Notes under the pieces: generated by a model | Told to the model about the DNA's origin: nothing | Seen by the model: the letters and a program-made list of their open reading frames with translations, nothing else | Database searches by the model: none | Position numbers and translations under genes: made by a program | Part shown: positions 1 to 64,000 of the stretch, one piece after another | Position numbering within the stretch: the first letter of the stretch is position 1 | Layout: the number at the start of each line of letters is the position of its first letter | Virus record (IMG/VR): IMGVR_UViG_3300046170_000173 | Direction: 5' to 3' (one strand) | DNA: 64,000 nucleotides | DNA from: a virus

Positions 1-1
1 C

Positions 2-259
2 CACGACGACTTGATGATGAACCTAGTGATGTTCGGTTACTTCGTCTCCACCCAATCATTCGGTGACAACTTCGACATGAACATCAAGAACCTTTTGTTT
101 GAAGAAAGGATGGCGCAGATCGAGGAAGACCTACCACCATTCGGTATCATCGATGATGGAAGGGATTTTTTAGAGAAACCCTCGGCAGATGGCAGTGAAT
201 ATTCAGCAGAATGGACGAACTTTCAAACCCCGTTCGACGCAAATTACGGTGAAAACTAG
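2..259 (+). CDS. gp17: Terminase large subunit, C-terminal end (partial)
   Basis: Open frame from window edge reads HDDLMMNLVMFGYF, the T4-like gp17 nuclease-domain C-terminal motif, then PFG..DDG; immediately upstream of tail sheath. Confidence 0.9.
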   Translation, partial: HDDLMMNLVMFGYFVSTQSFGDNFDMNIKNLLFEERMAQIEEDLPPFGIIDDGRDFLEKPSADGSEYSAEWTNFQTPFDANYGEN

Positions 260-264
260 TAAGT

Positions 265-272
265 TATAAATA
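265..272 (+). promoter_or_regulatory. T4-type late promoter TATAAATA
   Basis: Exact gp55-dependent consensus upstream of gp18. Confidence 0.85.
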
Positions 273-338
273 GTGCTATTGACGATATTACTACGTATTA
301 TGTTTAACTTATTATACCTTAACTAGAAGGATACAATC

Positions 339-1937
339 ATGGCTCTTAGATCAAATGAGTCACCAGGCGTAACCATTAAAGAAATAGACCTATCTGGAAC
401 TGTTCCAGCGGTCGGTTCTACTACAGGTGCGTTCATCGGTGACTTCGCGTGGGGTCCAGTAGGAAAACCAGTATTCGTGGCGAACGAGTCTGAATTGGTT
501 TCTACTTTTGGGTCTCCAAAAGACGGAGGGAGTTCAGCTGACTTCCTAGCGGTCTCTCAATTTCTAAAATACTCCGGTAGTGCTTTTGTTACACGCGCGA
601 GCGCGGGAACAACTGCAAAGGCACCATCACAAGACCTACTAACAGCTAACCAAGCCGTACAAGACGCACAAGCTGCGTTAGATGCGGAACAGGCAAAAAA
701 CGAACCAGACGACGACACCGTTGACACACTAACCACAGCACTAAATGCAGCTCTAGCTTTACAGTTGGAGAAAGACGGAGAAGTCGAACCAGTAATGGCA
801 AAACACCCAGGCTCTCTGGGAGACAACTTAAAAGTTGTTGTTACTGCCGTTAGTGAAAGCGTACTAGGTGTAGATGGGACATCGACAAGCGTAAGCACCA
901 AAACAGTTGATGTTGAATATGATGGCGAGGTTGTTGAATCATATGCAAACCTAACAGAAACTGTTGGTGACGAACGTTACATCTTAGAATATGTTAACCG
1001 TCGTTCTAACTGGATCGAACTATCTCAGTCGCCTCAAGCCGGAACTTTCGACCTTGACGGTGGTACAGACGCACCTTCGGCAACACTTCAGCAAGACTAC
1101 GTAGAAGCATACGGTGATGTTGATCAGATCCAGATCGACTTCATGGTTGCACACAACTCTGGTTTAGAAGTATCTGCTCTAGCGGGTATCGCTCAGAACT
1201 TACGTAAAGACTGCATTGTTGTTGCATCACCACCAAGTGCGCCAGCATCACTAGGCGATGTTGTTGATAGTTGGGCAGATAACCTACCATCAACATCTTA
1301 CTTAGTGTTGGATGGTAACTGGGTTCAGGTCTACAACAAGTATCTAGATCAATACGAATTCATTCCAGCATGTTCATCAACTGCGGGTATCATGGCATCA
1401 ACAGATATTTCTTCTGCTCCTTGGTTCTCCCCTGCTGGAACACGTCGTGGTCAATACTTCGGTGTATCTGCACTTGCGTTCAACCCAACAAAGGGTGAAC
1501 GTGATCAGATGTATGCAGCACGTGTCAACCCAATCGTTTCTATGCCTGGCCAAGGCACTGTACTGTTCGGGGACAAGACTGCACTAGCACGTCCATCTGC
1601 ATTCGATCGCATCAACGTCCGTCGACTATTCCTAGTCATCGAACGTGCAATCGGTGAAGCCGCGAAGAACGTCATGTTCGAACTGAACGACGACTTCACA
1701 CGCGCAGAGTTCACAAACATCGTAGAACCATTCCTACGTGAAGTCCAAGGGCGTCGTGGTATCACCGACTTCCGTGTTGTATGTGACGAAACAAACAACA
1801 CGTCAGAAGTTGTCGACCGCAACGAATTCATAGCGTCTTGCTTTATCAAGCCAGCACGTTCAATCAACTACGTCACTCTCAACTTTGTCGCGGTTCGTAC
1901 CGGCGTCGAGTTTGAAGAAGTGGTCGGTACTGTATAA
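339..1937 (+). CDS. gp18: Tail sheath protein
   Basis: SPGV.IKEIDLS, F.WGP, WFSPAG.RRG, FDRINVRRLF and FIKPARSIN motifs. Confidence 0.97.
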   Translation: MALRSNESPGVTIKEIDLSGTVPAVGSTTGAFIGDFAWGPVGKPVFVANESELVSTFGSPKDGGSSADFLAVSQFLKYSGSAFVTRASAGTTAKAPSQDLLTANQAVQDAQAALDAEQAKNEPDDDTVDTLTTALNAALALQLEKDGEVEPVMAKHPGSLGDNLKVVVTAVSESVLGVDGTSTSVSTKTVDVEYDGEVVESYANLTETVGDERYILEYVNRRSNWIELSQSPQAGTFDLDGGTDAPSATLQQDYVEAYGDVDQIQIDFMVAHNSGLEVSALAGIAQNLRKDCIVVASPPSAPASLGDVVDSWADNLPSTSYLVLDGNWVQVYNKYLDQYEFIPACSSTAGIMASTDISSAPWFSPAGTRRGQYFGVSALAFNPTKGERDQMYAARVNPIVSMPGQGTVLFGDKTALARPSAFDRINVRRLFLVIERAIGEAAKNVMFELNDDFTRAEFTNIVEPFLREVQGRRGITDFRVVCDETNNTSEVVDRNEFIASCFIKPARSINYVTLNFVAVRTGVEFEEVVGTV

Positions 1938-1948
1938 GGAGAACGATC

Positions 1949-2473
1949 ATGACATTAAGAGTAGACGATTTTAAAGCAAAGTTGAAAGGTGGCGGTGCAC
2001 GTCCTAACCTATTCCGTGTTCTAATGAACTTTCCTGCATACGCAGGCGGTGATGCGGAACTTGCGTCATTCATGTGTAAGACAGCGCAACTTCCTGCCTC
2101 TAATGTAGCTTCGGTTGATGTACCTTTCCGTGGTCGTATTCTAAAGATCGCCGGAGAACGTACATTTGATGATTGGGAAGTAACCATTATCAATGACACC
2201 GACTTCGCGGTTCGTGATTCATTAGAACGTTGGATGAACGGTATCAATGGTCACAGTGCTAACACTGGTATCACATCACCAACACTTTATCAGGCAGACA
2301 TGATTGTCGAACAACTAGATAAAGACGGAAGTGTCCTAAAGACATATAACTTCCGTGGTGCGTTCCCAATCACAGTAGGTTCTATTGAACTAGATTACGG
2401 AACTGGAGACGCTATCGAAGAGTTCACTGCAACTTTCGCAATCCAATACTGGGAGTCAAATACCACTAGTTAA
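1949..2473 (+). CDS. gp19: Tail tube protein
   Basis: GGARPNLF, FRGR.LKIAGERTFDDW motifs; synteny. Confidence 0.97.
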   Translation: MTLRVDDFKAKLKGGGARPNLFRVLMNFPAYAGGDAELASFMCKTAQLPASNVASVDVPFRGRILKIAGERTFDDWEVTIINDTDFAVRDSLERWMNGINGHSANTGITSPTLYQADMIVEQLDKDGSVLKTYNFRGAFPITVGSIELDYGTGDAIEEFTATFAIQYWESNTTS

Positions 2474-2496
2474 AGGTATTATAAGTAAGTTTGATG

Positions 2497-2513
2497 GGGG
2501 TGCCTTGCACCCC
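2497..2513 (+). terminator. GC-rich hairpin after gp19 (possible terminator or processing signal)
   Basis: GGGGTGC-CTT-GCACCCC; only a weak U-tract follows. Confidence 0.4.
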
Positions 2514-2535
2514 TTATACTTGAACTGAGGATCTT

Positions 2536-4041
2536 ATGGCAGATAATGACTCAAACGTTTTCTCCGCATTCGGTTTCGAACTGAAGAGAGCGTCAAAAGA
2601 AAAAGATGAAAAGAAGGTAACGTCTATCGTCCCTAAAGTGGATGAGGATGGTGCTGGTTACGTCACCGCGTCGGGTTCATACTTTGGACAGTATATCGAC
2701 ATGGAAGGCGGCTCTGCAAAAGATAATCACGGACTAATTACTAAGTATCGACAGATCGCGGAACATCCGGAAGTCGATGCTGCAATTGAAGACATCCTAA
2801 ACGAATCTATCGTTGCGGGTGAACTAGAATCTACTGTTGCGTTGAACCTAGACAAGGTCGACACCTCAGACAAAATCAAAAACACACTACTCGAAGAGTT
2901 CGGCAACATCGTTGCAATGTTGAACTTCGAGGAATACGGTCACGACATGTTCCGTTCATGGTATGTCGATGGTCGTCTATATCACCACCTTGTGGTCGAC
3001 ACATCTAATCCTAAGATGGGGATTCAAGAGATCCGTCCGATCGACTCTGCAAAGATCCGCAAGGTCAAAGATGTGAAGCACAAAACAGATCCAGCAACTG
3101 GTGCGAAATTGGTAGACAAGGTAAATGAGTTTTACATCTATCAGGACAAGGGCAGTACAGGTGCTGGTGTCAAGTTGACCTCTGATTCTGTTTCGTATAT
3201 CACTTCAGGTTTATTGGACAACTCAAAGAAACGTGTCCTATCCTATCTACAGAAAGCAATTAAACCTGTAAACCAGTTGCGCATGATGGAAGACTCGTTG
3301 GTCATCTATCGTATGTCTCGCGCACCTGAGCGTCGTATCTTCTACATCGACGTGGGTAACTTACCGAAGGGTAAATCAGAACAATACATCAAAGACATCA
3401 TGTCGCGTTACCGCAACAAGATCGTCTATGATGCGAACACGGGTGAAATCAAGGATGACCGCAAGCATATGTCGATGCTTGAGGACTTCTGGTTACCACG
3501 TCGTGAGGGTGGTCGAGGAACAGAGATCAGTACACTACCAGGCGGTGAGAACCTTGGTCAGATCGACGACATCATTTATTTCCAAAAGAAGTTGTATCGT
3601 TCATTGAACGTGCCCCTATCGCGTCTCGAACAGGAACAACAGTTCGCACTAGGTCGTGCGACAGAGATCAACCGTGATGAGGTTAAGTTTCAGAAGTTCA
3701 TTGACAGGTTGCGACGTAAGTTTGCAAACCTATTCACAGGTGTTTTAAGAAAGCAGTTGTTACTGAAGGGTATATGTACTGAACAAGATTGGGAGTCGTG
3801 GAAGAACCACATCCAGATCGACTTTAACCGCGACAACCACTTTGTCGAATTAAAGGAAGCAGAAATACTGCGAGAACGACTACAGACTATGGATCAGGTT
3901 TCCACATACGTAGGAGAGTACTTCTCACGTGAGTGGGTTATGAAGAACGTCATGATGTTCAATGATGAGGACATCGCAGAGATGGCGAAACAAGTCGAAG
4001 CTGAGAACGCAAACAGCGACGATATGGATGATGACTTTTAA
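2536..4041 (+). CDS. gp20: Portal vertex protein
   Basis: RAPERRIFYIDVGNLPK, MLEDFWLPRREGGRGTEI motifs. Confidence 0.98.
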   Translation: MADNDSNVFSAFGFELKRASKEKDEKKVTSIVPKVDEDGAGYVTASGSYFGQYIDMEGGSAKDNHGLITKYRQIAEHPEVDAAIEDILNESIVAGELESTVALNLDKVDTSDKIKNTLLEEFGNIVAMLNFEEYGHDMFRSWYVDGRLYHHLVVDTSNPKMGIQEIRPIDSAKIRKVKDVKHKTDPATGAKLVDKVNEFYIYQDKGSTGAGVKLTSDSVSYITSGLLDNSKKRVLSYLQKAIKPVNQLRMMEDSLVIYRMSRAPERRIFYIDVGNLPKGKSEQYIKDIMSRYRNKIVYDANTGEIKDDRKHMSMLEDFWLPRREGGRGTEISTLPGGENLGQIDDIIYFQKKLYRSLNVPLSRLEQEQQFALGRATEINRDEVKFQKFIDRLRRKFANLFTGVLRKQLLLKGICTEQDWESWKNHIQIDFNRDNHFVELKEAEILRERLQTMDQVSTYVGEYFSREWVMKNVMMFNDEDIAEMAKQVEAENANSDDMDDDF

Positions 4042-4053
4042 GGAGTATATTTA

Positions 4054-4332
4054 ATGAGCGATACAGAAACAGTTGAACTATCATCAACAGAAAATTTAAT
4101 CGGGGCACTTGAAGTTGGTAACTTTGCTTCTGCTGAAGAGTTATTCAACACTCTTATAAATGATAAAGTGCAAGACGCATTAGACGCGGAAAGAGTTAAT
4201 GTCGCGAATCAGATTTTCAACGGTGTTGAAGAGGAAGATTTAGAAGTAACTGACGAAGAAATCGATGCGGCACTTGAGTCAGGTGATTTTGACGATGTGG
4301 AGTTCGGCGAAGAAGCGGACGATTTCGAATAA
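4054..4332 (+). CDS. Acidic prohead core protein (gp67-like position)
   Basis: Small, very acidic, between gp20 and gp21; AAGGAG RBS. Confidence 0.6.
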   Translation: MSDTETVELSSTENLIGALEVGNFASAEELFNTLINDKVQDALDAERVNVANQIFNGVEEEDLEVTDEEIDAALESGDFDDVEFGEEADDFE

Positions 4333-4356
4333 AATCGATGTTAAAAACTTTTCGTG

Positions 4357-4364
4357 TATAAATA
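4357..4364 (+). promoter_or_regulatory. T4-type late promoter TATAAATA
   Basis: Exact consensus. Confidence 0.8.
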
Positions 4365-4382
4365 GACTAATAAGGAGACAAG

Positions 4383-4580
4383 ATGAAAACTTTTCAAGAA
4401 ATTCGTGAGGCAAAAGATAAGGTCGTCTTCAACAAGAAGATGTCTGGTTATCCTGTTGTCATTACTAAGGTCGCGAAAGGATTCCATCTAACAATCGACG
4501 GAGATTCTGTCGATACCTTTAAGTCGCAAAAAGAAGCGGAAACAACCGCAAAACAAGTCCTGAAGGACTTAGGAAAATAA
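4383..4580 (+). CDS. Small prohead core/internal protein
   Basis: N-terminus MKTFQEIREA resembles the T4 internal-protein capsid-targeting sequence; strong RBS; head operon. Confidence 0.6.
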   Translation: MKTFQEIREAKDKVVFNKKMSGYPVVITKVAKGFHLTIDGDSVDTFKSQKEAETTAKQVLKDLGK

Positions 4581-4581
4581 A

Positions 4582-5241
4582 ATGAAGCTGATTAGCGAAT
4601 TCGTAGAAAACGACATTGAATGCATCGTTGAAGCCAAAGAGAACGGCGAGAAGAACTTTGTCATTGAAGGTGTATTCGCTCAGGCAGACAAAAAGAATCG
4701 TAACGGACGTATCTACCCAAAACCAATTATGGAGAAGGCGGTAAATACGTATGTTGAAAATCAAGTTAGCAAAAAACGTGCTGTTGGGGAACTCAATCAC
4801 CCTGAAGGTCCGACTGTTAACTTGGATAAAGTTTCTCACCTCATTACTGACTTGAAATTTGAAGGAAATGATGTGGTTGGAAAGGCACAAATATTGGATA
4901 CCCCAATGGGTCAGATAGTGAAAGGTCTCTTAGAAGGAGGTGTTCAACTAGGTGTGTCAACTCGTGGAATGGGAAGTCTTGAGAGTAAAAACGGCGTAAT
5001 GTACGTCAAAGATGATTTTATTCTTGCTACGGTAGATATCGTGCAAGATCCATCAGCACCTGAAGCATTTGTTAATGGGATTATGGAAGGTGTAGATTGG
5101 GTCTGGAATAATGGAATCTTAGAACCTCAAGCTATTGAAGATATAGAGACTGAAATTAAGCAAGCACCTATCACACATCGTCCTGAAGTGCAGATTCGTG
5201 AATTCAAGAATTTCCTCTCGTTAATCAAATCTAAACTATAA
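4582..5241 (+). CDS. gp21: Prohead core protease
   Basis: NRNGRIYP, GELNHP, GVSTRGMGS, DIVQDPSAP motifs. Confidence 0.97.
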   Translation: MKLISEFVENDIECIVEAKENGEKNFVIEGVFAQADKKNRNGRIYPKPIMEKAVNTYVENQVSKKRAVGELNHPEGPTVNLDKVSHLITDLKFEGNDVVGKAQILDTPMGQIVKGLLEGGVQLGVSTRGMGSLESKNGVMYVKDDFILATVDIVQDPSAPEAFVNGIMEGVDWVWNNGILEPQAIEDIETEIKQAPITHRPEVQIREFKNFLSLIKSKL

Positions 5242-5251
5242 AGGAGTCACT

Positions 5252-6283
5252 ATGACTGATTTAAATCAAGCAGTAGAAAGTGAAATCCGCGATACCGAGA
5301 TTGAAACTAACGAAATCGTGGAGGAAACTCTCGAAGAAGCAGCTCCAGAAAACAAAGATGCAGTCACTGAGCCAGAAGCAATTGCTTCGGTAGACAAGGC
5401 TGCGAAAGCTGCTCCAAAGGCTACCCCACCAAAAACCAAGGCGGGAATGATCAACGCAATGCATAATAAGCTAATGACATCTACTAAGGCAGATGTTCAA
5501 GCTGCTTATGACAAGATGCATGAAGGTGTTGCAAACTCCGAAGACTTAGTAGCAACAGAAGAAGTAGACACTGCTTCTGAACTTGCTGCGATTGTTGAAG
5601 GTGAAGCGACTCTATCGGAAGAGTTCAAGAAAAAGACATCTGTAATCTTCGAAGCGGCTGTAAAGTCAAAGCTTTCAGAAGAGGTCACACGTCTTGAAGA
5701 GAACTACGCGGTAGAACTTGCTGAAGAAGTCGAAACAATCAAAACTGACCTAGTCGGTAAGGTTGATTCATACCTAAACTATGTAGTTGAAACTTGGATG
5801 GAAGATAACAAGATTGCTATTCAGAACGGTCTACGTACTGAAGTCGCAGAGTCTTTCATGAACAACATGCGTGACCTATTCGTAGAGTCATACATCGAAG
5901 TTCCAGAAGCCAAGGTCGACCTAGTTGACGAACTTGCAGGACAAGTAGAAGAGTTAGAAGAACGTCTAAACAACACTACTGGCGATGCAATTTCACTAGC
6001 TGAAGAACTTGAAACTTATAAGCGTAACACTATCATCGCTGAGGCATCACGTGATTTAGCAGATACACAAGCGGAGAAGCTAAAGGGTCTCCTAGAAAGC
6101 GTTGACTTCGAGAACGAAGAATCTTTCGTTGCGAAAGTTAACACTGTCAAGGAATCATACTTCTCAAAAGAAATCCCAGAGCAACTTGAAGAATCTGTCG
6201 AAGAAACGACAGAGGAAGAAGTAGAGGTTTCATCTGTAATGGAGAATTACCTACACGCTCTTCGTAAAACCACTAAGCAATAA
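5252..6283 (+). CDS. gp22: Prohead core scaffold protein
   Basis: LSEEFK.K...IFEAAV, KVDSYLNYVVE.W; acidic coiled coil. Confidence 0.95.
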   Translation: MTDLNQAVESEIRDTEIETNEIVEETLEEAAPENKDAVTEPEAIASVDKAAKAAPKATPPKTKAGMINAMHNKLMTSTKADVQAAYDKMHEGVANSEDLVATEEVDTASELAAIVEGEATLSEEFKKKTSVIFEAAVKSKLSEEVTRLEENYAVELAEEVETIKTDLVGKVDSYLNYVVETWMEDNKIAIQNGLRTEVAESFMNNMRDLFVESYIEVPEAKVDLVDELAGQVEELEERLNNTTGDAISLAEELETYKRNTIIAEASRDLADTQAEKLKGLLESVDFENEESFVAKVNTVKESYFSKEIPEQLEESVEETTEEEVEVSSVMENYLHALRKTTKQ

Positions 6284-6294
6284 GGAATAGTAAA

Positions 6295-7596
6295 ATGCAA
6301 TCATTCGATACATTGATTGAGAAGTGGTCACCAGTACTTAACGAAGAATCTGCTGGCAAGATCACTGATCCACTACGTAAGGCAGTAACTGCTGCCGTCC
6401 TAGAAAACCAAGAAAAAGCTCTAATGGAAGAGCGCGCTTCAATGCAAGGTTTTCTAACAGAAGCACCAACTAACGCAACTGGCGGTCAGATCGCGAACTG
6501 GGATCCAGTTCTAATCTCACTAGTACGTCGCGCAATGCCAAACCTAATGGCATACGACCTATGTGGTGTCCAGCCAATGTCTGGTCCAACTGGTCTAATC
6601 TTCGCGATGAAGTCGCACTATGACACCCAAACTGGTGCAGAAGCACTAGGTCTAGAAGAGCCTAAGTCAGGTTTCTCTGGCGCAGTTGGTCAGCAAGGCG
6701 AATCTTCAGGTCTAGCAGATCTAGAGAATGGACGTACACTTGGTCTACCTGGCCGTGCAATGTCTACAAGCGCTGCTGAGTCTCTAGGTGAGGCTGAAGG
6801 ATCTTTCAAAGAGATGGGTTTCTCAATCGAGAAGCAGAGCGTTGTTGCTAAGTCACGCGCACTGAAGGCTGAGTACTCACTAGAACTTGCGCAAGACCTA
6901 AAGGCAATCCACGGTCTAGACGCAGAGACAGAGCTTGCAAACATTCTGTCTACAGAAATCCTTGCAGAAATCAACCGCGAAATCGTTCGTTCAATCAACG
7001 GTCAGGCGGTACTAGGTGCACAAACATCTAACGTCGCTTCTGCGACATCTGGTGGCGGTATCTTTGATATCTCTACAGACGCAGACGGTCGTTGGTCAGC
7101 AGAGAAGTTCAAGGCTCTTGCAATGCAGATCGAACGTGAAGCAAACGCAATTGCGAAGGACACACGTCGCGGTAAGGGTAACATCGTAGTTTGTTCTGCT
7201 GATGTTGCAACTGCACTTGCAGCTGCTGGTTCACTAGACTATCAGCCAGGCGCTGGTCTAACTGTTGATACAACAGGTAACACATTCGCTGGTACAATCA
7301 ACGGTCGTATCCGTGTCTTTATCGACCCATACGCAGACGTTGATTACGTAACTGTAGGTTATAAGGGAACAAACGCATATGACGCAGGTATGTTCTACTG
7401 CCCATACGTCCCACTACAGATGATGAAAGCAGTCGCTGAGAACACGTTCCAGCCTAAGATTGGTTTCAAGACTCGTTACGGCATGGCAGCAAACCCATTC
7501 GTCGCTGGTGCACAACAACCGCACGATCTAGCTAATACACAAGGTCAAAACACATACTACCGTATCTTCCGTGTTGACAACCTAATGGCTAAGTAA
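6295..7596 (+). CDS. gp23: Major capsid protein
   Basis: LVRRAMPNL, GVQPMSGPTGLIFA, ELAQDLKAIHGLDAE, FYCPYVPL, GFKTRYG. Confidence 0.99.
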   Translation: MQSFDTLIEKWSPVLNEESAGKITDPLRKAVTAAVLENQEKALMEERASMQGFLTEAPTNATGGQIANWDPVLISLVRRAMPNLMAYDLCGVQPMSGPTGLIFAMKSHYDTQTGAEALGLEEPKSGFSGAVGQQGESSGLADLENGRTLGLPGRAMSTSAAESLGEAEGSFKEMGFSIEKQSVVAKSRALKAEYSLELAQDLKAIHGLDAETELANILSTEILAEINREIVRSINGQAVLGAQTSNVASATSGGGIFDISTDADGRWSAEKFKALAMQIEREANAIAKDTRRGKGNIVVCSADVATALAAAGSLDYQPGAGLTVDTTGNTFAGTINGRIRVFIDPYADVDYVTVGYKGTNAYDAGMFYCPYVPLQMMKAVAENTFQPKIGFKTRYGMAANPFVAGAQQPHDLANTQGQNTYYRIFRVDNLMAK

Positions 7597-7633
7597 AAAA
7601 ATAATAAAAAGAACTAGTCTACTAGTCATTTTG

Positions 7634-7659
7634 GGGAGTCTTCGGACTCCCTTTTTTTT
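7634..7659 (+). terminator. Rho-independent terminator
   Basis: GGGAGTC-TTCG-GACTCCC followed by T8. Confidence 0.93.
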
Positions 7660-7662
7660 GTG

Positions 7663-7670
7663 TATAAATA
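7663..7670 (+). promoter_or_regulatory. T4-type late promoter TATAAATA
   Basis: Exact consensus upstream of gp3-like gene. Confidence 0.8.
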
Positions 7671-7691
7671 AAGTGACTAAGAGGATTCATT

Positions 7692-8156
7692 ATGAGCGTA
7701 ACATCCAACACAAACTTCTTGCAACCTACGGGATTCCGTGTCGTCATCGATCGCGCAAAATACGGAAACCTAGAATTCTTTGCACAGTCAGTAACACACC
7801 CTGGCTCTAGTGCAAACGCAGTGGATCGAGCAATTGCAAAGATCCAGAGATTCCCTGTTGCCGCAGATACCATCGAATATGCAGATCTATCGATGCAGTT
7901 GATCCTAGATGAGGACATGTCCGCGTATAAGGAAATGCAAGACTGGATGCAGCGAACGGTCGACACCTCAGAAGACCTGTCTCAAGACATTACGGTCATT
8001 ATTCTAACCAGTCATAACAACGCAAACATAAAGATCAAGTATGAGGGATGCCTTCCTATCCAACTTGGATCTATTGAGTTGAACTCCACTGCTGGAGACG
8101 TTGCATATATAACTTACGACGCCACATTTAAGTATACCAAATTCACTATATCATGA
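7692..8156 (+). CDS. gp3: Tail completion/sheath stabilizer protein
   Basis: NFLQPTGF, FFAQSV..PG, LDEDM..Y.E...W; position after gp23 as in marine T4-like phages. Confidence 0.85.
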   Translation: MSVTSNTNFLQPTGFRVVIDRAKYGNLEFFAQSVTHPGSSANAVDRAIAKIQRFPVAADTIEYADLSMQLILDEDMSAYKEMQDWMQRTVDTSEDLSQDITVIILTSHNNANIKIKYEGCLPIQLGSIELNSTAGDVAYITYDATFKYTKFTIS

Positions 8157-8797
8157 TGGTAAAATTGGACATAAAGAACCGGAACCTCTTGGAGATTTTG
8201 GAAGACTTCCGATATACGTATCGAGAGTTGTATCAACCCGAACAGACAAACCGATGTCTGGTCGAGGAGTTGCGTGGACAGTCAGACCACTACACGGGCG
8301 AAGAGGAGATGTGGCGTGTCATTGACGAAGGTCGTGACCACAGAGGTGCCGCAGAGAACTCCGTCTGTTATCCCATCAAACCCGATCACTACTTTGGGAC
8401 ACACCCAGAAGAATACCGCAAGACGTGGAACGCACTGAACTCCAGTTTTATGGAGGAACTAGGTGTGCAACACAGTGCGCTCTCAACACTCTACCCACCA
8501 GGCGGGTTCATCGGTTGGCACAACAACGCAGACGCATCCGCATATAACGTAATCTTTACGTGGTCCGAGAGAGGAGATGGGTGGTTCAAATATGTCGACC
8601 CCAAGACAGAACAGGTCATAACGGTTCAAGACGAACAGGGGTGGAATTGCAAAGCGGGATACTTTGGAGACTACGACTCAGGTAATGTAGTCTACCATGC
8701 AGCAAGAACAGAATGTTACCGTATGACTCTCAGTTACGTATTGGGTCATGACGAAGACTATTGGAAAGATTGTATTGAAACGATCACCAATATGTGA
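8153..8797 (+). CDS. Putative 2OG-Fe(II) oxygenase/cupin-fold protein
   Basis: YPPGGFIGWHNN...YHAA...R.TL pattern; paralog of 36164..36844. Confidence 0.55.
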   Translation: MMVKLDIKNRNLLEILEDFRYTYRELYQPEQTNRCLVEELRGQSDHYTGEEEMWRVIDEGRDHRGAAENSVCYPIKPDHYFGTHPEEYRKTWNALNSSFMEELGVQHSALSTLYPPGGFIGWHNNADASAYNVIFTWSERGDGWFKYVDPKTEQVITVQDEQGWNCKAGYFGDYDSGNVVYHAARTECYRMTLSYVLGHDEDYWKDCIETITNM

Positions 8798-8803
8798 TAT
8801 AAT
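8775..8803 (+). promoter_or_regulatory. sigma70-like early promoter
   Basis: TTGAAA-N17-TATAAT upstream of uvsY. Confidence 0.65.
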
Positions 8804-8831
8804 GTAGTTTTGAAAACCCCACGGATTATAC

Positions 8832-9278
8832 ATGCTTAATATTGAAGTGATACACAAGGAGTGGACAGAGGACTCTGTTATTCCTATGCACCAACTGGAT
8901 GAGACATCACGTCAAATCCCCATGCTACACGCAAAGTATTTAGAATACCTCACCGTAACCAAACTTACCCTACGTCGCGCAGAGGCGTCACAGAAGATCC
9001 TGTTGAAGGAGAAGTGGTTGTACTACAACGGTAAGATGGACCCACAGACTCTACAGGAGAAGGGGTGGGATCCAGATCCATTCAACGGTCTCAAGATTCT
9101 CAAGGGTGAGATGGACTACTATTACGACTCCGACCCAGAGATCTCTAAGTCTGAAGACAGAATCGTCGCACTTAAAGCACAGATAGATAGTCTTACAGAT
9201 ATTCTTAACATGATCAAATGGAGGCATTCGACGATCAAGAACATGATTGATTATCGTCGATTCGAGGCTGGTGGATAA
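8832..9278 (+). CDS. uvsY: Recombination mediator UvsY
   Basis: W..DS.I, LHAKYL, KWLYY.GK, IKNMIDYRRFEAG; upstream of uvsW. Confidence 0.9.
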   Translation: MLNIEVIHKEWTEDSVIPMHQLDETSRQIPMLHAKYLEYLTVTKLTLRRAEASQKILLKEKWLYYNGKMDPQTLQEKGWDPDPFNGLKILKGEMDYYYDSDPEISKSEDRIVALKAQIDSLTDILNMIKWRHSTIKNMIDYRRFEAGG

Positions 9279-10794
9279 CAAGATTCGCATTAGGATGAAA
9301 GACTACTCCCATTTTATGGTAGAGGCCCATCCAGCCCAAGAGAATGAGTTGAAGGAATACTTCTCGTTCTTTGTTCCTGGCTACAAGTACATGCCTGCAT
9401 ATAAGTCTCGACATTGGGACGGAAAAGTCAAACTCTATAACATGATGACTAAACAGATGAACGTGGGTCTCTACACGCACCTACGGAAGTTCTGCGCGGA
9501 TCGTTTCTACCCACTGGAGATTGTTGAACATGAGACTTATGGGATTCCTTCGTTCCGTGAAGACATCGACCATCCTGCCCTTATTGACTTTCTATCTCTG
9601 CTTGATGCTCCTTTTAAGCCACGAGACTATCAATACAAGGCAATTTCTCATGGGGTGGAGCACCGAAGATGTATCCTTCTTTCTCCCACTGGTAGCGGGA
9701 AGTCATTTATTATATACAATCTTTTACGGTATTGCTACGAAGTCACCGAAGGAAAAATCTTAGTCATCGTCCCAACCACGTCTCTGGTGGAGCAGATGTA
9801 TAAGGACTTCGAGGAATACGGTTACGACGTAGAAGAGTTCTGTCATCGTATCTACTCCGGTAAGGAGAAGGTTACGGACAAACGTGTCATAATATCTACA
9901 TGGCAATCCATTTACAAATTCGGTAAGGAGTGGTTCGAACAGTTCGAATCAGTCTTTGGTGATGAGGTCCACCTGTTCAAGGCGAAGTCTCTGACTACCA
10001 TGATGGACAAGTGTGTCAACGCAAAATACCGTTTCGGTCTTACGGGTACTCTCGATGGGACGGAGACAAACAAACTGGTTCTGGAAGGTCTGTTTGGACC
10101 TACGTTCACTGTTACACGAACGATTCAACTCCAGAAGGAAAATCAACTCGCAGACTTGGATATCTCTGTTCTCCTCTTGAGGTATCACAATGATGTCTGC
10201 CAACAAGTCAAGGAGATGACGTATCAAGAAGAGTTAGATGCGATCGTCACCTACGAACCCCGTAATCGATTTATCAGTAAACTGGCAATTGATCAATCGG
10301 GAAACACCCTCGTGATGTTCCAATTTGTTGAGAAACATGGTAAGGTTCTGCACGAGATGATCAAGTCTATGGCTGAAGAAGGACGTAAAGTATTCTACGT
10401 ATCTGGTGAAGTAGATGCCACAGACAGAGAACAAATAAGAGGGATAGTAGAAAAGGAAAATGATGCAATTATCGTTGCTTCTCTTGGTACTTTTAGTACT
10501 GGTATTAACATCCGCAATCTTCATAATATTGTATTTGCGACACCATCCAAGTCTCAAGTCAAAGTACTCCAATCGATTGGTCGTGGTCTTCGTAAGTCTG
10601 ATGATGGTCGGACTACTAGACTTTTTGATATTGCTGATGATCTTCATATTAGGAGTCACAAAAACTTTACACTGAAACATAGCGGTGAAAGGATTAAGAT
10701 ATATACTAAAGAGGGATTTAGATATAAGATCTATCCCATAAACTTAAAACCAATAAGAGTGGAACAAGATGTCGAAAGCAATCTCTTCGGTTAA
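9271..10794 (+). CDS. uvsW: SF2 RNA-DNA/DNA helicase UvsW
   Basis: PTGSGKS, DEVH, GLTGT, QSIGRGLR; GTG start at 9271 preferred. Confidence 0.95.
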   Translation: MDNKIRIRMKDYSHFMVEAHPAQENELKEYFSFFVPGYKYMPAYKSRHWDGKVKLYNMMTKQMNVGLYTHLRKFCADRFYPLEIVEHETYGIPSFREDIDHPALIDFLSLLDAPFKPRDYQYKAISHGVEHRRCILLSPTGSGKSFIIYNLLRYCYEVTEGKILVIVPTTSLVEQMYKDFEEYGYDVEEFCHRIYSGKEKVTDKRVIISTWQSIYKFGKEWFEQFESVFGDEVHLFKAKSLTTMMDKCVNAKYRFGLTGTLDGTETNKLVLEGLFGPTFTVTRTIQLQKENQLADLDISVLLLRYHNDVCQQVKEMTYQEELDAIVTYEPRNRFISKLAIDQSGNTLVMFQFVEKHGKVLHEMIKSMAEEGRKVFYVSGEVDATDREQIRGIVEKENDAIIVASLGTFSTGINIRNLHNIVFATPSKSQVKVLQSIGRGLRKSDDGRTTRLFDIADDLHIRSHKNFTLKHSGERIKIYTKEGFRYKIYPINLKPIRVEQDVESNLFG

Positions 10795-11194
10795 ACACCT
10801 AAAGTTAGTAACAGGTGAAGAACTGGTATGCGAGTTGATGAGTGAAACTGGTGATTCTATTGTCATCCGTAACGCGTTATCCTTAATTGAAAAAGATCTA
10901 AGCACTGGTGATAAGTACTATGCATTTAAGACGTTTATGGTTTATCAAGACAGCCCTCAAAACGTTATTATCATTTTCTTTGATAAGGTAATGTCTGTTG
11001 CCGTTCCTACTGAAGAGATGCAAAGACAATATACTGAAGCCATTAAAGAGATGAAAGAATATAATGAATCTCAGGAACTCAAGAATCAAGACGATGAATG
11101 GGAGAATGACTTATCTTTAGAAGAGTTCTTAAATGAAATGGATCGTGGTAATGACTTCATGGATTCTGACGTAGAAGGAATGATTAAGAACTAG
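10769..11194 (+). CDS. Conserved T4-like hypothetical protein (Sm-like N-terminus)
   Basis: LKLVTGEELVC N-terminus typical of the gene following uvsW in marine T4-like phages. Confidence 0.65.
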   Translation: MSKAISSVKHLKLVTGEELVCELMSETGDSIVIRNALSLIEKDLSTGDKYYAFKTFMVYQDSPQNVIIIFFDKVMSVAVPTEEMQRQYTEAIKEMKEYNESQELKNQDDEWENDLSLEEFLNEMDRGNDFMDSDVEGMIKN

Positions 11195-11225
11195 AGCTAT
11201 ACTATTCTCCCCTTTGGTTAAAGAG

Positions 11226-11254
11226 ATTATACAGTATAAATCAGATTCTGTCAA
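11226..11254 (-). promoter_or_regulatory. Consensus sigma70 promoter on the minus strand (antisense)
   Basis: Reverse complement reads TTGACA-gaatctgatttatactg(17)-TATAAT with an A-tract upstream. Confidence 0.75.
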
Positions 11255-11272
11255 CACTTTTTTTAAAATATT

Positions 11273-11713
11273 ATGAAAATAGGCTTCACATGTTCAACGT
11301 TCGACCTTCTACACGCAGGTCACGTCCAACTTCTACGTCACGCTAAAGATCGGTGTGACTACCTGATAGTAGGTCTACAGACAGACCCCACCATCGATCG
11401 TCCCAACACCAAAAACAAACCCATACAGACTTTGGTTGAAAGATACACTCAACTGAGGGCGGTTAGTTATGTCGATGAAATTATCCCATACCAAACGGAA
11501 CGAGATCTCGAAGATATTTTGTCTCTATATAATTTGGATGTTCAGATATTGGGCGAAGAATATCGTGAGAAGGATTTCACCGGAAAGGATATCGGTCGTA
11601 AACGGGGAATAGAGTTTTATTTTAATGAAAGATCTCATAGATTTTCTTCAAGTGAATTGAGACAAAGAGTCGCCTATAATACAGGAATTGGGTTGACATA
11701 TAAGTCAAAATAA
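11273..11713 (+). CDS. Glycerol-3-phosphate cytidylyltransferase-like (TagD family)
   Basis: TFDLLHAGH (HxGH), LIVGLQ.D, ER...L....VDE, FSSSELR. Confidence 0.85.
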   Translation: MKIGFTCSTFDLLHAGHVQLLRHAKDRCDYLIVGLQTDPTIDRPNTKNKPIQTLVERYTQLRAVSYVDEIIPYQTERDLEDILSLYNLDVQILGEEYREKDFTGKDIGRKRGIEFYFNERSHRFSSSELRQRVAYNTGIGLTYKSK

Positions 11714-11721
11714 GGTATAAT
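11693..11721 (+). promoter_or_regulatory. sigma70 consensus promoter
   Basis: TTGACA-N17-TATAAT upstream of gp55. Confidence 0.8.
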
Positions 11722-11751
11722 TACCGCATTAAAATTTGGAAGTTGTATATC

Positions 11752-12342
11752 ATGAAACCTAAAGAAAGACCACATTACGTCAATAATAGAGACTTTTCTA
11801 ACGCAGTCGTCGAGTACTGTACTTCTGCCCAAGAGGCAAAAGATGTCGGTGAGTCCACACCGATCGTCACAGATTATATCGCTTCCTGCTTCCTAAAGAT
11901 CGCAGAGGGTCTCTCTCATAAAGCAAACTTTGTTCGTTATACCTATCGTGAAGAGATGGTCATGGATGCGGTCGAGAACTGTCTCAAGGCGATCGAGAAT
12001 TACGATATCGAAGCTGCAACCCGATCGGGCAAACCAAACGCATTTGCTTACTTTACACAGATCTCATGGTATGCATTCTTGCGTCGGATCCAAAAGGAAA
12101 AGAAACAACAAGACGTAAAGATGAAGTTCATCGCAGAGGCAGATGTTGCTGAATTCCTTGATGATGATGGTGAGGGATATGGACATATGCAATATGCGTC
12201 CCCCTTTATTGATACGCTACGTATGCGTATCGATGCAGTGAAGGGTGCTGACCAAGAGTTTAAAGAGTATGCGAAAGAAGAGAAGAAACGTAAGCGTCGT
12301 GCCGTTAACGTTGACTCAGATTTATCGGAGTGGATGGAATAA
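11752..12342 (+). CDS. gp55: Late transcription sigma factor
   Basis: HYVNN..F, CFLKIAEGLSHK.NF..YTYREEM..D, NAFAYFTQI...AFLRRI.KEK. Confidence 0.96.
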   Translation: MKPKERPHYVNNRDFSNAVVEYCTSAQEAKDVGESTPIVTDYIASCFLKIAEGLSHKANFVRYTYREEMVMDAVENCLKAIENYDIEAATRSGKPNAFAYFTQISWYAFLRRIQKEKKQQDVKMKFIAEADVAEFLDDDGEGYGHMQYASPFIDTLRMRIDAVKGADQEFKEYAKEEKKRKRRAVNVDSDLSEWME

Positions 12343-12461
12343 TGTGGACTTATGAATGTAAAGCGGGAACCTACAAAGAGGATTCTCTACCTCGCTTGGT
12401 GTGGACTATCTTCACGCACCGACTACACCATCTCATTGAGGACGGAAGATTTTCAGATTAA
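12342..12461 (+). CDS. Small hypothetical protein (39 aa)
   Basis: ATG overlaps the gp55 stop (TAATG); MWTYECKAGTYKEDS...HRLHHL. Confidence 0.55.
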   Translation: MWTYECKAGTYKEDSLPRLVWTIFTHRLHHLIEDGRFSD

Positions 12462-12463
12462 AC

Positions 12464-12492
12464 TTGACATACTCCCTGTTGTATAGTATAAT
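12464..12492 (+). promoter_or_regulatory. sigma70 consensus promoter
   Basis: TTGACA-N17-TATAAT. Confidence 0.8.
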
Positions 12493-12522
12493 AGCCGGTA
12501 TATAAGTTGAGTTAAGTTTTTT

Positions 12523-13581
12523 ATGAAGATCGCTATATTGAATGACACCCACTGCGGGTGTCGTAATTCGTCTGAAATTTTTATGGATTACCAAGAACGC
12601 TTCTATACGGAAGTGTTTTTCCCTTATCTGTTAGAAAATAACATCACCCAAATCCTACACCTTGGAGACTATTACGACAATCGTAAGACGGTCAATCTCA
12701 AGGCGCTCAGTCATAATCGAAGAATATTCTTAGATAAATTGCGTGAGTACAACATCCACATGGACATCATCCCAGGCAATCATGATGTCTATTTCAAAAA
12801 TACCAATGAACTCAATTCCCTGAAAGAGTTGATGGGTCACTACATGAACGAGGTCGACATTCTTATGGATCCGATCGTGCGTGACTACGATGGTGTTAAG
12901 TTCGGTCTTGTACCTTGGATATGTCCAGAGAATGAGGAAGAAATTAATACCTTCCTTGACAATTGTGGGGCAGATGTTATCGGTGGTCACTTTGAACTTG
13001 CTGGATTCGAGATGGACAAGGGAATTGTTTGTAAGGATGGTATGGATACCGCCCCCCTTCAGAGGTTCGAGACGGTCCTATCCGGTCACTTCCACACCAA
13101 GTCATCGCAGGGTAACATACACTACCTTGGTGCCCAGATGGAGTTCTTCTGGAACGATGCGCACGATCCCAAGTACTTCCACATCTACGATACAGAGACG
13201 CGCGAACTGACGCCCATCCTTAACGAGGTGTCTATCTTCCATAAGATCTACTATAACGAAGATCAGGTCAACTACTTCGAAGATCTCTCTTATCTTGATG
13301 GTAAGTTTGTCAAACTGATCGTGAGCAACCGATCTGATATGAAGAAGTTTGAACGATATATTGAACGCATTCAACAACAGAAGATCCACGAACTCAAGAT
13401 CGCAGAAGACTTCCGTGAGTTTCGTGGTGAGAATGTAGGTGACAATGAAATAAGTATTGACGACACCGAAACTTTAATCTATAATTACATCCAAGATGTA
13501 GACACTGACCTTGACAAAGACCGAATCAAAGGATTGGTTTCGGAGTTGATGGTCGAGGCACAGAGCGTAGAAATTGCATGA
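12523..13581 (+). CDS. gp47: Recombination endonuclease subunit (Mre11-like)
   Basis: DTH, HLGD, GNHD, SGHFH phosphoesterase motifs. Confidence 0.96.
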   Translation: MKIAILNDTHCGCRNSSEIFMDYQERFYTEVFFPYLLENNITQILHLGDYYDNRKTVNLKALSHNRRIFLDKLREYNIHMDIIPGNHDVYFKNTNELNSLKELMGHYMNEVDILMDPIVRDYDGVKFGLVPWICPENEEEINTFLDNCGADVIGGHFELAGFEMDKGIVCKDGMDTAPLQRFETVLSGHFHTKSSQGNIHYLGAQMEFFWNDAHDPKYFHIYDTETRELTPILNEVSIFHKIYYNEDQVNYFEDLSYLDGKFVKLIVSNRSDMKKFERYIERIQQQKIHELKIAEDFREFRGENVGDNEISIDDTETLIYNYIQDVDTDLDKDRIKGLVSELMVEAQSVEIA

Positions 13582-15302
13582 TTAAATTCCAGAAACTCCG
13601 TTGGAGAAACTTTCTTTCGACGGGTGACTATTTTAACGAGATCGACTTCCTAGAGAACCCTACAAACCTAGTGGTTGGAGAGAACGGCGCGGGCAAGTCC
13701 ACTATGTTGGATGCCCTGTCGTTCGCCCTCTTTGGTAAGGCGCATCGTAAGATTAATAAAGCACAATTAGTAAACACCATCAATAATAAAGACTCCAGAT
13801 GTGAAGTCGAATTCACTGTTAATGGTGTTCAGTATAAAATTATTCGTGGTATCAAACCCGCAAAGTTTGAGATCTGGAAAGATGGTAGTATGATCAACCA
13901 GAGCTCACACGCGCGTGAGTACCAAGAGATTCTTGAGAAGAACATCCTACAGATGTCTCACAAGAGTTTCCACCAAATTGTTGTTCTCGGTTCGTCGTCT
14001 TTTATCCCATTCATGCAACTCAACTCAACCTCTCGGCGTGACGTGATAGAAGACCTTCTTGATATTAACATATTTTCCAAAATGAATGTGATACTCAAGG
14101 AGAAAATCTCTCTCCTCAAAGGCGAGCTCGAGAACAACAACCATTCTATTGAGATGGTCAAGACGCAGATATCTTCTCAAAAGAAGTATATTCGTGACCT
14201 GAGTGCCATCAACACTGCACATCGAAAAGAGAAGGAATTGGAGATCGAATCTCTAAACGCGGACATCGCAACCTTCAATGAGACAAACGCAGAATTATCA
14301 GAAGCCGTCAATACATTGTTGCCTGCGGTTACAGAAGAATTAAGCAAAATGCGTACCAATAAGACCAAGTTGGAGAAGTATCGCACCAAGTTTGACACAC
14401 AGGTTAAGTCGGTGGTCAAAGAGGCAAAGTTCTTTGAAGACAACGAACATTGTCCTACATGTGATCAAGAAATTGGTGATGAGTTGCGTCATAATAAACG
14501 CGCAGTCGCGACTGCCCGCGCACGTGAACTCAAAGATCTTATGGAGAAGGCAGACGCACAATTGGGCGACTACCAGTCTCAGATCGACAAACTCGAAGAG
14601 GACATGGCAGAACTGTTACACAAACAGAATCTCATGAACAACAACATGCAGTTGATCTCACGATTGACGCAGAACGTCCAGAAGATCCAGAGTGATCTCG
14701 CAGAGATGGCAGACAGTTCCGGTGACATGGCACAGGCCAACAAAGACCTTAGCAACCTTGATAACGAATTGCACGGGTTGAATGACAGCAAATACACTCT
14801 CAGTGAGAAGTCGTCATACAACCGCGTTGCGTCCGAACTACTCCGCGACACTGGTATCAAGACCAAGATCATCAAACAATACATTCCGGTCATCAACGAA
14901 CTCACCAACAAGTATCTACAGACGCTGGACTTCTTCGTCCACTTTGAGTTGGATGAGAGTTTCAATGAGACCATCCGATCGCGTTACCGTGACACTTTCT
15001 CCTACGACTCGTTTTCAGAAGGTGAGAAACAACGCATCGACCTATCCTTACTCTTCACTTGGAGACACATTGCCAAGATGAAGAACTCCGTATCAACCAA
15101 CCTGTTGATCCTAGATGAGACATTTGATTCGTCTCTCGATGGTGAGGGCGTCGACAACCTAATGAAGATCATTGACACTCTCAAGGAAGACACCAACGTA
15201 TTTGTAATCTCTCACAAGACCGAACTAGAGGACGCCCACTTCGAACGCAAACTGTCGTTCGTTAAGGACAAAAACTTTAGTCGAATGCGAGATATTACTT
15301 GA
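13578..15302 (+). CDS. gp46: Recombination endonuclease ATPase subunit (Rad50-like)
   Basis: GENGAGKST, CPTC zinc hook, FSEGEK, LILDE. Confidence 0.97.
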   Translation: MIKFQKLRWRNFLSTGDYFNEIDFLENPTNLVVGENGAGKSTMLDALSFALFGKAHRKINKAQLVNTINNKDSRCEVEFTVNGVQYKIIRGIKPAKFEIWKDGSMINQSSHAREYQEILEKNILQMSHKSFHQIVVLGSSSFIPFMQLNSTSRRDVIEDLLDINIFSKMNVILKEKISLLKGELENNNHSIEMVKTQISSQKKYIRDLSAINTAHRKEKELEIESLNADIATFNETNAELSEAVNTLLPAVTEELSKMRTNKTKLEKYRTKFDTQVKSVVKEAKFFEDNEHCPTCDQEIGDELRHNKRAVATARARELKDLMEKADAQLGDYQSQIDKLEEDMAELLHKQNLMNNNMQLISRLTQNVQKIQSDLAEMADSSGDMAQANKDLSNLDNELHGLNDSKYTLSEKSSYNRVASELLRDTGIKTKIIKQYIPVINELTNKYLQTLDFFVHFELDESFNETIRSRYRDTFSYDSFSEGEKQRIDLSLLFTWRHIAKMKNSVSTNLLILDETFDSSLDGEGVDNLMKIIDTLKEDTNVFVISHKTELEDAHFERKLSFVKDKNFSRMRDIT

Positions 15303-15327
15303 CACTGACCGGATATTGTTATATAAT
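15299..15327 (+). promoter_or_regulatory. sigma70 consensus promoter
   Basis: TTGACA-N17-TATAAT upstream of gp45. Confidence 0.8.
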
Positions 15328-15354
15328 GTCCCACATATTAACTGAGGAATCCCT

Positions 15355-16032
15355 ATGGAACTTTCAACCCGAACTGTCGAGATCCTACGAAACTTCTCGA
15401 CGATTAACCAGAACATCGTAGTCAATGGTGGTAACGTCATCAAGACTATGTCTATTGCAAAGAACATCGTATCTCAGGCAGAGATTGAGGAATCTTTCCC
15501 TAGCTCATTTGGCATCTATGACCTGTCAGAGTTTTTGTCGGTCTTGTCTCTCGTAGACAATCCTTCAATCGAGTTTGGTGAAAACTTCTGTACCGTATCC
15601 GACGGCAGTGGTCTTTCCTCAGTTCGTTATTTCTACTCAGATCCAGAAATGCTCTCTGCGCCTAAGAAAGAGATCATCATGCCTGAGTGCGAGGTCAAAT
15701 TTCTTCTCACTAACGAAACCCTAAGTAAGATCAAACGAGCATCGTCCGCATTAGGTTATGATACTATTTCTATCCGACCAGATGGTAACTCTGTGCGCAT
15801 CGATGTCGTTGATACAGAAAATACGACTTCTAATTCATACTCGATTCAAGTCGAAGGAACTTTTCCAGAAGGAGCAGACTTTAAATTTGTCATGGGTGTG
15901 AATAATATGAAGTTGTTGGGTGATGATTATGAGGTGTCGATTTCAACTAAGTTGATCTCTAGTTTCCGATCGATATCTGGTAAGACTGAATACTTTATTG
16001 CACTAGAAAAATCTTCAACATACGGAGCATAA
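15355..16032 (+). CDS. gp45: DNA polymerase sliding clamp
   Basis: L.NFSTIN, FGIYDL.EFL, YFIALE. Confidence 0.95.
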   Translation: MELSTRTVEILRNFSTINQNIVVNGGNVIKTMSIAKNIVSQAEIEESFPSSFGIYDLSEFLSVLSLVDNPSIEFGENFCTVSDGSGLSSVRYFYSDPEMLSAPKKEIIMPECEVKFLLTNETLSKIKRASSALGYDTISIRPDGNSVRIDVVDTENTTSNSYSIQVEGTFPEGADFKFVMGVNNMKLLGDDYEVSISTKLISSFRSISGKTEYFIALEKSSTYGA

Positions 16033-16033
16033 A

Positions 16034-16249
16034 ATGACTGAAGACCAAGCTACATTTTACGACCTCGCAAACCGCGTTGCCCGTTCATGTGTCGCAGTAG
16101 TAGATACTGTTGTAACACGTGGTGGGTTCAAAGGTGAGGAACTTACAACTATCGGACAACTGCGTGACCAGTCAGTACAGGTCGTCGCATTATACGAGAA
16201 GTTGGCGAAAGCACACGCAGAGGCTGAAGAAGAATCAGACGCTGAGTAA
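16034..16249 (+). CDS. Hypothetical protein
   Basis: RBS, coupled to gp45; RGGFKGEEL..IG.LR motif. Confidence 0.7.
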   Translation: MTEDQATFYDLANRVARSCVAVVDTVVTRGGFKGEELTTIGQLRDQSVQVVALYEKLAKAHAEAEEESDAE

Positions 16250-16323
16250 ACCTTTTGGGGCGGTGGGTAACTTCTCTTTCACCGCGAATATTTTATTATG
16301 ATTAACCCATCGCCCCGTTTTTT

Positions 16324-16562
16324 ATGAAACTGTATGATCCCCTAATCGCAAAAGAGACCTCAATCCATGTTGCACTTGGGACGGTCATCAACTATCCACT
16401 TAACATCTTCTACACATGGTTAGCAGTTGTTAAGTGGGGTATCACGGACCCTATAACTTTGTCCACTATTCTTACTGTCGGAATATCCTTCGTCGCGTTC
16501 ACTCGCATATACATAGTAAGGACTCTTACAGAAAGACGTAAGACCAAACTTAATAAAGATAT

Positions 16563-16572
<10 letters not shown>
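16324..16572 (+). CDS. Small two-TM membrane protein
   Basis: Two hydrophobic segments; 3' end overlaps the tRNA-Thr start. Confidence 0.6.
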
Positions 16573-16638
<66 letters not shown>

Positions 16639-16651
16639 CTTTGGAGACACC

Positions 16652-17245
16652 GTGAATTTATCTACTCAGGTATCAGACACATTTGCTCGGTCTATGACTG
16701 CGTTCTTCCGTCTGTTTGCAGATCTCTTTTTCCGCAAGCGTTACGGTCACCGCGCACTCGTTTTAGAAACAGTTGCAGGGGTACCAGGCATGGTCGCGGG
16801 TATGATGACCCACCTTTACAGTCTACAGGCGTTTAAGAAAGGTCACGGTACCAAGATCCACGAGATGCTCGCAGAGGCGGAGAACGAAAGAAAACACCTC
16901 ATGTTTTTCATGGAGGTAATCCAACCGTGGTTCATTGAACGTGTAATCATCATCCTTGCCCAGTTTATCTTCTGGCACTACTATCTGGTGATGTTTGTTC
17001 TATTCCCCCGAACCGCACACCGCATGACTGGATACTTCGAACAGGAAGCGGTACAAAGTTACACAAACTATTTGGAACTGATCGAGTCCGGAGAGATCGA
17101 AGATGTCCCCGCACCACAGATCGCAATTGACTACTACAGCGAACTCCACGAGTTCTCTAAGTTGTCTGATATGATTAAGTGCGTCCGTAATGATGAGATG
17201 CACCATGCCAAAGTCAACCACGCATATGCGAATGGACGACTATAG
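16652..17245 (+). CDS. aox: Alternative oxidase (di-iron ubiquinol oxidase)
   Basis: LETVAGVPGMV, EAENERKHL, YFEQEAV.SYT, R.DEMHH iron-ligand motifs. Confidence 0.95.
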   Translation: MNLSTQVSDTFARSMTAFFRLFADLFFRKRYGHRALVLETVAGVPGMVAGMMTHLYSLQAFKKGHGTKIHEMLAEAENERKHLMFFMEVIQPWFIERVIIILAQFIFWHYYLVMFVLFPRTAHRMTGYFEQEAVQSYTNYLELIESGEIEDVPAPQIAIDYYSELHEFSKLSDMIKCVRNDEMHHAKVNHAYANGRL

Positions 17246-17379
17246 GATAAATTGATTGTTTTTATCGATATAACCGATCGTATTTGTCACTTTGTTATAG
17301 ATAAATAGATTGGAGAAATCGGTTTACACGAAGGGGATAATGCGGTATAATGTCCCCTTATTATATTATGGAGTGGTAA

Positions 17380-18324
17380 ATGAGTAACGAATTCTTATGG
17401 GTGGAAAAGTACCGCCCAAAAACTGTATCCCAAACTATCCTACCCACAGAACTGAAAGACACTTTTCAGAACATTGTGGACGGTGGAGAAATCCCGAACA
17501 TGATGTTTAGTGGGACTGCTGGGACAGGTAAAACTACAGTCGCCCGTGCGATATGCGAGGAACTGGAGTTAGATTACATCGTAATCAACGGGTCCGAAGA
17601 AGGCAACATTGACACACTACGAGGAAAGATCAAGCAGTTCGCCTCTTCTGTCTCGTTGGCTGGTGGTTACAAAGTCGTCATCCTTGATGAGGCAGACTAC
17701 CTAAACCCCCAGTCAACCCAACCCGCGTTGCGTGGGTTCATCGAAGAGTTCTCGAACAACTGTCGGTTCATCATGACTTGCAACTTCGAGAACAAGATCA
17801 TCGACCCATTACACTCGCGATGCACTAAGATCGCGTTCAATGCCACCAAGAAGACTCTCCAGTCTCTCTCGGCGGAGTTTATGCAACGCGCGATGACCAT
17901 TCTCCAGACGGAGGGTGTAGATTATAATAAGGATGTCCTTGCGCAGGTCATCATGAAACACGCACCGGATTGGAGGCGTGTTCTGAATGAGTTGCAGAAA
18001 GGATCGATTTCGGGGTCACTGAATGTGGCGTCTGCTCTCAGCGGAGAAGTCGTGGACAACTATACTCAGTTGTTCGGTGCAATCCGTGATAAAAACTTTA
18101 AGAAGATGAGGACGTGGGTCGTCAATAACATTGACGTAGAACCAGCGGCGGTATTCCGTGGTGTCTACGATCGTATGTATGACCATGTCTCCCCGAATAG
18201 TATTCCACAACTTGTTTTGATACTTGCTGACTATCAATACAAGAATGCGTTTGTCGCAGATCATGAATTAAACATGGTCGCCTGTCTCACAGAGGTGATG
18301 GCAAACGTGGAGGTCAAAGCGTGA
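17380..18324 (+). CDS. gp44: Clamp loader large subunit
   Basis: LWVEKYRP, GTAGTGKTT, DEAD, SRC. Confidence 0.97.
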   Translation: MSNEFLWVEKYRPKTVSQTILPTELKDTFQNIVDGGEIPNMMFSGTAGTGKTTVARAICEELELDYIVINGSEEGNIDTLRGKIKQFASSVSLAGGYKVVILDEADYLNPQSTQPALRGFIEEFSNNCRFIMTCNFENKIIDPLHSRCTKIAFNATKKTLQSLSAEFMQRAMTILQTEGVDYNKDVLAQVIMKHAPDWRRVLNELQKGSISGSLNVASALSGEVVDNYTQLFGAIRDKNFKKMRTWVVNNIDVEPAAVFRGVYDRMYDHVSPNSIPQLVLILADYQYKNAFVADHELNMVACLTEVMANVEVKA

Positions 18325-18698
18325 GTCCGTTTGATTTCCTAAACAGCATTAACAGTACCAAGGTAAATTTACTCGATAAGGATCCGGAAAATATTAATCA
18401 ATACAATAGCTTCCTAGTAAATAGGTCGCTTTCATACTTTCCAGATACTGTGTTAATTAGTAACGAAATGAACAGGTTGCATCATATAGATGCGAGACTT
18501 CAACACGATTTTCTTATAAATATTATACGTAAGAAAAAACGTTTCTCGAAATGGGATAAACCCCAAAGTACAGATATCGAGTGTATCAAAGAGTATTACG
18601 GATATAGCGATTCCAAAGCGAAGCAGATTATTGGACTCTTAACCTCGGGACAATTACAAGAACTCAAAAATAAGGTTAATAAAGGTGGAAGAGAATAA
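18321..18698 (+). CDS. gp62: Clamp loader small subunit
   Basis: FDFLNSIN, NRSLS.F.D, RKKKRFSKW, KEYYGYS. Confidence 0.93.
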   Translation: MSPFDFLNSINSTKVNLLDKDPENINQYNSFLVNRSLSYFPDTVLISNEMNRLHHIDARLQHDFLINIIRKKKRFSKWDKPQSTDIECIKEYYGYSDSKAKQIIGLLTSGQLQELKNKVNKGGRE

Positions 18699-19095
18699 TC
18701 TAGTTCAGTGGAACTCAGAGATGATGTTAGAGATCACCCTAGCAGAACCTGATGATTTCCTAAAAGTTAGAGAAACCCTTACCAGAATAGGAGTTGCATC
18801 AAGACGCGACAACACCCTATTTCAATCGTGCCATATCCTACATAAACAGGGTAGGTACTTTATCGTCCATTTTAAGGAGTTGTTTTTACTGGACGGCAAA
18901 AAGTCAAACTTAGAAACGACGGACATGGAACGTCGTAACACGATCGCAACCCTTCTACAGGATTGGGGTCTGGTATCAATCGTAAACCCAGAAGTTGCAC
19001 AAGATTGCGCTCCTATGCGACAGATCAAAATAATTTCGTATAAGGAAAAGTCAAAGTGGAATCTGCAACCGAAATACAACATCGGTAATAACTAA
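18685..19095 (+). CDS. regA: Translational repressor RegA
   Basis: PDDFLKVRETLTRIGVAS, QSCHILHKQG.Y.IVHFKELF. Confidence 0.97.
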   Translation: MEENNLVQWNSEMMLEITLAEPDDFLKVRETLTRIGVASRRDNTLFQSCHILHKQGRYFIVHFKELFLLDGKKSNLETTDMERRNTIATLLQDWGLVSIVNPEVAQDCAPMRQIKIISYKEKSKWNLQPKYNIGNN

Positions 19096-19637
19096 TGGCG
19101 AAAGAATATTATGACATTTTTGAAGGTCGCGAAGACAATATTCGCGACAAAGTCCCATTCATAGGTCGACTTCCTTTTGATATGGAGTCGAACTATGGGT
19201 GGACGCAGTTCATGGAAATGATGGACTCGCATCCAGATGACCTATACGATCGTAACTCAGATAAGATGCGTATTGGTCTTAATGCTTTTCATTCTCGCGG
19301 CAGTGCGCCAGAGTTTGCAAAGAACATTTACGAAGAAATGCAAGAAGTATTTTCACTTCACGAAAACAAGATCACTAACATTGCGTTTAGTGGATTTGGT
19401 CGTGCTAGTGGATCTTATCCTTGGCATAAGGATTCGATGGACGTATTCTTGGTTCAGGTTATCTCTACCGTGGGTCTCAAAGTAGAACACATTAATAACG
19501 AGGAACCTTTTGATTTCGAGCCAGGCATGTTCGTCTATTTGCCAAGGGGAACCCATCACCAAGTATTCCCAAGGGTGTCTCGTGTTTCTTTCTCGTTCGG
19601 TGTGGAGGGTGATCCGGACCCATCAAAATACTACTAA
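19095..19637 (+). CDS. Cupin/JmjC-like protein
   Basis: WHKD..DV..VQ and PG...YLPRG..H pattern. Confidence 0.65.
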   Translation: MAKEYYDIFEGREDNIRDKVPFIGRLPFDMESNYGWTQFMEMMDSHPDDLYDRNSDKMRIGLNAFHSRGSAPEFAKNIYEEMQEVFSLHENKITNIAFSGFGRASGSYPWHKDSMDVFLVQVISTVGLKVEHINNEEPFDFEPGMFVYLPRGTHHQVFPRVSRVSFSFGVEGDPDPSKYY

Positions 19638-19647
19638 GGAAATTCTC

Positions 19648-19893
19648 ATGTCTGGTAAAAACGTTGTATCGTTATCAGAGGTCTTGAAAAAAAAACAGGA
19701 TAAAGAGAAAGAACTTGAAATGTATCGAAGACATCTCACAATGATCGAAGACCGCATGGCCTTTCTAGAGATGGATCGAAAAGTTACGACGGAAATCATC
19801 GAGATGATCGAAAACGATGCCGTCGTAGTCGTTGATGATTCTCTACCTATTATACGTTTAGATGATGACGACTATGATGACCTAGATGATTGA
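19648..19893 (+). CDS. Hypothetical coiled-coil protein
   Basis: AAGGA RBS and ATG at 19648. Confidence 0.65.
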   Translation: MSGKNVVSLSEVLKKKQDKEKELEMYRRHLTMIEDRMAFLEMDRKVTTEIIEMIENDAVVVVDDSLPIIRLDDDDYDDLDD

Positions 19894-19955
19894 ATAGTGA
19901 CATATTCACACGTCTAGTGTTACCTTTATACTCATAACGAGTATATATACTATCG

Positions 19956-20015
19956 ACCTGCCACATAAGTGGGGGTTATTTTAAACTTGCTTAAAACTAA
20001 GGAGTTAGCAACATG
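19956..20015 (+). promoter_or_regulatory. ROSE-like RNA thermometer in the sHSP leader
   Basis: AACUU(G)CUUA-AAAC-UAAGGAGUU hairpin pairs U-U-G-C-U with the SD; upstream hairpin ACCUGCCAC-AUAA-GUGGGGGU. Confidence 0.65.
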
Positions 20016-20498
20016 ACATTAACAGCAAAACAACTGTTCCCACGTTCAGCATTCGTCGGATTTGATACTATGATCGACGAACTAGACAGGGTCGCACGAC
20101 ACTCGGGTGATACGTTCCCCCCGCATAATATTCTAAAGACGGGAGAGGATCAATACCTAATCGAGTTAGCCGTCGCCGGTTTCACGGAAGACGAACTCGA
20201 AATCGAAGTAAAGAACCGAACACTTAGCATTCGAGGGTCTGTAAACGACACTAGAGAGTATATTCATAAAGGCATTTCGACGAAAAGATTTGAACGTCAG
20301 TTCCGTCTGTCGGAGTATGTTGAAGTAATGGGAGCTGATTTCAGGAACGGATTACTAGCCATTTCATTGGAAGTAATAATCCCTGAAAGTCAGAAGCCTC
20401 GTAAAGTAGCAATTAATTCGGGCGTCACTTATCAATCGACCCCGCAACTTTTAAACGAGGAGAACAACAATGGAGAAGAGCAACCGAGCCAACTCTAG
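20013..20498 (+). CDS. Small heat-shock protein (Hsp20/IbpA family)
   Basis: VGFD, FPPHNI, IELAVAGF, HKGIS.K.F.R.F.L, NGLL.I.L. Confidence 0.95.
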   Translation: MTLTAKQLFPRSAFVGFDTMIDELDRVARHSGDTFPPHNILKTGEDQYLIELAVAGFTEDELEIEVKNRTLSIRGSVNDTREYIHKGISTKRFERQFRLSEYVEVMGADFRNGLLAISLEVIIPESQKPRKVAINSGVTYQSTPQLLNEENNNGEEQPSQL

Positions 20499-20577
20499 GT
20501 TAGAAGAGATGGGTTGGATGTTCGCAGGACTATCAAGCGTATTCGTGGTAGCCGTCTGTGTCCAACAACTAATGTAA
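20470..20577 (+). CDS. Small single-TM protein (35 aa)
   Basis: GAGGAG RBS; MEKSNRANSRLEEMGWMFAGLSSVFVVAVCVQQLM; ends just before the terminator. Confidence 0.5.
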   Translation: MEKSNRANSRLEEMGWMFAGLSSVFVVAVCVQQLM

Positions 20578-20582
20578 TAAAT

Positions 20583-20607
20583 AAGGGAACTTCGGTTCCC
20601 TTTTTTT
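20583..20607 (+). terminator. Rho-independent terminator
   Basis: GGGAAC-TTCG-GTTCCC followed by T7. Confidence 0.9.
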
Positions 20608-21321
20608 ATGTGTATGAACTACGATATCGACAAATTTAATGAATGTGGTTACGTTATAGTCACTGACTTTATGGATGAGACACATCACTGGCGTCTCAAT
20701 ATGGAGTGTGATATGTATCGTGAGTTTGCTTGCGGATTGGTTCGCAACGATCACGGGTGGATATTGAATTCTCCAAATAACCCCTGTAAACTAGACGGTG
20801 CTATGATGCGCAGTCATATCTTTCGAGATCTAGCCTCTAATGAGACATTGGTGTCTACCGCCCAACAATTATTGGACATCGAAGATCTCGACACCTACAT
20901 ATCTAAGTTTTTTCCTATGGTACCCAGAGAGGGATTCTCTGTTGGATGGCACCAAGACAACCACTACATTCGTGCAAACGCAAAACGACTAGTCAGTTGT
21001 GACGTATTCGTTAACGGCGCGGACAAGGAAAATGGATGTCTGAGAGTCGTCGCTGGATCTCATAACCGAACCTTCCTACATAACGATAAATCGCATGATG
21101 CGTTCCGATGGATTCATGTTGATGAGTCTGAAATGGACATAACCGACATCGAGTTAGACAAACCATTCGCTGTGTTCTTCCACGTGGATCTGGTACACGG
21201 TTGTTATAGAAACAAAAGTGACAGACATAGGTACAGTATTGCGTGGGAATACATACAGAGAGGGTATGTCCCACAAACACATAAAGATCACCAATCACAA
21301 GACAGGCTCCCCGTACTATGA
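20608..21321 (+). CDS. Phytanoyl-CoA dioxygenase (PhyH) family 2OG-Fe(II) oxygenase
   Basis: GYVIV, WHQD, ENGCL.V..GSH, LVHG...N.S...R. Confidence 0.85.
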   Translation: MCMNYDIDKFNECGYVIVTDFMDETHHWRLNMECDMYREFACGLVRNDHGWILNSPNNPCKLDGAMMRSHIFRDLASNETLVSTAQQLLDIEDLDTYISKFFPMVPREGFSVGWHQDNHYIRANAKRLVSCDVFVNGADKENGCLRVVAGSHNRTFLHNDKSHDAFRWIHVDESEMDITDIELDKPFAVFFHVDLVHGCYRNKSDRHRYSIAWEYIQRGYVPQTHKDHQSQDRLPVL

Positions 21322-22127
21322 AAGTAGTCCAGATCGTCATAAAGGGAAACAAAGTATCCGAAGAATATGCAGCACTCTCGCAGTATTCATTCGAACGCGC
21401 CTTGCGTGAGGGATATATTGATTCTATAGAACATTTCGATGCAATCACCCCAGAGTCTGAAGACTTCCAAGAACACGTAGACCGATACACATGGTCTCGT
21501 AGTTTGATGACACTGGACAATAAGAAGTTCGGTCAACCAAAGGACGACCACTCCCCTACAGAGAAGGCGGGGATGTGTTCTCACTGGGAGATCATGCGTC
21601 AGTGTGCGGTTAGCGGTGAACGCGTGTGGGTCATCGAACATGACACGTGGATGTTAGAAGAACGATACGAGTCCTTTAAGGCTCTGGTAACTCTAACACC
21701 CGAAACTCTCTATGCAAACATTGGACTGTTCATGGGTATGTATTCTCTCGACCCAAGATTCTGTCACTGGGCGTATCACATGTTGACTACCAATGACTTT
21801 CCGATAAACTGCGGTCCTTACTGTGTTCTTCAACGTCTTTTCAGAACATACACCACAAATCACCTATCACATCCGGATATTAATTACTACGGAAAGCACG
21901 TTACTTCTTTACACCCATGGCATAACTGTGATACTATAGGCGTTGGTCGTGAAATTGGGAAGTTCTTTAATACAAATGATCCATTGGATAAATCACACGG
22001 GTTGCCTACGCCCACAACTCAGGTTGTTTCGAAAAGACTCGCTGTCACTCAGGAACATCACAGTTACAAACAGCAGTTACAAGACGAACCTTGGAAGAGG
22101 CATAAATTTTTTCACGTTATTGATTGA
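21318..22127 (+). CDS. Glycosyltransferase family 25-like protein
   Basis: FDAI, E.AG..SH...W/M, V.EHD pattern. Confidence 0.55.
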   Translation: MKVVQIVIKGNKVSEEYAALSQYSFERALREGYIDSIEHFDAITPESEDFQEHVDRYTWSRSLMTLDNKKFGQPKDDHSPTEKAGMCSHWEIMRQCAVSGERVWVIEHDTWMLEERYESFKALVTLTPETLYANIGLFMGMYSLDPRFCHWAYHMLTTNDFPINCGPYCVLQRLFRTYTTNHLSHPDINYYGKHVTSLHPWHNCDTIGVGREIGKFFNTNDPLDKSHGLPTPTTQVVSKRLAVTQEHHSYKQQLQDEPWKRHKFFHVID

Positions 22128-22152
22128 CATAGCCTTTACAATGGGGTATAAT
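22124..22152 (+). promoter_or_regulatory. sigma70 consensus promoter
   Basis: TTGACA-N17-TATAAT upstream of gp43. Confidence 0.8.
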
Positions 22153-22159
22153 GCGTCCC

Positions 22160-24631
22160 ATGAGTAAATTTTATACATCCGTGTTGCGAATGGGCAACAA
22201 CATACTGTATCGCGGTTACGACAACGGTCGTCAAATTAAACTGCGCGTACCCTTCAAACCCAAACTCTATGTTACCGGAAACTCTCCGTCAGACTGGAGA
22301 ACCCTAGACGGCACTTCCGTGATGGAAATGCAGTTTGACTCGATGAAGGAGGCTACGGAATTCACCAAACAGTATCGAGATGTCTCCAACTTCAAGGTCT
22401 ACGGTATGACCAACTACGCGATGCAGTTCATCGCGGAGACCTTCCCTAACGACATCAAGTTCGATCGCGAACAGGTTCGGGTACTTAACATCGATATTGA
22501 GGTCGCGTCCGACCAAGGGTTCCCATCACCAGACATTGCGGAACATCCGATAATTTCTATCTCAATACGCAACAACGATGGTATGTATTGGGTCTGGGGG
22601 CTCAACGACTACACGCCCACGCGCGAGGATGTTCTGTTTATCAAGTGCGACAACGAGGATGATCTACTGCGTAAGTTTGTAGACCACTGGGTCACCTACT
22701 CACCCGATATCATCACCGGATGGAACACACGATTCTTCGATATCCCCTACATCGTCAACCGATGTTACCGAATGTATGGTGACGACACGTTAGTAAAACG
22801 TCTCTCACCTTGGGGTGCGGTGCGTGAACGTGTACAGAAGATCAATGGGCGTGACAATCAAGAATATATCATTGAGGGTGTCGAACATCTCGACTATCTT
22901 GAGGTCTTCAAGAAATTCACCCTGAACACTTTGGGACAACAAGAGTCATATCGACTTGACCATATCGCCCACGTCGTCCTAGACGAACGCAAACTCTCAT
23001 ATGAGGAACACGGAAACCTACACACTCTCTATCGTGAGGACTACCAGAAGTTTATTGACTACAACGTCAAAGACGTGGAGTTGGTACACAAACTCGATGA
23101 GAAACTCGACCTTATTTCTCTGGTTCTGACTATGGCGTATCGCGGTGGTGTGAACTACGGAGACACCTTGGGTACCACGAACATTTGGGACTCGATCATC
23201 TATCGACTTCTGAATAAGAACAAGATCGCAATCCCACCCAAGACCGAAAAACCGAAGACTCCATATCCAGGCGGTTATGTTAAAGAACCACAGGTAGGAT
23301 CGCATGAATGGGTCACCTCGTTCGACTTGAACTCTCTATACCCGAACATCATTGTTCAGTATAACATGTCTCCAGAGACCGTTATGGACGGTCTGGTGGA
23401 CGTATCGGTAGAGTCTTTCCTTGATGGTCAACAGATACAAGGTGAAGGATATTCCCTCGCGCCCACGGGTGTGCGATTCTCTCACGAACGCAAAGGTGTG
23501 ATCCCGCAGATCATTGAACAGTACTATGCAGAACGTCGGATCATCAAGGATCAGATGCTCAAGTTGGATCAAGAGTATCAGAACAATCCGTCCAAGTCTC
23601 TTCAGTACAAGATCACATCACTAAACAACCAACAGATGGCGATCAAGATCCTAATGAACTCACTCTATGGTGCGTTGGGTAACAAGTGGTTCCGTTACTT
23701 TGATCAACGGGTCGCCGAGTCTATCACGATGGCAGGTCAGTTGGCAATCAAATGGGCAGAGAGGGCCGTTAATAATGAAATGCAAAAAATACTTGAAACA
23801 GAAGAAGACTATGTGGTGGCAATTGATACGGACTCTGTTTATATTAGGATGGGGTGCCTTGTTGACAAGTTTGCTCCTAAAAATCCAGTAAAGTTTTTAG
23901 ACAATATTTGCCGAGAACACTTTGAAAAAACACTTGATGAGTCATACGCAAAGATGGCAGAGATCACAGGTGCATATGTCAACCGCATGGAGATGGGTCG
24001 TGAGGTTATCGCAGATCGTGGGATTTGGATGGCGAAGAAACGATACATCCTAAACGTCCACAACAATGAAGGTGTCCAGTACACAGAACCTAAACTCAAG
24101 ATGATGGGTATCGAAGCGATCAAATCTTCCACTCCGCAGGTCGTCCGTGATAAGTTCAAGGAGATCTTCCGCGTCATTGTGGAGGGTACTGAGACTGACA
24201 CTCAAGGATATATTCGAGACTTCCGGTCCCACTTCAAGACTCTGCCTCCCGAAGATGTGTCTTTCCCTCGTGGTGTTTCCAACCTTGATAAGTGGATCGA
24301 CCGTGAACATGTTTTTAAGAAATCATGCCCGATTCACGTGCGTGGCGCGTTGACCTATAACAACGCGATCAAACAGAACGATCTCACCACACGTTATGAA
24401 AACGTGACGACCGGAACCAAGATCAAGTTCTGTTACCTCAAACTGCCTAACCGATTGGGACAGAACGTCGTATCGTTCCCTCTCAATCTACCCCCTGAAC
24501 TCGGTCTACACAAGTTCGTAGACTATGACATGATGTTCGACAAGACCTTCCTTGACCCACTGGAACCGATCCTTGATGCGGTCGGGTGGAAGGCAGAACC
24601 AGCCGCAACCCTTGAGGACTTTTTTGGATGA
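22160..24631 (+). CDS. gp43: Family B DNA polymerase
   Basis: DIEV exonuclease motif, [30 protein letters not shown]; C-terminal clamp-binding LEDFF. Confidence 0.99.
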
Positions 24632-24996
24632 TTACTGATTTCTGTGTAATATGTGGTACGAAGGATGATCTTCACGTCCACCATATTGTTTGTAAAAAAA
24701 GTGTACTGAAACCTGTATCTGGCGATTATGATGACCCTACAAATCTGATAACTCTTTGTGTCGAACATCATGGGTGGATACATGGTTTGAAACCTAATAG
24801 ATTCAATAACCACCATAATCTAACAAGAAATGGTGTAGAGAGAGCAAAAAAGGAAGGAAAATATAAAGGACGCGCACCAACTGCGAGAAAGTTGGGTAAC
24901 CGCATTCAAGAACTGCATCTCGGAGGAATGAAACCCTCTGCAATTGCAAAGGAACTCAATATCGGAGTTGCGTCGGTTTATCGATATAGAACCTAA
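24628..24996 (+). CDS. HNH endonuclease fused to a resolvase-type HTH
   Basis: CVICG....LHVHHI...NLITLC..HH..IH, then [13 protein letters not shown] and [14 protein letters not shown]. Confidence 0.75.
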
Positions 24997-24997
24997 A

Positions 24998-25092
24998 AAT
25001 GGGAATATTACCATAAAAAAGTTTTAAAAAAGTGTTGACTTTCTCTCATCCTTTGGTATAATGGGTACATAAAGTGATGAGAGATGATTATG
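24998..25092 (+). repeat. Early promoter/RBS cassette, copy A
   Basis: AAGTGTTGACTTTCTCTCAT.CTTTGGTATAATGG.TACATAAAGT.ATGAGAGA, near-identical to copy B. Confidence 0.8.
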
Positions 25093-25257
25093 ACTTACGA
25101 AGAAAAGATTGCAATGTACGATGAGAAGCTGAAGTACGAAGTGTGCCCGATGCGCATTCGTCAACTTGAGGGTCGAAAGTACACTTTGATGTTCGAAGAA
25201 GTTGAACGCCGCCTCAACGAGTTTGTTGGTCCTAAGATGGAGATCCCACTGCAATGA
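25090..25257 (+). CDS. Small early hypothetical protein (55 aa)
   Basis: Directly downstream of cassette A; stop overlaps the next ATG. Confidence 0.65.
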   Translation: MTYEEKIAMYDEKLKYEVCPMRIRQLEGRKYTLMFEEVERRLNEFVGPKMEIPLQ

Positions 25258-25832
25258 ATGTAACAAAGTCACAGATAGAACAATATGGTAAAGTGTTTAA
25301 GGATAGGTCGAATTCTTTCGATGATTGTGGAGACTTAGACCTCTTCATTCATCGTCATTTAAGAAACAACTCCTACTTCAGAGAATATATCACTTCCATT
25401 GTGGGAGAAATGTCCTTGACTGTCGGTCGTCATGTAGATGGTCAAATGGGTGTTGATTTGTCATTATTTAACCATGATACCGGAGAGCGCGTTCTCGATA
25501 TTGATCTTGAACGATGGAATGCATGGGGCACTGAGTGGCCAACTAACTATCGTTGGATACACGTCTTGGGTAGAAAGACAAAGTATGTTGAGTCCAATGT
25601 CCCTTTTTTATTCTGTCCCATGAGTCAAAATCGGGATCGTTTTTTAGTTGTTGATACCAAAGTGATCAAAAAGTATCCAGTTAAGAACAAGTATTTTGTC
25701 GGTAAAGGTCATAGTGATAATGTTCGAGAAGTACCAATGACTCAGGGATACATCTTTGGGTCGTATACTCTGAGAGAAAAGTCGCTTTTTAAGACTTGGA
25801 CAGAGACAGTAAATCTCTTCTCTATAATGTGA
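25254..25832 (+). CDS. Hypothetical protein (possible PD-(D/E)XK-like fold)
   Basis: Open 192-aa frame; GVDL...DIDLE pattern (weak). Confidence 0.6.
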   Translation: MNVTKSQIEQYGKVFKDRSNSFDDCGDLDLFIHRHLRNNSYFREYITSIVGEMSLTVGRHVDGQMGVDLSLFNHDTGERVLDIDLERWNAWGTEWPTNYRWIHVLGRKTKYVESNVPFLFCPMSQNRDRFLVVDTKVIKKYPVKNKYFVGKGHSDNVREVPMTQGYIFGSYTLREKSLFKTWTETVNLFSIM

Positions 25833-25923
25833 CTTATTACCTAAAAAAAGTCACGTTTAAGTGTTGACTTTCTCTCATACTTTGGTATAATGGTTACATA
25901 AAGTCATGAGAGAGGTTGTTATG
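25826..25923 (+). repeat. Early promoter/RBS cassette, copy B
   Basis: GTGACT-N14-AGTCAC, then TTGACT-N16-TATAAT, TACATAAA, ATGAGAGAGG. Confidence 0.8.
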
Positions 25924-26106
25924 GGATACAGAATTTTGAACATTTCAGATGAAACCCGCGAGAAGTATCAAGAGCGTGTGGGTCTGGAAGGTCCGTTTTT
26001 CTATGACGGTGATAGAGTCTTATATTATGATGCACGTGAAGGTGCCTATCTCGATCCCACTACCGACATGTACTTAACCTATGATGAATATCAGGAGTTT
26101 GTGTAA
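25921..26106 (+). CDS. Small early hypothetical protein
   Basis: GLEGPF....VLYYD..EG.Y.DP.TD.Y motif; behind cassette B. Confidence 0.7.
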   Translation: MGYRILNISDETREKYQERVGLEGPFFYDGDRVLYYDAREGAYLDPTTDMYLTYDEYQEFV

Positions 26107-26627
26107 TGAGTAATTCAATTATTGTTGTTATCGCCACTCAGTTTCGTGAGAACTACGGTGCCCACGATTGGGACGGTGAGGGTTACTGCCCTCAACACTG
26201 GAAGTCTAAGGGTGGCGACACCTACTTCATTAACGCGTCGGCGGATGATATCGCCAACACTCAGTGGTGGGTCGACGTTGAGCGTTCTATCGAGCACTCA
26301 TCTGCATACTCTGAGGAGTACATCATCTCTGAGTCGGTCGTCGATCTTATCGACTTCCGTGAGGAAGACCACATCGAGTTCTGGGAGTCCGCGATCTACG
26401 CGTCGGTAGACTTCGGTCAGTTGTACTGCGAGAAGAAGGCACTCAACTTCGAGAACGAGGTTGTCGGTGTCCGTCGATGGGAACAGGACTCTATGGGTAA
26501 GGACGCATGTTCTCTCACGGACCTTGATGAACCTGTGCGCGAGGAATGGCGCGTCAAGAAAGAGATGGGTATGTATGGTGTCGAAGAACAGTTCGATGAA
26601 ATAGAGTCTTTACTGGGAGCCGCATAA
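26106..26627 (+). CDS. Hypothetical protein
   Basis: TQFRENYGAHDWDG.G.CPQ.WK.KGG; RBS and translational coupling. Confidence 0.75.
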   Translation: MSNSIIVVIATQFRENYGAHDWDGEGYCPQHWKSKGGDTYFINASADDIANTQWWVDVERSIEHSSAYSEEYIISESVVDLIDFREEDHIEFWESAIYASVDFGQLYCEKKALNFENEVVGVRRWEQDSMGKDACSLTDLDEPVREEWRVKKEMGMYGVEEQFDEIESLLGAA

Positions 26628-26685
26628 TCTTCTTGACACCAGAGGCTATATACTGTATACTAGTCGAAAATAGTAAAGGTATATT

Positions 26686-27834
26686 ATGAATTACTCCCCA
26701 TACACATTACAGGATGTCTATGACGCGGCATCCCAGAAAAAGTTCAACGTCATCTCCACCTTCGCCGGTGGGGGTGGTTCGTCTACAGGTTATCGCCTTG
26801 CGGGAGGAGACATCCTCGCTATCAATGAGTTTGTTGAAGAGGCACGAAACACCTATCAGGATAACTACCCAACAACACCCATTGTACCGGACGATATTAA
26901 AGAGTTAACCGGACAAACCTTCCTTGATCTTACAGGTCTCAAAAAAGGTGAACTGGATATCTTAGATGGATCACCGCCCTGTTCCGCATTCTCTGTTGCG
27001 GGTAAACTGTCACATTCATCTGACGGTAAACACTCAGATGGTTGGGGCCAGACCAAGACCTATTCGGACGGCAAGGTTGTCGAGAATATCGAAGATCTGT
27101 TCTTTGAGTTCTTGCGTGTCGCGAACGACATTCAACCCAAGGTTATCGTTGCAGAGAATGTGAAAGGTCTCACTGTCGGTGAGGCGAAAGAGTATTACAA
27201 TCGTATCCTGAATGAGTTTGAGAACATCGGGTACGAGGTCGTATCTGAAGTTATGGATTCACGCTACTACGGAGTATCGCAAACACGTACACGTGTGATC
27301 TTTATTGCAGTACGCAACGACGTTGCGGAAGAGGTGGGTCTTAATTTTTTGACAATGAACCACTTATTTCCTGCCCCATCGCGTGAGGTCATCCCGTTAA
27401 AGAACGCTCTAGTTAATCTGGAGTACGATGAAGATGAGGTAAAGGAACTAACAGAAAAGTTTGAAAGAACCGCATACTGGAAACAAACGGGATCTCAGAT
27501 GCCCACATATCCAGACAAAGTACTGACGGGTATGGACTATCATCCGAAGGGTCATCACTTCAATTTAAAACGTGTATCACTTGAGGTGCCTGCACCAACA
27601 CTAACCGCGATGGGTAATGGTAACTCGACTGCGGGTGCATTCCATTGGGCAGAACCAAGGAAGTTGACACTCGGCGAATTAAAGCGTATAATGTCTCTAC
27701 CAGATGATTTTAAACTTACGGGTAAGTGGAACCAGAAGGCAGAACGCATCGGACGCATGGTGCCTCCGTTGATGATGAAGTCGGTGGCAGAATCCGTATA
27801 TGAGAACGTGTTGAAGGTATACAATGAAAGATAG
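26686..27834 (+). CDS. DNA cytosine-C5 methyltransferase family protein (candidate carboxymethyltransferase)
   Basis: Motifs I (FAGGGG), IV (GSPPC), VI (ENV), VIII (QTRTR), IX (R.LT..E..R) and variant X (IGRMVPP). Confidence 0.93.
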   Translation: MNYSPYTLQDVYDAASQKKFNVISTFAGGGGSSTGYRLAGGDILAINEFVEEARNTYQDNYPTTPIVPDDIKELTGQTFLDLTGLKKGELDILDGSPPCSAFSVAGKLSHSSDGKHSDGWGQTKTYSDGKVVENIEDLFFEFLRVANDIQPKVIVAENVKGLTVGEAKEYYNRILNEFENIGYEVVSEVMDSRYYGVSQTRTRVIFIAVRNDVAEEVGLNFLTMNHLFPAPSREVIPLKNALVNLEYDEDEVKELTEKFERTAYWKQTGSQMPTYPDKVLTGMDYHPKGHHFNLKRVSLEVPAPTLTAMGNGNSTAGAFHWAEPRKLTLGELKRIMSLPDDFKLTGKWNQKAERIGRMVPPLMMKSVAESVYENVLKVYNER

Positions 27835-28546
27835 AGAGAGTTATAACAAACCAGACTTTAGTTTTGCCCACCGTGAGGAAGGATTCGATAATCACATCGA
27901 AAACTCGATTCGTGGTTACAGTAATCTACATCATGATGTCATAAAGTTATCCGAATACTTCGTCGAGGATCTAACCGACGTTGTCGACATCGGTTGTTCG
28001 ACGGGTAAGACTATCTACGAAATGATGAAACAGAACAATCGATTCGCACCTCTAGCACATTACTCTGGTATTGAGTACGCATCCGGATTTGTTGATGATA
28101 TGAATGCTCGTCACAAGCAGATTGATAATGAGGGTCTGGGTGATGTAGACTTTCATAACATGGACGTGCGTAACGCATCATTTGCAAACTGTTCTCTTAT
28201 CACTTCTCTGTTCACTTTACAGTTCATGCCCCCTCATTCACGACGTGACTTGATGAAGAAAATATATCACGGTCTGAACACAGGTGGCGCTTTCATATTT
28301 GCAGAGAAGACTATGGCGAGAGATGCTCGTCTTCAGGAAATCATGACGTTTCAATTCTATGACCATAAGTCTAAGAACTTTGAGGCGGAAGACTTGTTAT
28401 CAAAAGAACGGGAACTCCGCTCAATGATGAAATGTTGTACTTGGAGGGAATTGCACTCACTTTGCATGACCGCAGGGTTTGACTCTACGAAGATCCAACC
28501 ATTCTGGCAGAACCATCTATTTGTCGGTGCAATCGCCATCAAATAA
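27824..28546 (+). CDS. cmoA: CmoA-like carboxy-S-adenosyl-L-methionine synthase / class I SAM-dependent enzyme
   Basis: F.F....FD.HI..SI.GY, DIGCSTG, FTLQF, IY.GLN.GG.FIFAEK, AGF....FWQ...F....A.K follow the CmoA layout; overlaps the MTase by 11 nt. Confidence 0.8.
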   Translation: MKDRESYNKPDFSFAHREEGFDNHIENSIRGYSNLHHDVIKLSEYFVEDLTDVVDIGCSTGKTIYEMMKQNNRFAPLAHYSGIEYASGFVDDMNARHKQIDNEGLGDVDFHNMDVRNASFANCSLITSLFTLQFMPPHSRRDLMKKIYHGLNTGGAFIFAEKTMARDARLQEIMTFQFYDHKSKNFEAEDLLSKERELRSMMKCCTWRELHSLCMTAGFDSTKIQPFWQNHLFVGAIAIK

Positions 28547-28647
28547 ATGTGACTAATTACCAAAAATAAGTCACGATTAGCTGTTGACAATTCCGTCAGA
28601 TTTAGTATAATGGTTACATAAATTGATGAGAGAGAGAAATTGATATG
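28546..28647 (+). repeat. Early promoter/RBS cassette, copy C
   Basis: GTGACT-N14-AGTCAC, TTGACA-N16-TATAAT, GGTTACATAAA..GATGAGAGA. Confidence 0.75.
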
Positions 28648-29616
28648 ACCATTCCAAACATCCGATTAGTAGAAAGTCAGTATTGCGCTCCAGAATATGA
28701 TGGTTGTGAAATCATCGCTGCCGGTTGGGTCTCTATTGATGATATCCACCGTGGTCCTAACTGGGCTCGTGCCGGTGATTATGACGAAGAGAAAGTTAAC
28801 GAATTCCGAGAGATGATTGAGACTGGGTACTACATGCCCTATGCTCATGAAGCCCCTGTCACTGAGTACGTCAATGGAAAGTTTGTCCTTTCTATGGGGA
28901 ACCATCGGCATCAAGGTCACCTTCGAGCCAACCAAGAAGAGATGTTTGTTTGCGTCGTGAACTGGAGAGACGAAGAGTCTAAACAGGTTGCAATGTCATG
29001 TGAGAACGGTAACATTTCTCCTCGTTACACTAAGAACTACCGAACTGTTGCTGACATTGTTCAGAGTGCTTCTAAGATCTTGAACATTCGAATGGTTAAC
29101 GGTACGATCTCTAAGATCAACGAAGAATCGATTGACGATGTCCTCAAGACGTTGAAAGTCACTCAGAAGGAAGGTCTCGTTGAGGTACACTCATCTCTGA
29201 TGGCAGATCATCACGTGCGACAAGGCGTTAAGAAGTATTCTCAAGATTGCATTGAAGATTATGTATCTAGTAACTCAGATCTCTTCGGAGACTCTCTAGT
29301 GGTTCCTCAATTGTTCCGTGACAAGGCCAGTAAGGCAGGTTATCGTGCGTTAGTTAACATGTCTCTGTCGTGTCTCGATTTGATAGAGTCTGGTCAAGAC
29401 CTTCCAGAGGTCTTGAGGGTCGCCGGAGCTTTCACTAATGTTACTGAGAAGAATCTTACTTCTGCCCGTGCCGCTGCGCGTGAAGATCTAGTTCGTCAAC
29501 ATCGAGTTCTTCAACGATTAGGTACTTTCTTGACTTCTGAACAGTTTGTAGTTCCTGAACTCCACGAAGTTCCTCAGTTACATGGTGTTGAGCTTGACGA
29601 TACTGTTGTTGCATAA
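28645..29616 (+). CDS. Hypothetical protein with ParB/Srx-like N-terminus
   Basis: P.......LSMGNHR..G resembles the ParB GxHR motif. Confidence 0.55.
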   Translation: MTIPNIRLVESQYCAPEYDGCEIIAAGWVSIDDIHRGPNWARAGDYDEEKVNEFREMIETGYYMPYAHEAPVTEYVNGKFVLSMGNHRHQGHLRANQEEMFVCVVNWRDEESKQVAMSCENGNISPRYTKNYRTVADIVQSASKILNIRMVNGTISKINEESIDDVLKTLKVTQKEGLVEVHSSLMADHHVRQGVKKYSQDCIEDYVSSNSDLFGDSLVVPQLFRDKASKAGYRALVNMSLSCLDLIESGQDLPEVLRVAGAFTNVTEKNLTSARAAAREDLVRQHRVLQRLGTFLTSEQFVVPELHEVPQLHGVELDDTVVA

Positions 29617-29689
29617 TGTGAATATTTACACTTGACTTTTTCTCAAATAGAGTTATAATGAAAGTGTAAATTGAGTTGAGGGATTGAAT

Positions 29690-30223
29690 ATGATGACAAA
29701 ACGAGATCGAACATTCTATACTGTATTTTGTGCCATGCGAGGCCTCTACGAAGATTGGAAAGACGATAGTCAGATGATATGTCGTCGAACCATCACTCGT
29801 TTTTTCTACGAGGGAGTGGCCAACATATCTACCGGATACGTGTCTGTCGCTGCCAAGAATGCGAAGTCAGGCGAGAGAACTCAAGATCATTTTGCTGGTC
29901 CTCAATGGATCGGCCGGTTCATTATGGATAATGGTCATATCTACTTGGAAGATTTCATTAAGTTCAAGAAGATTGCAGAGTTTGCATCACAGACTATTAC
30001 TGTAACTAAGAAAGAGAATACTATACTTCGAGATCAGACTTCTGTTATTTCTGACATCGATGGAGTTTCGGTCTTCATCGAAACCCCCATGTTAGAGAAA
30101 TATAAAGAGGCAGGTATTGTTTTAACACATAAAGAGTTCGAGAAGCAACCCGCACATAAGTGGGGTTTTCCTCTCGAAGTTCCTAGAGAGCTTTTAGATT
30201 ATGAGTCGAAGTTTTTACGTTGA
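29690..30223 (+). CDS. Hypothetical protein
   Basis: Own promoter TTGACT-N16-TATAAT (29632..29659) and RBS. Confidence 0.65.
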   Translation: MMTKRDRTFYTVFCAMRGLYEDWKDDSQMICRRTITRFFYEGVANISTGYVSVAAKNAKSGERTQDHFAGPQWIGRFIMDNGHIYLEDFIKFKKIAEFASQTITVTKKENTILRDQTSVISDIDGVSVFIETPMLEKYKEAGIVLTHKEFEKQPAHKWGFPLEVPRELLDYESKFLR

Positions 30224-30256
30224 CAGATACGCTAAGTTTGTAGTATAATACGTCCC

Positions 30257-31201
30257 ATGTATGAACTAACTCTATTCAAAAATCAGTTTGATAATAAGAC
30301 ACATCGACGAACCACCTTCTTTAATTGGTTGGACTTCGTGGTGTGTCTTCGTGATTCCTACACAAAGCCGGGAGAAAAAGGTGGACCCAATAGTTCTCCT
30401 CTTCTTACTCCTGCTGTGTTCGACGTGGGTTCGACGCGTAGTAACAAATCTGTTCTTTATTGGAGTCCTTGGTGTTGCGTTGACGTGGATGACCCTATTG
30501 ACGGCTGCGGTGATATTGAGTCCCTAAGAACGTGGTTGAACCGCAAGTACGGTCAGTATGACTATGTCGTCTACAACACAGCAAGCAGTTCAGAAGAGCA
30601 TTTAAAGTTTCGAATCATATTCCGTCTCGACGAACAGATCGAGAACAATCGCATCAAGGCGTTCTGGCACGCTCTCAATACCGAACTGGGTGAACTGGGA
30701 GATCCGCAGACCAAAGACCTCGCGCGTATGTATTACGTACCCGCGCAATATCCTAATGCCTACTCGTTCTTTATGGTCAACTCTGGAGGGTCTGCACTTA
30801 ATGTTTCTGAGTTGATCGCGAAGCATCCCTACGTCGAAAAGACAGGTAATTCTTTCCTAGATAGATTACCACCAGAAATGCAGAAGGCGGTAATTGAACA
30901 TCGTAAAAATGGACTAAATAACACCGACTACCGATGGACATCTTATCGGGATTGTCCTTTCTGGCCAAAGAAAATGGGTGCAGAATATCAGACGATTTCT
31001 GGGACAGGTTGGTATTCAAAGATTTATGCGATCATGGTCGCAATCGCAGGGAACGCATACTCGCGAGGGTATCCGATCACTGCAAAACAAATAGAAGAAC
31101 TTTGTAGAGAGTTCGACCGCGAAACGGGTAACTGGTATGGTAATAGACCACTGCATGTGGAGGCGGATCGCGCACTAGAATATGTTTATAGGAATGGATA
31201 A
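30257..31201 (+). CDS. Putative primase (AEP/prim-pol-like)
   Basis: DVD acidic motif, T.SS....KFRIIF.L, D.Q.KD..RMYYVP; C-terminal CPF helical domain; own sigma70 promoter near 30220. Confidence 0.65.
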   Translation: MYELTLFKNQFDNKTHRRTTFFNWLDFVVCLRDSYTKPGEKGGPNSSPLLTPAVFDVGSTRSNKSVLYWSPWCCVDVDDPIDGCGDIESLRTWLNRKYGQYDYVVYNTASSSEEHLKFRIIFRLDEQIENNRIKAFWHALNTELGELGDPQTKDLARMYYVPAQYPNAYSFFMVNSGGSALNVSELIAKHPYVEKTGNSFLDRLPPEMQKAVIEHRKNGLNNTDYRWTSYRDCPFWPKKMGAEYQTISGTGWYSKIYAIMVAIAGNAYSRGYPITAKQIEELCREFDRETGNWYGNRPLHVEADRALEYVYRNG

Positions 31202-32143
31202 ATGGAACGTGTTTTGATTACAGGAGCTGCGGGTTTTATTGGGTCGCAGCTCATGAACCGATTGAGAAACAGAGGTCTTGACGTTATCGGTCTGGATAAC
31301 TTTAATAGTCACCTCTATGACCCAAAACTGAAAAGAGATCGAGTCAAAAACTTTGATCTAAATGTCTATAATTGTGACCTTCGTGATGACATCAAGTTAG
31401 AAGGTTTGTTACGAGATTTTCAACCAGACACAATTGTTCACCTCGCCGCAATGGCTGGTGTGCGTGACTCTCTGGGTAAAGAGAAGAGTTATCACGCGAA
31501 CAACATTGACGCAACCCAGAATTTAATTGACCTTTGTAAGAGATACCTACCGGACGTTCGTATCGTTTACGCATCTACTTCATGCGTATACGCGGGATCC
31601 CCAGTGCCGTGGGTTGAAGGTAAAGAGACAGGTAAACAACTTAATGCATATGGGTATACCAAGTGGGCCAACGAGTGTCAAATGCAGTCCTCTACTCTAA
31701 ACACCACAGGTCTACGTTTCTTCACGGTCTACGGACCTTGGGGTCGACCGGACATGGCGTTGTTTGACTTCACCAAGAATATCCTTGCGGGTAATGAGAT
31801 CACCGTCTACAACTATGGTGATATGAAACGCGACTTTACCTATGTCGACGACATCAATGACGGCATTGAGATCGTCCTAGATAATGACATCCCGTCCGGT
31901 GAGATCTTCAACATCGGACGTGGAGAACAGGTCGCTTTGATGGACTTTATTTCGGAGATTGAGAAGAACACAGGTAAGGACGCGGATAAGAATCTTGCTC
32001 CTAAACATCCGGCAGACACATTAGAGACTTGGTCCGACACAAGCAAGTTGGCCCAGTATGGATATAATCCAAAGGTCAGTATCGCGGAAGGAGTAGAACG
32101 ATTCTATGAATGGTATAAAAAATATAATGAGGTAGATGCCTAA
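31202..32143 (+). CDS. NAD-dependent epimerase (UDP-glucuronate 4-epimerase-like)
   Basis: TGAAGFIG, HLAA.AGVR, Y..TK, LRFFTVYGPWGRPDMA, RDFTYVDD. Confidence 0.92.
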   Translation: MERVLITGAAGFIGSQLMNRLRNRGLDVIGLDNFNSHLYDPKLKRDRVKNFDLNVYNCDLRDDIKLEGLLRDFQPDTIVHLAAMAGVRDSLGKEKSYHANNIDATQNLIDLCKRYLPDVRIVYASTSCVYAGSPVPWVEGKETGKQLNAYGYTKWANECQMQSSTLNTTGLRFFTVYGPWGRPDMALFDFTKNILAGNEITVYNYGDMKRDFTYVDDINDGIEIVLDNDIPSGEIFNIGRGEQVALMDFISEIEKNTGKDADKNLAPKHPADTLETWSDTSKLAQYGYNPKVSIAEGVERFYEWYKKYNEVDA

Positions 32144-33126
32144 TGGCAACTGACAATACGGAAAAAACTTTCCGACTTGCAATAGTTGGACATGGGTTTG
32201 TGGGACAGGCGGTTGAGTTTGCCTTTACACATCCTCTTGTGCAACACATGTTAATCGATCCAAAAAAATACAATAATGACGTGGAAGACTTCAAGTCCAT
32301 GTTACCAGACGAACAGCCACATTGCGTTTTCGTATGTGCACCAACACCGTCGAACGACGACGGTTCGGTAAACTCATCGATCGTAGAGAGTTCGGTATTG
32401 AAAGCACTGAACTACACAAACGCATTGGTTGTTGTAAAATCAACTATCACACCGGACGTGGTCGATCGTTTGTACGCGTCCATGTCCAAAGAACAACACG
32501 ACAGATTTTGTTACAACCCAGAGTTCCTAACAGAGAAGAATGCGAAGGCGGATTTCGTCTCTGCAAAATTCCACGTGATGGGAGGTACACCACAGGCAGT
32601 ACTTGAAATAGTAGATATCTATGAGATCTTTGGTTCATGTGAGTCTAATGACTATCACAGAATGAGTGCTTATGAAGCGTCCTTTGTTAAATACACGATA
32701 AACTCTTTCCTATCAACTAAGGTGACCTTCTTCAATCAGTTGTACGATCTGGTTAACTTGTATGGGTGCAACTTTAACACAGTTGTTCGTGCTGTTGGAC
32801 AAGACGATCGTGTAGGTGTGGGACATACTCGTGTACCAGGCTTCGATGGAAAACGTGGATTCGGTGGTGCGTGTTTACCAAAAGACACCAAGGCATTCTT
32901 ACGATTTTCTACACATGATATGGACGACGGCACAGTTGCGTCGTTTGATTTACTTGAAAAAGTTCTTGACATCAACAGCGATTATAGGGTACAATACGAC
33001 CTCGATGAACGTGAAAAAGTCAACAACATTACATTCGTAGATTTCGGAGGAAGCAAGAATGTCGATAATGGACAAACTAAAGAAGAACAGCAAGATCAAG
33101 GAGACAGCGACCCTCTCGACGAGTAA
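32143..33126 (+). CDS. UDP-glucose/GDP-mannose dehydrogenase family protein
   Basis: GHGFVG, PTP, KST, NPEFL, K...N.FL..KV.F.N, GFGGACLPKD. Confidence 0.9.
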   Translation: MATDNTEKTFRLAIVGHGFVGQAVEFAFTHPLVQHMLIDPKKYNNDVEDFKSMLPDEQPHCVFVCAPTPSNDDGSVNSSIVESSVLKALNYTNALVVVKSTITPDVVDRLYASMSKEQHDRFCYNPEFLTEKNAKADFVSAKFHVMGGTPQAVLEIVDIYEIFGSCESNDYHRMSAYEASFVKYTINSFLSTKVTFFNQLYDLVNLYGCNFNTVVRAVGQDDRVGVGHTRVPGFDGKRGFGGACLPKDTKAFLRFSTHDMDDGTVASFDLLEKVLDINSDYRVQYDLDEREKVNNITFVDFGGSKNVDNGQTKEEQQDQGDSDPLDE

Positions 33127-34114
33127 GTTCTTCACTGAAAAAGATATGGTACCTACCGACGTTCCGATGGTGAACGTCGCGTTATCCGGTTCGGTTAATG
33201 GTGGTATCTCGCCTGGGCTTACCGTTCTTGCGGGACCATCAAAACACTTTAAGACATCATTCGCATTACTTATGGCGGGTGCATACTTGAACGCAAAACC
33301 AGAGGCAGTTGTCCTCTTTTATGATTCGGAGTTCGGTTCTCCGCAATCATACTTTGAACAGTTCGGTGTCGACACTGACCGTGTCCTACACACACCGATC
33401 GCAAACGTCGAAGAACTCAAGTTCGATCTGATCAACCAGTTGGAAGAACTCGACCGTGACGATGACGTGATTATTATCATCGACTCTATCGGTAACCTTG
33501 CGTCCAAGAAAGAACTAGAGGATGCACTGAACGAGAAGGGTGTCGCAGACATGTCTCGTGCGAAAGCACTGAAAGGTCTGTTCCGTATGGCGACCCCATA
33601 CTTGACGATGAAGAATATCCCTCTTATCGCAATCAACCACACATACAAAGAGATCGGTTTATTTCCAAAAGATATCGTTGGTGGTGGAACAGGTATCTAC
33701 TACTCTGCTGACAATATTTGGATTATTGGTCGTCAACAAGAGAAACAAGGAACAGAAGTTGTTGGATACAATTTTGTTATCAATATAGAGAAATCTCGTT
33801 ATGTCAAAGAGAAGTCAAAAATTCCTATCGGAGTTTCGTGGGAAGGGGGTGTTCAAAAGTATAGTGGTCTTCTCGATGTCGCTCTTGCTGGCGGTTATGT
33901 CGCTAAGCCTTCTAACGGTTGGTATCAAAAAGTTGACACAACTACAGGCGAACTCGTTGGGACTAAAGTACGAACAAAGGACACCTTGAACGCGGAGTTC
34001 TGGGAACCTGTTTTCGAAACAACAAATTTCTCAGACTTCTTACAGAAGACCTATAGGATTGGTTATTCCAGTGAAGTCGACGCAGAACTCATTGCTGAGT
34101 TGGAGGAAGTATGA
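33059..34114 (+). CDS. uvsX: RecA-like recombinase UvsX
   Basis: AGPSKHFKT, YDSEFG, DS.GNLASKKE, GGTG..YSAD. Confidence 0.97.
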   Translation: MSIMDKLKKNSKIKETATLSTSKFFTEKDMVPTDVPMVNVALSGSVNGGISPGLTVLAGPSKHFKTSFALLMAGAYLNAKPEAVVLFYDSEFGSPQSYFEQFGVDTDRVLHTPIANVEELKFDLINQLEELDRDDDVIIIIDSIGNLASKKELEDALNEKGVADMSRAKALKGLFRMATPYLTMKNIPLIAINHTYKEIGLFPKDIVGGGTGIYYSADNIWIIGRQQEKQGTEVVGYNFVINIEKSRYVKEKSKIPIGVSWEGGVQKYSGLLDVALAGGYVAKPSNGWYQKVDTTTGELVGTKVRTKDTLNAEFWEPVFETTNFSDFLQKTYRIGYSSEVDAELIAELEEV

Positions 34115-34461
34115 AAGATTTAAATTTAGACAAACCAAACGAAGGGATTGACTACGATCTCGAAGCGGTCTCACATAGTGGTGAAAATATGTGGAACGTT
34201 AACATCTATCGGGCACCCTATAACAACGTGTCGATTCGTTACCGGAATGTCCAGATCAATGAAGAAATGGGTGGTATAAATTTTAACTTCGATATTGTTG
34301 ACACACCCGACGAATCCGTGTATAATGTAGAAAATGTCGAGTTACAAAGTTTTGCGGCGGATGTTCTGCAAGACATTATTGAACGACTAGCTTCTAAATC
34401 TGAGGGTTCAAATGACGGAAATCAATCTACAACAGACGATTCTACGGAATCTACTGACTAA
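34111..34461 (+). CDS. Hypothetical protein (gp40 position)
   Basis: Between uvsX and gp41, overlapping both. Confidence 0.6.
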   Translation: MKDLNLDKPNEGIDYDLEAVSHSGENMWNVNIYRAPYNNVSIRYRNVQINEEMGGINFNFDIVDTPDESVYNVENVELQSFAADVLQDIIERLASKSEGSNDGNQSTTDDSTESTD

Positions 34462-35806
34462 CGATCCATACACGAGGAAGGTCGCCGCCTTCCTCTCACC
34501 GGATTACTTTGAGGGGACATACCAGTCCATTCTCAAAGAGACACTCAAATACATCGGGAAGTTCAATCGCCTACCGACACTGGAGGCATTCAAGATTGAG
34601 ATTGATGATAACGATCGTCTACCGGACGAACAGTATCGTCATGCGATGGAAATCCTTCCCAATATTTTCACACGTGCCGATGAAGATATGGACTGGTTGG
34701 TCGAGAAGACCGAAAAGTTCTGTCAGGACCGTGCGGTTTTCAATGCGGTCATGGAGTCAATCTCTATTATCGACGGCAAACACCAGACTCTCAGTAAGAA
34801 CGCAATCCCAGACGTATTGACCAAGGCACTGTCAGTGTCGTTCGATACCAACATCGGTCACGACTATCTTGAGAACTCTGACGCACGATTCGACTTCTAC
34901 CATCTAGAAGAGGAACGCATCCCGTTCGATCTGGACTACTTTAACAGAATCACCAAGGGCGGTCTGCCTAACAAGACCTTAAACATCGCTCTCGCGGGCA
35001 CGGGTGTGGGTAAGTCTCTATTCATGTGTCACTCTGCCGCAGGGGCTCTCAGTTCTGGTAAGAACGTTCTATACCTCACTATGGAAATGTCCGAAGAACG
35101 GATCGCGGAACGTATCGACGCGAACCTACTTAACGTGCCTATAGACCAACTCGAACACTTGAGCAAACCAATGTTCGATGACCGCGTCTCAAGAGTCAAG
35201 GGTAAGACCGAAGGTAAACTGATCATCAAGGAATACCCAACGGGCAGTGCACACGCGAACCATTTCCGTGCGTTGTTTAATGAACTCAAACTGAAGAAAC
35301 AGTTTGTCCCCGATATCATCTATATCGATTATCTCAACATCTGCGCCAGTGCGCGTATGAAAGGAATGGGCGGTGCTATTAACTCGTATTCGTATATCAA
35401 GTCTATTGCTGAAGAGTTACGTGGTCTTGCCGTGGAATTCGACGTGCCGATCGTGTCTGCAACGCAGACGACTCGTTCGGGTTTTAATAATGATGACGTG
35501 GGGTTGGAAGATACGTCCGAGTCTTTTGGACTACCCGCAACCGCCGACTTCATGTTCGCACTTATATCCAATGACGAACTCAAAGCAAACAACCAGATCC
35601 TAGTCAAACAGTTGAAAAACCGATATAACGATTTGAATACATACCAGAGATTTGTTGTAGGTATTGACCGTAGTAAAATGCGTCTATATGACGTTGATCA
35701 AAATGATTCACCCCTAAATAAAGAAGTAGATAATGGACCAGCGTTTGATAACTCTAATTCCGGTCAACGAATTGATTCCGAAAAATTCGAAAACTTTAAA
35801 TTTTAA
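34412..35806 (+). CDS. gp41: Replicative helicase
   Basis: AGTGVGKS, EM.EE.IAERIDAN, IIKEYPT, DYLNIC, SATQT.R, SESFGLP.TAD. Confidence 0.98.
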   Translation: MTEINLQQTILRNLLTNDPYTRKVAAFLSPDYFEGTYQSILKETLKYIGKFNRLPTLEAFKIEIDDNDRLPDEQYRHAMEILPNIFTRADEDMDWLVEKTEKFCQDRAVFNAVMESISIIDGKHQTLSKNAIPDVLTKALSVSFDTNIGHDYLENSDARFDFYHLEEERIPFDLDYFNRITKGGLPNKTLNIALAGTGVGKSLFMCHSAAGALSSGKNVLYLTMEMSEERIAERIDANLLNVPIDQLEHLSKPMFDDRVSRVKGKTEGKLIIKEYPTGSAHANHFRALFNELKLKKQFVPDIIYIDYLNICASARMKGMGGAINSYSYIKSIAEELRGLAVEFDVPIVSATQTTRSGFNNDDVGLEDTSESFGLPATADFMFALISNDELKANNQILVKQLKNRYNDLNTYQRFVVGIDRSKMRLYDVDQNDSPLNKEVDNGPAFDNSNSGQRIDSEKFENFKF

Positions 35807-35815
35807 GGGGAAGTT

Positions 35816-35998
35816 ATGGATCCAATCCTACACACATTAATAGCGGTAGTACTTATGTGGACGTGCTACTTTGTTGGAGGCATTTTGGGGAAACAAAGAG
35901 GTATAGAAAACACTCTTGTGTATCTTCTAAATACGGGTGCCTGTACTGAAGAAGATTTAAGAAAGGCTAATGAGGAATTCGACAAAAAAAACCAATAA
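35816..35998 (+). CDS. Small membrane protein
   Basis: N-terminal hydrophobic helix; RBS. Confidence 0.6.
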   Translation: MDPILHTLIAVVLMWTCYFVGGILGKQRGIENTLVYLLNTGACTEEDLRKANEEFDKKNQ

Positions 35999-36167
35999 GG
36001 TTTATACCTGTCCGGTGGTGGATACCATCTTAGAGGGCGACTGTGCCTTCGAAATACCGGATGAACTTTACCAAAAGTTCGATCTGAAAGATGGAGATAA
36101 AGTCTCTTTTAAACACCAGATCGGCGATCGGTATTCTATGATTATTAAACGAGGTGGCCGCGTATGA
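35970..36167 (+). CDS. AbrB/MazE-like DNA-binding protein
   Basis: FEIPDEL...FDLKDGDKVSF swapped-hairpin pattern. Confidence 0.55.
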   Translation: MRNSTKKTNKVYTCPVVDTILEGDCAFEIPDELYQKFDLKDGDKVSFKHQIGDRYSMIIKRGGRV

Positions 36168-36844
36168 CAGAAGTGGTTATTCGTAACAAAGACATGTTGA
36201 AAACTCTGAACAGTTTTTCAGATGAGATGCTGTCTAAACCGTCGTACAACGACGAAAAGTATTGGACCTATCATGAACGCAAGGATGTGGATCTAGGGTC
36301 GTACTACACATCACGTGAGTATCTCCTAGACTGTTTATCCCGCGGCCGTGATGGTCTAGTTGGCCCGCCCGATAGATACTTCGCACAACCAATCTCCAAA
36401 ATGGTGCGTGAAGACAAAGAGATGTGGGGTGGATTTATGCAAAAGGTCAAATATGACTTTGCGTCAGAACTTGGCGCACATACATCTGCCCTACTATCTT
36501 ACTATCCACCAGGCGGTTTTGTGGGTTGGCATACTAACTTTGATGCCAATGCGTATCAAGTCTTGTTTACGTGGTCAGAGACCGGAGACGGGTTCTTTGA
36601 ATACTATGACAAGAAGAACGATGAGATTGTAAAAATACCAGATGTCCCTGGCTGGCAATGCCGACACTATTATTTTGGTGCGGGTCATGAAGAAGACCTA
36701 CACTGTTGGCACGCCGCATACGCTGAGTGTCAACGTATCACCCTTGCGTACAAGTTTGTGAATAATGGTAGTGTAGATAATCCTGAAGACGCACAGGCAC
36801 GTGCTATGCGCGACATGTTGATTGAAGATATTGAGACAGAGTAA
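36164..36844 (+). CDS. Putative 2OG-Fe(II) oxygenase/cupin-fold protein
   Basis: YPPGGFVGWHTN..A.AY...FTWSE.GDG.F; paralog of 8153..8797. Confidence 0.55.
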   Translation: MTEVVIRNKDMLKTLNSFSDEMLSKPSYNDEKYWTYHERKDVDLGSYYTSREYLLDCLSRGRDGLVGPPDRYFAQPISKMVREDKEMWGGFMQKVKYDFASELGAHTSALLSYYPPGGFVGWHTNFDANAYQVLFTWSETGDGFFEYYDKKNDEIVKIPDVPGWQCRHYYFGAGHEEDLHCWHAAYAECQRITLAYKFVNNGSVDNPEDAQARAMRDMLIEDIETE

Positions 36845-37219
36845 TGTATTCCGACAAGGTTATAGATCACTACGAGAACCCACGCAATGTGGGTAAGATG
36901 GACAAGGAAGACGACAACGTAGGAACTGGCATGGTCGGTGCACCCGGCGTGTGGTGATGTGATGCAACTCCAGATCCTTGTCGGTGATGATGGAATCATT
37001 GAAGATGCGAAATTCAAAACTTATGGTTGTGGTAGTGCTATTGCTTCTAGTTCTCTACTCACTGAATGGGTCAAAGGTAAAAATATCGAAGACGCAGGGA
37101 ATATCCGTAATACAGACATCGCCAAAGAACTCGCACTTCCACCCGTAAAAATCCATTGCAGTGTACTCGCAGAGGATGCGATCAAAGCTGCTATCAAAGA
37201 CTATAAAGAGAAGAATTAA
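36844..37219 (+). pseudogene. iscU: Fe-S cluster scaffold IscU with a +1 frameshift (pseudogene or sequencing error)
   Basis: MYSDKVIDHYENPRNVG...GMVGAP then shift to ACGDVMQLQI...FKTYGCGSAIASSS...LPPVKIHCSVLAEDA; extra C at ~36943. Confidence 0.9.
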
Positions 37220-38007
37220 TGTTAATGACAGCAGGATGCAGTTTCGTCTGGGGAGACGAACTGGAAGGTTTTGATAATGACCCAGCAACGCACTGGGAAC
37301 TAACTTTCACTCACTTATTGGGTCAGAAGTTAGGTATTGAACACAAGAACCTTGGAATTTGTGGTGCGTGTAACGACAAGATTTTCCGTCAAGCGACAGA
37401 CTTTTTACACGAAAACCCAGGCCGAGTGACTCACATGGTTATCATGTGGTCTGCACTTCAACGCAAAGAACTCGTTGAGTATATGCCACCAAAACGTCAA
37501 GTTAAGATCGGTCGACAAAACGATGTTACTCAGTTTTCTTCATTGAGAACCGACTGCATCTACAGTGATCAAAAAAGATCCCGTTGGCAAGATTGGTATG
37601 ACAACGCATATGATTCCAAAACAGATATCCTACACATGTTAGTGATGATGAAGAACATGGAGGTTATAGCAAGAGCCGCAGGTATCAAGTTGATACAGGG
37701 ATCCTTTCACCAAAGAAACTGGTCTAATATTCTTTCTGTTTTGACTGACAAATTACCACCTGATTCTCAATTTGCCCGCCTTCCTTTTGATTCTAGGATT
37801 GATAACATCCCAGAGTATAAACAGTGGTTGAAAGATTCTATCGGTAACCTTGATGACAATAGTCGTGTTGGTATGGGTCGTGGAAAAGATCTCTACACTC
37901 TCGCAATAGAAGGCGACGATCTCAAACCACATGGACACCCAGGCGAAAAAACTCAGGTAGTGTTCACAGACTTCTTATATGAAAAATTTGTTGACATGGA
38001 CTCATAG
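37219..38007 (+). CDS. SGNH hydrolase-like hypothetical protein
   Basis: GCSF..G, NLG..GA.N..I, C-terminal HP. Confidence 0.55.
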   Translation: MLMTAGCSFVWGDELEGFDNDPATHWELTFTHLLGQKLGIEHKNLGICGACNDKIFRQATDFLHENPGRVTHMVIMWSALQRKELVEYMPPKRQVKIGRQNDVTQFSSLRTDCIYSDQKRSRWQDWYDNAYDSKTDILHMLVMMKNMEVIARAAGIKLIQGSFHQRNWSNILSVLTDKLPPDSQFARLPFDSRIDNIPEYKQWLKDSIGNLDDNSRVGMGRGKDLYTLAIEGDDLKPHGHPGEKTQVVFTDFLYEKFVDMDS

Positions 38008-38055
38008 TTGTAGTATACTGTTCCTCGTAAATTAGTAAACCAATGAGGTAATGCA

Positions 38056-38280
38056 GTGCCCTACATCGATGTTTTTGTAGACGACGATCAATTCGATAGA
38101 ATCATAGTTGAAGAAATAGACTTCGCAATGGCAGAAGACCGCGAGATGGACACTGATCCTGAGTTGCGTCGTGCCATGATGGTAGTCCGAAACTATTTCA
38201 ACAATCAATCAAACATGATTCAAAAATCTTTCCCATTCATGTATACCCAAGAGGAGATGGATAATGTCCTATCAAGATAA
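38056..38280 (+). CDS. Hypothetical protein
   Basis: GAGG RBS; promoter TTGACA-N17-TATACT near 37992. Confidence 0.6.
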   Translation: MPYIDVFVDDDQFDRIIVEEIDFAMAEDREMDTDPELRRAMMVVRNYFNNQSNMIQKSFPFMYTQEEMDNVLSR

Positions 38281-38398
38281 TTTAGTCCAAGAGTACGGCC
38301 ACCTTGTTAAAAAGTGGGGAGAAAACCCAAGTTCAAAATACAAGCGTGAACACCTTGTGAAACTGCGAAAGTATCTGTTTCGAACAATGTTCAAATAA
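38264..38398 (+). CDS. Small basic hypothetical protein (44 aa)
   Basis: GAGGAG RBS; MSYQDNLVQEYGHLVKKW...; stop overlaps the next ATG. Confidence 0.55.
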   Translation: MSYQDNLVQEYGHLVKKWGENPSSKYKREHLVKLRKYLFRTMFK

Positions 38399-38880
38399 TG
38401 TTTCGTTATATTGCAATAGCGTTTGTTGTGGGTATAACGTCCTACGCATACGCACAGGAAGAAAAGACGAATAATGAGATTGAATGCCTTGCGATGAATA
38501 TCTATCACGAGGCGAGATCTGAGAGTCTTGCTGGACAATATGCGGTTGCTGACGTGGTTCTCAATCGCGTAGAGTCCAGACTCTATCCTAACAGTATTTG
38601 CGGGGTTGTATTCCAAGCAGTGACTTGGGAGGAAGTTCCAGTCCGTAACAAGTGCCAGTTCAGTTGGTACTGTGATGGTAAGTCGGACCATCCTACCGAA
38701 GTTGACTCATGGTTGCGATCTATCACTGTTGCAGTTAACATCTTACACAAGGCACAATTTCGTGGTCTCACAGAGAGTGCGACTCACTATCACACCGACT
38801 ATGTCAGTCCTAACTGGAACAAGTCTATGGACTACATTGGTCGTATCGGAAATCACCTATTTTATCTGGAGACAAGATGA
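38398..38880 (+). CDS. Cell wall hydrolase (SleB/Hydrolase_2 family)
   Basis: Signal peptide; CLA.NIYHEAR.E, V.NRV....PN.IC.VV.Q, CQFSWYCDGK, ATHYH..YV.P.W, IGNH.FY. Confidence 0.92.
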   Translation: MFRYIAIAFVVGITSYAYAQEEKTNNEIECLAMNIYHEARSESLAGQYAVADVVLNRVESRLYPNSICGVVFQAVTWEEVPVRNKCQFSWYCDGKSDHPTEVDSWLRSITVAVNILHKAQFRGLTESATHYHTDYVSPNWNKSMDYIGRIGNHLFYLETR

Positions 38881-39107
38881 TTTTAGAATGCTTGATGTGT
38901 TTGTCACTAGAATCTGATATTCCCTATATACCTAAAGAAACAAAAACACGGCGTATCGTGCGCGAGTTGTTTGAAGACTCTTATCAAAAAAAGAAGTCGT
39001 TTCTAAATGTACGTAAAGTCATCGTTCCGATTGACCAGCGTACAGATTTTGTCGTGAGAATTAAGAAGAAAAAATTCTTAACTGTTGTTTATTATTTCGA
39101 TATCTGA
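38877..39107 (+). CDS. Hypothetical protein
   Basis: ATGA overlap with the upstream gene. Confidence 0.55.
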   Translation: MILECLMCLSLESDIPYIPKETKTRRIVRELFEDSYQKKKSFLNVRKVIVPIDQRTDFVVRIKKKKFLTVVYYFDI

Positions 39108-39159
39108 TATAATTAACTATTGACAAATCAATCATTCAGAGGTATAATTAGGGGACGAA

Positions 39160-39414
39160 ATGGAAGGATTAACTTACCCGTCGACATATTTTCGTGATGG
39201 CGCTGTTGATCTTGGTAATGTTTACATAGCGATGGATCCACTTGGATTTATCATTGGTGTTTACAGATGTCCGGAGAGGGCAATAGACAGGGCGATATCA
39301 GAAGTCAATGGTCATTTTCTCGACCAGTGTCACGTTGATGCGACCGACTATGCTATCTTCGTCGAAGGAGAAAAAGGGAAGGTTACGATACTGATTGAAT
39401 CGATCTTAGCGTAA
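39160..39414 (+). CDS. Hypothetical protein
   Basis: Behind TTGACA-N17-TATAAT at ~39120. Confidence 0.6.
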   Translation: MEGLTYPSTYFRDGAVDLGNVYIAMDPLGFIIGVYRCPERAIDRAISEVNGHFLDQCHVDATDYAIFVEGEKGKVTILIESILA

Positions 39415-39435
39415 CCCTATATAATGTGCATTTGA

Positions 39436-39511
39436 GTCCCGTTCGTCTAGTGGTCTAGGACTCCGCCCTTTCACGGCGGCAACAGGGGTTCGAACCCCCT
39501 ACGGGATACCA
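39436..39511 (+). tRNA. tRNA-Glu(UUC)
   Basis: Anticodon arm CCGCC-CTTTCAC-GGCGG; CCA. Confidence 0.95.
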
Positions 39512-39532
39512 CTCACACAGTTGGAATTTATT

Positions 39533-40774
39533 ATGAAAAAACGCGACTACACACTTGAACAAGTATGGCAATTACAGGGAACTGTGCAAATTGACCACAC
39601 CCTCGCAAAGATGGGTGCAACCAAACTACGTCAACTTTTTGAAGAAAATGAGTATATTAATACTTTTGGAGCATATAATGGTCAACAAGCAGTACAACAC
39701 GTCAAAGCAGGACTCAAAGCGATATATCTTTCAGGATGGCAAGTGGCTGCGTCGGCCAACTCTCATGGCGAAGTTTATCCGGATCAGTCGTTATATGCTG
39801 TCGATAGCGTTCCTAATGTTGTGCGTAGCATCAATAATGCATTTCGACGCCAAGACCAGATCGAATATCTGGAAAATGGAAACGGGTTTGAATTTGCCCC
39901 TATTATTGCCGATGCTGAAGCAGGATTCGGTGGAGTTCTAAATTCTTATGAACTCGCTCGTAACCTCATTGAGGCAGGTGCTGCCGCTGTTCACTTTGAA
40001 GACCAAGTTGCTGCCGAAAAGAAGTGCGGACACCTTGGAGGAAAAGTTCTTATTCCTACTAGTCAGGCTATACGCAATCTTAACGCCGCCCGCCTTGCTA
40101 GTGACGTTGCTCGCACCGATACTGTTGTTATTGCTCGTACTGACGCAGAGTCCGCAAAACTAATCTCCAGTAACATCTCAGACATCGATAAACCATTCAT
40201 CAAGAGAGTCGCGCAGGGAACTGCGGGATCCATTCAATGTCGCACACAAGAAGGTTTCTATATGCTCGAAGAGGGCAAGGGACTAGAGTTCGGTTGTGTG
40301 CGTGGTCAAGCATACGCAGAATACGCAGACCTCGTTTGGTGTGAAACATCGACACCAGACTTGAAGGATGCGAAGCGTTTCGCTGACGCGGTCAAAGGTG
40401 CAGTCCCAGACGCAATGTTGGCATACAACTGTTCACCGTCATTCAACTGGCGCAAGTCAATCCCAGGCGATCAAGAACTAAAAGATTTTCAACGTGAGTT
40501 GGGTAAGATGGGATTCAAGTTCCAGTTTATCACACTTGCAGGATTCCACCAGACTAACTACTCTGTCTTTGATTTCGCAAACCGATACAAAGACGAAGGT
40601 ATGTACGCATACTCGTTGTTACAAGAAGCAGAGTTTGCCGCAGAGTCACGTGGATACACAGGTGCGAAGCACCAGAGAGAAGTGGGTGTCGGTTACTTCG
40701 ATGCCATCACCACTACATTGGGGTCTAGTTCAACTGCCGCGATGTCAGGATCAACTGAAGAGGACCAGTTCTAA
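39533..40774 (+). CDS. aceA: Isocitrate lyase
   Basis: IYLSGWQVA, YPDQSLY, PIIADAEAGFGG, KKCGH catalytic motif, ARTDA, LAYNCSPSFNW, HQREVG.GYFD. Confidence 0.98.
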   Translation: MKKRDYTLEQVWQLQGTVQIDHTLAKMGATKLRQLFEENEYINTFGAYNGQQAVQHVKAGLKAIYLSGWQVAASANSHGEVYPDQSLYAVDSVPNVVRSINNAFRRQDQIEYLENGNGFEFAPIIADAEAGFGGVLNSYELARNLIEAGAAAVHFEDQVAAEKKCGHLGGKVLIPTSQAIRNLNAARLASDVARTDTVVIARTDAESAKLISSNISDIDKPFIKRVAQGTAGSIQCRTQEGFYMLEEGKGLEFGCVRGQAYAEYADLVWCETSTPDLKDAKRFADAVKGAVPDAMLAYNCSPSFNWRKSIPGDQELKDFQRELGKMGFKFQFITLAGFHQTNYSVFDFANRYKDEGMYAYSLLQEAEFAAESRGYTGAKHQREVGVGYFDAITTTLGSSSTAAMSGSTEEDQF

Positions 40775-41112
40775 TGTTTAAGAGTATTGGATTTGCAATT
40801 TACGACCTTTACAGATATTTCTTTGATTTGAAGATCAATCCGCTGAGACACATTCCTAACGAACTTGTGCAGTTTATTCTCATGTTCTACTTGTCGGTGA
40901 TGTGGTCAGTAGTATTCACCTTCTGGGCTGGATACACTTGGATGTATGGAATCTATAGTGTGGGTGGTCACCTTATGGTACTTGGTGCATTCTTTATCAC
41001 CGTTGCTATATTCAGCGATGCTGAGAAGAATGGTCACTTGTGGGTACAGAGGAGTAAGTTACCCGCAGTACCGAAACGCCGTATTGTTTGGGATGTGGAG
41101 AAGGAAGGATGA
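40774..41112 (+). CDS. Membrane protein
   Basis: NPLRHIP followed by two TM helices; coupled to aceA. Confidence 0.7.
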   Translation: MFKSIGFAIYDLYRYFFDLKINPLRHIPNELVQFILMFYLSVMWSVVFTFWAGYTWMYGIYSVGGHLMVLGAFFITVAIFSDAEKNGHLWVQRSKLPAVPKRRIVWDVEKEG

Positions 41113-41336
41113 TTGAGATTGCGGAGTCGCCTATTTCCAAAACAGGTAACTCAGAGTGGGATGACACTTTTAACGAGTGTTTTTATGAAAACGCAAAAAC
41201 CGTGATGTGGCCACATAGTTGTATGCATGACGGTTACATATATGTCGCACGAGGAGAAGAATGTTCTTGGTGCGGTGGAAAAGAAGAAGACGAACCACAG
41301 GGTGAAAATGTTGTGGTCCCTATATTAAAGCTGTGA
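41109..41336 (+). CDS. Hypothetical protein (Cys/His motif)
   Basis: H.C.....GEEC.WCG. Confidence 0.6.
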   Translation: MIEIAESPISKTGNSEWDDTFNECFYENAKTVMWPHSCMHDGYIYVARGEECSWCGGKEEDEPQGENVVVPILKL

Positions 41337-41343
41337 GGTAACA

Positions 41344-41556
41344 ATGCCAATTAAGTACAAAGAAGATAGTATCGTGAAAGATCGTATGACATTAAAGGTC
41401 ACGACATCACGTTTCTATGTAAAGAACCTTTCGACGGAATCGTTGTGGAATGAGTTTTTATCATGCCGCACACCTAAGTTGAAACAGAAGTTCCGCAATG
41501 AACTCGTGGCACGTAAAGTCACTCATGAAGAGATGGTGGAACGGGCAAACGCGTGA
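41344..41556 (+). CDS. Hypothetical protein
   Basis: GAGG RBS; PKLKQK.RNELV.R. Confidence 0.6.
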   Translation: MPIKYKEDSIVKDRMTLKVTTSRFYVKNLSTESLWNEFLSCRTPKLKQKFRNELVARKVTHEEMVERANA

Positions 41557-41684
41557 GTGTAGGAATGTTGGGTATTCTTGCGGTCTTTTTGTGCCCTATG
41601 GTATTTGGTGGTATTACGATGTACTACTGTCACAAAACTATACATAAAGAAACACTAAGACGATGGGGTAAGGATGAAGTTTAA
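41553..41684 (+). CDS. Small single-TM protein (43 aa)
   Basis: GTGA overlap with the upstream stop; hydrophobic segment. Confidence 0.45.
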   Translation: MSVGMLGILAVFLCPMVFGGITMYYCHKTIHKETLRRWGKDEV

Positions 41685-42051
41685 GATTGTGTACAAAAAC
41701 GAGAGCGAGTCTATATTCCCTTGGAAGTCTCGTTTTCGTGGTGTTGTATTGTGGCCCTATATGATCATGCGACCTAGAAAATACGCAACTGGGGAGATCG
41801 CTCAATCAGAAATGATGACACGTCGTTCTCTCGTGAAGCTGTATCGTCATGAGTTACAACATTGTTATCAGATCAAACAGAGAGGGATATTGGGGTTCTA
41901 TATACGATATGTCTTTCTTAATTTCACTAAGGGATATCAGAACCACCCAGACGAACTAGAGGCGCGTCAGTACGAGAATGAAAGACTGACCCCGTTAGAA
42001 GAAAAGTGGCTCCATGAAGGGGTCGTGAATTTAAACGATTTGGACACTTGA
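41674..42051 (+). CDS. Putative HExxH metallopeptidase-like protein
   Basis: RHELQHCYQ...G...FY..Y....GY.N.P.E.EA. Confidence 0.65.
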   Translation: MKFKIVYKNESESIFPWKSRFRGVVLWPYMIMRPRKYATGEIAQSEMMTRRSLVKLYRHELQHCYQIKQRGILGFYIRYVFLNFTKGYQNHPDELEARQYENERLTPLEEKWLHEGVVNLNDLDT

Positions 42052-42089
42052 CAGGTCTCTTAGTTTTTGATACAATATACACATAATTT

Positions 42090-42165
42090 TGGCGAGTAGC
42101 TCAGTTGGTAGAGCCGATGACTGTTAATCATCTGGTCGCAGGTTCGAGCCCTGCCTCGCCAGCCA
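42090..42165 (+). tRNA. tRNA-Asn(GUU)
   Basis: GATGA-CTGTTAA-TCATC; CCA. Confidence 0.95.
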
Positions 42166-42169
42166 TTTT

Positions 42170-42254
42170 GCGAGAGTGGTGGAATTGGTAGACACGCTGG
42201 TTTTAGGTACCAGTGCCGCAAGGCGTGAGAGTTCGAGTCTCTCCTTTCGCACCA
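42170..42254 (+). tRNA. tRNA-Leu(UAG)
   Basis: CTGGT-TTTAGGT-ACCAG; long variable arm; CCA. Confidence 0.95.
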
Positions 42255-42279
42255 TTTATTATGATCCAGTGAGAGTAGT

Positions 42280-42634
42280 ATGACTATGAAGGCAGGAAAG
42301 ATTTGGGGACAGACAGAACTCATTCATGCGAATGGCGTTCTAGAATTTCATCGTATCGAATACAAGAAAGGTTTCAAGTGCTCCGAACATCTCCACGAAT
42401 ATAAGTGGAACGGGTTCTTCGTAGAGTCCGGTGAGATGATCGTGCGCGTATGGCAAGATGACCAAGACGGTCTTGTTGATGAGACCATACTACGTGCGGG
42501 TGAGTTTCACCCAAGTCAGGCCAGGTAAGATTCACCAGTTCGAAGGTGTAAAAGACGGTGTTGCATTTGAGTTGTATTGGGCAGAGTTCAATCACAACGA
42601 TATCGTTCGACGCACCATTGGGAGCAAATCTTAA
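42280..42634 (+). pseudogene. Cupin (sugar isomerase-like) gene with a +1 frameshift (pseudogene or sequencing error)
   Basis: K.WG, CSEH.H..K.N.F.V.SG; removing one T at 42505-42507 gives ...GEFTQVRPGKIHQFEGVKDGVAFELYW...DIVR, ending at the TAATG junction. Confidence 0.75.
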
Positions 42635-42936
42635 TGCCTCCTAAACAAGGACGTGGAGACCCAATGGTACGTGCAGACGGTCGCACTAAACCCGATCGCG
42701 CATGGTACCCCGACAACTTCGATTGGTATCTAAAGTGGGTTGCCTCTATTTTAATTCTAGTTTCAATGGCCATGCGTTCTGCCGGACCAGATTATCGCAT
42801 GTATGACTTGACAATCGGGTTCGTAGGCATTATACTATGGACTTGGGTATCAGTTATTTGGAAGGATCGCGCACTGATTATGCTAAATGCGGTTTCCTTG
42901 TTTATGTTAGGCACAACTATATTGAGAGAATGGTAA
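42634..42936 (+). CDS. Three-TM membrane protein
   Basis: DWYLKW.AS, W..V...WKDRALI.LN. Confidence 0.7.
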   Translation: MPPKQGRGDPMVRADGRTKPDRAWYPDNFDWYLKWVASILILVSMAMRSAGPDYRMYDLTIGFVGIILWTWVSVIWKDRALIMLNAVSLFMLGTTILREW

Positions 42937-42937
42937 T

Positions 42938-43324
42938 ATGGCTAAGAAGGTATATGCACACACTCCACCCTACTTCAATGAGACGGTAGAATTTGAAAGA
43001 TACTCGGAAGGTGTGACAATGCGAGAGGCTGCTGATATTAGTACAGTAGACTATAAGTTTAGTGAAGGTAAGTTGATTGAAGAATTCAAGAATTATGTAG
43101 ATTCTACATATGGCCAACACTACGCGAAGCAGAAGTTTCAGGCGACTGAGTTCATCGTAGACGGTGGACACGGTACAGGGTTTTGTATTGGAAACGTGTT
43201 GAAGTATGCACAACGGTATGGTAAGAAAGGAACCGATGCAGACGCACGTAAAGACCTAATGAAAGTTCTCCACTACGCATTGATTCAGTTACACGTACAT
43301 GACCAATCTACTACTAACCAATAA
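42938..43324 (+). CDS. DUF3310/T7 gp1.7-like protein
   Basis: HY....Q..E.I, GFC.GN..KY..RYGKK, DL.K..HY. Confidence 0.7.
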   Translation: MAKKVYAHTPPYFNETVEFERYSEGVTMREAADISTVDYKFSEGKLIEEFKNYVDSTYGQHYAKQKFQATEFIVDGGHGTGFCIGNVLKYAQRYGKKGTDADARKDLMKVLHYALIQLHVHDQSTTNQ

Positions 43325-43934
43325 GATTTACTATGTCGGTCTGGGCGACCGACTTGACGTAATGGGTGTCGCAAAACATCTCAGCGAACAGGGTCGTGTA
43401 AAGATCCTACAACCGCGTGGATGGTTTCGACAACTAGACGAACTCGTAGACCTGTTCGATTTGAACTGCGTCTACTACCACGGGAAGCCGGTGGATCATG
43501 AGGAATATCATCTCCATGATCCAGATGGTGATCACTCGTTTTACGACAACCGCGACTTTATTCGATTGAGCGTCGATCTCGATCTGGAGTTGCCAGAGAA
43601 ATTCGTGACTGTCCAATTCGATGGGACACACGGTCATAATAGAATCCGCAACCCGAATAAAATTTTATCGGAGTGGCGAGAAAGGGGGTATGAAATTATC
43701 CACGTTGGAGGAAAAGCGAACGATGACAGGTTCGCACCGAAGGCGGGTAATCTCAAAAACATTGCGTATGCCATGTCCAAGTCTCACGGACATATCGGTG
43801 TCGATTCGGGAATGATGCACCTCGCAAAGTTCTCAATGGACGCAGATAAAATTTGTGTATATACAGTCATGGAACGAAAAACCAGTTTTGTGCATACCTT
43901 AGAACGAAAGGGGGCACAAGTCCTAACATATTAG
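43299..43934 (+). CDS. Glycosyltransferase family 9-like protein
   Basis: GLGD near the N-terminus; IGVDSGMMHLA. Confidence 0.65.
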   Translation: MTNLLLTNKIYYVGLGDRLDVMGVAKHLSEQGRVKILQPRGWFRQLDELVDLFDLNCVYYHGKPVDHEEYHLHDPDGDHSFYDNRDFIRLSVDLDLELPEKFVTVQFDGTHGHNRIRNPNKILSEWRERGYEIIHVGGKANDDRFAPKAGNLKNIAYAMSKSHGHIGVDSGMMHLAKFSMDADKICVYTVMERKTSFVHTLERKGAQVLTY

Positions 43935-44010
43935 GAGCGGTAGTTCAGTTGGTTAGAATACCGGCCTGTCACGCCGGGGGTCGCGGGTTCGAGTCCCGTC
44001 CGCTCCGCCA
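43934..44010 (+). tRNA. tRNA-Asp(GUC)
   Basis: CCGGC-CTGTCAC-GCCGG; CCA. Confidence 0.96.
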
Positions 44011-44027
44011 ACTTTCGAGAGGAATTT

Positions 44028-44249
44028 ATGAGATTTCTTGTTGTTATAGTATTGACATTTGTAGTAGGATGTAGTATAATTGTTGCCAATGAAGATGAAA
44101 GAATATGTCTTGATTGGAAGTCTAGGGTAATAGTTCAAGAAAGATGTATTCCCTATTATGGCACAATAATGTGTGCTGATGAAGAGAAAGTTCAAACGTG
44201 GTGTGTCCTCTATGAGGAACTTGAACCGATGAGGAAAGACGATGCGTAA
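44028..44249 (+). CDS. Putative small Cys-rich lipoprotein
   Basis: Signal peptide with VVGC lipobox-like site. Confidence 0.55.
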   Translation: MRFLVVIVLTFVVGCSIIVANEDERICLDWKSRVIVQERCIPYYGTIMCADEEKVQTWCVLYEELEPMRKDDA

Positions 44250-44481
44250 AAGCATAACCCCATACCTACTAAAATTAGATGACCGACTTTGGGATGAGAT
44301 TGAAGACAATCGAATGGCACTCAAGGCATTGTTCCCTTCAGGTGTATCAAAAAAAGAGTTTATCCAGAATGCGATAATCGCATATAACCAGTCGTTTGTT
44401 GAGTCTGGGGTTAAGGAAAAGTTAAGACAAATCCGGCAAGTGGAGATTGAAGATCCACTGTCGCCATACTACGGAGAGTAA
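44242..44481 (+). CDS. Hypothetical protein (possible RHH-like)
   Basis: LLKLDDRLW...SKKEFI..AI; internal sigma70 promoter at ~44073 upstream. Confidence 0.55.
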   Translation: MRKSITPYLLKLDDRLWDEIEDNRMALKALFPSGVSKKEFIQNAIIAYNQSFVESGVKEKLRQIRQVEIEDPLSPYYGE

Positions 44482-44482
44482 A

Positions 44483-44683
44483 ATGGCAAGAGGAAAGTTA
44501 GAAACCAAGCGCCGTCGTGAAGGTGCTTTAGAGCGTCTCCGTGCGTCAAAGTTCTTTGAGAAGAACGATCGCACAGAGACAAAATGGCAGGCACGTAAGG
44601 ACAAGGAGATCGCGATTCTTGAGATCTCCCTTGGTCTGAAACAGGCAGCCAAAGTGAAGAGAGAGGAAATCTCTCTCGATTGA
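44483..44683 (+). CDS. Small basic hypothetical protein
   Basis: GGAG RBS; MARGKLETKRRREGALERL. Confidence 0.6.
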   Translation: MARGKLETKRRREGALERLRASKFFEKNDRTETKWQARKDKEIAILEISLGLKQAAKVKREEISLD

Positions 44684-44695
44684 TAGGGGAATGGT

Positions 44696-44848
44696 ATGGA
44701 AATCCTAGCAGTTGTAGCAGTAGTTGTAGTAGTATATTTTATCGTGCGTAGTCGCGGCGGTAAAGGTGGTTCAGGCGGTTCAGGAGGATCCGGAGGTGGC
44801 GGTGGTTCAACGCGACCTGACGATGGTAACAGCGTCAACCGGAAGTGA
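44696..44848 (+). CDS. Small TM protein with a Gly/Ser tail (50 aa)
   Basis: MEILAVVAVVVVVYFIVRSRGGKGGSGGSGGSGGGGGS. Confidence 0.6.
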   Translation: MEILAVVAVVVVVYFIVRSRGGKGGSGGSGGSGGGGGSTRPDDGNSVNRK

Positions 44849-44853
44849 GCTTT

Positions 44854-44922
44854 GGTCCTGAGATGACTTTAAACTCACTCTGGTCGTTACGCCCGTCACC
44901 TGAGTATGTGGAAAACTGCTCA
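44854..44922 (+). ncRNA. Candidate tandem H-type pseudoknot element
   Basis: Two units NNNC-C-UGAG..-U-GNNN-..AAAC..CUCA with compensated stems. Confidence 0.45.
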
Positions 44923-44954
44923 ACACACAAACACACACACAAAAGGAGACAATT

Positions 44955-45167
44955 ATGTCTAATCCAAACCCATACGAACTTCGGTTCCAAATCTTTAACG
45001 AAGCAAGAAATGTCCTAACAGATGAGTACTGGGCTAAAGTAAATCGCCGAGAAGTTTTGATTGAAACTGGTGGCGTCGATACCGTCCCAGAATTTCCGAC
45101 ATACCCTACTATGCAAGATATCATGGAAAGGGTAAAAGTCATCAACGAGTTTGTTTCAAACAGTTAA
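44955..45167 (+). CDS. Hypothetical protein
   Basis: AAGGAG RBS; NPYELRFQI...YPT..DI...FVS. Confidence 0.7.
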   Translation: MSNPNPYELRFQIFNEARNVLTDEYWAKVNRREVLIETGGVDTVPEFPTYPTMQDIMERVKVINEFVSNS

Positions 45168-45244
45168 CGGAGATTGGCGCAGTCTGGTAGCGCATTCGCT
45201 TTGGGAGCGAAGGGTCGTAGGTTCGAGTCCTACATCTCCGACCA
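45168..45244 (+). tRNA. tRNA-Pro(UGG)
   Basis: TTCGC-TTTGGGA-GCGAA; CCA. Confidence 0.96.
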
Positions 45245-45257
45245 ATAAGGAAATGTT

Positions 45258-45419
45258 ATGATACACGAATGGAAAATTTTCTATAAAGGTATTCAGGTGG
45301 GTCTCACCTATTCATTGACAGAGTACGGTGCGAGAGAACGTTGGTACAATGCACACTCTATGAGTTCAAGTAAGTATTGCGGTCTTTCATTTGATGATGT
45401 CTTTGCAAAGCGGGCATGA
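45258..45419 (+). CDS. Small hypothetical protein (53 aa)
   Basis: AAGGA RBS; MIHEWKIFYKGIQVG...; paralog of the next ORF. Confidence 0.6.
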   Translation: MIHEWKIFYKGIQVGLTYSLTEYGARERWYNAHSMSSSKYCGLSFDDVFAKRA

Positions 45420-45586
45420 CATGTCTTTGGAAGATTTACATAAATGGGAATTTTATGGGGGTCGTTTCGGCGATTACCAAACACGGTGCCTGCGAAAAGT
45501 ATTGCGCAGTCTTCGGAATTCCCACAGACATGACTCGCACAGGATATGTCCATGTCGTAGCAGAGAGGTTCAAATATGAACTTTAA
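45416..45586 (+). CDS. Small hypothetical protein (56 aa)
   Basis: ATGA overlap; MTCLWKIYINGNFMG...; paralog of the previous ORF. Confidence 0.6.
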   Translation: MTCLWKIYINGNFMGVVSAITKHGACEKYCAVFGIPTDMTRTGYVHVVAERFKYEL

Positions 45587-45827
45587 ATTACCAAGTCCCA
45601 ATGACATGGGCAATGTGGTCCGTCACTCTCTCCATCAATATTTGGAGTGGCACATATGTGAACACTATGGTGTTCACCGTATAGGTGATCTCACAGTAAC
45701 AGAGATTACCGAAGTCATGGCCGAATACTTTAACCAAAAATCTGAAAGACTCGATTCGATGGTTGCGCAGGCACTTAGGATCGCGATAGGAAACTGGGAG
45801 GCCAGTAACGGAAAAGGAATCCTATGA
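45576..45827 (+). CDS. Hypothetical protein
   Basis: GAGG RBS; open frame. Confidence 0.6.
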   Translation: MNFKLPSPNDMGNVVRHSLHQYLEWHICEHYGVHRIGDLTVTEITEVMAEYFNQKSERLDSMVAQALRIAIGNWEASNGKGIL

Positions 45828-46192
45828 AAAGTTTAACCTTATCTATTTTAATTTTGTTTATTATATCTTTCCAACCACTTCAGGTCAGTGCACAGAAATA
45901 TTATGGAAAGGATGATTTCAGATTTTTAAAAAAGGAATATGAAAACCTTACGCCAGGCGTTGAATTTGTTTTGATAAAGAACAAACAAGAATATGACAGG
46001 GTAAGAAAGGAACATCTTGGAGTTCAGTGGGACACTATTAGTGCCTTTGCGTATTGGAACCCTAAGAAAGGTACTTGTAAGATATATATTAAAGATCCGT
46101 CATGGAAGTACGAACCTGAGTTGATCGGACACGAAGTCGCTCACTGTATCTGGGGTCGTTTTCATAACGGAAGAAAAGGAATGAAACCATAA
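45824..46192 (+). CDS. Secreted HExxH motif protein
   Basis: Signal peptide; GHEVAHC. Confidence 0.65.
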   Translation: MKSLTLSILILFIISFQPLQVSAQKYYGKDDFRFLKKEYENLTPGVEFVLIKNKQEYDRVRKEHLGVQWDTISAFAYWNPKKGTCKIYIKDPSWKYEPELIGHEVAHCIWGRFHNGRKGMKP

Positions 46193-46338
46193 TGAATTCC
46201 TTCTTTGGTTTGTTTGAAAAACTAATAGGGTCTGATTCCCCTATCCAAATAACTGAATCAGTGGTGCCCAGAAGAGCAGAGAGTCTCGTTCCTCTCTCAA
46301 ATCAACGAACGAGTGGTACCGGAGGCTGGAAAGAATTG

Positions 46339-46415
46339 GCGGGTGTAGCTCAGATGGATAGAGTGTCGGTCTACGAAACCGAAGGTCATAGGTTCGAATC
46401 CTATCACCCGCGCCA
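46339..46415 (+). tRNA. tRNA-Arg(ACG)
   Basis: TCGGT-CTACGAA-ACCGA; CCA. Confidence 0.95.
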
Positions 46416-46420
46416 GAAAT

Positions 46421-46495
46421 TGGGGTGTCGCCAAGTGGTAAGGCAACGGGTTTTGATCCCGTCATTCGTAGGTTCGAATCCTTCCACCCCAGCCA
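46421..46495 (+). tRNA. tRNA-Gln(UUG)
   Basis: ACGGG-TTTTGAT-CCCGT; CCA. Confidence 0.95.
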
Positions 46496-46511
46496 TATGA
46501 TGAGGAATAGT

Positions 46512-46748
46512 ATGAGTTTTATTAAAGAGTTAGAAAGACTGCAACAGAACATCAAAGAGTTGAATCAGACATTCGAAGCTCTGACGGAAAGTGTTGAGCG
46601 ATACCAAAACACTAGAACTCCACCAGAGTATCCTAACGAATTGCTTGAACACAATGTAGATCTCGAACCAAGATTATCAATTGATGAGATATCTCCACGA
46701 GAGTGGGACGCAATTTCTAAAAGGTTCTATAGAGAACGCAAGTTATAA
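46512..46748 (+). CDS. Hypothetical coiled-coil protein
   Basis: GAGG RBS; MSFIKELERLQQ. Confidence 0.6.
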   Translation: MSFIKELERLQQNIKELNQTFEALTESVERYQNTRTPPEYPNELLEHNVDLEPRLSIDEISPREWDAISKRFYRERKL

Positions 46749-46753
46749 GATTA

Positions 46754-46841
46754 GGTGGGCTGGCTGAGCGGTCGAAAGCGGCGGTCTTGAAAACCGTTGA
46801 ACCGAGAGGTTCCGTAGGTTCGAATCCTACGCCCACCGCCA
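46754..46841 (+). tRNA. tRNA-Ser(UGA)
   Basis: GCGGT-CTTGAAA-ACCGT; long variable arm; CCA. Confidence 0.95.
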
Positions 46842-46927
46842 CTTATTTTCAAAAAGTGTAATATTAACACTTGACACATGCCTATCATTATAGTATACTT
46901 GTTTCTGAAATGTGAGAGAGGTTTCAA

Positions 46928-47500
46928 GTGATCAAGATTTTTTATGTCCACGGTTGGGGTTCTGAGTTTGATCCGACTAGTGACAAGGTTCGTGCGCTGT
47001 CTGAGTTAGGTGAAGTTCACGGTGTTACTGTGACATGGGCAGACGGACATCAACGTGTATTCGATCAACTTACTGAAGAGATTAGTGCGTATCAACCCGA
47101 CTTACTCGTTGGTACTTCTATGGGTGGTTACGGTGTCAGTCATCTAGGTACCGAACTCGGCATTCCCTTTGTAGCAATCAACCCCGCAATACGACCCCAC
47201 GAGACACTTATGAGTCGTGTCGGTACTGGTACTGATTACTATGGTCGCGAGTATGAATTGACTTGGCAGACTGTGAGTGCATTCCCTGAGTTTGCTGTCG
47301 GTGGTTACGGACTTGTTCTTGTTGCGATGGATGATGATGTTATTAACGCGCAAGAAACTATAAATAGATACGCAGAACATTACGACTGTCGTGTCTATGA
47401 GACTGGTGGACACCGATTCACTAACTTACCTGAAGCGATAGTTGAAATTCGAACTTTCTATAACATTGCCGAAGAGGTTTACGGACTTGCTGACATTTAA
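46928..47500 (+). CDS. YqiA/YcfP (UPF0227) alpha/beta hydrolase
   Basis: HGW.S, GTSMGG nucleophile elbow, INPA, DDVI, GGHRF. Confidence 0.88.
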   Translation: MIKIFYVHGWGSEFDPTSDKVRALSELGEVHGVTVTWADGHQRVFDQLTEEISAYQPDLLVGTSMGGYGVSHLGTELGIPFVAINPAIRPHETLMSRVGTGTDYYGREYELTWQTVSAFPEFAVGGYGLVLVAMDDDVINAQETINRYAEHYDCRVYETGGHRFTNLPEAIVEIRTFYNIAEEVYGLADI

Positions 47501-48092
47501 GGGATATTTGAACGAAGGGTTCGTCAACCTAATCAATGATGATCCTAAGAAATCAGACTACATTGATGCCGTATGGAATATGATTCAGAAGTCATATGCT
47601 CCGATCGGTGGTATCAAGAGTAATGGATTCCAAACGAAAGAAGCGATGATGTCGTTACCGTTCTGGAAGATTGGAACAGTGAAAGGCAAACCTGTCGCAG
47701 TAACTATCTACAAAGACAAGGGTGGACGAAAGTCTGTCGCGTCTGCGACCGATGGTTCTGACGAAGGTAAGATGCGCATCAAGAACATGATGGCAAACGA
47801 ACTAAAGCGTTCATATGGTGAGAAAAGTAAGGCGGCACTTGGTACCGCACTGAAGGTGACTCCACCAGATGTGATCAAACAGTTTCTTATTTTACCTAAA
47901 GATGTACAGGCACTAGATCCAAAAGATAAGATCATCCCTATCAAGGGGACTCCTAAGAAAGATTGGCCAGCAGACGCCAAGACTACTCTTGAGAAATACC
48001 CTTACTTGATCGACTATGGTTATCTACGAGACTTCGGAGGAACCATGTTGTTCAAAGTCATGATGGGCACGCCAGGAAAAACAATAAAATAA
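47487..48092 (+). CDS. Hypothetical late protein with a capsid-targeting-like N-terminus
   Basis: TTG start MLTFKGYLNE; late promoter TATAAATA at 47359. Confidence 0.65.
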   Translation: MLTFKGYLNEGFVNLINDDPKKSDYIDAVWNMIQKSYAPIGGIKSNGFQTKEAMMSLPFWKIGTVKGKPVAVTIYKDKGGRKSVASATDGSDEGKMRIKNMMANELKRSYGEKSKAALGTALKVTPPDVIKQFLILPKDVQALDPKDKIIPIKGTPKKDWPADAKTTLEKYPYLIDYGYLRDFGGTMLFKVMMGTPGKTIK

Positions 48093-48179
48093 TTTCAAAA
48101 AAAAACTTGACAAACGCCATCTGATTATTATATAATTCTGTTCTAACTTGAAAAAGAGTATTTGAGAGGCTCTTATATT

Positions 48180-49595
48180 ATGAAGAAACTATTGACAGTA
48201 GCGGTGTCTACTGCACTCCTTAGTGCATGTTCTGGGGGTGTGGATAACCCATCCGTACCCGACCCCGTAGTCGTAACTCCCCCACCCACAACAATACCTG
48301 TCGACCCAGCGGTCGAGTCACGTGACAATCTACTCACGTTACTTGACTCTACGTCACCGACAGGTTCATACGAAGTATACATCCTACCCGCAAGTGATGA
48401 CTTCGACAACATCCCCCAAGATCCCAGTAATGAGATCACCGCAGAGAAAGTTGCACTGGGCAAGTTGATCTATCACGAAACTGGTATCACCGATGGTAAC
48501 ATCGCGGGTATGGAAGATACTTTCTCTTGTGCATCATGTCACAACGCACAGAACGGATTCAAGTCCGGTATTCGTCAAGGTATTGGCGAAGGTGGTATCG
48601 GTTTTGATCATCGCATGATTGCTGAAGGAATTAATCCAGAAGATGCTGATGTACAACCAGTAACATCACCTACAGTACTGAATACTGCCTACCAAGAAGT
48701 TATGCTTTGGAATGGTCAGTTCGGTAATGAAGTTGGTGGTATTGTGAACATAGGCATTGACCCAGATCGTCACTTCACGGAAGGTACTCCTAAAGAAGCA
48801 AACTTACGAAATCTATCCGGACTAGAGACTCAGGCAGTCGCGGGTCTTGGTGTTCATCGAATGAATGTTGAAGAAGGTTCCATACTCACAACCAATGAAT
48901 TGTATCAAATGATGTTCGAAGATGCATATGGAATCGCACAACCAGACGACATGTTGGAAGCTGCTGCTCTTGCGGTCGCTGCATTCGAACGAACCGTCCT
49001 ATCTAACGAGGCACCATTCCAAGACTATCTCCGTGGAGATGAGACTGCGATGACTGAGACTCAGGTCGCTGGTGCAGAAGTATTCTTCGGAAAGGGTAAC
49101 TGTCACTCATGTCACAACGGTGCTGCACTATCATCACCCAAGGGTGCGATGGCAGACCAAATCTTCATGACTGTCGGATTCCACGATCTCGACATCTGGG
49201 AAGACGTGATTGGTGACGTGAATGAAGCAACACGTGAGGGACGTGGGGGTTTCACTGGAGATACACTGGACAAGTTCAAGTTCAAAGTACCACCACTTTA
49301 CAATCTTATAGATACAGAAGTGTTTGGTCATGGTGCTTCGTTCTCTAGCGTAGAAGATGTTGTTAGGTACAAGATTGAAGCGATACCACAACACCCACAA
49401 GTAGAGATTGCGGATCTTGACTACAGGTTCACACCTCTGGATCTGACTGAGGATGAGATTGCAAATCTCGTTGAATTCCTTGAAGTTGGTCTACGAGATG
49501 ACAATTTGATGCGGTATGTACCTGAATCTTTACCCAGTGGTAACTGCCCCGTCAACAACGACGAAGTGTCGCGACAAGAACTAGGTTGCGACTAA
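48180..49595 (+). CDS. Di-heme cytochrome c peroxidase (bCcP/MauG family) lipoprotein
   Basis: LSAC lipobox; two CxxCH (CASCH, CHSCH); K..LGK....E, WNGQF, FKVP.L.N. Confidence 0.9.
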   Translation: MKKLLTVAVSTALLSACSGGVDNPSVPDPVVVTPPPTTIPVDPAVESRDNLLTLLDSTSPTGSYEVYILPASDDFDNIPQDPSNEITAEKVALGKLIYHETGITDGNIAGMEDTFSCASCHNAQNGFKSGIRQGIGEGGIGFDHRMIAEGINPEDADVQPVTSPTVLNTAYQEVMLWNGQFGNEVGGIVNIGIDPDRHFTEGTPKEANLRNLSGLETQAVAGLGVHRMNVEEGSILTTNELYQMMFEDAYGIAQPDDMLEAAALAVAAFERTVLSNEAPFQDYLRGDETAMTETQVAGAEVFFGKGNCHSCHNGAALSSPKGAMADQIFMTVGFHDLDIWEDVIGDVNEATREGRGGFTGDTLDKFKFKVPPLYNLIDTEVFGHGASFSSVEDVVRYKIEAIPQHPQVEIADLDYRFTPLDLTEDEIANLVEFLEVGLRDDNLMRYVPESLPSGNCPVNNDEVSRQELGCD

Positions 49596-49606
49596 GAAGG
49601 AGAATT

Positions 49607-49816
49607 ATGTCTTACAAAGAATATCACGGTGATATCGCTAAGGTCTGTGACCAGTGTGGATATATCATCCAACACATCGAAGATACAGAAACGCAACGTG
49701 ATATTCTTACAGGTCAATTGAAGTTTTATGTGAAGTCTCTCAAGGTGGAGTCGGAATTACGCGAAACCTTGGTGCAATCATACGACAAATGCGACGATTG
49801 TAAGACATATAAATAG
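49607..49816 (+). CDS. Small zinc-ribbon protein
   Basis: CDQC...CDDC; AGGAG RBS. Confidence 0.6.
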   Translation: MSYKEYHGDIAKVCDQCGYIIQHIEDTETQRDILTGQLKFYVKSLKVESELRETLVQSYDKCDDCKTYK

Positions 49817-49824
49817 GGAGTATA

Positions 49825-49900
49825 GGGGCTATAGCTCAGTTGGGAGAGCGCTTGATTTGCATTCAAGAGGTCGTGGGTTCGACTCCCTCTAGCTCCACCA
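49825..49900 (+). tRNA. tRNA-Ala(UGC)
   Basis: G3:U70; CTTGA-TTTGCAT-TCAAG; CCA; preceded by late promoter TATAAATA at 49808. Confidence 0.95.
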
Positions 49901-49904
49901 GTTT

Positions 49905-50060
49905 CCCCGCTTTGCGGGACTCGACATAAGATCGGATAAGCGCAATATCTATGCTGTGCGCCCACGAACGTGATCTCTCAAACGTGCATGTTGAAAATGC
50001 CTTGACGTTCGTTGGATCTGACTTGCCATCACATGTCCTTTGAGTCCCGCATAAGCGGGG
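49905..50060 (+). ncRNA. Candidate structured ncRNA (~156 nt, long closing stem)
   Basis: CCCCGCTT-TGCGGGACTC pairs with GAGTCCCGCA-T-AAGCGGGG; nested GACAT/ATGTC, AGATC/GATCT and ACGAACGT/ACGTTCGT. Confidence 0.6.
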
Positions 50061-50106
50061 ATCTTTTTTACTTGACATTGACTTTTAACTGTGGTATTAT
50101 TATATT

Positions 50107-50784
50107 ATGTTTGAACACGTATTTACAGAACTAACCGAAATGAATGCTGTTACCACTGAGAAGGGGCGACAGTACCGCACACCTGAAGGCATCAACCTTC
50201 CATCCATCACAACAGTTCTTTCGATACTGTCCCGTGAATCTATTGCAAAGTGGCGAGCAAGAGTAGGTCATGAAGAAGCGAATCGTATTTCTCACCGTGC
50301 ATCTACCCGTGGGACATCTGTCCACGAAATCATTGAGAAATACATCAACAATGAAGAGAGTTTCAAAGATGGATATACTCCAGATATTATTAGTAGTTTC
50401 CTTGATCTTAAGCCCATTCTCGATGATCGTATTGGCGGAGTATATGCACAGGAGGCACCACTCTACTCGAACCACCTTGGTGTCGCTGGTCGGGTGGACT
50501 GTGTTGCTGAGTTTGATGGTCAGTTATCTATCATCGATTTTAAAACCTCTATGAAACCCAAACGGAAGGATTGGATCACCAATTACTTCATGCAAGAGTC
50601 CGCCTACGCAATCATGTGGGAGGAACGCACGGGTCGTCCCATCACTCAACTTGTCACCATCATATCCGTAGACAACCACGAACCTCAGATCTTTGTCGAA
50701 CACAGAGATACGTGGGTCCGTCCCCTGCGCGAAACAATCGCTCAATATAAAGAAGAAAATTCACACAATTCCCTTGACATATAA
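50107..50784 (+). CDS. PD-(D/E)XK exonuclease (Cas4/RecB-like)
   Basis: PSITTVL, RGT.VH..IE, E..LYS..L..AGRVD, IIDFKTS, Q..AYA. Confidence 0.9.
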   Translation: MFEHVFTELTEMNAVTTEKGRQYRTPEGINLPSITTVLSILSRESIAKWRARVGHEEANRISHRASTRGTSVHEIIEKYINNEESFKDGYTPDIISSFLDLKPILDDRIGGVYAQEAPLYSNHLGVAGRVDCVAEFDGQLSIIDFKTSMKPKRKDWITNYFMQESAYAIMWEERTGRPITQLVTIISVDNHEPQIFVEHRDTWVRPLRETIAQYKEENSHNSLDI

Positions 50785-50801
50785 ATAGAATCATGTATAT
50801 T
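50774..50801 (+). promoter_or_regulatory. Overlapping sigma70-like (TTGACA...TATATT) and late (TATAAATA, 50780) promoters
   Basis: TTGACATATAAATAGAATCATGTATATT. Confidence 0.55.
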
Positions 50802-50829
50802 CACCATATCAAATTATTAGGGAATTGAT

Positions 50830-52296
50830 ATGAAAACTTTTAGAACATTCTTGGCCTTGTCTGAAGCGGTAACACAGGATGCCACGAACACAGAGATGGC
50901 GATCTGCTACCATTACAATTTTAAAAGAACGAAGGACCATAGTGAGTCCTTGTCAGATTCTGGTATCTCTGAAAAAGACTTCAAGAAATTAACACCAGAT
51001 CTTTTGACGATTGGTGAAAAGGTCGCAGCTCAAATGGGTGACAGAGGTCCATTGTTAATTCACTCCGGTTCTGCAACCGCATCTAAAAATTACTACGAAG
51101 GTGCGTCTGATAAAACCCCAAAGGCAGACTTCTTTGGTAATTCCGAAAATTACATATCACTCAAAAAGGGAGGATCAAGTGGATCTGGCGCACAGTTGAT
51201 GAGTGCGAAATCCTCAGAGGCGGCTGGCGTATTTAAGGCCGCGGTTGGTCATTTAGAGAGTGTTAGTAAAACGTCTATTTCCAAAAACAAAGATTTTCAA
51301 AGTGCCCTCAAGATTCTTGAGGACGAGATGAAGTCGACTGCTAGAAATGATTTGAATATAGAAGTTGGTAAGGGAAAGGTTAGTTTTGAAAATTGGTATA
51401 CAACGTCAAGTTCCAGAAAAGACGAAGTGGCCAAAAAAGAAAGGAATGCAAAGAAGGTTGAGAAACACTTAAAGGCGGAATTGTCTTTAATAGGTGCAAC
51501 TAGAGCGTCTAAAGGCGCATCGAAGAATCTTATACAAGGTATCTCTCCAATTACAAAAGACCAGTTGCAGAAAATGTATACTGAATACGAAGGAGACACG
51601 TCCTATAAGGTTGGTGATGTAACCGTTAGTGCAAAGCACTTAGAAAAAGTTGCAGACGACCAACTGTCTGATCCAGCACTAAAGAAACAGATTACCGATG
51701 TTATTCAAACATCTGTTAACTCGCAAGAATGGCAAGATGAGTTGACCAAGTTCTTCACTAATAATGAAGACCTAAAACAATACATGGTCTATGAAGCGGG
51801 TTCTGGTCTTTACAAATTTACTGGTGAATATACTAACGGGAATAATTATTTTGGTTCAGATCAAAATGTCGCCAATAAGATTCTGGTGTTTTATGATAAC
51901 GGAATTAAATCAGAATACGATATGATGGATTACGCGAAAAATAACACCGCACTAGTGAATAATATCAGTGTCAGTTACAAGGGTTCTGGAAGAAGCAAAT
52001 ACATCAAGTTAGGCATTCAGTCATCTATGGATCACGAACTTCCAACGTTGATGGAAGAAGTAGAACAGATACAACAACAGTATTATTTGTGTGAAGGTAT
52101 TTTCAGTAATCTAAAGAACAGGGCAAAAACATTCTTCACATCAATCAAAAAGGCCGTCATGAAATTCATCGACAAGGTGATTCTGAGAGTGATCGGTAAT
52201 CTTAAAACCCTTGCACAGAAAGGGGTATCAACCCTTATGGATGCTCTTGGTTTAGAGTTTTCTGGAAACGTGGCAATGAGTTCACCAACATGGTAA
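50830..52296 (+). CDS. Hypothetical protein, possible restriction-endonuclease-like fold
   Basis: N-terminus MKTFRTFL..SE; TPKAD...YISLKK motif. Confidence 0.6.
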   Translation: MKTFRTFLALSEAVTQDATNTEMAICYHYNFKRTKDHSESLSDSGISEKDFKKLTPDLLTIGEKVAAQMGDRGPLLIHSGSATASKNYYEGASDKTPKADFFGNSENYISLKKGGSSGSGAQLMSAKSSEAAGVFKAAVGHLESVSKTSISKNKDFQSALKILEDEMKSTARNDLNIEVGKGKVSFENWYTTSSSRKDEVAKKERNAKKVEKHLKAELSLIGATRASKGASKNLIQGISPITKDQLQKMYTEYEGDTSYKVGDVTVSAKHLEKVADDQLSDPALKKQITDVIQTSVNSQEWQDELTKFFTNNEDLKQYMVYEAGSGLYKFTGEYTNGNNYFGSDQNVANKILVFYDNGIKSEYDMMDYAKNNTALVNNISVSYKGSGRSKYIKLGIQSSMDHELPTLMEEVEQIQQQYYLCEGIFSNLKNRAKTFFTSIKKAVMKFIDKVILRVIGNLKTLAQKGVSTLMDALGLEFSGNVAMSSPTW

Positions 52297-53516
52297 TAGA
52301 AAACTTCTCTTCCTACATTACTGAACAAAAGAACACTCACATGACCCACATTGAGGACAAGGTTCTCTACGGTGGTGTCGACGGTACGCGTGAAGCAATT
52401 TATGCATTAACGGGACTACGTGATATGTTAGCGGGAAAGAAGGCGGGTAATGTGTCGGTCAAGTGGGACGGTGCACCCGCCATCTTTTGTGGCACCGACC
52501 CGTCAGACGGTCAGTTCTTTGTCGCGAAGAAGGGCATCTTCAACAAGAACCCGAAGGTCTACAAGACCGACGCGGACATCGACGCGGACACCAAGGGAGA
52601 CCTAAACTCAAAATTGAAACAGGCACTCAAGTATCTCCCAGACCTAAACATCAAGGGTGTTGTTCAGGGAGACTTCCTGTTTAGTCGTGCAGACCTACAG
52701 GGTAAGAAAATTGGAGGAAAGAAATACGTTGTCTTTCACCCAAACACTATCGCATACGCAGTACCTTGGGAACAGGCAGCAGATATACGCGCCGCAAAGA
52801 TTGGTATTGTATGGCATACGACCTACACCGGAACATCTTTTGAGAACATGAAGGCGTCCTATGGTGTGGACATGTCTCGGTTCCGCACGTCGCGCAATGT
52901 ATGGTCGCAAGACGCTATGCTCCGCGACGTGACTAACGCGACCATGAGTTCAGAAGACACCAAAGAGGTCAATTCTCTGTTAACTAAAATTGGTCGTCTT
53001 TTTGGTCAGACTTCTGAGATCACAATCAAGTCTCTAGAATCAAATCAGAACCTTGCACAGGCGATCGAGACATACAATAATTCGTTCGTTCGTGCAGGCG
53101 CACTCATCCCAGACTCTACCAAACACGTCACGGGATTGGTCGCAAACCGTCAAGCATACTATCAAAAAGAGATCGCCAGTAAGAAGTCCCAACGTGGAAA
53201 AGACACGTGGATTCAGAAATATGCAGATGAAATGAAGTTTTTCTCGTCAGACAACAAGGCAAATCTCGTAAAAATGTTTGAAATGCAACGTTTGATGGTA
53301 CTGGTCAAATTAAAACTTATAAATAGTTTGGACAAACTAAAGACGATCGATACCTTCGTTCAGACAGTTGACGGATACCAAGTCACTGGAGAAGAGGGGT
53401 ATGTGGTGATCGATACACTTGGTGGTGATGCGGTGAAATTGGTTGATCGTATGGAGTTCTCATACAACAACTTTTCATCTGATATATTGAAAGGGTGGGA
53501 TTCCGCCCGTAGATAA
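52290..53516 (+). CDS. Conserved T4-like protein with a ligase-like KxDG motif
   Basis: KNTHMTHIED, VKWDGAPA, QGD.LF, EG.V, KLVDR.EFS..NF. Confidence 0.75.
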   Translation: MVIENFSSYITEQKNTHMTHIEDKVLYGGVDGTREAIYALTGLRDMLAGKKAGNVSVKWDGAPAIFCGTDPSDGQFFVAKKGIFNKNPKVYKTDADIDADTKGDLNSKLKQALKYLPDLNIKGVVQGDFLFSRADLQGKKIGGKKYVVFHPNTIAYAVPWEQAADIRAAKIGIVWHTTYTGTSFENMKASYGVDMSRFRTSRNVWSQDAMLRDVTNATMSSEDTKEVNSLLTKIGRLFGQTSEITIKSLESNQNLAQAIETYNNSFVRAGALIPDSTKHVTGLVANRQAYYQKEIASKKSQRGKDTWIQKYADEMKFFSSDNKANLVKMFEMQRLMVLVKLKLINSLDKLKTIDTFVQTVDGYQVTGEEGYVVIDTLGGDAVKLVDRMEFSYNNFSSDILKGWDSARR

Positions 53517-53539
53517 CATGGGAAAAACCAAAGGGGATA

Positions 53540-53905
53540 ATGACTGTGGAGTCGTTTAAACAATTTGTGGACGAAGTCCTAGATAACGCCCAGCGACGTA
53601 AACTCGCAATGCGAATGAAAAAGAACAAGGCGAAGATCGCTATTGCTCGAAAGAAATCAGAACGCAAGATGGCGAACATGGACACACTAAAGAAACGCGC
53701 ACGTAGATCCGCGCGTAACCAGATGGTAGACAAACTTGCAAAGGGTAAGTCAAAAGATCAAATGTCACTCGCGCAGAAGAAGAACATCGAGAAGCGTCTA
53801 GACAATCCTGCCATGCAAAAGAAAATTGACCGTGGTGCCAAGAAACAACTAAAGGTTGTTCGTAAGGCAGAAATACAACGTAAACGTGGACGCGGTCAAA
53901 AGTAA
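53540..53905 (+). CDS. Highly basic hypothetical protein
   Basis: K/R-rich; late promoter TATAAATA at 53318; N-terminus SFKQFVDE. Confidence 0.7.
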   Translation: MTVESFKQFVDEVLDNAQRRKLAMRMKKNKAKIAIARKKSERKMANMDTLKKRARRSARNQMVDKLAKGKSKDQMSLAQKKNIEKRLDNPAMQKKIDRGAKKQLKVVRKAEIQRKRGRGQK

Positions 53906-55521
53906 TGATAAAGAATTTTTCACAATACCTCGTAGAAGAGGAGCGTGAAGTATTTTTCACGTTTGGTCGCATGAACCCGCCCACCGTTGGTCACGGCAAG
54001 GTCATGGACACACTATCAACCAAGTCGGGTAAGTCTGACTACAAAGTCTTCGTGTCGCAATCTCAAGACCCGAAAAAGAACCCGTTGTCGTATAGTGATA
54101 AGATCAAACACACACGTAAGATGTTTCCAAAACATGCACGAAACATCATCGCAGATAAGTCGGTAAAGACCGCAATCAATGCGATGGTCGCTCTGTATGA
54201 CCAAGGTTACAAGTCAGTAACAATGGTCGTTGGGGAAGACCGTATTACAGAATTCGATGTCCTGTTGAAAAAATACAACGGGACGAAGGGCCGTCATGGC
54301 TTCTACAATTTTAAAAACATTAACATAGTATCTGCTGGTGAGAGAGATCCAGACGCTAGTGGTGTGGAAGGGATGTCAGCGTCTAAACAGCGAGAGAATG
54401 CAGCGAATAATGATTTCGTAACGTTCGCGCAAGGCGTTCCCAAGTCTATGTCCGATAAAGACACACGTAAGTTATTTAACGACGTGCGTAAGGGTATGGG
54501 ACTTAAAGAAGCCCTAGAATTCCGTAATCACCTAGAACTAAAAACAGTATCAGAAACTCGCGAACAATATGTTGCGGGTTCTCTGTTTGAAGTCGGCGAT
54601 ACAGTAGTCATCAAAGAAAGTGATGAGGTGGCTACTGTAGTCGTTTTAGGAGCAAATTACGTCATTGTAGAACACAATGGCAAGAAGTCCCGCAAGTGGT
54701 TAGACGCAGTCGAGAAACTTGAAGAGGATGTATCACAAAGACAAATAGACGACCTAGAGAAGTTCGGTGATCGTTTGTTGAAGAAGTTCGACATCGATGT
54801 CGAGTTCACCCGTCATTTCGCAGATCGTATGAACGACAAGCGCAATGACCCAGAGATCAAGGTCGCAGAGATTCAGCGTTTGTTCAAGAAGATTGCAAAG
54901 AACAAGGGCAAAGACATTAAGAAACACGGAGATGCAGAAGCGGTCCTCAAGGACATGCAGTCAGATCTGAATCTTCCGGTTGTTGTAAATTTCAAAGACG
55001 GTGAGTTCGAGGTGGTCAACAAGACCATCATGCGCAAGAAGGGATTCAAGACAACAAGTCCAGAGATCAAGTATGAGGCTCAGGATCCTGATATAAAGGA
55101 TAAGGAAGGAACTCAACCAGCGCGATATCACGCAGGACTCAAGAAGTCCACCAAAGATAAACGTGATGCGCACTTCAAGAAACACGGTAAAAAAGCAGAC
55201 AACGATTCATCTGCATACAAACCAGCGCCAGGCGATGCAACCGCAAAGACCAAACCATCGAAGTATACCAAGGCGTTCAAGGACATGTATGAAGAACAGG
55301 ATAAGATCCTAGAGAACTGGGTGACTGATCTCATGAATAAGTTGGACGCTAAGTCTATCCATAGGAATAAATATAAGAAAGTCGCACAGTACATCAAGAA
55401 AGAACTTGATAAATCTGGAGACGGACGTTCAATAGAATATCACGCCGCTAACACTATTCGTAAGTTCAATCTGGACATGGATAGAAAGGCATTGGCGGGT
55501 ATGATAAGGCAATTGGCATGA
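53905..55521 (+). CDS. Cytidyltransferase-like (HxGH) multidomain protein
   Basis: FGRMNPPTVGH, KNPL, VG.DR, SAG.RDPD, MSASK.R; further C-terminal modules. Confidence 0.8.
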   Translation: MIKNFSQYLVEEEREVFFTFGRMNPPTVGHGKVMDTLSTKSGKSDYKVFVSQSQDPKKNPLSYSDKIKHTRKMFPKHARNIIADKSVKTAINAMVALYDQGYKSVTMVVGEDRITEFDVLLKKYNGTKGRHGFYNFKNINIVSAGERDPDASGVEGMSASKQRENAANNDFVTFAQGVPKSMSDKDTRKLFNDVRKGMGLKEALEFRNHLELKTVSETREQYVAGSLFEVGDTVVIKESDEVATVVVLGANYVIVEHNGKKSRKWLDAVEKLEEDVSQRQIDDLEKFGDRLLKKFDIDVEFTRHFADRMNDKRNDPEIKVAEIQRLFKKIAKNKGKDIKKHGDAEAVLKDMQSDLNLPVVVNFKDGEFEVVNKTIMRKKGFKTTSPEIKYEAQDPDIKDKEGTQPARYHAGLKKSTKDKRDAHFKKHGKKADNDSSAYKPAPGDATAKTKPSKYTKAFKDMYEEQDKILENWVTDLMNKLDAKSIHRNKYKKVAQYIKKELDKSGDGRSIEYHAANTIRKFNLDMDRKALAGMIRQLA

Positions 55522-55790
55522 TAAATTTCAAGAAGTACCTTGAAGAAAAAAGATATGGTCTCTACTCCGATCTCGATTTAGAGGAAGGTCCAGACGGTAT
55601 CGCAGCGAAGGCGAAGAAGTCGGGTATCTCACCAGACACACTTCGCAAGGTTTATAATAGAGGTGTTGCTGCATGGAAGACGGGTCACCGCCCAGGCACC
55701 ACACCGCAACAATGGGGAATGGCAAGGGTTAACGCCTTCATCGTAAAGAAGAAGAAAGGTAACCTAAACCATGACAAAGACTTAGCATAA
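55518..55790 (+). CDS. Conserved small phage protein
   Basis: KA.KSG....LR.VY.RG.AAW.TGHRPG.T..QW..ARVN.F. Confidence 0.75.
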   Translation: MINFKKYLEEKRYGLYSDLDLEEGPDGIAAKAKKSGISPDTLRKVYNRGVAAWKTGHRPGTTPQQWGMARVNAFIVKKKKGNLNHDKDLA

Positions 55791-55815
55791 AACTCAAAAG
55801 AGGTTTTAAACAAAA

Positions 55816-58257
55816 ATGGCAAATCAAATTTTAGCGGGTGCGGTGTTTCAGGCTGGTCAAGTAATTGCCGGTGTTGACGCAGACAATCCGCCATACGTAG
55901 GACCACCACCACCAACATTAATAGTAGGTGCAAAATTTAATGATCAAACAGGTTCATTATATTCTTACAATTTAATGGATCTTTCTTCCGAACCAACTAA
56001 AATCACGGCTAGTGATGGAGAACCTTGGGAACAATTTGGTGTCTCTCTTGACATCTCAGGAAATGTTGCGGTTGTAGGTGCATATGACGATGATGATGGT
56101 GGAACCTACGCAGGATCAGTATATGTCTATAATCTATTAGATTTATCTGAAGCACCAACTAAACTGGTTCCTTCTGAACTCGATGATTACGATGATTTCG
56201 GCCTTTATGCTGCAACCAACGGAAACCTTATTGCAGTCGGTGCAAGAATGGACGACGATGCCGCCGGAAATGCTGGTGCAGTTTATGTGTACGACGCATC
56301 TAACCTATCCGCGCAACCAACTAAATTAATTCCACCATCAAGTGTTGACAGTCAATATTTTGGTAGTGATGGATTGTCAATGGACGACAGTTCTTTAGTG
56401 GTAGGTGCCTTGGGATCTAGTACAGTTTATGTTTACGATGTAAATGACCTATCCGCACAACCAACCGCACTAACTGCGTTTGACGCTGCAGCAAACGATG
56501 GGTTTGGTAAAGCAGTTGCAATGACATCTACTAAGATATTCGTTGGTTCTTTGAATGACGATGATAATGGTCAGGACACCGGATCTGTTTATATCTTTGA
56601 TAGAAGTGACCTATCCGCACAAGCAACTAAACTAACTGCCTATGACTCCACATCACAACAAAGATTTGGTGGGACTTTGGCAGTTAGTGATAACTATCTA
56701 TACGTCGGCGCTCAAGGATACTTAAGCAATCAGGGTAGAGTTTACGCATATACACTCAGCAATTTATCCGCACAACCAAGTCAACTAGTTGCATACGATG
56801 GTCAATCAGGTGATGTGTATAGTATCGGTTTGTATGCATCCAACGGATTCTTGGCAGTAGGAGCGTATTTAGACGACGATCCAAATCAGTCAGGTGCGGT
56901 GTATGTTTACGATGAAAGTGATCTATCCGCACAACCTACCAAGTTAAAACCTTCGGATATAGATACAAGCGCTCATTTTGGATATGCCTTTGCGATTGGC
57001 GCAGCAACACCACCAGTAACAGTATCATCTGGATCATCTTCTTCCGTAACATCTTTATCTCCAAAATGGTTGGTTGTTGGCGCTCCTAATGATCCCGACG
57101 CGGTCGGCGCAGCGTCAGGTTCGGTCTATCTTTTCGATGCGAACGATCTATCCGCACAACCGACTAAAATACTTTCTCCAGACCCAAACACTTACGATGA
57201 ATTTGGTAAAGAGGTATCTGCCTTAGGTGACACCTTTGTTGTAGGTGTCTGGGGAGACGATGACGACGGTAGCTACTCAGGTTCGGCATATGTGTATGAC
57301 GCAAATGACCTTTCTTCTCCTACCAAACTAACTGCGTTTGACGGTAGTAATATGGATACTTTCGGTTGGTCAAATACAATTACAACTAGTCAAATCGTCA
57401 TTGGTGCTCCTAAAGAAAGTAATGAGAAAGGTTCGATCTATGTTTATGATAGAAACGATCTAACTGCTCAGGCAACTAAACTAATGGCACCAGACGCAGA
57501 GAACGGAGACCAGTTATCTTGGTCTGTTGATGCTACGGATTCTTTGATTGTTGCAGGTGCCCGATATGATGACAACACTGCGTCGAATAATGGATCTGCT
57601 TATGTTTGGAACGCAAATGATCTAACTTCTGCCCCAACCAGATTAACTGCGTTTGACGAATCCGAGTCCGAATATTTCGGCGAGGCGGTTTCTGTAAGTG
57701 ACAAGCATGTAGTCGTAGGCGCATGGGCAGAAGATCCTACTAACCCAGCTAATGGTGCGGTAGTTAACAACGGTGGAGCGGTATATGTCTTCAATACTTC
57801 AGATCTATCTGCACAAGCGACTAAACTAACTCCTCTTGATGCCGGATCTGCCCAACCGAACGAATATTTTGGACGAGCGGTATCGGCTACTAATGATTGG
57901 ATCGTCGTTGGTGCACGAGGAAATAATAGTATGAATCTTCGCCGAGGCGTAATATACGTATACGATGCGAACGATTTATCAGCAGAACCTACTGTAGTGC
58001 ATCCGCCAGGAAATCATCACGCACAAAGAAACCTATACTTCGGGTCTCATGTAGACATAATCGGAAATATGATTGTCGTTGGTGTTCCTAGTGATGATAC
58101 TAATGCAAATGATGCTGGTGCAGTATATGTATATGATGCAAGCGATCTTTCCGCGGCACCTACACAGTTAACTCAATATGACAATATGACTGCAAACGGT
58201 ATAGGCGGAACCGGCGATTGGTTCGGATCTGCGGTTGCTATCGGTGGCGTTGAATAA
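55816..58257 (+). CDS. FG-GAP repeat (integrin-like beta-propeller) protein
   Basis: About 14 repeats of FG..V......VGA..DD....GAVYVYD..DLSAQPTKL; S/T/P-rich linker near the middle. Confidence 0.88.
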   Translation: MANQILAGAVFQAGQVIAGVDADNPPYVGPPPPTLIVGAKFNDQTGSLYSYNLMDLSSEPTKITASDGEPWEQFGVSLDISGNVAVVGAYDDDDGGTYAGSVYVYNLLDLSEAPTKLVPSELDDYDDFGLYAATNGNLIAVGARMDDDAAGNAGAVYVYDASNLSAQPTKLIPPSSVDSQYFGSDGLSMDDSSLVVGALGSSTVYVYDVNDLSAQPTALTAFDAAANDGFGKAVAMTSTKIFVGSLNDDDNGQDTGSVYIFDRSDLSAQATKLTAYDSTSQQRFGGTLAVSDNYLYVGAQGYLSNQGRVYAYTLSNLSAQPSQLVAYDGQSGDVYSIGLYASNGFLAVGAYLDDDPNQSGAVYVYDESDLSAQPTKLKPSDIDTSAHFGYAFAIGAATPPVTVSSGSSSSVTSLSPKWLVVGAPNDPDAVGAASGSVYLFDANDLSAQPTKILSPDPNTYDEFGKEVSALGDTFVVGVWGDDDDGSYSGSAYVYDANDLSSPTKLTAFDGSNMDTFGWSNTITTSQIVIGAPKESNEKGSIYVYDRNDLTAQATKLMAPDAENGDQLSWSVDATDSLIVAGARYDDNTASNNGSAYVWNANDLTSAPTRLTAFDESESEYFGEAVSVSDKHVVVGAWAEDPTNPANGAVVNNGGAVYVFNTSDLSAQATKLTPLDAGSAQPNEYFGRAVSATNDWIVVGARGNNSMNLRRGVIYVYDANDLSAEPTVVHPPGNHHAQRNLYFGSHVDIIGNMIVVGVPSDDTNANDAGAVYVYDASDLSAAPTQLTQYDNMTANGIGGTGDWFGSAVAIGGVE

Positions 58258-58710
58258 ATGAAAAGGTTTACTGAAATAAGAGAAGCAAGGCGGTCTGCAC
58301 AAGACCGTCTTTCCGCACGTGCGGCGAAACATGGTCTTGGGTCTCAAAAGAAACTAGACAGGATCAAGAAGTCGGCTGACTTTTTCAGTAAACCACCACC
58401 ATCCTTCTCCAAGGCAGAATTGAAGAAGATGGGTTACGCAGTAGAATCTACTGACGCCCAGTTTGATGCGTGGTATAATAAGTCACGAGAACTTGATAAG
58501 ATGCAAAGAGTCTCGGCGGATAAACTTAAAAAGTTTCCTAGAGGTTCTACAGGGTTGACTCCTGATTCGGTAAAGAAAGATCCTAAGTTTAAAAAAGCAA
58601 AGGCGGAGTCTGAAAAGATTTTCAGTGCGGTCAGACAACATAACAGTCGCGCATCAAAAGACTGGTTGCGAATGGCCCGAGATCGTCGACGACAGGACAA
58701 ATTAAAATAA
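58258..58710 (+). CDS. Basic hypothetical protein with a capsid-targeting-like N-terminus
   Basis: MKRFTEIREA. Confidence 0.7.
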   Translation: MKRFTEIREARRSAQDRLSARAAKHGLGSQKKLDRIKKSADFFSKPPPSFSKAELKKMGYAVESTDAQFDAWYNKSRELDKMQRVSADKLKKFPRGSTGLTPDSVKKDPKFKKAKAESEKIFSAVRQHNSRASKDWLRMARDRRRQDKLK

Positions 58711-58719
58711 GGAATAAAT

Positions 58720-58902
58720 ATGAGTAAGACTAAGAAACCACGCAACAAAAAGATGTCTCAAGAGAAACGAGAAAGGTTGCAGTCTACTAGTTCTGAAAAT
58801 AATAGGTTTAGTTTAAAGGGCGATCCCGGCCCAAATCTGAAAAGTAATAATACAAATCGCGCACAATCTAAGGTATTTCGAGGCGCATCAAGAGGAAGTT
58901 AA
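58720..58902 (+). CDS. Small basic hypothetical protein
   Basis: AAGGA RBS; K/R-rich. Confidence 0.55.
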   Translation: MSKTKKPRNKKMSQEKRERLQSTSSENNRFSLKGDPGPNLKSNNTNRAQSKVFRGASRGS

Positions 58903-58903
58903 A

Positions 58904-60085
58904 GTGAAAGATTTTTTTGAATTAAGAGAAGGTAAGGTCACTGCTGAGCTTGAGTCTGTCGAAGAGTCGGTACAGCTTGATCTAACAGAGGCAGCAGTAT
59001 CACGGTCCGACTTTGAGAAGTTAAAGAAGGGAATGCGAATTGAGATTGAATTCGGTTCTTCTATTAGTTCTAGTCAGAAGCGAGTTTTCACTGTAAAGAG
59101 TACATCTCGTAGTGCAAAGTACAATGTCGACAAGGTTAATATGACCATTGATGGTAAAGGTAAGTATCACCTATACAGTCGTAATGGTAAGGACGCGACT
59201 CTTGCGCTAGGTAATATGGCTGCAAGTATCAAATCATACAAGATTCTAGGTACTAATGAGTCGGTCGAACTTGACGAAGCAGTAAACATGGGACCGTGGA
59301 ATCGTGGTGCTATCAATAAAGCAATGGCTAAGGCAGGCATCAAAGGTCCACAAGGCAAGGCATTCATCGCAGCATTGCGTGTGTCCGGAACTGTTAAAGA
59401 AGATGTTGAGGATGTAGAACTTGACGAAGCCGCAGATTTTGAAAAGATATCTAATGAACTCTTGAAACATAAGAAAAAGGGTATTGAGTTCGAGAAGGCC
59501 GCTGCATTCGCACGTGTTATGTTTATGAATTCCTCTTTAAGTGTACAGGATAAGGCATTCATGGGTTTGACTAAGTTGCTCAAGGATATGGACGACTTGG
59601 TAAAGAAGACCACTATTACTAAAATCCTAAAAGATAACGGATTCAGGGTAAAAGGTGGTAAACTTATGCGTGAAGGGTTAGAGGACTCAGTAGAATCGCT
59701 TGATGAAAATTACCGAACTCTTGCAACTAAAGGCATGGGCGCAGAGACAAAGAACTCAATCAACGTTGGAAGAGGTGTTGATTTCTACGAACCTAAGAAT
59801 GGCGATAAGAGAATGGGCAAGATCACTAAGATGACCAAATCTGGTTATGTGGTCAAGGACGAAAAAGACGGTAAGTCTTATACATTCTCTTTCCACGATA
59901 GTTCCAAGGCAAAAGAATTACTTGCAAAACATGGCAAGGGTAAGTACAACGAGTCAGTCAAGACCGAAGACAAAGGTCAGTTCATCTACGCCGCGAAACA
60001 GGCGAAGGCGAAAGGTGACTCTACGTTTGTATTCGCGGGTAAGACCTACAACTGTGAAGAGGTTCTGGAGAATGAAACCGTTTAA
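58904..60085 (+). CDS. Modular protein with repeated acidic E-S/D-V-x-L-D-E linkers (candidate polyprotein)
   Basis: MKDFFELRE; five acidic linkers separate basic modules. Confidence 0.7.
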   Translation: MKDFFELREGKVTAELESVEESVQLDLTEAAVSRSDFEKLKKGMRIEIEFGSSISSSQKRVFTVKSTSRSAKYNVDKVNMTIDGKGKYHLYSRNGKDATLALGNMAASIKSYKILGTNESVELDEAVNMGPWNRGAINKAMAKAGIKGPQGKAFIAALRVSGTVKEDVEDVELDEAADFEKISNELLKHKKKGIEFEKAAAFARVMFMNSSLSVQDKAFMGLTKLLKDMDDLVKKTTITKILKDNGFRVKGGKLMREGLEDSVESLDENYRTLATKGMGAETKNSINVGRGVDFYEPKNGDKRMGKITKMTKSGYVVKDEKDGKSYTFSFHDSSKAKELLAKHGKGKYNESVKTEDKGQFIYAAKQAKAKGDSTFVFAGKTYNCEEVLENETV

Positions 60086-60422
60086 TACATTCCTTGAAGA
60101 CACTATTGACGCCTGCTGCGAATCATGTGCGGGCGAGACTCTTGTCGTCGAGGAATCGGAGTATCAGGGCAAGAAGGTTAAACTGAACAATCCGTTCCGT
60201 ACACCCGATGGTCCAAAGAAGTTTTCTGTGTATGTAAAAAATGAAAAAGGTAATGTAGTCAAGGTGAACTTTGGTGACCCTAACATGGAAATCAAGAGAG
60301 ACGATCCAAATCGTCGTAAAAGTTTCAGGGCAAGACACAACTGTGACGACCCTGGCCCGAAGTGGAAGGCACGTTACTGGTCATGTTATCAGTGGCGATC
60401 AGGTGCCAAGGTAGATAATTGA
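60072..60422 (+). CDS. Conserved hypothetical protein
   Basis: MKPFNTFLE; KKF.VYVK...V.FGDPNM...RRKSFRARH.C...ARYWSC. Confidence 0.75.
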   Translation: MKPFNTFLEDTIDACCESCAGETLVVEESEYQGKKVKLNNPFRTPDGPKKFSVYVKNEKGNVVKVNFGDPNMEIKRDDPNRRKSFRARHNCDDPGPKWKARYWSCYQWRSGAKVDN

Positions 60423-60427
60423 TTTCG

Positions 60428-60435
60428 TATAAATA
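60428..60435 (+). promoter_or_regulatory. T4-type late promoter TATAAATA
   Basis: Exact consensus. Confidence 0.75.
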
Positions 60436-60523
60436 GAAACATTAACTCGTAAGTCAGAACAAGGATCCACTAGATCATATAGATGACTTATATCATTTAA
60501 CACATACTAATGGAACAATCGAA

Positions 60524-60835
60524 ATGAGCGATAACTCCAAAGACTTGTATGAGCATGTGCAACGTGAAGAACAACGCCTCGCTAGAATTGAGGACAAAAT
60601 CGACAAACTTTCCGATGCAATGATTAACTTAGCTCGTGCAGAGGAGAAGTTGATCAATATAGAGAAAGCCAACGCACAAAACTTCGAACGTATGAACCGT
60701 TTCTCTCAGAGAATGGACGACATCGAAGATAGTGTAAACGAACAAGGTAAGACCGTGAAGGTGATGCAGTATATCATTACTCTAACCGCAACAGTCTTTG
60801 CCGGTGTGATCGTCAAAATATTTTTTGACGCCTAA
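60524..60835 (+). CDS. Coiled-coil protein with a C-terminal TM helix
   Basis: RL.RIE.KIDKL; hydrophobic C-terminus. Confidence 0.7.
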   Translation: MSDNSKDLYEHVQREEQRLARIEDKIDKLSDAMINLARAEEKLINIEKANAQNFERMNRFSQRMDDIEDSVNEQGKTVKVMQYIITLTATVFAGVIVKIFFDA

Positions 60836-60847
60836 TTAACGGAGACT

Positions 60848-61591
60848 ATGATGTCAGATATCACTAAAATTATGGAGGCGTATTTGGAAATGGTCTCTGA
60901 GCGTAAGCAAAAAGAAGAGACTGAATGTCCTAAGTGCAAGGGCGAAGGATGCGACCATTGCGATGGTAAAGGCGTCCACGAGAAGAAACTTGATCCAGTA
61001 AACGACAAAGAGAACGATAAGAAGTTCGATGATCGTAAGGACAAGGACATCGACAATGATGGCGATGTAGATTCTTCTGACGAATACCTACACAAGCGTC
61101 GTAAGGCAACTGACGATGCAATCGATGGTGGTAAGAAACCAGCGAAGGAAGAGGTTGAGAAGGACGAAGAAGAGTCTGAAGAAAAACCAAAGAAGAAGAA
61201 GTCCCCAGTCCCACCTAAGAAAGACGACGGCGAAGAAGAGTCCGAAAAACCAGCACCAGAGAGTGATGACGATGAGGAAGAAGAAAAGCCAGAACCAGAA
61301 GGTGGTGACAGCAAGTTGAAACAGAACCCAAAGACCTCTGATAAGAAAGCAGAGATCTCTAAGATCGAGACCAAGGAAGCGTTTGAAGAGTTCTGGTCTG
61401 CATTGATCGAAGCTACTCAAAAGGCTGCGAAGGGAGAAACCCCAGAAGATTCTACTACTCCAGACACCAAACGTGCTCAAGAAATTCACAAAGGTAAGTC
61501 TGATAAGAAGATTGAAGACATGGAAGACGATAGTCATGAAACTGTGTCTAAAGCGGGTAAATCTACCAAGAAGGCCCCAGAGCCTAAGTAG
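60848..61591 (+). CDS. Charged low-complexity protein with CxxCxGxG zinc motifs and a DxDxDG loop
   Basis: CPKCKGEGCDHCDGKG; DIDNDGDVDSSDEY. Confidence 0.7.
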   Translation: MMSDITKIMEAYLEMVSERKQKEETECPKCKGEGCDHCDGKGVHEKKLDPVNDKENDKKFDDRKDKDIDNDGDVDSSDEYLHKRRKATDDAIDGGKKPAKEEVEKDEEESEEKPKKKKSPVPPKKDDGEEESEKPAPESDDDEEEEKPEPEGGDSKLKQNPKTSDKKAEISKIETKEAFEEFWSALIEATQKAAKGETPEDSTTPDTKRAQEIHKGKSDKKIEDMEDDSHETVSKAGKSTKKAPEPK

Positions 61592-61597
61592 TGTATT

Positions 61598-61804
61598 ATG
61601 AACTCGCTATGGGAGTTACTCATTAAGTTAGTGGGTCTGAGAAAGACCCACGAAACCTGTGCTGAAAAACTTCCCATACACAAAATGAGGAAAGATCGAC
61701 TCATTGAGATAGCAATTAAGGAAGGCGTTGACAGGGAGTGTTCCCTTAAACGCCTAACAAAAGACGAACTCGCTGAGAAGATTTACCAGAAACGAAGCGC
61801 TTAA
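61598..61804 (+). CDS. Hypothetical protein
   Basis: Open frame; coupled to the next gene. Confidence 0.55.
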   Translation: MNSLWELLIKLVGLRKTHETCAEKLPIHKMRKDRLIEIAIKEGVDRECSLKRLTKDELAEKIYQKRSA

Positions 61805-62757
61805 TGTCAAGTCTGAGATTCTACGTATTGACTAGTAGTGATATCGATACGCTTATTCGTCAATTCGACACCCTATCTAAAGACCAAACCACGGTCGTTA
61901 TTAACACCCAAGACTCTGAATACGAGTATGAGGTGATAGGATACTGCGAAAGGAACAAGATCGAGTGGTTCGCCACCGACTCCGACGGCACACCCGCAAC
62001 GGGTAAGAACGCAGTCCTCAAAATATTCCTAGAGAGCAAACACGATTACATGGTCCACGTGGACGGTGATGATCTCATTACGCCTTATGGAAAGAACTTC
62101 TACCGCGCAGTCGTCGATACAGACGCACCCGACGTGATCTGTCTCTACAACCAGATATCTTTCTCCCGATGGGATGAGGGTCTGTTGAAGATTCTAAATG
62201 CGAGACCGGACTCTCGTTCCGAAGACTTCATCTACTTCCCCAAGAAATATGTCCCCAAGTGGAGATATGAGTCCGCGAAGAAGCCGGGTAGTAACAATGG
62301 GGTGGAAAGTAAGGTTAGATATTACAAGAGACACCACCCACATATTGATGAGGACAAACGCCTACACTGGGCGATATGTGCGGAGGAACTGACGGACTGG
62401 TGCCACCGATACAACGACAGAGGGAACTCTCTGAACCGAATGGTATTCTTCTCGCGCAAGGCGGCAGAGATGATGGACTACGATCCCGCGATTGTCGTGG
62501 GTGAGGATCAGGTTCAATACTACAAACTGAAGAAACTGGCATTCGACGGTGAGTTGGACATGCGAGTACATAACGAGAGACCTAGATACACATACCTCTA
62601 CATGCAAGATATGCAGAGTACAACACGCAACGATGAGGTCGATTATGATTGGAGAGAGTTGTTACTAGAACAACTAAATAAGATCAAACCGGACATGTGC
62701 CCCGAAAAATACCAACTACCAGAGTTGATACCGCCATATTATGAAGTTAACAAGTAA
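61804..62757 (+). CDS. Glycosyltransferase (GT-A-like) protein
   Basis: VVINT, SDG.PATGKN, VDGDD (DxD), GED. Confidence 0.6.
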   Translation: MSSLRFYVLTSSDIDTLIRQFDTLSKDQTTVVINTQDSEYEYEVIGYCERNKIEWFATDSDGTPATGKNAVLKIFLESKHDYMVHVDGDDLITPYGKNFYRAVVDTDAPDVICLYNQISFSRWDEGLLKILNARPDSRSEDFIYFPKKYVPKWRYESAKKPGSNNGVESKVRYYKRHHPHIDEDKRLHWAICAEELTDWCHRYNDRGNSLNRMVFFSRKAAEMMDYDPAIVVGEDQVQYYKLKKLAFDGELDMRVHNERPRYTYLYMQDMQSTTRNDEVDYDWRELLLEQLNKIKPDMCPEKYQLPELIPPYYEVNK

Positions 62758-63109
62758 GAGTATCGTCGTTTACGCAGCAAAGAACTACTACAATCCGACC
62801 TGTATTGATGGGGAAGAGTTCTTTGACGACCTCAAACGTTTTAAATACGTCAAGAGACTGGTCAATCGATACTACCAGAACAACGATCTCGCAGAGCGTC
62901 TCATCCTGAATCACCTTATTGTCATCTTCAACGTGTTTGGTCACGAGGCCGGTGTGGAGATCCTCGCTGCAAAAATCCCACTTGAACAGTGGTCTGCATT
63001 AAAACCTTTCCTTATTTTTCTCCGTGCGGTCCATAATACCGATCTTACCGGAATTAAAATGGATAAATACGTAGTAGAAAAGTTAAGAGGTCTCCGATGG
63101 GAATCCTAA
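62741..63109 (+). CDS. Conserved T4-like hypothetical protein
   Basis: YA.K.Y.NP.C....EF..DLKRFKY.KRL, ERLILNH.I...NVFG. Confidence 0.75.
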   Translation: MKLTSKSIVVYAAKNYYNPTCIDGEEFFDDLKRFKYVKRLVNRYYQNNDLAERLILNHLIVIFNVFGHEAGVEILAAKIPLEQWSALKPFLIFLRAVHNTDLTGIKMDKYVVEKLRGLRWES

Positions 63110-63693
63110 AATCTGCGGCAGATGTCGTTTATACAATTCGTTTCTTGAAACTACTCGTTACTCCATTCGAGGACACACCTGCGTTTAAGGCAGGAATCAT
63201 CGATGAGAAGGGCAATCGTCGCAAAGATTTTAATACAGACTCTATGGATGATCGTGAGGCGTATCGTGAAAACTATACTGCATTTCACCGTCTAGTTTAT
63301 AATCTGAAGAAGATCATGGCGAAGGCACCAGGCGGACAGTCTATTGTTGCTCGTTACGGTGCCGCACTCGCACTCATCAAAGAACACGGTGATTTGTCTG
63401 ATAAAGGCGTCGAGAAGATCCACACAGAGACGGGCATCGACATAATGGACTTCCTATTGGAGTCTCAGTCCAAGTGGTATCTCGTAGAGAATGGTAACCT
63501 AGGGCCAGGCGTGTATCGTATGGAAAACGACACACTCACCGATCAAGCAGAAGATATAGTCCGTAAGGACGATCAAATCCGCGTTACTGATCACAACCAT
63601 ATTGATGACATCTTGGGTATCTCCATTTACGAAGGTGTCCATATCAAGACAGGACGTAGAGTTCTGTTCTCCGCAAATGAGGTGCGAAAGTGA
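63097..63693 (+). CDS. Conserved T4-like hypothetical protein
   Basis: RFLKLLVTPF....A...GIID..G, YT.FHRLV.N.K. Confidence 0.75.
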   Translation: MGILKSAADVVYTIRFLKLLVTPFEDTPAFKAGIIDEKGNRRKDFNTDSMDDREAYRENYTAFHRLVYNLKKIMAKAPGGQSIVARYGAALALIKEHGDLSDKGVEKIHTETGIDIMDFLLESQSKWYLVENGNLGPGVYRMENDTLTDQAEDIVRKDDQIRVTDHNHIDDILGISIYEGVHIKTGRRVLFSANEVRK

Positions 63694-64000
63694 GAACCCT
63701 AGATGATCTACAACTCGACTTCGTCTTGGAGTCGATGAACAATCCTTATAAGGCTACCCTGAATAAAACAGGGAAGACCGAATACCGATCCGACTTTACT
63801 ACCGACAGTGGTGATAAGGTCAGTGTCTACTTTGAAGGTGACGAACACATCGATGACTACGATGAAACGGACTGGGAGATCTCATTCGTTCGCAATGGAA
63901 GTCAGTCGTTAACTGGAGAAGGTGACGCTATGCGTATTTTCGCGACTGTTATAAAACTTCTCAGAGAATTTATCAAGAAAGAGAAACCCGTTTACTTCAA
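63690..64000 (+). CDS. Hypothetical protein (partial, runs off the window)
   Basis: GTGA overlap; open frame MRTLDDLQLDFVLES...TGEGDAMRIFATVI. Confidence 0.65.
   Translation, partial: MRTLDDLQLDFVLESMNNPYKATLNKTGKTEYRSDFTTDSGDKVSVYFEGDEHIDDYDETDWEISFVRNGSQSLTGEGDAMRIFATVIKLLREFIKKEKPVYF

Follow-up and report, generated by a model that had tools for sequence, protein, structure and literature searches.

Two overlapping genes in a 64-kb stretch of IMG/VR virus record IMGVR_UViG_3300046170_000173 (64,000 nucleotides, hereafter the window) very probably form a CmoX–CmoA module for DNA cytosine carboxymethylation in a T4-like marine myovirus. The core chemistry of the locus is already known, having been published for the enzymes of Synechococcus phage S-B43, in which a CmoX/CmoA pair puts a carboxymethyl group on phage-DNA cytosines (Yang et al., Nat Commun, December 2025; PMC12783734). 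A preliminary description of the window, made from the sequence alone, had pointed to a comparable cyanophage pair, and correctly so. The same study counted 5,615 candidate CmoX sequences in phage databases including IMG/VR, and the window cmoX is likely among them; no IMG/VR identifiers turned up in its supplements.

The first gene, cmoX (positions 26686..27834, plus strand), encodes a 382-residue protein that is predicted to be a carboxy-SAM (Cx-SAM)-dependent DNA cytosine C5-carboxymethyltransferase. It matches PF00145 in Pfam (E 1.3e-53) and TIGR00675 in NCBIfam (E 7e-43), and its translation contains each of the motifs by which the C5-MTase fold was recognized, i.e., motif I (FAGGGG), the SPPC of motif IV (within GSPPC; S96-P97-P98-C99), the ENV of motif VI (within AENV), and the QxRxR of motif VIII (as QTRTR). 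The complete C5-MTase reading frame running 11 nt into a CmoA-like gene, as first described, was therefore confirmed by open reading frames, motifs, and family match alike. Window CmoX shares 63.7% identity (E 4e-153) with SpCmoX of S-B43 (PDB 8YF3), which has been crystallized and assayed as a Cx-SAM-dependent DNA cytosine C5-carboxymethyltransferase (PMC12783734). From this 64% identity to an assayed enzyme we infer that the window protein would transfer a carboxymethyl rather than a methyl group to C5 of DNA cytosine.

The residue expected to bind the carboxymethyl group of the cofactor is Arg357 (codon CGC, 27754..27756, plus strand) in motif X (IGRMVPP). In a HMMER alignment it stands opposite the Asn of IGNAVP in M.HaeIII, equivalent to N304 of M.HhaI, and it pairs with R350 of 8YF3, so that the Asn-to-Arg change originally pointed out in this motif holds. 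Wild-type SpCmoX accepts Cx-SAM as its sole cofactor, and its R350N variant is inactive with either cofactor; in the engineered M.MpeI N374K, a basic residue in place of the motif-X Asn likewise binds the Cx-SAM carboxylate (PMC12783734). The M.MpeI residue is an engineered Lys in an enzyme that targets CpG, whereas the window Arg is natural and its probable target is GpC. Alignment to 8YF3 further equates SpCmoX F25, E47, F48, D69, C98, and R350 with window residues F26, E48, F49, D70, C99, and R357, and all of the Cx-SAM contacts named in PMC12783734 are kept.

The second gene, cmoA (27824..28546, plus strand), encodes a predicted carboxy-SAM synthase of 240 residues with 53.7% identity over 231 residues (E 3e-77) to SpCmoA, an enzyme that makes Cx-SAM with a kcat of 2.33 per s (PMC12783734). 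The assignment as CmoA-like made at the outset is upheld by matches to the CmoA model TIGR00740 (E 4e-31, 108.4 bits) and to the E. coli CmoA structure 4GEK (E 1.5e-23). Residues R196 and F130 align with positions 213 and 147 of the 4GEK chain (R199 and F133 in native numbering); in the E. coli enzyme R199 alone binds the Cx-SAM carboxylate, through a bidentate contact (PMC4482062). Window CmoA fails the equivalog cut-offs of both TIGR00740 (108.4 vs. 193.3 bits) and NF011995 (88.7 vs. 285), but these shortfalls carry little weight because the validated SpCmoA also lies under the TIGR00740 cut-off (115.6 bits), together with the homologues from S-CRM01, PaBG, TurkishDelight, and Mcat8. Given that SpCmoA scores in the same way, we file window CmoA with the phage clade and not with the bacterial tRNA-pathway equivalog. 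The 64% and 54% identities to the proven S-B43 enzymes, together with the functional residues kept in both proteins, support the original proposal that this phage would supply its own Cx-SAM to a naturally Cx-SAM-adapted methyltransferase.

Public phage records label homologues of the two genes "DNA methyltransferase" and "tRNA methyltransferase," and generic methyltransferase families match both, as would be seen if an ordinary 5mC DNA methyltransferase simply lay beside an unrelated small-molecule or RNA methyltransferase. We regard that explanation as very improbable, given that Arg replaces the motif-X Asn in the exact context of SpCmoX, an enzyme that refuses SAM, and that CmoA models and structures are the best matches of the second gene. 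The pattern of linkage, which the preliminary description had proposed to check across phages, argues in the same direction: among cultured phages an adjacent CmoA-like gene accompanies all six Arg-bearing homologues (the window, S-B43, S-CRM01, PaBG, TurkishDelight gp125, and Mcat8 [downstream gene]) vs. none of the five with Leu, Asn, or Met at this position (3-kb flanks plus a record-wide tblastn list). In a comparison set of 80 IMG/VR loci with 79 close CmoX homologues, the motif-X Arg (G-R-M-V-P-P) is present in every homologue and cmoA lies directly downstream of cmoX in 71 of the 79. Six related loci have an Arg-bearing CmoX without a nearby cmoA, and a phage-borne synthase is therefore not obligatory. 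The conserved linkage, with the overlap of the two genes in the window, also bears on a further alternative, namely that the phage CmoA additionally, or even mainly, raises Cx-SAM for cmo5U34 in tRNAs, the phage's own included, via host CmoB. Ten phage tRNAs are encoded in the window, and half of them (Thr-UGU, Leu-UAG, Pro-UGG, Ser-UGA, and Ala-UGC) belong to species that carry cmo5U34 in E. coli. The ancestral role of CmoA is also in tRNA modification (PMC4482062). However, phages commonly encode U34 tRNAs for four-codon boxes regardless of modification, and the window ORFs that were scanned yielded no CmoB-like family; we judge a tRNA role of this kind unlikely, if less so than an ordinary 5mC enzyme, and favor a module directed at DNA.

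In the module as we envisage it, CmoA would convert SAM and prephenate to carboxy-SAM, and CmoX would use normal C5-MTase chemistry, with Cys99 attacking C6 and Arg357 holding the cofactor carboxylate, to move the carboxymethyl group of Cx-SAM to cytosine C5 in double-stranded phage DNA after replication. The product would be 5-carboxymethylcytosine (5cxmC), most likely at GpC, and the modification would shield phage DNA from restriction; the S-B43 enzymes write 5cxmC that withstands restriction and can serve as a substrate for hypermodification (PMC12783734). The pair would be expressed early, from sigma-70-type promoters, and translationally coupled through the 11-nt overlap (27824..27834; cmoA ATG at 27824-6, cmoX TAG at 27832-4). 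The sigma70 promoter initially placed ahead of the pair is present as a promoter-like site on the plus strand at 26633..26661 (TTGACA-17-TATACT, 11/12 matches), 25 nt before the cmoX start codon. Because a perfect 12/12 site (TTGACA-17-TATAAT; 27664..27692, plus strand) precedes cmoA from inside cmoX, 131 nt upstream of its start, cmoA may have its own promoter besides the upstream one. Promoter-like sites with at least 11 of 12 matches number 25 on the plus strand of the window and one on the minus strand, with 0.9 expected in shuffles. The two genes lie between gp43 and primase in the replication-gene region of the T4-like myovirus, whose DNA polymerase shares no more than about 46% identity with the cyanophage ones. 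A literature search on Phage C48C1, the nearest record, gave no paper.

SpCmoX targets GpC sites (PMC12783734), and we infer the same target for window CmoX only by analogy, because the least conserved interior part of the protein among IMG/VR homologues lies around residues 221-280 and a 6-residue insertion relative to SpCmoX occupies residues 311-316. GpC depletion, which might have been a trace left by modification at GC sites, was set aside as not discriminating: the observed/expected ratio is 0.73 in the window, 0.62 and 0.85 in two relatives without CmoX (L100 and the C48C1 region, respectively), and 0.90 in one with it (L055). The window enzyme does provide a second, 64%-identical CmoX for comparisons of specificity.

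Directly downstream of the pair, and preceded by a perfect-consensus promoter-like site (28584..28611, plus strand), a gene at 28645..29616 (plus strand) encodes a 323-residue divergent ParB/Srx-fold protein that matches phrog_1033 (E 9e-5). Its AF2 model (pLDDT 87.5) retrieved KorB, ParB, Noc, free serine kinase (SerK), and sulfiredoxin (Srx) in Foldseek with probability 1.00 and a best E of 6e-6. Homologues came from an exhaustive HMMER search, which yielded 39 representatives; word-indexed searches with this protein and with the 179-residue product of the following gene gave near-identical clusters only, and hhalign runs with shallow alignments of the clusters produced nothing of use. Across 36 sequences N39, R42, and G85-x-H87-R88-x-x-x-H92 are conserved, so that the NxxR and GxHR motifs accompany the ParB N-terminal fold, and two of the 36 members weakly reach Pfam ParB_N (PF02195). 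The 323-residue protein is a probable accessory of the modification module. The 179-residue protein (29684..30223, plus strand) matched no Pfam or PHROG family, and its model found no significant PDB match (best Foldseek E 5). An HNH-like reading is a lead only, as the best VIA-align match, phage T5 SciA endonuclease (9QGX), has a Z of 4.1, which is within noise; the literature on SciA added nothing. Homologues of the 179-residue protein come after a ParB-like gene in all nine contexts read. Members of the family were also present in 17 cyanophage records (BFVD plus tblastn); in the two whose contexts were read, S-T4 and S-CAM9, the annotation shows no C5-MTase near the homologue, and the genes upstream of it lack the length of a ParB-like gene. 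Its occurrence in cyanophages without CmoX therefore weakens any claim of specificity for DNA modification.

Because no CmoY is encoded within the window (tblastn with SpCmoY found no match in the 64 kb), phage DNA may end up with plain 5cxmC or with a derivative produced by some other enzyme. In S-B43 no free 5cxmC is left, all of it being converted to a glycine amide by CmoY, an AMP-forming ligase of the Asn-synthase-like PP-loop type (PMC12783734), and CmoY lies within a few kb in about 33 of the 80 related loci, in a slot that holds other genes in the window. It is thus conceivable, if doubtful, that 5cxmC is a mere intermediate here too, hypermodified further by a non-CmoY enzyme such as the ParB/Srx-fold protein, the 179-residue protein, or a ligase encoded beyond the window. 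Two ATP-dependent phosphotransferases with acid or hydroxyl groups as their targets, sulfiredoxin and free serine kinase, have the ParB/Srx fold, and both were among the structural matches; moreover, three ParB-like family members detected with a profile HMM built from A1 (c62, c64, and c182) adjoin CmoY in other loci. Pfam and PHROG scans of the variable neighbors c16, c11, c39, c21, c47, c85, c111, and c117 gave nothing informative. Against further elaboration, neither PF00733 nor Asn-synthase, ATP-grasp, or other ligase families were found by Pfam in 40 window ORFs (among them nearly every ORF of at least 190 residues), the S-CRM01 pair likewise lacks an adjacent CmoY, and the 179-residue family also stands alone in cyanophages that lack CmoX. 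ParB176, the one ParB-like protein so far tested as the partner of a phage base-modifying enzyme, is an activator of the T-dioxygenase 5mYOX176 and not a catalyst (PMC13229309). Without a glycine ligase in the window, this phage is a candidate natural source of DNA with unelaborated 5cxmC or with a different derivative.

The window and S-B43 modules share the SPPC motif, the motif-X Arg, the named Cx-SAM contacts, a T4-like replication-gene setting, and the predicted product 5cxmC. They differ in gene order, which is cmoA-cmoY-cmoX in S-B43 but cmoX-cmoA with an 11-nt overlap in the window, in CmoY, which S-B43 carries and the 64 kb lack, in the ParB/Srx-like and 179-residue genes that follow the window cmoA, and in phage lineage. 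The S-CRM01 genes g149/g148 (63 and 52% identity) resemble the window pair in that they form a module of two with no ligase gene beside it, but they are in the reverse order, cmoA-cmoX, and have their place between clamp-loader genes and regA, not between gp43 and primase.

Phages also carry hypermodification clusters that combine a GpC C5-MTase with a TET enzyme (5mYOX; Burke et al., PNAS 2021, PMC8256090) and ParB-dependent T-dioxygenases (O'Toole et al., PNAS 2026, PMC13229309). In these systems 5hmC or 5hmU is made with SAM followed by oxidation, and the MTase has Leu and not Arg in motif X, whereas no dioxygenase adjoins the window cmoX. The C5-MTase of Methylophilales phage Melnitz is 41% identical to window CmoX, and its neighbor is homologous to a Tet_JBP-annotated gene. 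In four IMG/VR loci (L094-L097) an MT-Tet_JBP arrangement is followed by the same pair of genes as in the window, ParB/Srx-like and ∼175 residues; the ParB/Srx-like gene also sits behind CmoX-CmoA in L007. It is conceivable, though rather unlikely, that the 323-residue protein, perhaps with the 179-residue protein, is an accessory that moves between phage modules for C5-cytosine modification. It could act on double-stranded DNA as an activator or loader of the transferase, as ParB176 would suggest, or offer an Srx/serine-kinase-like nucleotide site that activates the new side chain toward a CmoY-independent 5cxmC derivative. This conserved neighbor offers a way into the role of ParB-type proteins in phage DNA modification, a question left open by the CmoX paper.

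These comparisons suggest that the natural 5-carboxymethylcytosine pathway is widespread and reaches an abundant T4-like marine phage lineage unlike the characterized cyanophage. One IMG/VR scan returned at least 256 relatives of the locus, and IMG/VR also contains a copy of the window cmoX (L004) that is 100% identical.

Two overlapping plus-strand ORFs, cmoX (26686..27834, 382 aa) and cmoA (27824..28546, 240 aa), were called in the window. Reading the sequence and its translation confirmed the preliminary description in its coordinates, its 11-nt overlap (cmoA ATG at 27824-27826, cmoX TAG at 27832-27834), its C5-MTase motifs, and its placement of Arg357, encoded by CGC at 27754-27756. The cmoX product shows full-length homology to C5-cytosine methyltransferases (PF00145, E 1.3e-53; TIGR00675, E 7e-43) and contains FAGGGG, GSPPC, AENV, and QTRTR, with a motif X of IGRMVPP. 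Arg does replace the usual motif-X Asn, as had been proposed: it faces the Asn of IGNAVP in an alignment with M.HaeIII, and aligns to R350 of SpCmoX, the assayed enzyme of Synechococcus phage S-B43 (PDB 8YF3; E 4e-153, 63.7% identity). Window residues C99, F26, E48/F49, and D70 likewise align to SpCmoX C98, F25, E47/F48, and D69.

The second ORF, described beforehand as CmoA-like, matched TIGR00740 (E 4e-31) as well as the CmoA structures 4GEK (E. coli) and 1IM8 (H. influenzae), and is 53.7% identical to SpCmoA. In the 4GEK alignment its R196 and F130 correspond to native E. coli R199 and F133, of which R199 is the single residue binding the carboxylate of carboxy-SAM (Cx-SAM; PMC4482062). At 108 bits the protein falls under the NCBIfam equivalog cut-off of 193 bits; because the validated SpCmoA (116 bits) and every other phage CmoA-like protein tested do so too, we attribute the low score to a divergent phage clade rather than to another function.

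The comparable cyanophage pair mentioned in the preliminary description proved to be the CmoA-CmoX system of S-B43 (Yang et al., Nat Commun 2025, PMC12783734). There, SpCmoA converts SAM and prephenate to carboxy-SAM, and SpCmoX, a C5-MTase homologue that accepts only Cx-SAM as cofactor, writes 5-carboxymethylcytosine (5cxmC) at GC sites; its Arg350, at the position of M.HhaI Asn304, contacts the carboxymethyl group, E. coli CmoA was able to serve the enzyme, and SpCmoY joins glycine to 5cxmC. The same study's bioinformatic survey listed 5,615 CmoX candidates, 4,257 of them with CmoA, and ParBc proteins in 1,660 CmoX contigs (PMC12783734). The kind of system is thus already known and the window locus is a further member, of which IMG/VR contains a 100% identical copy (L004). 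It differs from S-B43 in gene order, in having no CmoY within the 64 kb, and in the ParB/Srx-like and 179-aa gene pair downstream of cmoA.

Co-occurrence of the motif-X Arg with a cmoA neighbor, the check proposed beforehand, was assessed in two sets. One IMG/VR scan gave at least 256 relatives, and 80 loci were fetched; all 79 CmoX homologues called in these read G-R-M-V-P-P, and cmoA lies immediately downstream in 71, mostly overlapping. Among cultured phages, a CmoA-like gene adjoins six of six Arg homologues (the window, S-B43, S-CRM01, Pseudomonas phage PaBG, Streptomyces phage TurkishDelight, and Moraxella phage Mcat8), identified by TIGR00740 in TurkishDelight (E 3e-25) and Mcat8 (E 2e-17), vs. 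none of five homologues with another motif-X residue (Leu in Melnitz; Asn in CL131; Met in phi18:3, BI-TP1, and Fpv5), which have no cmoA in the 3-kb flanks read and are all missing from the record-wide CmoA tblastn list. Set beside these counts, the alternative that the pair includes an ordinary 5mC enzyme is very unlikely. Six IMG/VR loci (L049, L055-57, L059, and L060) carry an Arg-CmoX, 78% identical, immediately behind the gene for DNA polymerase, and lack cmoA over distances of up to 7 kb; since E. coli CmoA served SpCmoX, a host or distal Cx-SAM synthase apparently can serve these enzymes.

The best-supported reading, in which we have high confidence, is that CmoX and CmoA would be expressed early and translationally coupled, and would carboxymethylate cytosine C5 of the phage DNA, probably at GpC, thereby shielding it from restriction. 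That 5cxmC is not the end product is possible, though we think it rather unlikely. In the 64-kb window tblastn with SpCmoY returned nothing, nor was an Asn-synthase, ATP-grasp, or other ligase family found among the 40 ORFs scanned, which take in nearly all window ORFs of at least 190 aa. CmoY does lie within a few kb in about 33 of the 80 related loci. CmoA could also have a side role in forming cmo5U34, a tRNA modification that uses the CmoA product. The sole hint of this comes from five of the 10 tRNA genes at 16563..49900 (Thr-UGU, Leu-UAG, Pro-UGG, Ser-UGA, and Ala-UGC), which belong to the E. coli cmo5U34 set, but no CmoB-like family was found among the window ORFs scanned, and we consider such a role improbable. 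GpC is the window's most depleted dinucleotide (O/E 0.73; 2238 GC vs. 3317 CG), and GGCC and GCGC are under-represented; this is not a clear footprint of modification, as relatives without CmoX are similarly depleted.

A sigma-70 promoter-like site, TTGACA-17-TATACT, lies ahead of the pair as first described (26633..26661, plus strand), and perfect 12/12 plus-strand sites precede cmoA, inside cmoX (27664..27692), and the 323-aa gene (28584..28611). Sites of at least 11/12 are not due to chance in the window, because 25 fall on the plus strand and one on the minus strand, compared with 0.9 expected in shuffles. Twelve of the 25 are perfect (TTGACA-N16-18-TATAAT). Positions among the 25 include 11693, 12464, 15299, 22124, 27664, 28584, 30220, 34298, 39120, 44052, and 48107; the 5.9-kb gp43-primase island holds seven, about one per gene.

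The window is from a T4-like myovirus, with Pfam matches to gp18, gp20, gp21, gp22, gp23, UvsW, gp46/47, gp45, gp44, gp43, UvsX, and gp41 and a primase identified by PHROGs. Its DNA polymerase shares 85.6% identity with the enzyme of Phage C48C1 (unpublished) but only ∼46% with those of cyanophages and Methylophilales phage Melnitz. Pfam also identified genes for isocitrate lyase (39521..40774; PF00463, E 1e-91), a di-haem cytochrome c peroxidase (48162..49595), and a PhyH-type dioxygenase (20608..21321), auxiliary metabolic genes that are atypical of cyanophages and could point to a heterotrophic host.

The cmoX-cmoA module sits within a variable island between gp43 and the primase, in the order HNH endonuclease, three small ORFs, cmoX, cmoA, 323-aa gene, and 179-aa gene. 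In Phage C48C1 the same slot (10514..11398; window counterpart 24628..30223) holds one unrelated 294-aa DNA methyltransferase, and the slot is a swap site for DNA-modification genes. The HNH gene (24628..24996, 122 aa, with an invertase-like HTH at its C-terminus) overlaps the gp43 stop codon at the island's upstream boundary; as a possible homing element, it could contribute to cassette exchange. Upstream of cmoX, a 192-aa ORF (25254..25832) matches no known family; a 27%-identical homologue directly follows cmoA in L048 and L051 (9293..9862).

Downstream of cmoA, the 323-aa protein (28645..29616, plus strand) has a weak PHROG match to ParB-like proteins (E 9e-5), and an exhaustive HMMER search recovered 39 family representatives, whose alignment keeps N39, R42, and G85-x-H87-R88-x-x-x-H92. 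These residues, together with an AF2 model (pLDDT 87.5) that Foldseek matched to KorB, ParB-CTP, Noc, free serine kinase, and sulfiredoxin (probability 1.00, best E 6e-6), identify a predicted divergent ParB/Srx-fold protein. For one T-dioxygenase, a phage ParB-like protein has been shown to act as the activator on dsDNA (O'Toole et al., PNAS 2026, PMC13229309).

A homologue of the 179-aa protein (29684..30223, plus strand; phmmer E 1e-58 to 3e-7) is the next gene after the ParB/Srx-like gene (∼310-350 aa) in all nine independent contexts readable (the window, L007, L092, L093, L094-97, L098, L099, L100, and L102/103), a gene-order pattern newly seen in this analysis. The pair follows CmoX-CmoA in the window and L007; in L094-97 CmoX-CmoA is replaced ahead of the pair by a C5-MTase, 78% identical to that of Melnitz, plus a Tet_JBP dioxygenase, in L093 the pair lies near a Mom-like gene, and in L100 it occupies a clamp-loader/regA/HSP20 region with no methyltransferase. 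More distant members of the 323-aa family (clusters c62, c64, and c182) adjoin CmoY without the 179-aa partner. The 179-aa protein belongs to no Pfam or PHROG family, and structural comparison gave no significant match. Members of its own family turn up in 17 cultured cyanophage records as well. Two of these were read, S-T4 and S-CAM9; neither has an annotated C5-MTase in the vicinity, and in both the genes upstream are of insufficient length to encode a ParB-like protein. The ParB/Srx-like and 179-aa pair may plausibly take part in the modification pathway.

Several related loci vary around the module. The closest syntenic relatives, L005/L006, share 94% (polymerase), 97% (primase), and 96% (CmoX) identity with the window, yet only 72% in CmoA, and in L019, L022, L023, and L025 CmoX is 90% but CmoA 95% identical; this divergence implies a mosaic module with a probable recombination junction near the cmoX/cmoA overlap. 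L046, L048, L051, and L058 carry a gene for serine hydroxymethyltransferase (PF00464, E 3e-144, scanned for L048) just 5' of cmoX, and L061 has a shorter copy; the enzyme produces glycine, which is the CmoY substrate. CmoY is absent from the flanks of the four loci, three of which also carry an N6/N4 DNA methylase gene. Among cultured phages of actinobacteria and proteobacteria, TurkishDelight, PaBG, and Mcat8 have Arg-type CmoX and CmoA-like genes, to which TurkishDelight and PaBG add ParB-like genes and ligases of the Asn-synthase or amidotransferase type; the annotation of all these genes goes no further than generic methyltransferase or hypothetical protein.
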